The position numbers were made by a program, and so were the translations under genes. The notes below the pieces were generated by a model. The model had not been told where the DNA came from and ran no database searches. It was given only the letters and a program-made list of their open reading frames with translations. Shown one piece after another: positions 1 through 32,000 of a stretch of 32,000 nt of DNA; within the stretch, counting starts at the first letter, position 1, and each line of letters starts with the position of its first letter. This stretch comes from an uncultured Chloroflexia bacterium (GTDB lineage Bacteria; Chloroflexota; Ktedonobacteria; Ktedonobacterales; JADMIN01), in contig CAVRAI010000003.1 in assembly GCA_963718915.1 (NCBI GenBank), positions 390,001 to 422,000 of the forward strand, given 5' to 3'.

Positions 1-498
1 ATCGGCATGTGGCCCGCCGTCATCGAGGCCTCGCGTATCGCGCATCTCGGCGCGCCAGTGCAGGCCATCCATGAGCGTGTCATCTCTTTGCTGGCTCGTA
101 CGCATGTATTCGTCATGGTCGAATCACTGGAGCCACTGCGACGCTCGGGACGTATCGGACGGGTGCAGGGGCTGGTTGGCGCGCTCATCGACGCCCACCC
201 CATTCTGACACTTGACCAGGGAGAGGCGCGTCTGGTCGAAACCGTTCGCTCGCGCAGGCGCGCCGTGCTCCGTCTGAGTGAGCTGGTGCGCGAGCGGGAG
301 CGCTCGGTCGGCGGCATCGAAACGCTGCTCATCTGCGGTACCAGCATCGAGTCGATTGCCGAGATGGAGACGCTGCTCGCCAGGAAATATGCTGGCATGA
401 TTCGGAAGACATGGCTCGGCCCAACCATTGGCGCCAACCTCGGCCCGGCCATCGCCGTCGCGCTCGTGGCCGGAGAGCCGCCACCATCCAGGCCCTGA
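1..498 (+). CDS. DegV family (fatty-acid-binding) protein, C-terminal part; 5' end lies outside the window
   Basis: The ORF 7..498 frame stays open to base 1. The translation shows the DegV C-terminal pattern (LEPLRRSGRIGRVQGLVGALIDAHPILTLDQGE ... GPTIGANLGPAIAVALV). Confidence 0.7.
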   Translation: MGMWPAVIEASRIAHLGAPVQAIHERVISLLARTHVFVMVESLEPLRRSGRIGRVQGLVGALIDAHPILTLDQGEARLVETVRSRRRAVLRLSELVRERERSVGGIETLLICGTSIESIAEMETLLARKYAGMIRKTWLGPTIGANLGPAIAVALVAGEPPPSRP

Positions 499-556
499 GA
501 AAAACGGCGGATTGTCCGGATCGGAGCTTTATGCCCCGCGTCACCGCCAGAACGGC

Positions 557-1396
557 TCAGCCAGTGGTGGTAGTATTCTCCAGCAGCCAGCGGAGGAAGC
601 CCGGCACGGCTTCGGCGCTGGGCAGCGTCATATCGGCCTCGGTGGCCAGATGCGTGGGCGCCTCGCTGTGGAGCACCGCCACCGCCACCCCCTGACAGAC
701 GCCATCCGCGGTCAGCCGCCGCAGCGTTCTGAAGGCGTCGATATCGGTCTGGTCGTCGCCCAGATACAACGCGCCACGCAGCCCGCGCGTCCGAATGAAG
801 CTCTCGATGGAGACGCCTTTATCGATTTCAAGCGGCGGACGCACTTCCACTACCATCTTGCCGCGTGTCACGCGCAGACCATCCGCGCTGGCGGCGTCGG
901 CGACCACCTTGTAGACCGCGTCTTCGGCTTCTTGCGGCTGTTCTACGCCGCGCAAATGAATCGTGGCGGTGACGCCCTTCCGCTCGATAATCAGTCCGGG
1001 AAATCGCACCATCAGCGGCGCCTGGATGTTGGCCAGCACATGATTGATAGCGCGTATCCACGGCTCGGCTTCGGGACGCACATGCACGGTCATGTCATCC
1101 TGGCTCAGGTGTTCGAGGCCGTGGTTGCCGATGTAGAGCAGGCCCGGCAGCCCGACCAGCGTGCGGGCGTCGATGGCGGTCCGGCCCGAGACGGCGGCGA
1201 CGAGATCGAAGGTGGAGAGCGCCTGCCGCAGCAGTTCGGCTACTCCTGGCAGGAGCACCGCCGCATCGGGGGTTGGCGCGATGACGCTCAGTGTACCGTC
1301 GATGTCGGAAAACAGACCCAGCGGGCGTAGCGCTAGCACCGCGCGCAGCCGGTCGCGGACGACATCCGAAGGGGAGAAGGCTTCCTCGATAGCCAT
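557..1396 (-). CDS. otsB: Trehalose-6-phosphate phosphatase (HAD-IIB)
   Basis: 279-aa ORF. HAD motif I is present (FSDIDGTLS), followed by AVSGR, the DKG motif (EIDKGVSIESF) and LGDDQTDIDAF, as in OtsB-type phosphatases. Confidence 0.75.
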   Translation of the reverse strand: MAIEEAFSPSDVVRDRLRAVLALRPLGLFSDIDGTLSVIAPTPDAAVLLPGVAELLRQALSTFDLVAAVSGRTAIDARTLVGLPGLLYIGNHGLEHLSQDDMTVHVRPEAEPWIRAINHVLANIQAPLMVRFPGLIIERKGVTATIHLRGVEQPQEAEDAVYKVVADAASADGLRVTRGKMVVEVRPPLEIDKGVSIESFIRTRGLRGALYLGDDQTDIDAFRTLRRLTADGVCQGVAVAVLHSEAPTHLATEADMTLPSAEAVPGFLRWLLENTTTTG

Positions 1397-1441
1397 GGGC
1401 GCCTCCGTGGGTATGCTGGCTCGAACTGGCGGCGCGTTACG

Positions 1442-2074
1442 CTATGCGCGCGTGCCGAAATCCTCAGTCCAGTAGGTATGGGACGTGACCTTACCCGGAT
1501 CGTTGGCGAGATAGACATAGCCCACGCCGATATCATGCAGCGCGCAGTTCAGAATGTTCTTGCGGTGCGCGTCGTTGGGCGGCGATTCGTTGAACCACAT
1601 ATCTACGACCTGTTCAGGCGATGTCTGGCCCCAGGCGATGTTTTCGGCGAAGAGCGAATAGGCGTAGCCCGCCGCCGTGATGCGGTCGCCGATGGGTGCG
1701 CCGCTGGAGCTATTATGGCCCACAAAATCGTGCGTCGCCATATCGGCGCTATGCGCCTGCGCCGTCCCCATGAGAATAGGGTTCTGCGCCAGCGCGTGGC
1801 AGCCGTGCGCCACTCGATAGCTATTCGTGCGGGCGATGACGCGCGTGGCGAAATTGCTCGCGAGGGCTGTCGTCGTAGTCGTGGCGCCTATGGTGGTTGC
1901 CGCGACGGCGCCACGAGAGCTGGTGGGCGTATTGCCACTAGAGAAAGCCGGACTCGTCCAGCGCGCCGCGCATGACGCCGCGACCCCAATCCAGCAGCCC
2001 CCGCCCACCAGCAGGAGCGCGCCGATCAGCAGGCCCGGCATCATTCGTCGCCTGGACATAGCTCTCTTTTCCAC
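1442..2074 (-). CDS. Secreted/membrane-anchored CAP (SCP/PR1-like) domain protein
   Basis: N-terminal hydrophobic helix (MMPGLLIGALLLVGGG), a Thr/Ala linker, then a CAP-domain pattern (YRVAHGC..L..N..L...AQAHSADMA...F.H....G...GDRI...GY......ENIAWG ... HRKNIL). The track start at 2074 is a GTG; the ATG at 2059 is an alternative start. Confidence 0.7.
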   Translation of the reverse strand: MEKRAMSRRRMMPGLLIGALLLVGGGCWIGVAASCAARWTSPAFSSGNTPTSSRGAVAATTIGATTTTTALASNFATRVIARTNSYRVAHGCHALAQNPILMGTAQAHSADMATHDFVGHNSSSGAPIGDRITAAGYAYSLFAENIAWGQTSPEQVVDMWFNESPPNDAHRKNILNCALHDIGVGYVYLANDPGKVTSHTYWTEDFGTRA

Positions 2075-2125
2075 TCTCGCTCGTCACTCCCCGCTTCCTG
2101 TCTTCTGGATAGGTAGCATAGCACG

Positions 2126-3343
2126 TTATACGCCACTGACATGGAAGAGAACGCCAAGCGCATAGGTGATGACCGCCTCGATGGCGCCGACCACCGTCAT
2201 TTCCGTGCCGCTGACCAGCCACGAGCGCCCCGTGATGATCGTCTTGGCCGCGCCGACGGCGAAGTGCGCCATCAGGCTGATGACCGCCGCCCAGATGACG
2301 GCGGCGATACCACCGAAAAAGAAGAACGGGATGATCGGGATAAACGCGCCGAGGCCAGTGGAGACCATTGCCGAGAGCGCCGAGACCAGCGGATTTGGGA
2401 ACGCCTGCTGGTTCAGGCCCAGTTCTTCGTGGGCAAGCGCGTTCAGGAACTGTTCCGGTTGTTTGCTCAGGCGGTCGGCCAGCGTCTCCGATTCTTCCTC
2501 ACTGAAGCCCTTGAGCTGGTAGAAGAGCGCCAGCTCCTCTTTCTCTTCCTCAGGGTTCTCCTCGATCTCACGGCGTTCGCGGTCAATCTCCGCCTGATAG
2601 ATTTCACGCTCGCTCTTGGTCGCCAGATATGCTCCCGATCCCATCGAGAGCGCGCTGGCCAGCATCCCCGCCAGCCCGGCAATCAGCACCGCCTGGTTGT
2701 TGCCAGCGGTCGCGCCCGCCACGCCGCTGACAATACCGAAGACAGCGCCCAGGCCGTCGTTCGCGCCATAGATCGCGTCGCCGATCCAGCCACCACCGCG
2801 CTTGTGCCAGTGCTCGCGCCGCAGCATGACATCGAGCAAATTCTGCGGGCCTTCTGGCGCGATCATATCGCGGATGACGCGCCCGTGCGCCTCCTCCTCG
2901 CGCCGCACCTCGCGCAACATCTGGGCGGCCTCGGCGTCGCTCACCGAGCGGGCGTGCGCCTCGTAGCGGGCGATATCCACGTCTTCCGCCGCCTCCATCC
3001 TCCGGAGCGCCGCGTCGGAGCCAATGCCACGATTGATCCAGCGTTGCAGCCGGTCGCGCCAGGTGAATGTCAACGGCGGTGGGGCGGCTCCCAGCTCGGT
3101 GAGCTTGCCTTCCCAGCGTGCGGCGTGGCGCTCCTCGGCCTGGGCCAGCCGTTCGAGGATGCCGCGCTTGGTGGCGTCGGACTCGCGCCCGGCCAGGTCA
3201 CGATACATGCGCGCGCCTTCCACCTCGCGCCGCCAGTTCTGTTGCAGCGCGGCGATCAGTTGGGCGTGTGCGCCATTGGCGTCGGTGATCGGCGTATCCG
3301 CGCTGGTTGTTGGGGATGGTGATTGCTCTTCTCTATCGCTCAT
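2126..3343 (-). CDS. mbfA: Erythrin (ferritin-like)-VIT1/CCC1 fusion iron transporter (MbfA-like)
   Basis: The N-terminal half has rubrerythrin/ferritin-like helices (EGARMYRDLA...AEERHAARW ... EEEAHGRVIRDM). The C-terminal half has the VIT1 signature (GANDGLGAVFGIVSGVAG) and several TM helices. Confidence 0.75.
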   Translation of the reverse strand: MSDREEQSPSPTTSADTPITDANGAHAQLIAALQQNWRREVEGARMYRDLAGRESDATKRGILERLAQAEERHAARWEGKLTELGAAPPPLTFTWRDRLQRWINRGIGSDAALRRMEAAEDVDIARYEAHARSVSDAEAAQMLREVRREEEAHGRVIRDMIAPEGPQNLLDVMLRREHWHKRGGGWIGDAIYGANDGLGAVFGIVSGVAGATAGNNQAVLIAGLAGMLASALSMGSGAYLATKSEREIYQAEIDRERREIEENPEEEKEELALFYQLKGFSEEESETLADRLSKQPEQFLNALAHEELGLNQQAFPNPLVSALSAMVSTGLGAFIPIIPFFFFGGIAAVIWAAVISLMAHFAVGAAKTIITGRSWLVSGTEMTVVGAIEAVITYALGVLFHVSGV

Positions 3344-3515
3344 GGGAGTCTCATTCTCTGCAAGGGCAGGCGTACCGGTCGTCTGGCGGCGCGCTATCAG
3401 AACACGACGCTGTCGCGCTGCGTTGTATTGGTTGATTATAGCGGAGATTGGCGAGACGCCGCTTTGCCAGTATCGCGTAGATGTGCCGGCCGTTCGGCGT
3501 GATTCTGGGCGGCAT

Positions 3516-3524
3516 GGCGCTCTA
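3516..3524. repeat. Left copy of the 9-bp direct repeat GGCGCTCTA flanking the low-GC methyltransferase island
   Basis: It is identical to the 9-mer at 5857-5865. It sits 29 bp outside the 3' end of the MTase ORF, where GC content changes. Confidence 0.5.
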
Positions 3525-3552
3525 AAGCAGGAGGTCCAAGTCTCTTGTGAGG

Positions 3553-5757
3553 TTAGTTTTCTGGGCTTTCCCCATACCTCTTAAGGTCATCCGTCGAAAG
3601 CGCATCGGATGGTACCAGAAGATAGTGCCTCTCAGCAACTATTTCCAACTGGTCGTCGTGCATCTCAAACGCTTTCAAGGCGATAACGTCATGCTGCATG
3701 AATTGCACTGCGATGGCGCGAGCGATGAGGTTGGGATAACGTTCTCTACACAAAGCGAGATCTTGTTCTATCTGTGAACGTCCCAGCCTGTCTCTACCGC
3801 CCTTTGCCTGGACAGGAAACACATAGTGTGTGCCGCGCTTGTCGACGCCAACATATATCTCATCGGTCTCTACCTGCCCAATATTTGGCACGGTGGTGCG
3901 TAGATGATTTTGCAGGGAGTAACAGGTCACCCCTGTGAACGTATCAACCAATCGGTTATACCGAACCTTTACTAATAATCCCTGTTCATCTGTCTGGGCA
4001 TACATTTTTACAATGCCAGGGGTAGCATCTGGGATTTTTATTTGGGCCATACCTCGGGTTGGCGCCAGGTCAACCGTATCAGTCAGGACGAAGCGATACT
4101 GTGAACGCCCAATGGAGCGGATAATCCACTCTTTACCTTCTGGTGCGGTAGGCAGAATGCGCTCAGGCAATGGTTGTCGGAAGCGAAAACTATAGGGAAT
4201 GTCGCCCAGGTTGAGCGGCGTAGTTATGCCAAGCTGCCTGGCGGCGCTGGCTAACTCTTCTCGCTTGAAATCCACTTCCAGGCCGCCTGGCTGATAGTGG
4301 GCGAAAAAGATGGTTTCCATGATCTGCTGGTAACGGTTAGCAGTGAGATGTACGTCATGAGAGTCGGTCATAATAGGATTCCCTTCAGGTAACATTTGAG
4401 AGCCAAGTGGAAGAAAAGCATACCGCCGAGCCAGCTCTTCGGCGTCGGGAGCAAAGCGGAAAAGCACTACCTCTTCATTTAACTGCGCCTTGGTTGCGGT
4501 AGCCAGGCGAGTGCGAAACAGGTCTGTTCCCAACCATTCATAACCTAGCATTGTGCCGATTTCACTGAGTAGTTGTCCTGTCCGTATCATGACCTGAAGG
4601 TAGGATGCTTGATCTCCTACCACATACGCCAGGTAAGCCCCTGGACGGAGAATGGCTCGAAGCTGGGAAAGGTGGCGCGCCATGCCTCCGAAATAATGGC
4701 GTGTCACGGCTGGATATAGGCGCTCGAACCCTGATGTCTTGCCACGCCGTACACGCTCGCTTTCAATGGCATCAGCGATACTTTGGATTTCTTGATGAGC
4801 AGCGACGTCCCAGTCATCGTCATCACCTTTGTAGACATTACGAGTATTGGAACGAAGCAAGTTCTGCTTGAGCGCCCGCAGGTCGGCCTTCGACTGTATG
4901 AAGCCGAGCAACACGGACTCCAATCGAGTCGTTCTCGTATAGTCTTTCTCATTTGGATAAGGAGGAGACGTGAAAACTACATCAACCGATGCAGATGGAA
5001 GCAGTGTCAACATCTGGCGGGAGTCGCCCTGAAAGACCCTGGATGGCGTATCAACATGGGCGCCCAGGCTGCGCAGGTCGCTTACCATGCCCTGGATATT
5101 CCCAAGCCATGGTGAAATAACCGCCGCATCTGGTCTGGGCTGTCCGACACCTACTTCTGGCCCGAAACGGAGATTACTGCTCGAAAACACAAGCGCCTTG
5201 GCAAAGGCCAATCTTTCATGCGCATAGTATCGCTCGTCTCGATGATGTTCCATGCACTCTAAGAGCACAAGCGCTTTATGGAGCGGTAGTGGGCTTATGG
5301 AGCCATCGAGGAGTAGTGCCATAAGCTCGTCTGGCAGCGTGCGAATTTCTGGATCACCGTCATATCTGCCCCCAAAAAGTGGGGCATCCTCTATGCCATC
5401 ATCCGCAAGCCTCCTGAGCGCATCAGATGCTATCAGATGTGCGTGTTCCATGAGTCCGTCAGGAGATGGCGACCAATCGACCTTGGTATGGCTGGCGAAA
5501 TAAGCTACAGGGTTCGCCTCAATACCAATGCTTGGAATGCCAAGCTTCTTACATTCAGCTAACACCGTTCCGGTACCGCAAAACGGATCGAGTACGCAGC
5601 GTGTACTGTCGATGTTCCAGCGTGTAAGATAGTCACGGACAAGGTGTGGAGGAAATGACAGGACAAAGCGATACCACTCGTGGATGCTTCGATCCTCGGG
5701 GTAAACTCTATTGATCTCGCTGTTCACATTGCGTTTGCGTGCTGTTGTGTAGCTCAT
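3553..5757 (-). CDS. DNA methyltransferase (N6A/N4C amino-MTase) fused to a C-terminal PD-(D/E)xK-like putative endonuclease domain
   Basis: 734-aa ORF in a markedly AT-richer segment. SAM motif I is VLDPFCGTGTVLAEC (about 5563-5590). Catalytic motif IV is VVFTSPPYPNE (SPPY at 4957-4968), about 210 aa after motif I, which is an alpha-like order. The C-terminal ~270 aa contain ETDEIYVGVD-x12-VQAKGG (about 3795-3875), which resembles a nuclease core. Confidence 0.8.
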   Translation of the reverse strand: MSYTTARKRNVNSEINRVYPEDRSIHEWYRFVLSFPPHLVRDYLTRWNIDSTRCVLDPFCGTGTVLAECKKLGIPSIGIEANPVAYFASHTKVDWSPSPDGLMEHAHLIASDALRRLADDGIEDAPLFGGRYDGDPEIRTLPDELMALLLDGSISPLPLHKALVLLECMEHHRDERYYAHERLAFAKALVFSSSNLRFGPEVGVGQPRPDAAVISPWLGNIQGMVSDLRSLGAHVDTPSRVFQGDSRQMLTLLPSASVDVVFTSPPYPNEKDYTRTTRLESVLLGFIQSKADLRALKQNLLRSNTRNVYKGDDDDWDVAAHQEIQSIADAIESERVRRGKTSGFERLYPAVTRHYFGGMARHLSQLRAILRPGAYLAYVVGDQASYLQVMIRTGQLLSEIGTMLGYEWLGTDLFRTRLATATKAQLNEEVVLFRFAPDAEELARRYAFLPLGSQMLPEGNPIMTDSHDVHLTANRYQQIMETIFFAHYQPGGLEVDFKREELASAARQLGITTPLNLGDIPYSFRFRQPLPERILPTAPEGKEWIIRSIGRSQYRFVLTDTVDLAPTRGMAQIKIPDATPGIVKMYAQTDEQGLLVKVRYNRLVDTFTGVTCYSLQNHLRTTVPNIGQVETDEIYVGVDKRGTHYVFPVQAKGGRDRLGRSQIEQDLALCRERYPNLIARAIAVQFMQHDVIALKAFEMHDDQLEIVAERHYLLVPSDALSTDDLKRYGESPEN

Positions 5758-5820
5758 CGAGAATGCGCCTTGATGACGATTAACCTCATGTGCATGGCAG
5801 TAGACGGCAACAGCAAACCC

Positions 5821-5856
5821 ATAATAGCAGTATAACAGCTTTTATGAAGGTATGAA
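5821..5856 (-). promoter_or_regulatory. Candidate sigma70-type promoters for the MTase gene
   Basis: Two overlapping candidates on the minus strand: TTCATA(5851-5856)-16 nt-TATACT(5829-5834) and TTCATA(5843-5848)-16 nt-TATTAT(5821-5826). They lie 65-100 nt upstream of the ATG at 5757. Confidence 0.3.
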
Positions 5857-5865
5857 GGCGCTCTA
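5857..5865. repeat. Right copy of the 9-bp direct repeat GGCGCTCTA
   Basis: It is identical to 3516-3524. Its last three bases (CTA) are the reverse complement of the TAG stop of the L,D-transpeptidase gene. Confidence 0.5.
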
Positions 5866-6645
5866 CGCGACGATGATGACCCGCGCGCCGATGCCCACCC
5901 AGCTATAGAGCGCAGCGGCGGCGGGCGTGGGCATGTTGACGCAGCCATGGCTGCCCGTCTCGCGCGTGCCGTCGGCGTCGGTGTGGGGATATTCGGTGCC
6001 GGGGCCGAAGGCGTGTCGCCAGGGCGCATCGTGGATGTAGTAGCCGATGTCGCGGAAGTACATCGCGTAGTTGATATGCTCAGGGGAGTAGTAGAAGGGC
6101 GACCCTGGCGGCCAGAGCGAGTAGAAGGTGACGTTCGTTTCCTTGCGCTGGACAGCATATGCGCCGCGCGGTGTCTGCAGTTGTGGCATACCCGTCGTCA
6201 CTGGGCTGGCGAGCATCAGACGTTGATCCTGGTAGGCCCAGAGCCACTGCTGCGAGAGGCTGACCAGAATCACCTGGCCGCCATAGTGCGGGACGCCTGC
6301 GCTGGGCTGAGGCACGGTGACCATGACGCTGGTGCAGTGGCAGTCAGGAGAGGTGGTCGCGGTGGGCGTCGCGGGCAGATGCACCAGAGGCTTGCCAGCG
6401 GACGGCTGTGAGTTATGCGCCGCGCCAAAGACAATACCCGCCACTGTGCCGCCGCCCAAACCAACGACCGCGACGCAGGCGGCCAGCGCCAGAAAAATCA
6501 GCGCGCGCAGCCCTCTTCCCCGCGTGCGCTGGCGTGTGATCTCGTCCACCGTCGAATCAGCCATTCCCTGCACTCCTCCATCACCACGATTCCGGCGCAC
6601 TCCGTCTTCGCCGATTGCCTCGCTCTCTATAGACGAATCAAACAC
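5863..6645 (-). CDS. L,D-transpeptidase (YkuD domain), membrane-anchored
   Basis: N-terminal TM helix (LRALIFLALAACVAVVGLGGG) and a C-terminal YkuD pattern ending in the catalytic motif SHGCVNMP. The start codon is uncertain because an internal Met is available. Confidence 0.75.
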   Translation of the reverse strand: MFDSSIESEAIGEDGVRRNRGDGGVQGMADSTVDEITRQRTRGRGLRALIFLALAACVAVVGLGGGTVAGIVFGAAHNSQPSAGKPLVHLPATPTATTSPDCHCTSVMVTVPQPSAGVPHYGGQVILVSLSQQWLWAYQDQRLMLASPVTTGMPQLQTPRGAYAVQRKETNVTFYSLWPPGSPFYYSPEHINYAMYFRDIGYYIHDAPWRHAFGPGTEYPHTDADGTRETGSHGCVNMPTPAAAALYSWVGIGARVIIVA

Positions 6646-6778
6646 TGAAAGTTAATTGCCAATCGCCAGAATTGTGCCACCATGCCTACGACTCACATGT
6701 CTCCGAATGCCGCATCAGCCGTTCAGCAGTGCGCTCTTTGCCCTACGCAATACGACGCTATTCAGGCGAGGGTATCTG

Positions 6779-6787
6779 TGTTAGAAT
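6779..6787 (+). promoter_or_regulatory. Extended -10 promoter element (TGtTAGAAT)
   Basis: TGTTAGAAT lies 76 nt upstream of the ATG at 6863. No convincing -35 was found. Confidence 0.3.
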
Positions 6788-6862
6788 GCTGCCCAGCTAT
6801 TGAGCCAGCCAGCCAGTGTCAACGATGTACATGTTCGTTTCATCATCCGGCCAGGGGACGCT

Positions 6863-7876
6863 ATGCATAGGGAAATCCGGCTGACACCCATCCTGTTGCT
6901 GGTGCTTGGCGTCACCACAGCGCTCGTGGTGGGGCTGATCCTGTTGCTCTGGACGCTCTTGCCGCCGAATTTGCAATCGGGTCTGCCGTTCGCCATCTCG
7001 ACGGTGGTGGTGGTCAATACCGCACTCTTGCGCGTGATCCCGGTGGTGGGGAAGCGCCTCATCGGTGATGATTCCGCCTCCGCCGCGCTTGCCAAAGCCC
7101 AGGCGCAAGCGCAGCCCCCGCATGTCTCGTATCAGTTGCGCCATGTCGTGGACGTCGCCGCGCCCGTCGCCGCACGCGCCTGCCATCGCTGTGGCCGAGT
7201 CGCACAGCACGGCGATGCGTTCTGCCGTCAGTGTGGCAATGCGCTCACTGCGCCGCCAACTCCCCCGCCCGCCGCCATGCCCCACCCAATCGCTCAACCG
7301 CTGGCTCAACCTGTCGCTCAACCTGTCGCTCAACCTGTCGCTCAACCTGTCGTCCAACCCGCCGTCCAACCCGCCGCCCAACCGCTGGCTCGCCCGCCTG
7401 CCTATTCCGCGCCGTTCGCCGCGGCGTATGCTGGGCCGATTACCTCGGTTGGTGGAACAGTAGCTGTCACGCCGACCGTCCATCGCTTCATGAGCAAACG
7501 CGCGCTCCGCTATCTGCTCTTCATCGGCATCGCCTGCAATATCGTCGCCGTCCTGCTCTACGCGCTCGTCTCGATTATTGTCGCCTCCTGCTCGCCAGAC
7601 GCCGATATTAACGCCTGCTCTTCCTCCCAGACGGGCGTTGTGACCATTCTCATCGTCCTGACGCTGATCGTCTGGGTGCCGGGCTTCGTCCTGGTCTTGC
7701 TGGCTGATGTCTTCGCGCTGATCCGCACCGCGCTGGTTCGTCGCTGGGGCTGGTTCACCGCGATTCTGCTGACATACCTCTTCTGCTGGAATGTAGCGAT
7801 GTTATTCTACGTCTTCATCGGGCCAGATGAGCCGCCCGGCCGCCCGGCCCCAGCCGCGGGCTATCCGCCACACTGA
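6863..7876 (+). CDS. Zinc-ribbon membrane protein with an (A-Q-P-V)n repeat linker
   Basis: Two N-terminal TM helices, a CxxC-x11-CxxC zinc ribbon (CHRCGRVAQHGDAFCRQCG), a tetrapeptide repeat linker, and a C-terminal 4-TM bundle. The track start at 6800 is a TTG. The ATG at 6863 is preferred because it follows AGGGGA and lies downstream of the putative -10. Confidence 0.6.
   Translation: MHREIRLTPILLLVLGVTTALVVGLILLLWTLLPPNLQSGLPFAISTVVVVNTALLRVIPVVGKRLIGDDSASAALAKAQAQAQPPHVSYQLRHVVDVAAPVAARACHRCGRVAQHGDAFCRQCGNALTAPPTPPPAAMPHPIAQPLAQPVAQPVAQPVAQPVVQPAVQPAAQPLARPPAYSAPFAAAYAGPITSVGGTVAVTPTVHRFMSKRALRYLLFIGIACNIVAVLLYALVSIIVASCSPDADINACSSSQTGVVTILIVLTLIVWVPGFVLVLLADVFALIRTALVRRWGWFTAILLTYLFCWNVAMLFYVFIGPDEPPGRPAPAAGYPPH
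7289..7396 (+). repeat. 12-bp in-frame tandem repeat, ~9 units (consensus GTCGCTCAACCT), encoding (xAQP)n
   Basis: Read directly: atcgctcaaccg ctggctcaacct gtcgctcaacct x3 gtcgtccaaccc gccgtccaaccc gccgcccaaccg ctggctcgcccg. Confidence 0.9.
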
Positions 7877-7926
7877 GGTGTTGGTGGATGTGGCTGGCGC
7901 ATCTCTGGCGCATCTCTGGCGCATCT

Positions 7927-8658
7927 TCAGTTCGGCAGCAGTGCGACGGGCTGTCCGACGCGCAGGATCCCCCGGCGTTGCGGGAGGCCATAGACGCCGA
8001 GCTGGCTATCGCGCGACCGCACCACTTCCGCCAAAATGCGTGGCTCCGCCATGGCCGTCTCGGGGTCAAGGGTAATCATCTTGCAGCGCTCATCAGGCTC
8101 CGTAACGATCATCCGCATCTCGTCTTCACCGAAGATGAGCGTCTGCCCAACCCAGCGCTGCTCCGGCGCTGGATCGCCTTCCGGCGTCTCGATGAAGATG
8201 GTTGGTCGGAAGCGCATTGGGTCGAGCGCCATGCCGAGTGTATTCCCCAGCGAGGTAATCGTGCTGGTGGTGATGACCGAGAGGGGCGCGGCGTCGTGGG
8301 TCGCGCGCCGTCCCAGTCGCAGCAGGTGAAACGGGTGGGGATAGCGCTGGGCGATGCTGGCGCGCAGTTCCTCGCTGCCAATGGGATAGGTCGCGCCCTC
8401 TGGCGTCGTGACCATGACGGGCGAGTAATAGGGTCGGCTGGGATCGGTGAGCGCGGGCGTATAGAGCAGCAGTTCGGGTAGCTCGCGCCCGGTGAGATAG
8501 GGAAATGTCGAGCGGTTCTCGCTCTGGACGAACGCATAGCCCCGGTCGCCGGGAATCCCCTGCCATTCGACGCTTGACTCGCCGAGCGCCTCGCCGCGCA
8601 TCGACTTGACTGGATAGCGATAGATCGCGCGCACGACGCCGACGACGCTGGATGTCAT
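7927..8658 (-). CDS. MOSC domain protein
   Basis: MOSC N-terminal beta-barrel signature (IYRYPVKSMRGE) followed by a MOSC-like C-terminal half (RFRPTIFIE ... RCKMITLDPET). The track start at 8709 is a GTG with no SD. The ATG at 8658 gives the canonical N-terminus. Confidence 0.75.
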   Translation of the reverse strand: MTSSVVGVVRAIYRYPVKSMRGEALGESSVEWQGIPGDRGYAFVQSENRSTFPYLTGRELPELLLYTPALTDPSRPYYSPVMVTTPEGATYPIGSEELRASIAQRYPHPFHLLRLGRRATHDAAPLSVITTSTITSLGNTLGMALDPMRFRPTIFIETPEGDPAPEQRWVGQTLIFGEDEMRMIVTEPDERCKMITLDPETAMAEPRILAEVVRSRDSQLGVYGLPQRRGILRVGQPVALLPN

Positions 8659-8777
8659 CTCAGCCACAAACCCCTCCCCCGATGAGTGCGAAATCAGACC
8701 ACGCTTCACAGGCGCGCCAGAGCATTATACAGCGCCCTTGACGGCGACCGCCGCCCGTGGGAAAATTGCGGAGCGCT

Positions 8778-8810
8778 ATTCGCCGTAGCGTTGACGCTAC
8801 GGTTCGCCTC
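8778..8810. repeat. REP-like palindromic intergenic repeat, family B, copy 1
   Basis: The sequence ATTCGCCGTAGCGTTGACGCTACGGTTCGCCTC contains an 8-bp stem (CCGTAGCG/CGCTACGG) with a 4-nt loop. A near-identical copy lies at 20857-20893. Confidence 0.7.
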
Positions 8811-8913
8811 GCCCGCCACGACGCGCGGTGCTCGGAGGAAAAAGTGAAAGGTCATCGCGCTACGGCGAGCGCTCGCCCTTGTTAAACGCTATCCGCAAAG
8901 ATCGGTACACCTC

Positions 8914-10023
8914 ATGAAAATTGGCACCTGCGCCGCGAAGCCCGGCAAGATGACCTTTGGCTCGCTGGAGGTCATGACTCACTTCGATGGCACGCCCGAG
9001 CGCCTGCCGGTGGTGATCGCCGCTGGCCGTCATGATGGCCCCTGCTTCTGGATCACCGGCAACATTCACGGCGACGAGTATGTGGGCCTGCTGGCGGTGC
9101 AGGGCGGCGTGACACGCGCGCTGGCCGACCGGCTGGGCGACCTGCGTGGCACAGTGGTGGCGCTGCCAACGCTCAATCCCGCGGGCCTACGGGTGGGCCG
9201 CCGCGAAGCCTACTACGACCCAGAGACCGACCCCAACCGCACCTTTCCCGACGCCAACCCCTATGCCGACCCCGAGCTGTCTGAGGGCGAGGATGACGAC
9301 ACGCCGACGCCCTACGAGGCGGCGAGCGCCGTCTATTTCGAGCTGATGCGCCAGACGGCCAACTACCATATCGACCTGCACGCGATGTCGATCCAGGCCA
9401 CGCCTTTCACGCTGATAGACCACCTCCTTTACCACGGCGAGGACGACCGCCCGCGTATGGAGAAGCTGGCGCTCCAGATGCATAGCCTGGCGCGCGCTTT
9501 TGGCATCCCGGTCATCAACGAGTTTCCCAGCCGCAAATACATCAAGAACCGCCTGCACCGCTCGACCGGCGGCGCGGCGGGGCATGTGCTGGGCATCCCC
9601 TCGATCACGCCGGAGTTGGGGATGGGCGGAGATGTCGAGCCGAAGGCCTTGCGGGCAGGTATCGCGGGTATCCATAATGCGCTGGTCTGGGCGGAGATGC
9701 TGCCCGACGACCCTATCGCCATCGACTGGATTCCCCAGCCTGATCTGGGCTATCCGGTGCGGCGCGAACCACATCCACGCCCGGCGGTGACGGGCATCGC
9801 GGCGAAGCTGGTGACGCCGGGCGACGTTGTGCGCGCGGGCGATCCGGTCGCCGAACTGCGCGATATCTGGGGGCGGTCGCTCGGCGACGATGGCTATCTG
9901 CGCACCGAGAAAGATGGCTGGGTGCTCAACCTGCGTCCCGGCGTCGGCGTCTATCCCAACCGCGCCATCATGGATCTCGCCGTGCGTGACGACGATCCAC
10001 TGGCGCTGCCCTGGCCGCGGTAG
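8914..10023 (+). CDS. Succinylglutamate desuccinylase/aspartoacylase-family (M14-like) zinc hydrolase
   Basis: AstE/AspA-family N-terminal motif (PCFWITGNIHGDEYVG), followed by LNP.G......R......D.NR.FP and a later H(D)LH motif (YHIDLHAM). Confidence 0.7.
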   Translation: MKIGTCAAKPGKMTFGSLEVMTHFDGTPERLPVVIAAGRHDGPCFWITGNIHGDEYVGLLAVQGGVTRALADRLGDLRGTVVALPTLNPAGLRVGRREAYYDPETDPNRTFPDANPYADPELSEGEDDDTPTPYEAASAVYFELMRQTANYHIDLHAMSIQATPFTLIDHLLYHGEDDRPRMEKLALQMHSLARAFGIPVINEFPSRKYIKNRLHRSTGGAAGHVLGIPSITPELGMGGDVEPKALRAGIAGIHNALVWAEMLPDDPIAIDWIPQPDLGYPVRREPHPRPAVTGIAAKLVTPGDVVRAGDPVAELRDIWGRSLGDDGYLRTEKDGWVLNLRPGVGVYPNRAIMDLAVRDDDPLALPWPR

Positions 10024-10038
10024 ACCAGTTCTCTCCTC

Positions 10039-10054
10039 CGTTTCATGTGAAACG
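10039..10054. promoter_or_regulatory. Perfect 16-bp palindrome CGTTTCATGTGAAACG (possible operator)
   Basis: 7-bp arms with a 2-nt centre, which is too tight for an RNA hairpin. It lies between the hydrolase stop (10023) and the MFS promoter. Confidence 0.3.
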
Positions 10055-10154
10055 AATAACTCTGGACGTATATCATGGCTCGGCTGCCATCTGTCGGTGG
10101 TCGGGCAACCTCTTGCACGCTCCCGGCCTATCGCGAAACACTTTATAGGTAACG

Positions 10155-10183
10155 TTGACGTGAACGGCAAGGTATGATACAGT
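10155..10183 (+). promoter_or_regulatory. Candidate sigma70-type promoter of the MFS transporter gene
   Basis: TTGACG(10155-10160)-17 nt-TACAGT(10178-10183). A 7-bp stem hairpin (10194-10216) lies in the predicted leader. Confidence 0.4.
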
Positions 10184-10237
10184 CTGTGGCAACCGATACT
10201 GAAAGCAGGAGTATCGAATGCGGCCATAGCGATCAGC

Positions 10238-12073
10238 ATGGCCCAAAGACACAGGAGGAGATGTGGCGCCGTGTCGGCGAATCCTTCCACGCAGCATCCA
10301 CAACCTGCTTTGCCTCGTCTGGCAGAGCGCCGCGGAAAACGGACTCAACGCCCCGTTGGGCCAAACTACAAATGGATCGCGCTGACCAACACGACGCTTG
10401 GCGCACTGATGGCTACCATCGACGCCAGCATCGTGCTCATTGCCCTGCCAGCGATCTTCAAAGGGATTGGCATCAATCCGCTGGCTCCCGGTGAATCCAG
10501 CTACTTCCTCTGGCTGCTGCTCGGCTATATGGTCGTCACGGCGACGTTGCTTGTCACCTTCGGGCGCATCTCCGACATGTTCGGGCGCGTCCGGCTCTAT
10601 AATCTCGGCTTTGCCATTTTCACCGTTGGCAGCATCCTGCTGGCGTTCACACCGGGTACAGGCAACACTGGCGCCCTCGAACTCATTATCTTCAGACTGA
10701 TTCAAGGCGTCGGTTCGGGATTCCTGCTCTCCAACAGCGCGGCCATTCTGACGGACGCTTTCCCCGCGAATCAGCGCGGGCGGGCGCTGGGCATCAATCA
10801 GATTGCCGCGATTGCTGGCTCATTCATCGGTCTGATTCTTGGCGGTGTTCTGGCCGCGATTGACTGGCGTCTCGTCTTCCTGGTGAGCGTGCCGGTTGGC
10901 CTCGCCGGAACGATCTGGGCCTATACGATGCTGCGCGAGACGGCGACGATTCGCGGGAAACAGAAAATTGACTGGCTTGGCAACATCACTTTCGCGGTCG
11001 GTCTGACGGTGCTGCTGCTCAGCATCACCTATGGTATCGAGCCGTACGGTGATTCGCCGATGGGCTGGGGCAATCCCCTGGTGATTGGTGGCATCGTGCT
11101 CGGCGTTCTTATGCTAGCCACTTTTATCTGGATCGAACTGCATGTCGCCGAAGATCCGATGTTCCGGCTGGATCTCTTCAAGATCCGCATGTTCGCTGCG
11201 GGCAACATCAGTGGTTTTCTGTCGGCGTTGAGCCGCGGAGGCCTGCAATTCATGCTCGTCATCTGGTTGCAAGGTATCTGGCTACCACTCCATGGCTACA
11301 GCTTTGCGGAGACACCGCTCTGGGCAGGCATCTATATGACGCCGCTGCTCCTCGGCTTCATCGTTATGGGGCCGATCAGCGGCTATCTCTCGGATCGCTT
11401 CGGCGCCCGCGTCTTCTCGACGACGGGTCTGCTCGTACAGGCCGCTGGCTTTCTTGGGCTGACATTCTTACCAGCGAACTTCAATTACCCTGTCTTCGCC
11501 ATCTTACTCTTCATTCTTGGATGTGGCTCTGGCCTCTTCGCGTCACCAAACACCAGTTCCATCATGAGCAGCGTCCCGCCGGAGACACGCGGTGTGGCGT
11601 CTGGCATGCGGGCAACGTTCCAGAATGGCGCGTCGCTCGTGAGTATTGGCTTCTTCTTTAGCATCGTCACGGTTGGCCTCGTCGCGGCGCTCCCTTCGAC
11701 ATTCTTCAACGGGCTGACGAAATATGGTGTGCCAGCCAGCACCGCGTCGCAGATCGCGCACCTGCCGCCAACTGCCGCGCTCTTCGGCGCCTTCCTGGGA
11801 TACAACCCTATCGCACAGTTGTTGCCGCCTCAGGTGTTGAGCCACATCTCACCAGCCAACCAGGCAACGCTGCTTGGCAAGACATTCTTCCCCAATCTGA
11901 TTTCAGCGCCCTTCATGGATGGGCTGCATGCCGTCTTCTACATCTCCGCCACAATGTGCCTTGTTGGCGCGGGTGTCTCACTCCTGCGCGGCAAAGTGGT
12001 GCAGCACTATGTGGCGGATGTGGCGGATGCGGCGGATGCGCCTGTCGCGTCGGAGGCGACACCGGCCTCCTGA
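10238..12073 (+). CDS. MFS transporter, DHA2 (EmrB/QacA-like, 14-TMS) family
   Basis: 611-aa polytopic ORF with DHA2-type N-terminal motifs (LGALMATIDASIVLIALPAI; GRISDMFGRVRLY; LIQGVGSGFL). The start is uncertain: ATG 10238 or in-frame GTG 10271, the latter downstream of AGGAGG. Confidence 0.8.
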   Translation: MAQRHRRRCGAVSANPSTQHPQPALPRLAERRGKRTQRPVGPNYKWIALTNTTLGALMATIDASIVLIALPAIFKGIGINPLAPGESSYFLWLLLGYMVVTATLLVTFGRISDMFGRVRLYNLGFAIFTVGSILLAFTPGTGNTGALELIIFRLIQGVGSGFLLSNSAAILTDAFPANQRGRALGINQIAAIAGSFIGLILGGVLAAIDWRLVFLVSVPVGLAGTIWAYTMLRETATIRGKQKIDWLGNITFAVGLTVLLLSITYGIEPYGDSPMGWGNPLVIGGIVLGVLMLATFIWIELHVAEDPMFRLDLFKIRMFAAGNISGFLSALSRGGLQFMLVIWLQGIWLPLHGYSFAETPLWAGIYMTPLLLGFIVMGPISGYLSDRFGARVFSTTGLLVQAAGFLGLTFLPANFNYPVFAILLFILGCGSGLFASPNTSSIMSSVPPETRGVASGMRATFQNGASLVSIGFFFSIVTVGLVAALPSTFFNGLTKYGVPASTASQIAHLPPTAALFGAFLGYNPIAQLLPPQVLSHISPANQATLLGKTFFPNLISAPFMDGLHAVFYISATMCLVGAGVSLLRGKVVQHYVADVADAADAPVASEATPAS

Positions 12074-12260
12074 CTTGTTGTGCTGATACCTACCTGTTTC
12101 CCCAGGCGCGCGGTTGCGCCATCTCCGCCAACAAGGGCGCGTGCGGTGGTACGATTGCGCAGGGTACGCTGCTTGCGTACGATGCATCGTATCGGTGTGC
12201 GCCACCGCGCCCTGTATTCTCTCGTAGTCCATCGAGCGTATCTGGGAGACGTCGAAGACA

Positions 12261-13160
12261 ATGGAGACGATTCGCACTCTCTACGAGCGCGCGCCCGCGC
12301 CCGCGGACTCATTGCCACCCGAGCTGGCCGCCGCCTATGATGGCGGGTTGGTCGTACCCGATGGCCAGCCAGGGGAGCGGCCCTATGTGCTGGTGAACTT
12401 CATTGAGACACTCGACGGCGTCATCTCCTACACCCAGCCCGGCGAGCCGTATCAGGGGACCGTCGGCGGCAAAAGTGACATCGACCACATGGTGATGGGG
12501 ATTCTGCGCGCGCGGGCAGACGCCGTGATCTTCGGCTCCGGCTCATTGCGCGAGGACAAAGGCCACATCCATACGCCCGCGTTCATCTCTCCGCCCCACG
12601 CCGAGGCATACGCCGCCATGCGCGCCGCGCTGGGCAAAGGTGAGGCCCAACCCTTGAGCGTAGTGATGAGCGCCAGCGGCCAGATAGACCTCGACGAACG
12701 TACCTTCCACGCGCCCGACCTGCGGGTCGTCGTCGTGACAACGCTTGCGGGAGAGGAACGGCTGCGCGGTGAGGCGTTGCCCGCTGGCGTTGAGGTGCGC
12801 GCGGTGGCTGCCTCGGTGGATGGCGCGGCGGATGCTGCGGCGGATGCTGCGGTGGATGCCGCGGGTACGGGGACCGTGGATGTGCTGGCGATGCTGCGGT
12901 TGCTGGCGGATGATTATGGCGTGCGGGTGGCGCTCAATGAGGGCGGCCCGCTGGTGCTGGCGTCGTTCCTGGCGGCGGGCGCGGTGGATGAGCTGTTCCT
13001 GACGCTCGCGCCACAACTGGCCGGGCGGGCAGTCGAGCGGCCCCGCCGGGCGCTGGTGGAGGGCGTCGCCTTCTCGCCAGCGGACGCCCCCAACACCTAC
13101 CTGCTCAGCGTCAAACAGGCAGGCGATCACCTGTTTCTGCGCTACGCCATCGCACGATAA
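12261..13160 (+). CDS. RibD C-terminal-domain / dihydrofolate-reductase-like reductase family protein
   Basis: Shows NFIETLDGVISY ... GSGSL ... LNEGGPLVLASFLAAGAVDELFLTLAPQLAG. It carries an Ala/Asp repeat insertion (12-bp repeat at 12825-12860). Confidence 0.65.
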   Translation: METIRTLYERAPAPADSLPPELAAAYDGGLVVPDGQPGERPYVLVNFIETLDGVISYTQPGEPYQGTVGGKSDIDHMVMGILRARADAVIFGSGSLREDKGHIHTPAFISPPHAEAYAAMRAALGKGEAQPLSVVMSASGQIDLDERTFHAPDLRVVVVTTLAGEERLRGEALPAGVEVRAVAASVDGAADAAADAAVDAAGTGTVDVLAMLRLLADDYGVRVALNEGGPLVLASFLAAGAVDELFLTLAPQLAGRAVERPRRALVEGVAFSPADAPNTYLLSVKQAGDHLFLRYAIAR

Positions 13161-13161
13161 T

Positions 13162-13199
13162 CCCCTTGCCCTGTGGGAGAGGGGGTCAAGGGGCGAGGT
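13162..13199 (+). repeat. REP-like intergenic repeat, family A, copy 1
   Basis: CCCCTTGCCCTGTGGGAGAGGGGGTCAAGGGGCGAGGT starts 2 nt after the stop codon. It aligns without gaps with 31507-31544 at 29 of 38 positions by hand count. Confidence 0.7.
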
Positions 13200-13206
13200 C
13201 TCTGGC

Positions 13207-13512
13207 TCAGTGAGTCGTGCTACTGGATGCGCCGCTGAGCTGATTGAGCAGTTCCTGCGCGCGCTGGGCCCGCTGCTGATCCTGCTGCGCCACCATCTGG
13301 AAGAACTGCGCCGCCTCGTTATTTCCTGCCTGACTGGCATCGCGAATATACTGATCGATGGCCTTGCTGCTCTTGCAGGCATGGTACAGCGTGCTCACCA
13401 GGTCATACTGCAGATTCTGCAGCGGATCGGTGGCCTGTGTCTGTGGCTGGGCGGACGTAGTGCTCTGCTGGCCCATATTTCCCTGGCCGGTACTGCTGGA
13501 CATCGCTTCCAA
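13207..13512 (-). CDS. Small helical protein of unknown function with a Gln/Ser/Thr-rich N-terminus
   Basis: 101-aa ORF preceded by AAGGAG 9 nt upstream of the ATG. A candidate promoter is TTGCGG(13552-13557)-16 nt-TATTCT(13530-13535) on the minus strand. I cannot name a family. Confidence 0.6.
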   Translation of the reverse strand: MEAMSSSTGQGNMGQQSTTSAQPQTQATDPLQNLQYDLVSTLYHACKSSKAIDQYIRDASQAGNNEAAQFFQMVAQQDQQRAQRAQELLNQLSGASSSTTH

Positions 13513-13759
13513 CTCCTTTTGTCCTCAAGAGAATACGACACCTCCGTGCTTCCGCAACGGTGCAGCGGAGGGTAACCCTGCCAGACCGCACGAGCTATGC
13601 CAGCGGAAAGCCCCACGAGCATTCTGGAGGCGCCGCCGTCAGCGTCTCGCTGCCCATGAACAACCCTCCCAACCTGCTGTGGCGTGATGAATTTCCGCTT
13701 GCGTCCGTGGTCGCCGTATGAGCGTAAGTGGCGTTTGATACACAACTCCAGCAAACGAG

Positions 13760-13768
13760 TGGTATATT
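13760..13768 (+). promoter_or_regulatory. Extended -10 element (TGgTATATT) upstream of the basic-protein/macrodomain pair
   Basis: TGGTATATT lies 47 nt upstream of the ATG at 13815. The direct repeat TATCGCAGT occurs twice in the leader. Confidence 0.35.
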
Positions 13769-13814
13769 TATCGCAGTGTGATTCTTTTGTCTGCTATCGC
13801 AGTAGGAGGCGCAT

Positions 13815-14039
13815 ATGGCACGCTTCAAAGTATTTCCGCGCTACCGCCGACCCTCGCTCAAGACCGCGCTGGGCATCACCAAAGCGAAACGGCGCTTTCG
13901 GAAAGCAACGGGCTATTATGCCATCACGCGTCCCTTCCGCGCGCCTGGCAATTTCAAGCGGCGGATGCTGCGCCGGGCGGGCTATTATAGCGGCCCTATG
14001 AAGTTCCTGCGCTTCATGCGGCGTTCGTTGCGTGGCTGA
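13815..14039 (+). CDS. 74-aa extremely basic protein with no acidic residues; unknown function
   Basis: Strong SD (AGGAGG, 5 nt before the ATG). Composition is 17 Arg + 7 Lys, no Asp/Glu, and Phe/Tyr-rich. There is an internal duplication: KRRFRKATGYYA / KRRMLRRAGYYS. Confidence 0.6.
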   Translation: MARFKVFPRYRRPSLKTALGITKAKRRFRKATGYYAITRPFRAPGNFKRRMLRRAGYYSGPMKFLRFMRRSLRG

Positions 14040-14049
14040 GTGGCGCGGT

Positions 14050-14547
14050 ATGGTCAACCTCGTAACCGGCAATCTCTTCGACTCAGAAGCGCAGACGCTG
14101 GTGAACGCCGTGAACTGCGCGGGCGTGATGGGCAAGGGCATCGCGCTGGAGTTCAGACGGCGGTATCCGTCGATGTTCGCGGATTACGTCGCGCGCTGCA
14201 AGAATGGCCGCGTGCGCCTGGGCGAGCCGTATCTCTATCGTGGTGAATCGCTCCCCTGGATTCTCAACTTCCCAACCAAGAATCACTGGCGATCCGCCTC
14301 GAAGCTGGAGGATATCGTCGCCGGGCTGGCATACCTGGAGGCGCACTACCGCGCGTGGGGTATCACATCGCTGGCGGTCCCGGCGCTGGGCTGTGGCGCG
14401 GGCCAGTTCGCATGGGAGGTCGTCGGCCCGGTACTTCGTGACGGGCTTGGCAGACTGGCGATTCCGGTCAAGCTGTACCTGCCAACGGGGGCAGAGCAGA
14501 ACCCGGGATCGAATGAGCGCTATTGCATATCCACACGAGTCAACTGA
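14050..14547 (+). CDS. Stand-alone macrodomain protein, DarG/TARG1-like (ADP-ribose hydrolase family)
   Basis: GNLFDSEAQTLVNAVNCAGVMGKGIALEFRRRYP ... ILNFPTKNHWRSASKLEDI ... LAVPALGCGAGQ closely matches my recollection of the DarG N-terminal macrodomain, including the FPTK(x)HW lysine context. The start is either ATG 14050 or GTG 14032, the latter overlapping the upstream stop. Confidence 0.8.
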   Translation: MVNLVTGNLFDSEAQTLVNAVNCAGVMGKGIALEFRRRYPSMFADYVARCKNGRVRLGEPYLYRGESLPWILNFPTKNHWRSASKLEDIVAGLAYLEAHYRAWGITSLAVPALGCGAGQFAWEVVGPVLRDGLGRLAIPVKLYLPTGAEQNPGSNERYCISTRVN

Positions 14548-15628
14548 GTTTGCCGACCTTGCCTACTCGCTCTGTGAACCAGATCGTATTATGCGGCCCA
14601 CTCGTGATGGCCCAGGGATAACCTTGCGACGTTGGCACAGGGAATTCGGTGACCACGCCAGTGGTGGTGATACGTCCAATCTGGTTTGCCTTTCCTTCGG
14701 TGAACCAGAAAGCTCCATCGGCTCCGGCGATGATCTCATGAGGATCTCCCTGAGTCGGCAGTGGGAATTCGGTGATAATGCCACTGATGGTGATACGTCC
14801 AATTTTGTTCCCGACCTCTTCCGTAAACCAGAGATTCCCGTCCGGGCCTGCTGTGATCGCAATGGGGCCACTCTGAGAGGTAGGGATGGGGAACTCAGTG
14901 ATCGTGCCCTGAGGTGTGATGCGTCCAATTTTGTTCCCGCCGCTGAGTTCGTTTCCCGTGAACGTGCCACTTTCCGTGAACCACAGCGCTCCATCGGGGC
15001 ATTTGGTGATACCAATCGGGTTGCCCCTGGGCGTTGGGATCGGGAATTCGGTGATGGCGCCATTGGTGGTGATGCGTCCGATTTTGTTTGCGCTCGCCTC
15101 CGTGAACCAGAGAGCGTTATCAGGCCCAGCAGCAATCCCAACAGGGTCTGCGTTGGGGGATGGAATGGGAAACTCGGTGATCACACCCTGTGGCGTGATG
15201 CGCCCGATCTTACTGGCGTCGCTCACTGCGGTGAACCAGAGGTTGCCATCAGGCCCAGCCACGATATCAGTGACGAAGGGGTTGGCGTGTGGAGGGGATG
15301 GTATGGAAAACTCCGTGAGGATACCCTCTGGGGTGATACGCCCGATCTTGTAGGGTTTGGACTCCGTGAACCAGAGGTTTCCGTCGGACCCGGTGGTAAT
15401 GCCATAGGAATCGCTGCGAGGTGTCGGAATCTCAAATTCCTGGATGGCGCCGCGCAGTGTCGGGAGTGATTGCTTTGCGGACGGTGTCAATCCTGGATGC
15501 AGGCTTGTCGAGGACGAGCCTGCGCATCCTGCCAGCAACCCGAAGAACAACAGCACACTCAGGCCCAGGGATCGGCGAAAGGAGGAACCCCAGTATTTCA
15601 CAGGGTGATCCAGGCTATGCGCCAGCAT
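14540..15628 (-). CDS. Vgb (streptogramin/virginiamycin B lyase)-like beta-propeller lipoprotein
   Basis: Signal peptide with lipobox (LLAGC). About seven repeats of G(I/P)..G.DGNLWFTE...NKIGRIT..G.ITEFPIPT match the Vgb-family propeller repeat. SD GGGAGG lies upstream of the ATG. Confidence 0.75.
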   Translation of the reverse strand: MLAHSLDHPVKYWGSSFRRSLGLSVLLFFGLLAGCAGSSSTSLHPGLTPSAKQSLPTLRGAIQEFEIPTPRSDSYGITTGSDGNLWFTESKPYKIGRITPEGILTEFSIPSPPHANPFVTDIVAGPDGNLWFTAVSDASKIGRITPQGVITEFPIPSPNADPVGIAAGPDNALWFTEASANKIGRITTNGAITEFPIPTPRGNPIGITKCPDGALWFTESGTFTGNELSGGNKIGRITPQGTITEFPIPTSQSGPIAITAGPDGNLWFTEEVGNKIGRITISGIITEFPLPTQGDPHEIIAGADGAFWFTEGKANQIGRITTTGVVTEFPVPTSQGYPWAITSGPHNTIWFTERVGKVGKLS

Positions 15629-15851
15629 ATACTACCTCCCACCCCTGAGGGGCAACACAGCCTGATCGGATACAAACCGGATCACGGGTCATCGGTGTGT
15701 CATGAGGCAACCGAGAGAAAATCCGCATCTGATTGTAAACGTTTCTTCCAAATATGTAGTAGGCAGATACCCTGGGCTAGCGCTATCCATTTGGCGCACT
15801 GCCGACTATGCGCCACAGAGATCCTGGCAACATGGCAACCGTCCTTGATAT

Positions 15852-15971
15852 TGGAGGATATCGTCGTTGGGCTGTGGTGCGGGCCAACTCGCATGGGAGG
15901 TCGTCGGCCCGGTACTTCAAGAGTCGCTCGGCAGGCTAGAAATCCCGGTCGAACTTTACGCGCCAGTGTGA
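15852..15971 (+). pseudogene. Decayed remnant of a second macrodomain gene (3' end only)
   Basis: It aligns by hand to 14306-14320 plus 14388-14483 of the intact macrodomain gene and shares a perfect 30-nt core (14408-14437 = 15889-15918). A ~65-nt deletion between GGGCTG repeats breaks the frame. The tail reads GCGAGQLAWEVVGPVLQESLGRLEIPVELYAPV*. Confidence 0.7.
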
Positions 15972-16127
15972 AGGTGTCCACCAAATTCTGTGGCGCGCCA
16001 TTTCATCGTCCCTCTGCGTAGCCCCGGTGTATAATGCCGACTGTGATTGGGCGTTGCCCTCAGGCTGCGACATGCATTGTTGTCGCGGGACCAGGTTCCG
16101 ACCAGCCATGAGCCGGAGGAGGCCACG

Positions 16128-17525
16128 ATGGTATCCAAATCCAGCCTCATACCCTCCGATTTGGACGCTCACATCCGCGAGCAGATGACCCGCTGGACCG
16201 TCCCCGGCGTCGTCGTTGGTGTGCTACGTGATGGCGAGCGCGAGACGCGCGCCTATGGCGTCACCAGCCTTGAAACCGGCTATCCCGTCCGCCCCGATAC
16301 CCTCTTCCCAATCGGCTCTATCGGCAAGGTCTACACTGCCGCCCTTGTCATGGCGCTTGTAGACGAAGGCATGTTCGACCTCGATGCCCCAGTCGCCACC
16401 TACCTGCCCGACCTCCGGCTCGCCGACGAGCGCACCCGCGATACCATCACCCTCCGTCAGCTGCTGAGCCACCAGAGCGGCCTCTACGGCGACTACTACG
16501 ACGACTTCGGCATGGGCGATGGCGCCCTCGCACGCTGCGTCGCCAGCTATTCCACCCTCCGCCAGCTTACGGCGCCTGGCGAGCTGTGGGCCTACTGTAG
16601 TAGCGGCTTCATGCTCGCCGGTCGTGTCACTGAAGTTGTCACGGGCCAGCCCTTCGAGGTCGCTATGCGCGAGCGCGTCTTCGCGCCGCTGGGCCTCGAC
16701 CGATCCTTCTTCTTCGCCCACGAGGCTATCGTCTATCCTACCGCCGTCGGCCACGTACTCAAGACCCCTGGCGGTGATGAACACGAGGTCCGTCGCGCGT
16801 ACCTGCTTTCGCGCAACGTCGCCCCCGCTGGCGGCATCATCTCGGACGCCGACGACCTGCTCGCCTTCGCCGCATTCTCCATGGGCGATGGCGCGTGGAA
16901 TGGTCGGCGCGTGCTCAGCCTGGCCTCGCTGGAGGCGATGCGGACACCCCAGGTGCGCGCCGCCAACTACCACGCCGCTGGCTTCGCCGAGTGGGGCGGC
17001 CTCGGCTGGGCCATCCGCTTCATCGATGGCGTGAAGGTTATCGAGCACGGCGGTTCACTCAACGGCTTCCAGGTCAAGCTCAAGTTCGTCCCGGCGCGTC
17101 ACTTTGCCATCGCCACCCTCACCAACAGTGGTCGTGGCAGCGTCCTGGGCGACCGTGTGGCCGAGTGGGCGCTCGACCGTGTCCTCGGTCTGCGCGCGCC
17201 CAGCCCTGTGCTTATCTCGCTCTCCGACGAGGCCCTCGCGCGCTTCGCTGGCCGCTATCGCCTGGCGGTTGATGATGAGGAGGTGGTTGCCATCACCGTC
17301 GCGGATGGCGGGCTGCGCTGCGTCATGAAAGAGTCCGATCCTGTCACCCAGAGCGAGCAGACCTATCCACCGGACCTGCTTCGGCCCACCGCTGAGCGTG
17401 AGTTCGTGGTCGTGACCCAGGACGAGAACGAAGGCTCGCGGATCGACTTTATCGAGCGGGGCGACGGCTCTATTCGCTTCCTACGTATGGGTGGCCGCCT
17501 CTACGAGCCGGTCGCCGATGCCTGA
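16128..17525 (+). CDS. Serine hydrolase, beta-lactamase (class C)/PBP-like family
   Basis: SxxK motif (GSIGKVYTAA), a YxS/N-like motif (YCSSGF), and a C-terminal extra domain. The ATG at 16128 follows GGAGGAGG. The track start at 16047 is unlikely. Confidence 0.8.
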   Translation: MVSKSSLIPSDLDAHIREQMTRWTVPGVVVGVLRDGERETRAYGVTSLETGYPVRPDTLFPIGSIGKVYTAALVMALVDEGMFDLDAPVATYLPDLRLADERTRDTITLRQLLSHQSGLYGDYYDDFGMGDGALARCVASYSTLRQLTAPGELWAYCSSGFMLAGRVTEVVTGQPFEVAMRERVFAPLGLDRSFFFAHEAIVYPTAVGHVLKTPGGDEHEVRRAYLLSRNVAPAGGIISDADDLLAFAAFSMGDGAWNGRRVLSLASLEAMRTPQVRAANYHAAGFAEWGGLGWAIRFIDGVKVIEHGGSLNGFQVKLKFVPARHFAIATLTNSGRGSVLGDRVAEWALDRVLGLRAPSPVLISLSDEALARFAGRYRLAVDDEEVVAITVADGGLRCVMKESDPVTQSEQTYPPDLLRPTAEREFVVVTQDENEGSRIDFIERGDGSIRFLRMGGRLYEPVADA

Positions 17526-17599
17526 GCTGGCCAACCGGGTTGTTAGTTGTTCGGAGTGTGGGCTGGAAGAACCGGTCAACCAGAAAGGGAGCGGGCGTC

Positions 17600-18502
17600 A
17601 TGAACCCACAGGACCCATCCGGCCAACCCATCCTACGCGAAGGCTATGCGCCAGTGGAAGGCGCATCGCTCTATTATCGCGACATCGGCCAGGGGCAGCC
17701 GATCATCATTCTCCATGGTGGACCCAGCTTCGGCCACAATTATCTTCTCCCCGACATGGATCGCCTGGCTGATGCGTTCCGCCTCATCTACTACGATCAA
17801 CGGGGGCGCGGCAAGTCTGCTGGCAAAGTCCAGCCCGATGAGGTCAGCATTCAGTCGGAGATGAATGATCTGGAGGCCGTGTACGCTTATTTCCAGCTGG
17901 AACGCGCCGCGCTCCTGGGGCATTCCTGGGGCGGACTCCTGGCGCTGGAATTCGCTTTGCGCCACCCGGAGCGTGTCTCGCATCTGATTCTGCTGAATAC
18001 CGCACCCGCATCTTACGATGACTGTGTGCTCTTCGTGAGCGAGCGCGATGCCAATGCTCCTGAAGATAAGGAGTTGCTGCGCGACCTGGAAGCCCGCCCC
18101 GAGTTCGTGGCTGGCGATCCCGAGGCCAGGGCCGCGTACGACCGCTTCTATTTCCGGGCGACTCTGCGCTCGCCAGAACTGCTCGATCGGCTGATCGAGC
18201 ACTTGCAGACGGGCTGGACGCGGGAGGGCATCCTCACAGCGGGAGCCGTAGGAGACCGGCTCTGGAACGAGACGTACGAGTCGGCTGGGTACGATCTGCT
18301 GCCCAGGCTTACACAGATGCGCATCCCGACGTTGATTCTACATGGCGACTATGATTTCGTCCCTGTCGCATGCGCAGCCCATATCGCTGAGGCGATTCCC
18401 GGAGCGCGCCTCCTCGTATTGCCCAACTGCGGGCATTTCTCGTATCTCGAGCATCTTGATGAGATCCGCAAAACACTCAGCGAGTTCTTCTCGAAGAACT
18501 AA
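17600..18502 (+). CDS. Alpha/beta hydrolase, proline iminopeptidase-like
   Basis: Shows HGGPS, YDQRGRGKS, the nucleophile elbow GHSWGG, and a C-terminal GH (PNCGHF). The ATG at 17600 follows GAAAGGGAG. Confidence 0.8.
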   Translation: MNPQDPSGQPILREGYAPVEGASLYYRDIGQGQPIIILHGGPSFGHNYLLPDMDRLADAFRLIYYDQRGRGKSAGKVQPDEVSIQSEMNDLEAVYAYFQLERAALLGHSWGGLLALEFALRHPERVSHLILLNTAPASYDDCVLFVSERDANAPEDKELLRDLEARPEFVAGDPEARAAYDRFYFRATLRSPELLDRLIEHLQTGWTREGILTAGAVGDRLWNETYESAGYDLLPRLTQMRIPTLILHGDYDFVPVACAAHIAEAIPGARLLVLPNCGHFSYLEHLDEIRKTLSEFFSKN

Positions 18503-18556
18503 GCAGCCGCTTGATGGGAGGCTGTCCGATTATCAGTTTCCCCGTCGCGCCGCGAA

Positions 18557-18586
18557 TTATCCACATTGTCCACAATTCTATCCACA
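18557..18586 (+). promoter_or_regulatory. Cluster of three head-to-tail DnaA boxes
   Basis: TTATCCACA (18557-18565, perfect consensus), TTGTCCACA (18566-18574) and cTATCCACA (18578-18586) share one orientation. They lie in the 102-bp spacer between convergent genes. Confidence 0.6.
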
Positions 18587-18604
18587 AAAATACGCAGTGG
18601 GTGG

Positions 18605-19138
18605 CTAGATGGGGTGGCTGGTGAACGTGCTGCGGCGGGAGATGAGCCAGCCATTATCCGGCTCGTGCTCTAAAATCACCGTCGTGACGCTGGAGATCGT
18701 CGGGCTGCGGCGGCGCACGACAAACTGATAGGTTCCGCTCTCGTCGCTCAGCTCCAGCGAGCTCCAGCTGCAATCATTCACCGTGCCCTGCTGCTGGTCG
18801 AGTCCCTGAAGCTGTGTCTGAAACAGATGCGTGTCGAAGGTTCCGCTGGCCGAAGGAGGGACGGGCGCTGGATCGACCAGCTCGACGAGCGCGGCATACT
18901 GCTGATGCTGCAACATCGTGCATATTTCGGTAGCGGTATCCGACCGTATCTGCCGCGAGACGATCCGGCCCAACTGAAACGTGGCAAGTCCGGCGACCGT
19001 GCCCAGCAGCAACAGGAATGTCGCCAGTAACAGCGCCACGCGAAATTTGATCAGAACTGCCATAATGCCCATCTGCCGCCGCCTCTCGCTCCTTGCCTCC
19101 CGCCGCCTCACTGGGTCGCCGCTGGCCATCGTCCTCAC
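18605..19138 (-). CDS. Hypothetical single-pass membrane protein
   Basis: 177-aa ORF with a basic N-terminus, one TM helix (VALLLATFLLLLGTVAGLATF) and an extracytoplasmic domain. No family recognised. The start is uncertain. Confidence 0.5.
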   Translation of the reverse strand: MRTMASGDPVRRREARSERRRQMGIMAVLIKFRVALLLATFLLLLGTVAGLATFQLGRIVSRQIRSDTATEICTMLQHQQYAALVELVDPAPVPPSASGTFDTHLFQTQLQGLDQQQGTVNDCSWSSLELSDESGTYQFVVRRRSPTISSVTTVILEHEPDNGWLISRRSTFTSHPI

Positions 19139-19419
19139 CTTGCCTTGCGGGGAGTCTATCAGCGCGCCATGGCCATCGTCAACTGCTTACCTTTGAGACG
19201 GTTCAACTGAACATTCGGGCTATGCAGAAAGTTTGCCAGGGGCTTCGAGGAACCAAAATGGGCCAATTGGGAGACAATTGACGCGATGGACGGTCACTTT
19301 GTGTGGCTTTTTCGCGGGATAGGCCGTCTGGTTAACAAGATACGCAATCATATGGCCGCACTCATCATCACGCTACAATTGCCCGTTTGCTTCTCTCCCC
19401 AACCTCATGAAGCAGGCGG

Positions 19420-19449
19420 TTGACAAGAACTCTTGTTCTAAGGTAGACT
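19420..19449 (+). promoter_or_regulatory. Candidate promoter with an overlapping palindrome
   Basis: TTGACA(19420-19425)-18 nt-TAGACT(19444-19449). The inverted repeat ACAAGAacTCTTGT (19423-19436) overlaps the -35 and spacer. Confidence 0.35.
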
Positions 19450-19831
19450 TTCCGCAGACGGTTCGCGGTCGCTTCGTGGTAACCCATAGTCCGCGTGCTC
19501 TGTTCGGAGAGATGTTCCTGGGGACGGAGTCTGCCAGGGGTGGCGTCGTTTCGCGGCATCGCCACAAAGCGGTATCGCCTGGATGGTAGAGCGGCAAACA
19601 TTCATCATTCTCACCTGCGTGGGGAGGTCATACAGCATGCGAGACGTCAGATCCGATACGCCAGCCCATCGCCTGACATCGTCCTATGTCGGCGTTCGGC
19701 ACACGGCCCCGCGACAGACCAGCCAGACCTGGAGCTATCAATCGCCTACCGCTCCATCTACTTCATCGGTCTCATCCGCTACGGCGATGCCAACGAGCGC
19801 GACAAGCTCTGGTCGCTGGCGCACACCTGGG

Positions 19832-20791
19832 ATGGCAATCGCCAACCCGGCGCCGCTCACATCGCTGCCGGTGAGTCCATTTGCCGCGCCCGGCCTCGAT
19901 GCGCGGCCAGACCCGCAGGTATGGCTCATTTCGACCGTTACCGCAGCGGGTGGCATGCGTCCGCTCGAAGGCGCCGGTCGCGTTGGCGCGATTCCCGTGG
20001 GGCGCCCCTATGGCTTTCTGCGGGCGATCCGGCCCGTGATGCCGCCGGGCGCGCTGGGCAACAGCTTCGATGCCGCCGCCGAGAGTGGCGGGCTGGCGAC
20101 GCGCGCGCGCCGTGGCCGCTCCATCCATAAGGGGCTGGGATCGGCTGAAGCGTGCCCGCCAGGAAATCTACCCGCGCCACGCCCCATGCCACAGATCATC
20201 TCGGCGGTGGAGGTCGAGACCGATGTTGGCATTTTTCGGGTCGAGCGGCCCAACGACGTGCTGACGCACAGCGATATTGCCTGGTCACTGGCGCATCTGG
20301 AGGCGGGCGAGCCTGATAGCCTCGTGCCGCTGCCTCGCCGCCAGCTTGCCCTCCTGCTGACGCTGCTGCCGACGCCCGAAGACCCAGCGCACCCTGAGCT
20401 TGACCCCACCTGGGGCTGGGCGCATCGCTTGCGCGGCCCATGGGAGCGCGGTCCGCTTCATCCGCGCGGGCGGCTGGGTCGGCTAATTGCCATCGACCCT
20501 GATCCCGGCGGCAAAGGGATGCATCGCGCCTGCTTCGAGCTGCTTGGCGCCGAGGATGTCGTCTGGGCGCTTGGTGTCCCCTGCTTCCGCACCGGTAGCG
20601 TCTATGAGCTGACGCCGCTGGGCAAGAGCAGCCGCTGGCTCTCCTGGCCGATCAGCAAAGCGCGCAGCCGTGCCGGTAGCCCGGAGCGCCCCGCCTGGGA
20701 GATCGCCCGCGTCGTCTACCGTGTCGGGTCGCCGCGCTGGCCGCTCGCCGGAGTCGTCGAGCCGCTCGGGCCGATGGGCATCGCTGGCTAA
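19832..20791 (+). CDS. Hypothetical protein (no recognisable domain)
   Basis: The long ORF 19583..20791 shows good GC3 codon bias only from about the ATG at 19832 onward. The upstream part looks non-coding. Confidence 0.5.
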   Translation: MAIANPAPLTSLPVSPFAAPGLDARPDPQVWLISTVTAAGGMRPLEGAGRVGAIPVGRPYGFLRAIRPVMPPGALGNSFDAAAESGGLATRARRGRSIHKGLGSAEACPPGNLPAPRPMPQIISAVEVETDVGIFRVERPNDVLTHSDIAWSLAHLEAGEPDSLVPLPRRQLALLLTLLPTPEDPAHPELDPTWGWAHRLRGPWERGPLHPRGRLGRLIAIDPDPGGKGMHRACFELLGAEDVVWALGVPCFRTGSVYELTPLGKSSRWLSWPISKARSRAGSPERPAWEIARVVYRVGSPRWPLAGVVEPLGPMGIAG

Positions 20792-20856
20792 TGCCAGGTT
20801 GAAGCAGGTTATTGCCCTTGGGGCGCGCCGGAGCCTGCCAGCGAATTTCCCTACCC

Positions 20857-20893
20857 ATTCGCCGTAGCGTTCACGCTACGGCTTGCTCACCTC
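20857..20893. repeat. REP-like palindromic intergenic repeat, family B, copy 2
   Basis: ATTCGCCGTAGCGTTCACGCTACGGCTTGCTCACCTC has the same 8-bp stem as copy 1 (8778-8810), with loop TTCA instead of TTGA. Confidence 0.7.
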
Positions 20894-21007
20894 ACCGCAA
20901 TGCCCGTCTCCGTCGCACATGCTAAAACCACATTATGCTAATGAACCAGTCGCCCGCTGGAGTATTCCCAGGGAGGACGGCTGGCGTGTGGTATGTTGGC
21001 GCTGGGA

Positions 21008-22288
21008 TTACCGCGTCAGGCCCATCCGGCGCTGCTTGAGCCTGCGGTTCAGGATTAGCGCCGATGTCGCCCAGATAGCGATGTCAATCGGTACCAGGCA
21101 GACCAGCCCGATGAATGCCGTATGGGCGGCTATCGTCCAGAATATCACTGCCCAGACCAGCCCGCCGACCAGCAGCAGGATGCCGGGTACCGTGTATCCC
21201 GCGATCAGCCAGCCAATCCCATAGAAGCCGAAGATGCCGCAGATAATCTCAACGATCACGGGCGTCGATGAATCGGCCTGCTGCGGCGCCGCGACAGCCG
21301 ACTGATAGTAGCCCTGTGGCTGGGACATCGGCGACGGCGCGTAGATAGGCGCGGGCGGCGGTGATGGCTGCGCGTAGGCTGGCGGCTGTGGCTCGGGTGG
21401 ATAGGTTGCGCGCATGTCGACGACGGGCGGCGCATAGGCCGGTGGCGCGGGTGGTGGCGGCGGTGGCGGCGTATCCGTGGGCGGCTCGGCAGCCATTGGC
21501 GGCGCTGGCGTATAGGCTGGGGCAGCTTCAACCACCGGCGGTATATAGGTTGGTGGCTCATCCTGAACAGGAGCGGTATCCACGGGCGCGGGTTCGGTCG
21601 GCGCCGTTTCGACAGGGGTGTCGTCGGCTGAGGCGACAGGGGTAGCGGGCTGTTCCTCTGCTGGCGGAGAGGCTGCGCCCGCGTCGGCTATCGGCACATA
21701 GGCGGCGGCTGTTTCCACGGGCGGCACGTAACTTGGGGGCGTATCAACTGGCGCGACGTCAGCGGGTGTGTCGGATATGTCTGCCGCCGCGTTCTCGGTT
21801 GGCGCGCTCTCGACGGACGCCGCGACATCAGCGACATCAGCGACATCAGCGACATCAGCGACATCAGCGACATCAGCGACATCAGCGACAGTATCAGCGA
21901 CATCGACGACATCAGCGACATCAGCGACATCAGCGACATCAGCGACATCAGCGACATCGACGGTAGAATCTGACGCCATTTCAACGACGGTGGCAGGCAT
22001 CGCAGCGGCGGATGTATCCGCGAGCGCGCTCTCTACAGGCGCCATTTCAGAAATTGTATCGTCGTTTCCCGCGTTGGTGTCTGGAATAGCGTCGCTTGCC
22101 GCTGCTGTCCAGGGGTCAGCCACGGGCGGCTCCGGTTCTGGCTCCGGTTCTGCTTCCGCTTCTGGCTCCGCTAGTGGGGTGTCTGCCACCGCGCTTTCCT
22201 CGGATGGAGCATCTGGCGTATCAACCGGCGAGGAGGTAGCGGCGTCCGCCTCCGTGGCGTCCTCTCCGCTGTCGGGGGCGCTGTCCAC
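21008..22288 (-). CDS. Acidic low-complexity (Ala/Asp/Pro/Thr/Val) protein with a C-terminal 3-TM anchor; possibly the 3' part of a frameshifted larger gene
   Basis: The C-terminus has clear TM helices (IICGIFGFYGIGWLIAGYTVPGILLLVGGLVWAVIFW...). The N-terminal ~340 aa are acidic and Pro-rich and include (VAD)n. The annotated start is a GTG without an SD. Confidence 0.55.
   Translation of the reverse strand: MDSAPDSGEDATEADAATSSPVDTPDAPSEESAVADTPLAEPEAEAEPEPEPEPPVADPWTAAASDAIPDTNAGNDDTISEMAPVESALADTSAAAMPATVVEMASDSTVDVADVADVADVADVADVVDVADTVADVADVADVADVADVADVADVAASVESAPTENAAADISDTPADVAPVDTPPSYVPPVETAAAYVPIADAGAASPPAEEQPATPVASADDTPVETAPTEPAPVDTAPVQDEPPTYIPPVVEAAPAYTPAPPMAAEPPTDTPPPPPPPAPPAYAPPVVDMRATYPPEPQPPAYAQPSPPPAPIYAPSPMSQPQGYYQSAVAAPQQADSSTPVIVEIICGIFGFYGIGWLIAGYTVPGILLLVGGLVWAVIFWTIAAHTAFIGLVCLVPIDIAIWATSALILNRRLKQRRMGLTR
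21822..21959 (-). repeat. 9-bp in-frame tandem repeat array (plus-strand unit GCGACATCA; minus strand GCTGATGTC = Ala-Asp-Val)
   Basis: Seven perfect units, a short degenerate stretch (gcgacagta tcagcgacatcgac), then five more units. Confidence 0.9.
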
Positions 22289-22923
22289 GGGAGCGCCATC
22301 GTCGGTGTCGTGTCCGCTGCGGTGTCCGCTGCGAAGGTGGCGACGGCAGCCGACTCATACGGCGGGAATGTCGGGGCGGCATACACCTCGGCTGGCGCTG
22401 GGGCGTCGGGCGCGCTCTCCGTCTCTGCGGGCTGATCGCTGGCGGGCGTCTCGTCTGTGGTGTCCGTCAGAGGTGAGACGGCCGCTACGGGTGGATCGTA
22501 GACCGGAATGGTCGGTATCTCGTAGTCATCGTCAGGTGTCGTCGTCGCGCCTGCATCACCCGGCGCGCTGAACGATGTATCGCCGCTTATCGGCGCGTTG
22601 TCCGCTGCGTCGTCAGGTGTGGCTGGCGCTTCCGCTACAGGTTCAGGGGCGGCGTCGCTGTCAGCATCAACCGTGGAAGCAGGCGCGTCGTTAGCAGTGT
22701 CATCAGCAGCGTCGTCGGCGGCGTCGCTGGCTGTTCCGCCGGCCTCAGGCGCCGGGGTCCAGGCATCGGCAATCGGTTCAGTCGCCAAAGATGGCTCGCT
22801 GTCCGTCGTTGCCGTCTCTTCACTCGTCTGAGCAGCCACGTCATCTGGTGTGGCCTGGTCGCTCGCGGGCGTGGTAGCATCGGTGGTAGCATCATCAGGC
22901 GGTATGTGGTTCTGATCGTCCAT
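22171..22923 (-). CDS. Acidic low-complexity protein; probably the 5' part of the same gene as 21008..22288
   Basis: Good SD (AAGGAG 8 nt before the ATG at 22923). The composition matches the downstream ORF. The last ~40 codons turn basic, which suggests out-of-frame reading, and the ORF overlaps the next one by 118 nt. Confidence 0.5.
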   Translation of the reverse strand: MDDQNHIPPDDATTDATTPASDQATPDDVAAQTSEETATTDSEPSLATEPIADAWTPAPEAGGTASDAADDAADDTANDAPASTVDADSDAAPEPVAEAPATPDDAADNAPISGDTSFSAPGDAGATTTPDDDYEIPTIPVYDPPVAAVSPLTDTTDETPASDQPAETESAPDAPAPAEVYAAPTFPPYESAAVATFAADTAADTTPTMALPWTAPPTAERTPRRRTPLPPRRLIRQMLHPRKARWQTPH

Positions 22924-23159
22924 TAATGGGACTCCTTCTGGGTGTGAGATGAGAGGGAGCAGACCGGATAGATGGATGAACGATGAAAGATGGACGCCCC
23001 CGCTTTTCTGAAAATGTGCCCGGCACAGCGCCCGTACTTTCCGCGGGCATCAGTGTAAAACTGCCAGGCGGCCTACATTGTAGCATAGTATCCTTTGGGA
23101 TGGACAAATTTGCCCAACCTACTCGGTTCGCCTTGCGGGCAGGCTGACCACAACAGCCA

Positions 23160-24416
23160 CTACTTCCTAACCTCGTGGCGTGGAAGCTGCTTGCTCCTGT
23201 CCTGACGCCGGTCCGGCAGTCGCAAGGAAATGGGGCGGAGTTGGAACGCGCTCACGCCCTGGGCTACGACGTGGGGCGCATAGCGCCGTAGAATGTTGTA
23301 ACTTGCATTCACGTCAGCATGGAGCGTTTGGCCGGTACTTGTTATAAACAAGCCTCGCTTGATGCGTTTGCCCAGGTAGTGAGCATGATGCTGGAGAGGT
23401 TCTCCGTCAAGGAAACTACACTTGGAGGTGTGGCTCTCCGCGATGGTCACCACCTGGATGCCCACCAACGCTGCCTTGTAGGTCAACATTTCGATGAAGC
23501 GGGCGTGCGGAATGAAGACAAACGCCTGATTATTGTGTTTGCCCAGGTTCACCTCTTGCTTCCAGCCGACATTCTGACCAATCACCAGCGTGCCAATCCC
23601 CTCACGAACCAGCAGATTGATGATGGCGCGACTGGCAGTATGCAGATACGACTGGATACGGCGGTGACGAACATCTGTCATCTCCTCCAAGGCACGGGAG
23701 GTAAACTGCTCCTTTGGCAACCGCGCTTGTGCCTTGGCTCGTCGCTTATGATAGGATTGGTTACAACTCTTGAGCGGGCGACCGTTAACAAGAAGCGGCG
23801 TGAAGCCAGGCTTGTTTGAAGTTATCGCGGCCAAGACGTTGACACCAATATCTACGCTGGCGATGAGCGTCGGATCAACCGCTTGTGGCTCAGGTTCCCG
23901 CTCGTAGATGACTTCGACCATGTAATGGGTGGCTTTCGGCACGAGACGCACCTGCGCCATTGCGGCATGAGTGTGCTTGGTAGCGACGCGGATCGCGACG
24001 CCAGAGGGTACGACCCAGCCGACGTTCTTCAGGTCACGACTGATGGCTTGGCTGGTGTAGACCAGAAGATTGCGACCGTGTTTGGGCAGGTACTTGGGCA
24101 GTTTGGGATGCCCTTTGAACTTTTCGGGGTGTGCTTGCCATTCAGCGACTGCGGCGAAGTAGCTATCCCAGGCGGTGCACACTTGTTTCAGCACCCACTG
24201 GGCGACTTTGGCGGGTAATCCCCGATACTCTACCGTGGACTGCATCTGTTTGTCCAAGTCGGCATAGCGAATGACCCGCTGGTTCTCATGGATGTAGGCC
24301 TGGCGCTTGATATAGAGGGCGGCATTGTAGAGATGTTTACTCGCAAACGTCACCTGGTCAATCGCGCCGAAGCGCGGATCGTGGTGGTCAATGCGATGCT
24401 GTTCTACTAGTTGCAT
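23160..24416 (-). CDS. tnpB: TnpB (IS605 OrfB-family RNA-guided endonuclease)
   Basis: The N-terminus is typical of this clade (MQLVEQHRIDHHDPRF...LYNAALY). A RuvC-I-like motif (IASVDIGVN) is present. The C-terminus reads ESHTSKCSFLDGEPL...GLFITSTGQTLHADVNASYNILRR. The ATG at 24416 follows GAGGAAG, while the track start at 24443 is a TTG. Confidence 0.85.
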   Translation of the reverse strand: MQLVEQHRIDHHDPRFGAIDQVTFASKHLYNAALYIKRQAYIHENQRVIRYADLDKQMQSTVEYRGLPAKVAQWVLKQVCTAWDSYFAAVAEWQAHPEKFKGHPKLPKYLPKHGRNLLVYTSQAISRDLKNVGWVVPSGVAIRVATKHTHAAMAQVRLVPKATHYMVEVIYEREPEPQAVDPTLIASVDIGVNVLAAITSNKPGFTPLLVNGRPLKSCNQSYHKRRAKAQARLPKEQFTSRALEEMTDVRHRRIQSYLHTASRAIINLLVREGIGTLVIGQNVGWKQEVNLGKHNNQAFVFIPHARFIEMLTYKAALVGIQVVTIAESHTSKCSFLDGEPLQHHAHYLGKRIKRGLFITSTGQTLHADVNASYNILRRYAPHVVAQGVSAFQLRPISLRLPDRRQDRSKQLPRHEVRK

Positions 24417-24502
24417 GAATCGCTTCCTCGCGTTTCTGGCCAAGAGACTAGCATTATTTCGATATATCTGTCAGCAGTTGGCTATATCTAACGATAGCGT
24501 TT

Positions 24503-24530
24503 ATTATACTCCACAACTTTGGCCTGTAGA
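24503..24530 (-). promoter_or_regulatory. Candidate promoter of tnpB
   Basis: On the minus strand, TCTACA(24525-24530)-16 nt-TATAAT(24503-24508, perfect -10). It lies ~87 nt upstream of the ATG. Confidence 0.4.
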
Positions 24531-24540
24531 CACATAACCC

Positions 24541-24612
24541 CTTGCGTTTGGCAACAGAGTTCGCTACCCTGCATGGTGACACCATCGTTGATACGATTGT
24601 TGACAACGCAAG
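24541..24612. repeat. Inverted repeat at the tnpB-proximal (left) end region
   Basis: CTTGCGTTTGGCAACA (24541-24556) pairs with TGTTGACAACGCAAG (24598-24612). The arms are near-perfect 15/16-nt sequences separated by ~41 nt. Confidence 0.6.
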
Positions 24613-24670
24613 TGAGAGTACAACCAGCGCGTGAGATAGGCATGAGAAGCGTGTCGTGAGGAGATGGAGT

Positions 24671-26281
24671 ATGCAGCCCCCCACCAGTGGTGATATTGTC
24701 GTCGCCCATGCGCCCGCCGACGCATCACTTGCCAGTTACTATGCCATCGCGCTGCGCACGCAGGGCGCGGGCGCTTCCCCCTACAGTCCGCCAGGCGGCC
24801 AATCGCCACAGAGCATCGCGTCCCAGGTGCGCGCCTCGCGGGCGCTGGTGGTGCTGGTCACCGATCCCGCGCCCGTATGGGCTGGTGGGCTGGTGGCAGG
24901 CTATCGCGAGCTGATGGCCGCCGAACGCTGGCGTCGCATCGCGATTGTCCGCCGAGGCGCGGGCCAGTTGTCGCCAGAGATGCAGGGGTTGCCGTGGATC
25001 GAGGCGTCCGATAAGCCGGTCGAGGAGGTCGCCGCCGAGATTCTGTCGTTGCTGGCCGCCACACCGACGCCAGTGGCAAAGGCTACGGGCGCTCCGATTC
25101 GCATGCGGACCGCCGCGCCAGCGGGGCCGCCCCAATGGCCCGCGTCTCAGCCGATTGACCAGCCATTCGGCGACGGCCTGCTCACGCGACGGGCGCTGCT
25201 GATCGGCGGCGTTGGCGTGGCGGCTCTTGGCGCTGTAGCGCTGGGCGCAACGGCGGTACTGACACGTGGGTTTGGCTTGCTTGGCGGTGGTTCCGGCACG
25301 ACAACCAACACCGTCGTGCCGCCGCTGCTCTTCACCGCGAGTGGCAACACGTTGTATGCGGTTGACCTTGCGACTGGCAACCGGCGCTGGGGATTCACCG
25401 CGGATGCGACGATTCGCCCGGCCGATAGCTCCACCCAGGGCGTAATCTACGCCATCTCCGAGAACGGCACGCTCTACGCGCTCAAGACCGCCGATGGCAA
25501 GCCGCTCTGGCAGAACAGCATCCCCGGCCCGGTGAAGGTGCGCCCCGTGGTGGTGGGAGGGCTGATCTACACAGGCTCCGATGACCACAATGTCTATGCG
25601 CTTAACACCAGAGATGGTTCGGTCAAATGGAAGTACCAGACCGGCGATGCCGTGGAGGCGCGGCCAGTCGTCGCCAATGGCGTGGTCTACGTTGGCTCGA
25701 ACGACCACAACGTCTACGCGCTCGGAGCGGTTGACGGCAGCCAGGCCTGGAAGTTCACGACCGGCGGCCAAGTCTATTCCTCGGCGGCGGTGGGCAGCGA
25801 CGCCATCTATATTGGGTCTGATGACAAGAAACTGTGGAAACTGGCCATCTCTGATGGTCACGAACGCTGGCATTTCACGACGGGGAACCACGTCTCGTCG
25901 TCGCCCGCGCTCACCAGTGACATGGTCTACTTTGGCTCGCAGGATGGCGCGGTCTATGCGGTCCCGGTTGGAGGCGCTCCACGTGCGACCTGGCGATCCC
26001 CCACGGGCGGAGCGGTATACTCGTCGCCAGTCTTTGCCAATGACACGATCTATGTTGGCTCGAACAACCATACCATCTACGCACTCGGGGCGACTGATGG
26101 CAAGCAGCGCTGGGCCTACAAGACGGGTGGCAGCGTCAACGGGCGCTTCGTCGTCGCCAATGGTGTGGTCTACGCCAATAGCGACGCGCTCTATGCGCTC
26201 AACGCCGCGAGTGGCGCAAAAGTGTGGCAATTCGCCGCCGATGGGAAAACGGGCTACTTCTCGCCTGGCATCACCCAGTAG
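24671..26281 (+). CDS. TIR-like N-terminal domain - TM helix - 8-bladed PQQ-like (BamB-like) beta-propeller protein
   Basis: The C-terminal region has eight repeats of the type (V/L)YA(L/V)...DG...W(K/Q)(F/Y), i.e. a PQQ-like propeller. One TM helix is present (ALLIGGVGVAALGAVALGATAVL). The N-terminal ~125 aa follow a TIR_2-like pattern (DIVVAHAP.D...A......L...G ... SRALVVLVT......W......EL....RWRRIAIV). The ATG at 24671 follows GGAGATGGAG. Confidence 0.7.
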   Translation: MQPPTSGDIVVAHAPADASLASYYAIALRTQGAGASPYSPPGGQSPQSIASQVRASRALVVLVTDPAPVWAGGLVAGYRELMAAERWRRIAIVRRGAGQLSPEMQGLPWIEASDKPVEEVAAEILSLLAATPTPVAKATGAPIRMRTAAPAGPPQWPASQPIDQPFGDGLLTRRALLIGGVGVAALGAVALGATAVLTRGFGLLGGGSGTTTNTVVPPLLFTASGNTLYAVDLATGNRRWGFTADATIRPADSSTQGVIYAISENGTLYALKTADGKPLWQNSIPGPVKVRPVVVGGLIYTGSDDHNVYALNTRDGSVKWKYQTGDAVEARPVVANGVVYVGSNDHNVYALGAVDGSQAWKFTTGGQVYSSAAVGSDAIYIGSDDKKLWKLAISDGHERWHFTTGNHVSSSPALTSDMVYFGSQDGAVYAVPVGGAPRATWRSPTGGAVYSSPVFANDTIYVGSNNHTIYALGATDGKQRWAYKTGGSVNGRFVVANGVVYANSDALYALNAASGAKVWQFAADGKTGYFSPGITQ

Positions 26282-26863
26282 CCGCCGCTCTTCGTCATCA
26301 CTATCACCAACCCTAACCGGGCAAACGCCCCGCTGTGCGCGTTGCGGTGCTGAATCGTCTCGCCGACTTCAGTAGCGGATGGCTAGGCCATTTGTCATGT
26401 GTAGCTATCAGGCGCGCTCGTTCGTCTCTGCAACAGAAGACGGGAATATCATCTCAATTCATTTATCCTTCGCACACATTTATCTCCATATGACTCCCGC
26501 ATATGGCTCAATTGCTTCCCCGCACTCATCATGATTTCCGCGCACGATGCGCGCGCAACGAGGCGCCAAGCCGCACGCACTGAATCATTGAATATGGATA
26601 CCGCCACATACCGGAGATATGCCGTTCAGATATTCCGTGTCACCCGACCGGCCAGATCATCGCGAATGCCGCCTGAGGCCCATGCTGAGCCGCTTCATGA
26701 GGCGCATGCCCAGGTTGCTTGACGATGCCGCGGATGCCGCGGATGCCGCGCTGGCGTACGTATCGCTTGTTCCGCGGGCGCTGCCAGCCCGCATTGTACC
26801 TGCTTTTTTTATCGTTCCCGAATGGACTCCAAGGCACATGTGCATGGGGAGGTGGAGGCTATT

Positions 26864-28336
26864 ATGCAACGGTTTCATCAACAGTTCGCTGATGGAGCGC
26901 AATTCGGCCATGGAAGCGCGGCGTTTCGGTCAGACGCTACCGCGTCGAATGGCGCTCGCGAGTACGCCGAATCATGGGAAAAGTCGTGGTCCCGCGACGC
27001 CGCGCCATCGGCATCCTCGGCGGCAACCGCCTGGTGGATGGCCACCGACGAGGGCTACACGTTGCTCCAGCGACTGGCGCTGGCGCATCTGCTCGTGGGG
27101 GTCTGCGTCGCGCTCGCGCTCGCCTGGCAGGTCTGGAGCGCATCCGGCCCAGTGCAGACACCAGCGATTGGGCTGATTGTCGCGGCTGGCGGCGCGCTGG
27201 CGCTGTTGTGCTCCCGGCAGAATCGCCCGACGCTGCTGCTGTTGGCGCGACTGGCGCTGGTGGTGGTTGATATGAGCGCTGCTGGTGGTATACTCTTGTT
27301 GCGTGGAGGCGAAGGCTGGACTCTTCTGGTTTTCCTGCCCGCAATCGCGCTGGCGATAGCATTCTTTGCCGAGCGAGGTGGCGCCCTGGCAACGGTGCTG
27401 GCCGCACTCATCATCGTCGCGATGAACAGCCTGAGAGATGGACCACTCTCAGGATGGATGCCTTCTCTGCTCGTTTTTCTTGGCGCGTCGGCGTTGATCG
27501 TCGCCTTTCTGGGTATTTATAGCGCCCACATCACCGAGACCAGCGAGAATCTGCGCTGGTTGCTCTCGGATGTGCGGGCGAGCAACGAACGTCTGCGCGA
27601 GACCCGCCAGATGGCGCTCATGCGGTTGCATGCCGCCGAGCAGGCGCAGGAACCACTCCTCCGCGAGCGTGCGCGGCTCGGAGACGCCGCCGCTGAACTG
27701 GCGATGCTGACCCAACGGTTGGCCCAGGGCGATCCCTCCGCCATGCAGGCAGTGCAGGCGCTACGTCCAGGCGCGTATGGGCCGCTGGCCGAGCTGGCGA
27801 GCGCGCTCTCACGCTATGCGCGTGTCTCCGCCAGTAGCCGGAATCCATCTGCGGTGACGGCAGTAACGGCGCTTGAGATGCCGATCCGCACGCAGGGTCA
27901 GGCGCTCGCAATGCTCGATACGGTAGCGCGCTCGCTGTGTGTTGGCGCGAATGAGCTGGTGCTTGAGGCGGAAGCGTTGGAGCCTGGTGTCAGCCTGATT
28001 GGCTCAGGGCAATATACCCAGACGCTCTGGCAGTTGGAGCAGCATCTGCGAGCGCAGGCTGCCCACATGGCGTTGCTGGGCACGCAACTTGCCGAAATCA
28101 GAACCTCGCAGGAGAATCTGGAGGCAGTGGTGACACGGATGGCGGTGGGCGCAAAGACGCCAACCAGCTTCGCCACCAGTGATGTTCGGGCAGTGAGTCT
28201 CTATTCTGGCCCACAGGTCACCTTTGGCGCATCGGCCATCAGGCGCGCCGCCATTGGCCATCCGAGCGAGGATGAGACAGTTCGGTGGGGAAACTGGCAA
28301 AACCCGCCGTCTATAACGTACAATAGGGGTGTCTGA
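26864..28336 (+). CDS. Polytopic membrane protein with a long C-terminal helical/HAMP-like region; function unknown
   Basis: About 5-6 TM helices in aa 70-250, then a coiled-coil-like segment with a HAMP-like stretch (LTQRLAQGDPSAMQAVQALRPGAYGPLAELASALSRY). I see no kinase, MCP or cyclase output domain. The ATG at 26864 follows GGAGGTGGAGG. Confidence 0.55.
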   Translation: MQRFHQQFADGAQFGHGSAAFRSDATASNGAREYAESWEKSWSRDAAPSASSAATAWWMATDEGYTLLQRLALAHLLVGVCVALALAWQVWSASGPVQTPAIGLIVAAGGALALLCSRQNRPTLLLLARLALVVVDMSAAGGILLLRGGEGWTLLVFLPAIALAIAFFAERGGALATVLAALIIVAMNSLRDGPLSGWMPSLLVFLGASALIVAFLGIYSAHITETSENLRWLLSDVRASNERLRETRQMALMRLHAAEQAQEPLLRERARLGDAAAELAMLTQRLAQGDPSAMQAVQALRPGAYGPLAELASALSRYARVSASSRNPSAVTAVTALEMPIRTQGQALAMLDTVARSLCVGANELVLEAEALEPGVSLIGSGQYTQTLWQLEQHLRAQAAHMALLGTQLAEIRTSQENLEAVVTRMAVGAKTPTSFATSDVRAVSLYSGPQVTFGASAIRRAAIGHPSEDETVRWGNWQNPPSITYNRGV

Positions 28337-28987
28337 ATACTCATTACTGCGCGTAACACTCTCGCAAACGCACATCTGGGGGCCAGTAGCTCCCTCCAGC
28401 CGGGGACAGCGTGAAACTCTGGCGCGATCTGCCCATCTCGCGCGAGACCTTCCTCTCGCTGAAGCATTGTGCAATTCTGTAGCTTTCGCGCTCACGACTG
28501 TGCCACCTGACGGATATTGACGCGCATCCACCGCCGCAGGTAGCCCGTTGCGCTGTTCGTAAAAAGCACGCGAGCGAGACACTATCGGCCCGCCAGTTCG
28601 TACCGGATATGTCAGGTATGCTGGGAGCCACGCTGAGGCGCGTGAACAGGTGAAATGTGCGAATCGTAGCTGTCTCGCACCTGGTCTCTCTACTGGCTGT
28701 GCCTTGCTCTCACTGGCCCACCATGCGGCACGTACAACACGGACACATGCCGCTGAATGTTGGAAATGTGCTGTGAAATCTCGAAACATGTTGCTTCGCA
28801 CACTCACAAGCATCAAAGAACCCTTGAATTGCACGCTGGTTCGTGCTTCACACGAGGCGCTGGCGTTGCGTTTGACATGACAATTGTTCGCTTTACATGC
28901 TTCAGATGTTCGGAGAGATCAGGGTGATGGTGGCTGAAAATAATCCACCTTTGCGTTGATGCTTGCTCCACTGCTCAGGAGGCCTTT

Positions 28988-31471
28988 GTGCCAGAAGATC
29001 AGGAAACGCCCACCCCTACACGTCGCCGAATCCGGCGCCAGGATGCCGCTGCGACGAATGACCCCGTTGCGGCAACAACCGCGACCGAGGCCGCTGAGCC
29101 CACCGGAGCGACTCCACCCACGCCGAAGCGGCGCAGTGCAAAGCGCGCCGCCATCGAGCAGCCAACGCTGCCCGGTGATATGACCGCTACGCCAGACGCC
29201 GCGCCGACGACGAAATCGCGCCGCGCCCGTGCCACAGCCGCCTCCGCTCCAGCTGAAGCGGCCCCTGAAGCTACTGCGAGCGTCGGAGATGCTCCCGCGC
29301 CGAAACGCAAGAGCAGCCGACCGCACGCCGCAGCTCCGACAGATGACATGCCAGCCGCCGTTACGCTGTCAGCGGATGCTTCCAATCACGATAACCATGA
29401 CAACCATGATAACCACGACAACCATAATGAAACGCCGAGCGCGCGCCGCGTGCGTGTGCCACGAGTGCGCCATGCGCGTAGCGAAGCGGAAGCGGCAGAT
29501 CAGGATCAGGCGCCAGCCGCGTCCGCGCCAGCCGCCTCCGAGGCGAGTCCCGCGCCCGATGGGGAGCCGACGTCACAACGGCGCGGATTCACGGTATGGG
29601 TGAATCAGGAGCAGCGTCCGGGCGAGCGCGGAGCCGATATGCCTGGTGGCGCGCCTCGTCAGCCGCAGCGGACCCATCAGAATCCAGCCGCGCGTGGTGG
29701 CCAGGGCAGCATGCCGCCCTATCGGCCCGGCGGTCGGGGTGCGCAGCAACGGCCACAATCGCCCAACCGCGAGCAGCATCAGCAACATCAACAGCATCAG
29801 CAGCATCCCGGTGGCAGCGGCGAAGGTCAGCAGCGCGCGCCGCAATATCCGTATCAGCCCTACTCGCCCTATGGCCAGCCGGGGCAGGGCCAACCAGGGC
29901 AGAACCAACCAGGGCAGAACCAACCAGGGCAGAACCAGCCAGGACAGCCAGGGCAGCAGGGGCAGTATGGTGGCGGCAACGGCAACCGCTCGCAGGAGCA
30001 GCACCGGCCGGTACGTGGTGGTCGGCAGTATGGCTACCCGCCGTACAACGATCAGCAGGGCAACCGGGGATATACCGACCAGCGCGATATGCGCGCGCCG
30101 CGTGATCGTCGCCCGCCCGCGTCGCCCGCGTCCTATGCCGAGCAGGCCGAGCGCGGTGGGCCGCTCACCAACCGCCGCAATCTTGGCAATCAGGGTGGTC
30201 GGCGCGGTCAGCCAGACACGCGCGGCGGACGCCCGTCGCGTGATGGCGGCTCGATGTACACTCATACGTCCACGCCCGCCGCCGCCGAGAGCCGCTACGG
30301 CTACGGCCAGCGTCAGCCCGCGCCCGCTGCTCCGGCGCGAACCGTCGAGGTCAGTGGGGTGCTCTGGCTGGGTGGCGGCCAGGGCATGTCGCCCGCCGAG
30401 GTACTGGATGAGCGCAACCTGCTCCCGCTCGCCCGCATCAATCCTGAGGATGTGCGCCGCTATGGGCTGCGCTCAGGCGATCTCATCAGCGGAATGGCGG
30501 AGGAGCGCGCTGGGCGGCGTCATGTGGTGCAAATCGACAGCGTCAACGACGCCGATCCCGAAACGCAGCGCGACCGTCCGCTCTTCGAGCAGTTGACGGC
30601 CACCTTCCCCGACCGGCGTATCCGGATGGAGCAGGGGACGCATCCCCCCGTTTCGACACGGCTGATTGATCTGTTCGCGCCGCTCGGCTTTGGCTCGCGC
30701 GCGCTGGTCGTGGCCCCGCCAAAGACCGGCAAGACGACGCTGATCCGCGAGGCGGCGGAGGCGGTGCTGACGGGCTATCCCAATGCCGTCGTGATGGCGG
30801 TGCTCGTCGGCGAGCGGCCAGAAGAGGTCACCGACCTGCGCGCCCGGCTGGAGCCGCGCGGTGGGTTGGTCTACGCGGCCAGCTTCGACGAAGAGACCGA
30901 GCGCCATGCCTGGCTGGTTCAGGTGGCGGTCGAGCGCGCGAAGCGGGTTGCCGAGTCTGGACGCGACGCCTTCATGGTGCTGGACTCGCTGACACGACTG
31001 GCGCGCGCCGAGAATCTGGCGACGCGCGGCGCGGGACGCACGCTTTCCGGCGGTATCGACGCGCAGGCGCTGGATACCGGACGGCGCGCGTTTGGCGCGG
31101 CTCGTAACCTGGACGAAGGCGGCAGCCTGACGATTCTGGCGACCTGTCTGGTGGATACCGGCAGCCGTCAGGACGACGTGGTCTATGAGGAGTTCAAGGG
31201 CACCGGCAACATGGAGCTTCACCTCTCGCGCGAGCTGTCGCAACGACGGCTCTTCCCGGCAATGGATATCATCAAGTCGGGTACGCGCCGCGAGGAGATG
31301 TTGCTGACGCCCGAGGAGCTACGCGCGACCACGGCGCTTCGTCGTCGGCTGGCCGATGTGCCGCCCGCTCAGGCGACACAGCAGTTGCTCAACGTGCTGG
31401 AGCGCACGCAATCCAACGCGGCGCTGCTTCAGGCGCTGGAGCAGAGTGGCTGGCTCACCAGCGCGCGGTAA
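28988..31471 (+). CDS. rho: Transcription termination factor Rho with a ~450-aa disordered N-terminal extension
   Basis: The C-terminal 376 aa align by eye with E. coli Rho: Walker A VVAPPKTGKTTL, ERPEEVTD, Walker B FMVLDSLTRLARA, LSGGIDA, FGAARNLDEGGSLTILATCLVDTGS, YEEFKGTGNMELHLSR, FPAMDIIKSGTRREE. The GTG start at 28988 lies 5 nt after AGGAGG. Confidence 0.9.
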   Translation: MPEDQETPTPTRRRIRRQDAAATNDPVAATTATEAAEPTGATPPTPKRRSAKRAAIEQPTLPGDMTATPDAAPTTKSRRARATAASAPAEAAPEATASVGDAPAPKRKSSRPHAAAPTDDMPAAVTLSADASNHDNHDNHDNHDNHNETPSARRVRVPRVRHARSEAEAADQDQAPAASAPAASEASPAPDGEPTSQRRGFTVWVNQEQRPGERGADMPGGAPRQPQRTHQNPAARGGQGSMPPYRPGGRGAQQRPQSPNREQHQQHQQHQQHPGGSGEGQQRAPQYPYQPYSPYGQPGQGQPGQNQPGQNQPGQNQPGQPGQQGQYGGGNGNRSQEQHRPVRGGRQYGYPPYNDQQGNRGYTDQRDMRAPRDRRPPASPASYAEQAERGGPLTNRRNLGNQGGRRGQPDTRGGRPSRDGGSMYTHTSTPAAAESRYGYGQRQPAPAAPARTVEVSGVLWLGGGQGMSPAEVLDERNLLPLARINPEDVRRYGLRSGDLISGMAEERAGRRHVVQIDSVNDADPETQRDRPLFEQLTATFPDRRIRMEQGTHPPVSTRLIDLFAPLGFGSRALVVAPPKTGKTTLIREAAEAVLTGYPNAVVMAVLVGERPEEVTDLRARLEPRGGLVYAASFDEETERHAWLVQVAVERAKRVAESGRDAFMVLDSLTRLARAENLATRGAGRTLSGGIDAQALDTGRRAFGAARNLDEGGSLTILATCLVDTGSRQDDVVYEEFKGTGNMELHLSRELSQRRLFPAMDIIKSGTRREEMLLTPEELRATTALRRRLADVPPAQATQQLLNVLERTQSNAALLQALEQSGWLTSAR
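29387..29428 (+). repeat. 9-bp in-frame repeat encoding (His-Asp-Asn)4 in the rho 5' region
   Basis: Sequence cacgataac catgacaac catgataac cacgacaac cataat. Confidence 0.85.
29774..29806 (+). repeat. 9-bp in-frame repeat encoding (Gln-His-Gln)n in rho
   Basis: Sequence cagcatcag caacatcaa cagcatcag cagcat. Confidence 0.8.
29894..29938 (+). repeat. 15-bp in-frame tandem repeat x3 encoding (Pro-Gly-Gln-Asn-Gln)3 in rho
   Basis: ccagggcagaaccaa x2 plus ccagggcagaaccag, flanked by related PGQ units. Confidence 0.9.
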
Positions 31472-31506
31472 CGTAGCGTCAGGCGTCTCCGGCTCTGCTT
31501 CTGGCT

Positions 31507-31544
31507 CCCCCTCTCCTATGGGAGAGGGGGCCGGGGAGTGAGGT
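31507..31544 (+). repeat. REP-like intergenic repeat, family A, copy 2 (perfect 10-bp stem)
   Basis: CCCCCTCTCC tatg GGAGAGGGGG followed by CCGGGGAGTGAGGT, 36 nt after the rho stop. It matches 13162-13199. Confidence 0.75.
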
Positions 31545-31565
31545 TCGGCGTCACCACAACTATCT

Positions 31566-31599
31566 GGCCTCTCATCACCTTGATGGGGGGCCTTTTTTT
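31566..31599 (+). terminator. Rho-independent terminator downstream of rho
   Basis: 11-bp stem (GGCCTCTCATC / GATGGGGGGCC, two G-U pairs), a 5-nt loop (ACCTT), then T7 (31593-31599). Confidence 0.6.
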
Positions 31600-31692
31600 G
31601 TGTCCTGGCACAGAGATGGCACAGGGTCTGCCACGGAAAGCGAGTGACTGTGGCATACTATGCACGGAGAAGGACGACACCTGGGGAGGACT

Positions 31693-32000
31693 ATGGACAC
31701 CGGCCTGATGCGCAATCCACGAATACAGAACGTGGTGGAGTGGATGGCGCGCGACTGGCGCGGCCCGCGCTATCTCGCCTGGGGTGGAGTGGCGCTGGCG
31801 CTGACCTCGCTGGTGACGATCTTCTATTACGCCAACGCGCCGCACCCTGGAATAGACCCCGACACCGCCGCCTATCTCCGCCAGGCCAGCGCCATCCTCG
31901 ACAGCGGCCATTTTGTTGATCCGACGCGGCTGCCGGGCTATCCCACCTTCATCGCGCTGCTCTTTCTGGCGACCGGACGCGGCAACCTCGACGCGGTCAG
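31693..32000 (+). CDS. GT39/ArnT-PMT-like membrane glycosyltransferase, N-terminal part (runs off the window)
   Basis: The ATG at 31693 follows GGAGGA, and the frame stays open to base 32000. It is not in the ORF track because no stop is reached. The first TM helix is followed by DPDTAAYLRQASAILDSGHFVDPTRLPGYPTFIALLF, the D-x-x-x-Y...R.PGYP.F pattern typical of family 39 glycosyltransferases. Confidence 0.5.
   Translation, partial: MDTGLMRNPRIQNVVEWMARDWRGPRYLAWGGVALALTSLVTIFYYANAPHPGIDPDTAAYLRQASAILDSGHFVDPTRLPGYPTFIALLFLATGRGNLDAV

Follow-up and report, generated by a model that had tools for sequence, protein, structure and literature searches.

Results

Organization of the ldt–mbfA locus

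The window, i.e. the whole 32 kb stretch of DNA that was analyzed, comes from a soil Chloroflexi (Ktedonobacterales) genome and contains two native genes on the minus strand which in related genomes are direct neighbours. The upstream one, ldt, encodes an L,D-transpeptidase (YkuD) and occupies positions 5863–6645 (Pfam YkuD, E=2.8e-24). The downstream one is a ferritin-like/VIT1 fusion gene of MbfA-like architecture at 2126–3343 (Pfam VIT1, E=1.9e-67, plus Rubrerythrin); it scored 21.6 bits against the NCBIfam MbfA model, far under the cutoff. In the window these genes are separated by a segment of 2332 bp (3525–5856) lying between two copies of a 9-bp direct repeat, GGCGCTCTA (TAGAGCGCC in gene orientation). 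The left copy (3516–3524) runs directly into the native spacer that precedes the mbfA-like gene (3344–3515, minus strand); this spacer has host-like GC content and a conserved TATAAT at 3435–3440 that was left undamaged by the insertion. The right copy (5857–5865) includes the ldt stop codon at 5863–5865, read as CTA on the plus strand and TAG on the minus strand.

A preliminary description of this DNA had called the segment AT-richer than both flanks. The contrast is real: GC content is 51.5% in 3525–5856 versus 64.6% in the left and 62.5% in the right flank, and windows of 100–300 nt gave 44–55% within the segment and 60–70% outside. The value of 45–50% quoted earlier was slightly too low. 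Third-position GC (GC3) of the cassette ORF is 52% versus 70–82% in ten neighbouring genes. The tetranucleotide comparison, proposed earlier together with the sliding-window GC analysis, likewise found the segment deviant, its L1 distance of 0.44 (median 0.21) making it the most deviant 2.3 kb of the window.

As had been described, the segment consists of one ORF and a promoter-like region. The ORF (3553–5757, minus strand) encodes 734 amino acids. It is preceded by a leader (5758–5856, minus strand) with its own promoter-like site, in which a −35 element TTCATA is located at 5856–5851 and an extended −10 element, TGTTATACT, ends at 5829. A block within the leader, AAAGCTG(G/T)TATACTGCTA, is kept in two other carriers of such a gene, L111 and L074. 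A tail of 28 nt (3525–3552, minus strand) extends from the stop codon of the ORF to the repeat; it is not homologous to the alleles that have no cassette, and neither a terminator nor a hairpin was found in it.

Scans of the ORFs and of the segment ends agreed with the earlier statement that no integrase, transposase or terminal inverted repeat is visible. The sole ORF of the cassette is the restriction-modification (RM) gene, and no recombinase was detected in or beside the cassette or in a scan of 15 further ORFs lying between 428 and 20791; the genes nearby serve metabolism or transport. The two ends (3525/5856) are not paired by any inverted repeat, and classical features of IS elements and transposons are absent. 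There is no attC-like palindrome 3′ of the ORF in the 28 nt before the repeat, and instead of subterminal palindromes of the IS200/IS605 type, of which none was found, the ends have the flanking repeat.

The sequence GGCGCTCTA occurs exactly twice in the window, just outside the two segment ends, and is absent from the opposite strand; both this placement and the inclusion of the ldt stop codon had been noted before. When the boundary zones were taken as about 100 nt long, 2.6% of shuffles gave a shared exact match of at least 9 nt, as did 8% of the zone pairs placed at equal spacing in the window; with zones of 250 nt p rose to ~0.58. The 9-mer match alone is thus not beyond chance, and its weight comes entirely from the comparison with related genomes.

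The predicted enzyme

The N-terminal part of the protein (amino acids 1–450; 4408–5757, minus strand) is a putative DNA methyltransferase domain matching Pfam N6_N4_Mtase (PF01555; E=5.7e-10, above the cutoff) and PADLOC MTase_II (E=9e-33). Motif I, DPFCGTGT (amino acids 57–64), is followed by motif IV, SPPY (264–267), and the residues of both are invariant across 62 aligned homologues. An SPPY motif IV points to cytosine-N4 methylation of a C-containing site. A PDB sequence search matched 2zie and CcrM at both motifs; the matches were to methylase motifs only, with no close solved homologue of the endonuclease part.

The C-terminal part (amino acids 473–734; 3556–4341, minus strand) matches the PADLOC restriction endonuclease profile REase_II PDLC03404 with E=8e-112 over profile positions 2–258 of 260. 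It has a PD-(D/E)XK-like core, in which D639 is invariant and at least 90% of the 62 aligned proteins share Q650, A651 and K652. The AF2 model of this domain (pLDDT 89.5) gave weak Foldseek matches to Cas4-family (ACE1) and NucS nucleases. Since the model matches PD-(D/E)XK enzymes only weakly, specificity is not inferable from it. In the model of the full protein the two folded domains are joined by a disordered linker (amino acids 451–472; 4342–4407, minus strand) with pLDDT below 50, and Foldseek with the full-length model returned generic Rossmann methyltransferases only.

More than 100 full-length homologues of 700–790 amino acids were found. In relatives where the enzyme is split, the stop codon of M and the start codon of R fall in the linker region. 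The endonuclease half also exists by itself, encoded by a separate gene, both in related loci and on 4267-bp enterobacterial (ColE1-type) plasmids, and a literature search with the accession of the plasmid endonuclease gave no match. The methyltransferase half occurs alone on a Leptolyngbya plasmid, and tblastn of plasmids for the whole fusion detected separate halves only. The dN/dS ratio between the window gene and that of L111 is 0.29.

Judged from its sequence, the cassette protein joins an N4/N6-type DNA methyltransferase to a complete Type II restriction endonuclease, which makes more precise the earlier identification of the cargo as a methyltransferase fusion. With M and R predicted in one polypeptide it is formally Type IIC, and it appears to have arisen by fusion of adjacent M and R genes that are still separate in part of the family.

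As a separate observation, GCCGGC, CGATCG and CGGCCG are depleted in the window; this palindrome avoidance is not attributable to the cassette enzyme.

Empty alleles in related genomes

In at least eight related Ktedonobacterales lineages ldt directly adjoins the mbfA-like gene and no cassette is present (L002, L003, L004, L124–L129 and L135). Homology of these empty alleles to the window ends exactly at 5857, and homology to every relative stops at the right repeat copy; it picks up again at 3456–3462 on the mbfA-like side. The empty alleles read (G)TAG(AG)CGCC followed by homologous spacer, matching the surroundings of the left repeat copy. These alignments show that foreign DNA has indeed been inserted between ldt and the mbfA-like gene, as had been supposed.

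An empty site carrying a single copy of the repeat had been expected if the repeat were a target-site duplication. This expectation was borne out in part. The motif is single (TAGCGCC) in L002, and the exact 9-mer is present once, at the ldt stop codon, in L124. However, most empty alleles hold a second copy of the motif, in tandem or nearby (L135, L003, L004, L129 and L124–L128): it is a tandem, GTAGCGCC GTAGCGCC, in L135 and a diverged tandem in L003, L004 and L129, and in L124 two motif copies lie 17 nt apart. Duplication of the motif may therefore predate the insertion. TnpB elements were seen near the locus in L124–L127 and L135, at other positions. A search of seven mbfA-like relatives for a filled allele with the downstream junction returned only empty alleles or alleles with other cargo.

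A second carrier of the cassette

The cassette is also present in L111, a single 1.5 kb metagenome contig (metagenome Ga0134126) that covers only the upstream cassette junction. Its cassette coding sequence is 97% identical to that of the window, and dS between the two RM genes is 0.063 (8/132 synonymous sites) as compared with 0.34 (26/95) for the adjacent ldt genes. The L111 ldt instead shares 93.8% identity with the ldt of the empty allele L003 (dS 0.18). L111 follows L003 up to ...GTAGCGCC| and then the window from the first cassette base. The junction reads TAGAGCGCC|TTCATACC in the window and GTAGCGCC|GTCATACA in L111, so that in both carriers TAG(AG)CGCC at the ldt stop codon adjoins the cassette; in L111 the cassette sits after the second motif copy and not between the copies. 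Two diverged lineages thus carry this cassette end fused to one and the same motif. The low dS of the cassette, the high dS of ldt and the match of the L111 ldt to an empty allele show lateral gain rather than inheritance: the cassette is an insertion, and one acquired recently.

The tandem of L003 and L004 was also considered as a footprint of excision from an empty site. It was rejected as such because the filled L111 has the same tandem upstream of the cassette. A protein search with the last 103 residues for near-identical truncated copies found nothing closer than 66%, and a scan of viral contigs together with tblastn against phages revealed no carriers of the cassette.

Relatives of the cassette and other cargo in the spacer

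GC content of the family is mostly 3–14 points below that of its flanks, across many hosts. Family members with 68% identity or less, located in other contexts, have no significant flanking repeats. Closer homologues of the RM protein (80–81% amino acid identity) are found directly after the ldt stop codon in L074–L077. L074–L076 belong with L118–L123 to a group, here called species B (~80% identity). In L074 the RM cassette is flanked by a truncated orphan copy of the ldt 3′ end and the repeat is 23–26 bp. A 43-nt orphan copy of the ldt 3′ end lies beside different cargo in L118, L119 and L123, so the repeat predates the RM insertion in L074. The junctions of L074 are built differently from those of the window, and RM dS for this pair is saturated. 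In view of the L074 structure the 28-nt tail of the window cassette was compared with the ldt 3′ end; that it is a decayed orphan of this kind was rejected, with 9/28 identities in a hand alignment.

What occupies the ldt–mbfA spacer varies between lineages. In all, at least four kinds of cargo were seen: the RM gene; a gene cluster encoding an ECF sigma factor and an epimerase along with a 153-aa ORF; a TetR and MFS pair; and a SnoaL-like gene.

Discussion

Origin of the insertion and of its repeat

We consider it probable that 3525–5856 is a horizontally acquired, self-contained RM cassette which was inserted after TAG(AG)CGCC at the ldt stop codon. The unit would consist of a promoter of its own, one gene encoding a single-chain enzyme, and the 28-nt tail. 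It would have entered directly after the motif containing the ldt stop, upstream of the promoter of the mbfA-like gene, which would thereby have stayed intact. The flanking 9-bp repeat would have been made or renewed by the insertion, either through a staggered cut that was then filled in or through one crossover joining a motif copy on a circular or donor molecule with the chromosomal copy, with the catalysing enzymes supplied by the host or in trans. Once resident, the gene would methylate host DNA and cleave incoming unmethylated DNA, and post-segregational toxicity may favour its retention.

The 9-bp repeat is likely, though not proven, to be a true target-site duplication. The proposal that the 9-mer represents such a duplication, or an att-like site, is favoured by the single motif in L002, by the single 9-mer in L124 and by the use of the same motif in L111. 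It is weakened by the second motif copies of most empty alleles; moreover, a comparison of junctions in other copies of the cassette, also suggested earlier, found the same motif abutting the cassette in L111 but no significant repeats around distant members.

A less probable alternative is that the motif was already doubled after ldt, and that the cassette landed between the copies by illegitimate recombination or replaced a short spacer there. The flanking repeat would then belong to the site itself and would not have been produced by the insertion. The tandem or nearby second copies in L135, L003, L004, L129 and L124–L128 are consistent with this, as are the orphan 43-nt ldt end of species B, older than the RM insertion in L074, and the lack of significance of the 9-mer taken by itself. 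Against it, both window copies have the extra AG (9/9 identical), whereas the second copies of the empty alleles are GTAGCGCC, without AG. Furthermore, the window keeps ATGCCGCC-CAGA after the downstream copy, and this aligns with the second copy of L003 and L004 followed by CCCAGA; there would therefore be three copies in the window, as expected from a newly duplicated copy 1. The position of the L111 cassette, after copy 2, also disagrees with landing between copies. The two readings differ in what they predict for a downstream junction of the L111 type: if the duplication was made by insertion, the cassette tail would be followed by a fresh motif copy and then TGCTGACGCC; if the motif was doubled beforehand, the tail would join TGCTGACGCC directly.

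We find it doubtful, though conceivable, that the 8–9 bp motif at the ldt stop is the core of a cassette slot served by a recombinase in trans, in Ktedonobacterales and possibly more widely. If it were, unrelated cargo would be inserted, excised and exchanged there, excision would leave tandem footprints (GTAGCGCC GTAGCGCC), and the locus would be an integron-like site of gene exchange without attC and without a linked integrase.

Very improbable, in our view, is integration driven by the endonuclease itself, in which cutting of an unmethylated chromosome at the motif or close to it (AGCGCC conforms to RGCGCY) would be followed by capture of the RM DNA through end-joining. Such a process would account for the repeated use of the site with no recombinase involved. 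The motif does contain a GC-rich quasi-palindrome, and the SPPY motif IV is generally taken to suggest cytosine-N4 methylation. In Xanthomonas, Furuta et al. described, next to an 8-bp duplication, a portion of a predicted recognition sequence (PMC2853133). However, RGCGCY, a candidate that fits the motif, is found at 116 places in the host part of the window and at 7 within the cassette, too often to account for site specificity. The duplicated stretch contains TAG and does not have the form that a simple cut-and-ligate geometry would give.

Finally, an ancestral cassette lost from relatives by deletion between the flanking repeats, a reading to which the 80–81% identical homologues after the ldt stop in L074–L077 and the single copy in L002 (as direct-repeat recombination would leave) might point, was rejected on dS and is hardly credible: the cassette dS of 0.063 is five times under the ldt dS of 0.34 and also below the 0.18 between L111 and the empty L003, at least eight independent lineage losses would be needed, GC3 of 52% is unameliorated, and the window and L074 have different junctions and saturated RM dS.

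Overall, returning to the acquired cassette, the locus is an ordinary case, though an unusually well documented one, of a restriction system that behaves as a mobile gene. RM systems are already known as mobile genes, and none of the findings overturns current understanding. What the locus offers is a clean natural example, from a poorly studied soil phylum, of a bare one-gene RM unit that has moved between diverged lineages and landed on the same short motif each time with no recombinase of its own. The set of alleles (single motif, tandem, 17-nt filler and at least four cargos) should be useful for studying how RM genes move without mobility genes, a question that has stood since the surveys of the Kobayashi laboratory.

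Comparison with known systems

RM units with flanking target duplications and no mobility genes have precedent (Nobusato et al. 2000; Furuta, Abe & Kobayashi 2010, PMC2853133). With this class the window cassette shares RM genes as the only content, the absence of integrase and transposase, foreign composition, and flanking direct repeats whose sequence is present at the related empty locus. By the 2010 criteria (PMC2853133) such a unit has R and M homologues, is smaller than 20 kb and contains no other mobile element, all of which is true of the 2332-bp insert. The criteria also ask that the repeat align with one copy at a related empty locus; the motif is single in L002 and the exact 9-mer is present once in L124, with a second motif copy nearby in L124, L003, L004, L129 and L135. 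The class is however defined by duplications of more than 30 bp, and the repeats here measure 9 bp in the window and 23–26 bp in L074; that of L118 has 43 bp but surrounds cargo other than RM. The present locus differs also in that its motif is often already doubled in empty alleles and is shared by two lineages with the cassette. The transposon-like RM units of X. oryzae and N. gonorrhoeae have terminal inverted repeats and 8-bp target duplications (PMC2853133, Fig. 11). They resemble the window cassette in a short (8–9 bp) direct repeat identical to the sequence of the empty locus, but the latter has neither terminal inverted repeats nor a transposase-like gene.

Integron gene cassettes are similar in being single-ORF units at a recurrent site, with cargo that differs between genomes. 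Unlike them, the window cassette has no attC-like imperfect palindrome and no integron integrase nearby, and it carries its own promoter-like site.

Type IIG/IIC enzymes have an N-terminal nuclease, a gamma-class methylase and a shared recognition domain. Those of the MmeI, Eco57I and TspGWI kind are described as large proteins that cleave away from their recognition site (PMC2700111, PMC3384240). Common to them and the window protein is a bifunctional restriction–methylation protein from one gene; the window protein differs in that a complete, independent Type II-like endonuclease appears to be appended C-terminally through a flexible linker. A closer parallel is RM.Eco29kI, a single-chain Type IIC enzyme engineered by fusing adjacent Type II genes (PMC3039593). 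In both cases one polypeptide, with a two-gene Type II system as its source, combines the two activities (predicted here), and each half has stand-alone homologues. In RM.Eco29kI the order is R then M and the methylation is m5C, whereas the window protein is natural and, from its sequence, is arranged M then R with a methyltransferase of the N6_N4 (SPPY) type. The split (M+R) and fused (M-R) forms of the family thus document a natural route to Type IIC by gene fusion, which was previously demonstrated only by engineering.

Composition of the segment between the two nonamer copies

The window has only two copies of the nonamer GGCGCTCTA (3516-3524 and 5857-5865) and none on the opposite strand; the right copy contains the stop codon of the L,D-transpeptidase gene (ldt, 5863-6645, minus strand). 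The 2332 bp between the copies have a GC content of 51.5%, against 64.6% in the left flank and 62.5% in the right flank, and the shifts in GC occur at most about 50 nt from the repeats. GC3 is 52% in the single ORF of this cassette (3525-5856) versus 70-82% in ten neighbouring genes, and the cassette is the most tetranucleotide-deviant 2.3 kb of the window. The low-GC single-gene island within a 9-bp direct repeat, as the preliminary description had it, is therefore real. The 9-mer alone is unremarkable: with boundary zones of about 100 nt, shuffled sequence gave an exact match of this length or longer in 2.6% of cases and zone pairs at equal spacing in this GC-rich window gave one in 8%, and with 250-nt zones p was about 0.58.

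Neither terminal inverted repeats nor subterminal hairpins were found in the cassette, and no attC-like structure was seen; the cassette has only 28 nt beyond the ORF. Neither the cassette nor the remaining ORFs scanned from 428 to 20791 contained an integrase or a transposase, in agreement with what had been noted at first, and no phage carrier of the restriction-modification (RM) cassette was found. The next most tetranucleotide-deviant or lowered-GC (56-59%) stretches are located at about 13750-16300, about 20500-22800 and 10000-11500. Pfam gave no match for ORF 14204-15469 or ORF 19583-20791.

Insertion between ldt and the mbfA-like gene and its recent origin

The flanking genes encode a YkuD L,D-transpeptidase and a ferritin-like/VIT1 protein of MbfA-like architecture (2126-3343, minus strand); these genes identify the host as a member of the Ktedonobacterales. 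Relatives at about 87% nucleotide identity have empty alleles (loci L002, L003, L004, L124-L128, L129 and L135), in which the spacer upstream of mbfA comes straight after ldt. These alleles cease to be homologous to the window exactly at 5857 and align with it again from 3456-3462, while window 3463-3515 has host-like GC and aligns loosely to the fast-evolving spacer of the relatives. The empty alleles and the break at 5857 confirm the insertion originally proposed. The RM gene was present at none of the 73 genome loci found with the mbfA-like protein in a collection holding one genome per species.

The same cassette was found in L111, a single metagenome contig of 1.5 kb that takes in ldt and 573 nt from the start of the RM gene. 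In the RM coding sequence L111 shares 97.2% identity with the window (dS 0.063, dN/dS 0.29), and dS in the ldt catalytic domain is 0.34. The ldt region of L111 (about 850-900 aligned nt) is 83% identical to the window and 93.8% identical to the empty allele L003, with a dS of 0.18 to L003 in the catalytic domain. Site by site, L111 tracks L003 as far as the base that precedes the cassette and, from the cassette's first base on, the window. The cassette was gained laterally and recently. Since the L111 flank is L003-like and its cassette window-like, the cassette entered one or both lineages after the split of L111 and L003, and the upstream host flank was not co-transferred. A caveat is that L111 is one short contig; its cassette leader, however, differs from that of the window at 13 of 99 positions, so that L111 is no chimera of window-type reads. 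An ancestral cassette with subsequent loss was rejected, as this needs at least eight losses and conflicts with the dS values.

Other cargo at the site

RM homologues (80-81% amino acid identity, 74% nucleotide identity, dS saturated) lie directly after the ldt stop codon in L074-L076 and L077. In L074 an imperfect 23-26 bp repeat of the 3′ end of ldt (p<0.003), made up of real and orphan ldt ends at 47-72 and 2407-2429, flanks the cassette. In L118, L119 and L123, which belong to the species group of L074 (about 80% identity), a 43-nt orphan ldt end surrounds different cargo, namely an ECF sigma factor, an NAD-dependent epimerase and a 153-aa ORF (repeat ends 2252-2294 and 4898-4940 in L118); the repeat is thus older than the RM insertion in this group. 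Just upstream of mbfA this group thus carries an orphan duplicate of the terminal 23-43 nt of ldt, which together with the real ldt end makes a long direct repeat around exchangeable cargo.

Elsewhere the ldt-mbfA spacer holds a TetR and MFS transporter pair (L019, 7905-9797), a small SnoaL-like ORF (L001, about 9230-9860) or an IS605-family TnpB just upstream of mbfA (L135, 1050-2345, and probably L134). Because different lineages hold different cargo, the spacer is a hypervariable hotspot. A perfect 8-bp inverted repeat, GCGCTCTA / TAGAGCGC, is present at window 5858-5865 and 5906-5913, its partner being the Ala-Leu-Tyr codons inside ldt, 40 nt upstream of the stop-codon repeat; the pairing is seen also in L124. 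A hairpin at the ldt 3′ end could result, and this might be related to the hotspot status of this spot.

On the other side of ldt, window 6646-7926, before the MOSC gene, aligns poorly with relatives. It contains a 358-aa ORF (6800-7876, plus strand) with AQPV-type proline-rich repeats, a weak zinc-ribbon match and hydrophobic segments; L124-L127 have an IS605-family TnpB gene there instead (2749-3918 in L124). The contigs of the closest RM homologues (L074-L076, L077 and L078), 2.4-2.9 kb long and from several independent samples, all terminate only tens of bases from the cassette borders, a pattern expected if coexisting filled and empty alleles break the assembly graph.

Junction alleles and origin of the repeat

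In gene orientation (ldt, RM, mbfA), with cassette borders marked ^, the sequence after the ldt coding region is GTCGCG TAGAGCGCC ^ TTCATACC ... CCTGCTT ^ TAGAGCGCC ATGCCGCC CAGA... in the window and TCA TAGCACGCC GTAGCGCC ^ GTCATACA... in the filled L111. Among empty alleles, L002 has one copy of the stop-codon motif TAG(AG)CGCC (TCG TAGCGCC TGCTGA...) and L135 a perfect 8-bp tandem (TCG TAGCGCC GTAGCGCC TGCTGA...); L003 and L004 read TCA TAGC(A/G)CGCC GTAGCGCC ..., L129 TCA TAG TCGTATC GTAGCGCGCC ..., and L124-L128 TCG TAGAGCGCC GTGGAACAGAACAAGCC GTAGCGCC .... One cassette end is joined to one motif (...CGCC^) in two lineages, at motif copy 1 in the window and at copy 2, 9 nt away, in L111. 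The same cassette end at the same motif in two lineages argues for motif-directed rather than random illegitimate insertion.

Directly after the window's downstream copy, ATGCCGCC-CAGA aligns with the second copy and CCCAGA of L003 and L004. By this alignment the window would hold three copies, as expected if insertion duplicated copy 1; an extra AG is common to both flanking copies. The repeat is rather likely to be a duplication associated with insertion. A staggered cut at the motif would duplicate it, or a single crossover could have occurred between the chromosomal motif and a motif-bearing circular or donor form. It seems less likely that the cassette simply landed between existing copies: the motif is indeed already duplicated in most empty alleles, and in the L074 group the repeat preceded the RM gene, but the apparent third copy and the shared AG speak against this. 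Target-site duplication, as put forward in the preliminary description, is plausible but short of proof: empty sites exist, one with a single motif, although most others are duplicated, and the cassette of L111 adjoins the same motif, whereas more distant family members (at most 68% identity) lie in unrelated contexts with no significant flanking repeats. The GC of these distant members is mostly below that of their hosts.

The RM gene and its family

The RM ORF (3553-5757, minus strand, 734 aa) encodes a protein with two enzyme domains. The DNA methyltransferase at the N terminus (Pfam N6_N4_Mtase, E=5.7e-10) carries motif I as DPFCGTGT (aa 57-64) and motif IV as SPPY (aa 264-267), and PDB sequence matches fall exactly on these motifs. 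The C-terminal part matches the PADLOC Type II restriction-endonuclease model PDLC03404 end to end (aa 472-728, E=8e-112). The AlphaFold models are confident, with pLDDT 84 over the full chain and 89.5 over the endonuclease domain; residues 451-472 are a disordered linker. The endonuclease fold has weak matches to PD-(D/E)XK nucleases (Cas4-family ACE1, NucS) and a conserved D639 ... Q650-A-K652 block. A promoter-like site (TTCATA, 16 nt, TGTTATACT) begins at the first base of the cassette and is kept in related cassettes.

The family is large, with thousands of matches; among these, more than 100 cover the full length, with 55-81% identity, and come from Acidobacteriota, Verrucomicrobiota, Chloroflexota and others. 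In many members the methyltransferase (M) and endonuclease (R) are adjacent genes or are split by an in-frame stop codon (different frames, or the same frame across a stop, in L085, L086, L088, L089, L094, L096, L097, L101, L102, L104, L105, L107 and L108). The fused form is one subclade among split members, so fusion or fission occurred within the family. Klebsiella and Salmonella have 4267-bp ColE1-type mobilisable plasmids on which the endonuclease half, 54.5% identical to the window's domain and annotated only as a hypothetical protein, is a stand-alone gene immediately downstream of an m5C methylase. In L130 (NZ_CP083635.1) the two ORFs occupy 93-971 and 958-1773, the endonuclease gene overlapping the end of the methyltransferase ORF; one nuclease family is thus paired with two methylase classes. 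Given the split relatives and the separately occurring endonuclease half, the window gene is a naturally fused form of a two-gene Type II system (M then R), formally a predicted Type IIC enzyme.

In the host part of the window GCCGGC (2 observed, 18.7 expected), CGATCG (1 and 14.7) and CGGCCG (5 and 17.7) are strongly depleted, likewise CTAG, GGCC and GATC, which points to a long history of contact with other restriction systems.

Comparison with known systems

The closest experimental parallel to the fusion is the engineered RM.Eco29kI fusion (PMC3039593), and in the window's architecture the gene-fusion route to Type IIC enzymes has a counterpart in nature. The main value of the locus is as well-resolved comparative material on the movement of RM genes without mobility genes. 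RM units inserted without such genes and flanked by target duplications have been described by the Kobayashi laboratory (PMC2853133), and the window cassette behaves like them. Its repeat is shorter than the >30 bp of their 'long' duplications, and it lacks the inverted repeats of the transposon-like RM class with 8-bp duplications (PMC2853133). The cassette falls between the long-duplication and the transposon-like forms.

What the first reader, a model, noticed from the sequence alone, without database searches (positions are those of the whole stretch)
3553..5757. Orphan methyltransferase fused to a C-terminal PD-(D/E)xK-like domain: candidate single-chain R-M or new defence enzyme
The N-terminal ~450 aa form an amino-methyltransferase. 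Motif I is DPFCGTGT, and motif IV is TSPPY about 210 aa later. That order is alpha-like, with the target-recognition region between the motifs. SPPY is more typical of N4-cytosine than N6-adenine enzymes. The C-terminal ~270 aa have no MTase motifs. They contain ETDEIYVGVD-x12-VQAKGG, which fits the (P)D...(D/E/Q)xK nuclease core. The best-known Type IIG/IIL fusions (MmeI-like) place the nuclease N-terminal to the MTase, so the order here differs from those. No partner REase, specificity subunit, helicase or controller gene is adjacent. Together with the foreign composition, this makes the gene the best candidate in the window for an uncharacterised defence module.
Basis: partly seen in the sequence, partly recalled or inferred. 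Interest (0 to 1): 0.7.

Follow-up and report, generated by a model that had tools for sequence, protein, structure and literature searches.

The report
Fused single-gene restriction-modification enzyme island
This gene is an ordinary two-gene bacterial restriction-modification system (a DNA methylase followed by its DNA-cutting partner) whose two genes have merged into one protein, carried on a 2.3-kb single-gene insertion; it is a known kind of phage defence, not a new one.

Summary
The ORF is real: minus strand, 3553-5757, 734 aa. The motifs and the low GC content are as described. It is not an orphan methylase or a new defence enzyme. Residues ~34-444 are an amino-methyltransferase (SPPY, probably m4C). 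Residues ~474-731 match a catalogued Type II restriction-endonuclease profile end to end (PADLOC REase_II, E=8e-112). Homologues of that domain are mostly free-standing ~265-aa proteins. They are encoded directly downstream of a methylase gene, either the same amino-MTase or a C5-cytosine MTase (with Vsr in two contexts). In split operons the M stop and R start overlap (GTGA), so a one-base frame change fuses them. Trees need ~15 fused/split switches. The nuclease residues are conserved and both domains are under purifying selection. Related Ktedonobacterales contigs show the empty site: the gene sits alone on a 2,341-bp insertion flanked by a 9-bp direct repeat. By nomenclature it is a Type IIC R-M enzyme with methylase-then-nuclease order, as in BtgZI. 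It is a new member of a known kind, of modest interest.

The parts
3516..5856 (-). Inserted island of 2,341 bp, counting one copy of the 9-bp repeat. It carries only the fused R-M gene and its promoter-like region.
   Evidence: GC drops to ~0.52. Related contigs L095, L096 and L099 have YkuD directly followed by VIT1. Homology to L095 stops at window 5857 and resumes by 3456. Junction alignment A5.
5857..5865 (-). Left copy of the direct repeat TAGAGCGCC. Its TAG is the stop codon of the YkuD gene.
   Evidence: There are only two copies in the 32-kb window. The empty site in L095/L096 has a single copy. About 6% of shuffles of the border regions share a word of 9 nt or more.
3516..3524 (-). 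Right copy of the direct repeat TAGAGCGCC. Host-like sequence resumes immediately after it.
5821..5856 (-). Promoter-like sites (TTCATA-16-TATACT and TTCATA-16-TATTAT) inside the island, upstream of the start codon.
   Evidence: Consensus scan only (3 found against 2.4 expected from shuffles). Function not shown.
3553..5757 (-). Fused M::R gene, 734 aa plus stop codon.
4426..5658 (-). Amino-methyltransferase domain, residues ~34-444. Class-I Rossmann fold with helical insertions at ~84-238 and ~268-369.
   Evidence: PF01555 and PADLOC MTase_II hits. 56% identical to the free-standing 429-aa MTase of L010. AF2 model and Foldseek hits to Trm11, TTHA0409 and M.BseCI.
5566..5589 (-). Motif I, DPFCGTGT (residues 57-64), the AdoMet-binding loop.
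   Evidence: Present in 118 of 120 homologues. Aligns to motif I of TTHA0409 and CcrM.
4957..4971 (-). Motif IV, TSPPY (residues 263-267), the catalytic loop.
   Evidence: SPPY is present in 120 of 120 homologues. Aligns to motif IV of TTHA0409 and CcrM.
4339..4425 (-). Inter-domain linker, residues 445-473. Low-confidence and variable.
   Evidence: pLDDT below 50. 55% aa identity to the ortholog against 81-85% in the domains. Linkers in homologues are 13-98 aa long.
4369..4386 (-). SD-like GAAGGG (4386-4381), a 9-nt spacer, then ATG of M463 (4371-4369). This is the retained start context of the ancestral REase gene and a possible internal initiation site.
   Evidence: M463 aligns with the start Met of free-standing REases. 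89 of 96 fused linkers keep a Met, and in 71 it lies 5-14 residues before the REase fold. Similar gaagg contexts occur in L005 and L103. Function is inferred, not shown.
3565..4338 (-). Complete Type II restriction-endonuclease module, residues 474-731.
   Evidence: PADLOC REase_II PDLC03404, E=8e-112, covering profile positions 2-258 of 260. 48-54% identical to free-standing REases. AF2 model with pLDDT 89.
4033..4338 (-). N-terminal subdomain of the REase module, residues ~474-575. The H-E-H-H-E-E order is winged-helix-like, and the segment GDxxYSFRYR..LP is conserved. It is probably the DNA-recognition part.
   Evidence: Secondary-structure order in the model. Invariant N516, G518, D519, Y522, R527 and P531. 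The fold assignment is an inference; it was not searched separately.
3802..3870 (-). Nuclease core, E630-T-D632-E633...D639...Q650-A-K652. A conserved upstream helix carries E591/Q592.
   Evidence: Conservation in 88 diverse members: E630 in 82, D632 in 83, E/D633 in 86, Q/E650 in 79, K/R652 in 83. Weak Foldseek matches to PD-(D/E)xK nucleases.

Best explanation
The gene encodes a self-contained Type II restriction-modification enzyme. It arose by in-frame fusion of a methylase-then-nuclease operon. The N-terminal domain is an amino-methyltransferase that protects host DNA; the SPPY motif suggests N4-cytosine. A ~30-aa flexible linker follows. After it comes a complete restriction endonuclease made of a winged-helix-like recognition subdomain and a PD-(D/E)xK-type catalytic subdomain with a QxK variant. 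This nuclease cuts unmethylated incoming DNA at the same, probably palindromic, cytosine-containing site. Each half has its own DNA-recognition part, unlike MmeI-type enzymes where the two activities share one. The unit needs no partner gene and moved into this Ktedonobacterales chromosome as a 2.3-kb single-gene insertion. Shown here: domain homologies, split-operon ancestry, conservation of catalytic residues, purifying selection on both domains, solitary context and the empty site. Inferred: that both activities are present, m4C chemistry, a palindromic target, nuclease dimerisation, and possible extra production of free nuclease from a retained internal start at M463.
For: REase profile match at E=8e-112 over the full profile, plus several MTase_II profiles. 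Free-standing homologues of the C-terminal domain lie directly downstream of an MTase gene, overlapping it or separated by a few bases. The MTase is C5 on enterobacterial ColE1 plasmids, C5 with Vsr in L011/L012 and Paracoccus p12374, and the same amino-MTase in L010. The fused protein is collinear with the L010 pair, at 56% identity over residues 15-435 and 48% over 477-729. Of the 80 best loci in species-representative genomes, 71-73 are split amino-MTase plus REase pairs and 5-7 are fused. Split junctions overlap as GTGA, and the close fused relative P0034 reads straight through. Fitch parsimony gives 14-16 fused/split changes against ~60 in shuffles. Split/fused pairs reach 82%/78% identity while the fused-fused median is 64%. 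Catalytic-core residues are conserved in 88 diverse members and are intact in the window protein. Against ortholog L103, pN is 0.09-0.13 with saturated pS in both domains, and the nuclease catalytic half is the most constrained. The gene is solitary in four unrelated genomes. An empty site exists in three related contigs. An engineered R::M fusion of Eco29kI keeps both activities (PMC3039593).
Confidence: 0.8

Rival explanations
1. It is a BtgZI-like Type IIS/IIC enzyme. The C-terminal domain would be mainly a cleavage module that relies on the methylase's recognition of an asymmetric site and cuts at a distance.
For: [quoted passage not shown] The window protein has the same order and a QxK motif.
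Against: The C-terminal module is a full-length homologue of ~265-aa free-standing REases. These work with unrelated C5 MTases, so the module must recognise DNA on its own. It has its own conserved winged-helix-like subdomain. Every operon has a single MTase, which fits a symmetric site rather than an asymmetric one. No BtgZI sequence was available, so homology could not be tested.
Confidence: 0.08
2. It is effectively a solitary methyltransferase. The nuclease domain would be catalytically dead or attenuated and retained as an extra DNA-binding or targeting module, or as a remnant.
For: A fused gene with no controller could be toxic, so attenuation would be an easy way to tolerate it. The engineered Eco29kI fusion lost two thirds of its nuclease activity. 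No activity data exist.
Against: E591, E630, D632, E633, Q650 and K652 are all intact in the window protein and conserved family-wide. Between orthologs, the catalytic half of the nuclease is the most constrained part of the protein (pN 0.09, 85% aa identity). Thousands of fused homologues keep the motif.
Confidence: 0.1
3. The long ORF is an artefact. It would really be a two-gene operon joined by a sequencing or assembly frameshift.
For: Most species-representative genomes carry the split form, and a single base change at the GTGA overlap converts one form into the other.
Against: The identical 734-aa protein is encoded on an independent assembly from another run (L004). The ortholog in L103 is also 734 aa. 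At least 120 clusters of fused proteins, 706-794 aa long, come from many sources. Fused linkers have diverged to 13-98 aa.
Confidence: 0.02

Closest known systems
Classical two-gene Type II R-M operons of the same family (amino-MTase or C5-MTase followed by a ~265-aa REase), for example on K. pneumoniae plasmid pB1019 and related ColE1 plasmids, and in L010
   Same: Both halves are homologous: MTase 56% and REase 48-54% identical. The gene order is M then R. The nuclease motifs are the same. The systems occur on mobile elements.
   Different: Here the M stop codon is gone and the two proteins are joined by a ~30-aa disordered linker. On the plasmids the partner MTase is a C5 enzyme, not an amino-MTase. 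I could not find the name or recognition site of any characterised prototype.
BtgZI (Type IIC/IIS, GCGATG 10/14), as described in Pingoud, Wilson and Wende 2014 (PMC4081073)
   Same: N-terminal MTase with motif I before IV ('alpha-class'), and a C-terminal PD-(D/E)xK variant in which Q replaces E. This is the reverse of the usual Type IIC order.
   Different: BtgZI recognises an asymmetric site and cuts at a distance. The present nuclease module is a complete free-standing-type REase with its own recognition subdomain and a single MTase partner, which suggests a symmetric site. Sequence homology to BtgZI was not testable here.
MmeI/Eco57I-type Type IIG/IIC enzymes
   Same: One polypeptide carries both restriction and modification activities, and the gene can be solitary.
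   Different: Those enzymes have an N-terminal nuclease, a gamma-class NPPY/F/W adenine MTase, and one shared specificity module. Here the order is reversed, motif IV is SPPY, and each half has its own recognition part.
Engineered RM.Eco29kI fusion (Mokrishcheva et al. 2011, PMC3039593)
   Same: A complete Type IIP REase and its complete MTase are joined in frame from a head-to-tail operon, and both activities are retained. The paper predicted natural Type IIC enzymes of this origin.
   Different: That fusion is R then M, uses a GIY-YIG nuclease and a C5 MTase, and was made in the laboratory. The present one is M then R, natural, widespread and evolutionarily maintained.

Membership tests
Type II restriction-modification system | DNA methyltransferase with AdoMet-binding and catalytic motifs | tested here: met
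   PF01555 at E=5.7e-10. PADLOC MTase_II profiles down to E=9e-33. DPFCGTG and SPPY are conserved.
Type II restriction-modification system | Cognate restriction endonuclease encoded with the methyltransferase | tested here: met
   Residues 472-728 match REase_II PDLC03404 at E=8e-112 over the full profile. Free-standing homologues always lie next to an MTase gene.
Type II restriction-modification system | Sequence-specific cleavage that is blocked by the cognate methylation | not testable with these tools
   This needs enzyme assays or methylome data.
Type IIC (R and M activities in one polypeptide) | Nuclease and methyltransferase domains in a single reading frame | tested here: met
   One 734-aa ORF, confirmed on an independent contig and in an ortholog.
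Type IIG / MmeI-like | [quoted passage not shown] | tested here: not met
   The order is MTase then nuclease. Motif IV is SPPY. The nuclease module is homologous to autonomous REases.
BtgZI-like Type IIC | N-terminal MTase with motif I before IV, plus a C-terminal PD-QxK nuclease | tested here: met
   Motif I is at residue 57 and motif IV at 263. Q650-x-K652 is conserved as 67 Q and 12 E of 88. This is a match of architecture only.
BtgZI-like Type IIC | Sequence homology to BtgZI; asymmetric site with cleavage at a distance | not testable with these tools
   No BtgZI sequence was accessible and no cleavage data exist. A single MTase partner argues for a symmetric site (inference).
PD-(D/E)xK nuclease superfamily | Conserved acidic residues plus (D/E/Q)xK on adjacent beta-strands | tested here: met
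   E630, D632 and E633 lie on strands 627-638, and Q650-x-K652 at the end of strand 644-652. All are conserved in 88 members.
PD-(D/E)xK nuclease superfamily | The characteristic alpha-beta-beta-beta-alpha-beta fold | tested here: inconclusive
   The top Foldseek hits are PD-(D/E)xK proteins: Cas4-family ACE1 (probability 0.96), SSO0001, EndoMS, and viral PD-(D/E)XK, Cas4, RecB and UL24 proteins. E-values are only 1e-3 to 1e-2 and TM is ~0.2-0.28. There is no Pfam or PDB sequence match, even with a profile.
N4-cytosine DNA methyltransferase | S-P-P-Y/F in motif IV (established rule of thumb; m6A enzymes usually have D/N-P-P-Y/F/W) | tested here: met
   TSPPY is invariant in 120 homologues. In other operons the alternative partner of the same REase family is a C5-cytosine MTase, so the target contains cytosine.
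N4-cytosine DNA methyltransferase | The product is N4-methylcytosine | not testable with these tools
   This needs SMRT/ONT methylome data or biochemical analysis.
Orphan (solitary) methyltransferase | No cognate restriction endonuclease | tested here: not met
   An intact REase module with conserved catalytic residues, under purifying selection, is present in cis.

The most novel reading that the evidence does not exclude
The fusion may be a selected design rather than a mere accident, giving one gene with two products. The full-length M::R protein would tether a complete, independently recognising nuclease to its methylase. A retained internal ribosome-binding site and start codon (GAAGGG-9 nt-ATG at M463, conserved in position in ~3/4 of otherwise very variable linkers) would also yield free nuclease. 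The family would toggle repeatedly between split and fused states by one-base changes at the GTGA overlap, as a simple way to retune the restriction-to-modification ratio without a controller protein. This would be a natural, widespread class of Type IIC enzymes with two separate recognition modules, predicted in 2011 but, as far as I could find, not characterised.
Probability: 0.3. Interest if true: 0.5.

Novelty: new member of a known kind. Interest (0 to 1): 0.3.

Why it matters
The result turns a 'candidate new defence enzyme' into an identifiable Type II R-M unit. For R-M specialists the family has three modest points of interest. First, its REase fold has no Pfam family and no solved relative. 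Second, it offers a large natural data set of split and fused versions of the same system, which could test how the restriction-to-modification balance is set without a controller protein. Third, it gives a clean example of an R-M gene moving alone, with an empty site and a 9-bp flanking repeat. For genome annotation, thousands of these proteins are currently labelled only 'DNA methyltransferase' or 'hypothetical protein'.

Full report
OBSERVATION. The window has an ATG-to-stop ORF of 734 aa at 3553-5757 on the minus strand. Motif I (DPFCGTGT) is at residues 57-64 and TSPPY at 263-267. The string ETDEIYVGVD-KRGTHYVFP-VQAKGG is at 630-654. GC is 0.51-0.53 over the gene against 0.63-0.66 on either side. 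The flanking gaps are 105 bp and 209 bp and hold no plausible small gene. The neighbours are housekeeping-type genes: YkuD L,D-transpeptidase, VIT1/rubrerythrin, CAP, trehalose-phosphatase, MOSC and MFS. The description is therefore correct. Two small corrections apply: the gene is on the minus strand, and the spacing after D639 is 9 residues to V649 (12 residues lie between D639 and K652).

WHAT THE TWO HALVES ARE. Pfam sees only the DNA-methylase family PF01555. The match is split in a way that shows a circular permutation relative to beta-class enzymes: the profile's motif-I part hits residues 30-83, and motif IV aligns at 240-276. PADLOC gives several Type II MTase profiles. It also gives, for residues 472-728, a full-length match to a Type II restriction-enzyme profile (PDLC03404, E=8.3e-112, profile positions 2-258 of 260). 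The C-terminal domain has no Pfam family and no sequence relative in the PDB, even when searched with a 48-member profile.

STRUCTURE MODELS. An AlphaFold model of the C-terminal domain is confident (pLDDT 89, pTM 0.83). It has an N-terminal H-E-H-H-E-E unit, which is winged-helix-like (my inference), followed by a beta-rich catalytic half. Foldseek gives only weak matches, but the best named ones are PD-(D/E)xK nucleases. They include Cas4-family ACE1 (probability 0.96), SSO0001, EndoMS and the tRNA-splicing endonuclease in the PDB. In BFVD they include PD-(D/E)XK, Cas4, RecB-family, UL24 and phage-type endonucleases. The full-length model shows two separately folded domains joined by a low-confidence linker at 445-473. 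The MTase domain is a class-I Rossmann fold with helical insertions after motif II and after motif IV.

RELATIVES: A SPLIT OPERON IS THE COMMON FORM. An exhaustive search with the C-terminal domain finds about 1,100 clusters at 50% identity. Most are free-standing proteins of 240-300 aa. On 4-6 kb ColE1-type plasmids of Klebsiella, Salmonella, E. coli and Citrobacter, a 269-aa homologue (54% identical) lies directly downstream of a C5 cytosine methyltransferase gene and overlaps it by 8 bp. One of these plasmids, pB1019, is described in the literature as carrying a restriction-modification system (PMC5864857). In L011/L012 the order is C5-MTase, REase, Vsr. In a Paracoccus plasmid it is HTH, Vsr, C5-MTase, REase.

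In L010 a free-standing 429-aa amino-MTase ends one base before a 270-aa REase (TGA-T-ATG). That MTase is 56% identical to window residues 15-435, and the REase is 48% identical to residues 477-729. The window protein is thus collinear with a classical two-gene M-R operon. A scan of one genome per species found the REase domain in at least 551 genomes from more than 20 phyla. Of the best 80 loci, 71-73 are split amino-MTase plus REase pairs, 5-7 are fused, one is C5-associated and one is cut by a contig end. The fused form is nevertheless abundant: the 120 best full-length hits are all 706-794 aa. The same REase domain is also found fused behind C5 MTases (P0124, P0129).

FUSION AND FISSION. 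In split genes L076 and L060 the M stop and the R start overlap as GTGA. In their close fused relative P0034 the M tail runs straight into the R head. Neighbour-joining trees of either domain need 14-16 fused/split changes, against about 60 (minimum 48) after shuffling the labels. The closest split/fused pairs are 82% (REase) and 72-78% (MTase) identical, whereas fused proteins have a median identity to each other of 64%. The state is therefore phylogenetically clustered but has switched many times. NJ trees at this divergence are approximate, so the count is rough.

IS THE NUCLEASE LIKELY ACTIVE? Across 88 diverse members the best-conserved positions are E591, Q592, R599, N601, H618, Q628, E630, D632, E/D633, Y635, G637, G642, P648, Q/E650 and K/R652. 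All of them are intact in the window protein.

L103 carries a 734-aa ortholog (80% identical) directly after the same YkuD gene end. Between the two genes, synonymous sites are saturated (pS 0.70-0.79), while pN is 0.128 in the MTase and 0.104 in the REase. Within the REase, pN is 0.090 in the catalytic half. In the linker it is 0.255. Both domains are therefore under purifying selection, and the nuclease core is the most constrained part.

MOBILITY. The fused gene is solitary, with different neighbours, in four unrelated genomes. Neighbour proteins place the window in Ktedonobacterales. Three related contigs (L095, L096, L099) have YkuD directly followed by VIT1, with no R-M gene. Homology to L095 runs up to window 5857 and resumes by 3456.

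The junction alignment shows a single TAGAGCGCC at the empty site. It starts at the YkuD stop codon. In the window, one copy lies on each side of the low-GC segment, at 5865-5857 and 3524-3516. The insertion is therefore 3516-5856, which is 2,341 bp including one repeat copy. It contains only this gene and promoter-like hexamers (the hexamers are not above chance). On its own the repeat is only suggestive, since about 6% of shuffles share a word of 9 nt or more. Its position at both borders and its single copy in the empty site give it weight. A first attempt to find the empty site with a predicted 24-mer produced a chance match (L094), which was discarded.

LINKER AND A POSSIBLE SECOND PRODUCT. 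Fused linkers are 13-98 aa long (median 32) and variable in sequence. Even so, 89 of 96 keep a Met, and in 71 it lies 5-14 residues before the REase fold, where the free-standing REases start. In the window this is M463 (ATG 4371-4369), preceded by GAAGGG with a 9-nt spacer. L005 and L103 have similar contexts. This may be a vestige, or it may allow internal initiation of free nuclease. That is an inference to be tested.

MECHANISM. The most likely reading (confidence about 0.8) is as follows. The MTase domain methylates a cytosine in a short, probably palindromic site; the SPPY motif suggests the N4 position. The tethered REase module recognises the same site through its own recognition subdomain and cleaves unmethylated DNA. 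A cytosine target is supported by the fact that the alternative partner of this REase family is a C5-cytosine MTase. A symmetric site is suggested by there being only one MTase per system. How the host survives acquisition without a controller is not shown. A plausible inference is that methylation works as a monomer while cleavage needs two nuclease modules. The engineered Eco29kI fusion shows that such fusions are viable but restrict less well (PMC3039593).

COMPARISON AND NOVELTY. By nomenclature this is a Type IIC enzyme. It is not MmeI-like, because the order, the MTase class and the shared-specificity criterion all fail. [quoted passage not shown] Homology to BtgZI could not be tested, and the autonomous nature of the nuclease module argues for a different mode of action. 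I could not find the name or recognition site of any characterised member of the REase family. Overall this is a new, uncharacterised member of a known kind of system. Interest is modest, at 0.3.

Noticed in passing
window 3516-3524 and 5857-5865; L095 7840-7850; L096; L099: The R-M gene is a single-gene insertion flanked by the 9-bp direct repeat TAGAGCGCC. The repeat is present once at the empty YkuD-VIT1 junction of related Ktedonobacterales contigs. No transposase, integrase or terminal inverted repeat accompanies it.
   Followed up: yes
window 4369-4386 (minus strand); linkers of P0001-P0120; L005, L103: Inside the fused ORF, the ancestral REase start Met and an SD-like GAAGG(G) are retained, although the surrounding linker is highly variable. 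This may allow internal initiation of a free nuclease.
   Followed up: partly
P0124 (700 aa), P0129 (735 aa): The same REase domain is also fused behind C5-cytosine methyltransferases (PF00145). M-then-R fusion has therefore happened with two unrelated MTase classes.
   Followed up: partly
P0184 (612 aa), P0125 (419 aa), P0132 (412 aa), P0139 (386 aa): Some family members carry N-terminal extensions of 100-360 aa with no Pfam match in front of the REase domain. These could be other architectures or mis-called starts.
   Followed up: no
window 6800-7876 (+); L095 5845-7014; L096 3508-4677: Between MOSC and YkuD the related contigs carry an IS605 OrfB/TnpB-type gene (389 aa). At the same place the window has a 358-aa ORF with no Pfam match. 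That ORF has a zinc-ribbon-like CxxC...CxxC, an AQPV/AQPL repeat run and hydrophobic segments. This is a second point of variation in the neighbourhood.
   Followed up: no
window ~10000-12000, 14500-16000, 23000-24500, 28000-29000: Other stretches have GC of 0.55-0.58 against the ~0.64 background. They may be further acquired segments. AT skew is also extreme (+0.38) at 29000-30000.
   Followed up: no
L008/L009 1-1740: In a Verrucomicrobiota genome, an MmeI/Eco57I-type Type IIG enzyme (PF02384, PF20473, PF07669) lies about 4 kb upstream of the fused M::R gene. This suggests a loose clustering of defence genes.
   Followed up: no
L011/L012 (integrase at 256-813; Vsr at 5021-5440); L107 (Paracoccus p12374: HTH 758-1015, Vsr 1189-1647): The C5-MTase versions of the system come with a Vsr very-short-patch repair endonuclease. 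One sits next to a phage-type integrase, and one has an upstream HTH regulator that could be a controller protein. The amino-MTase versions have neither.
   Followed up: no
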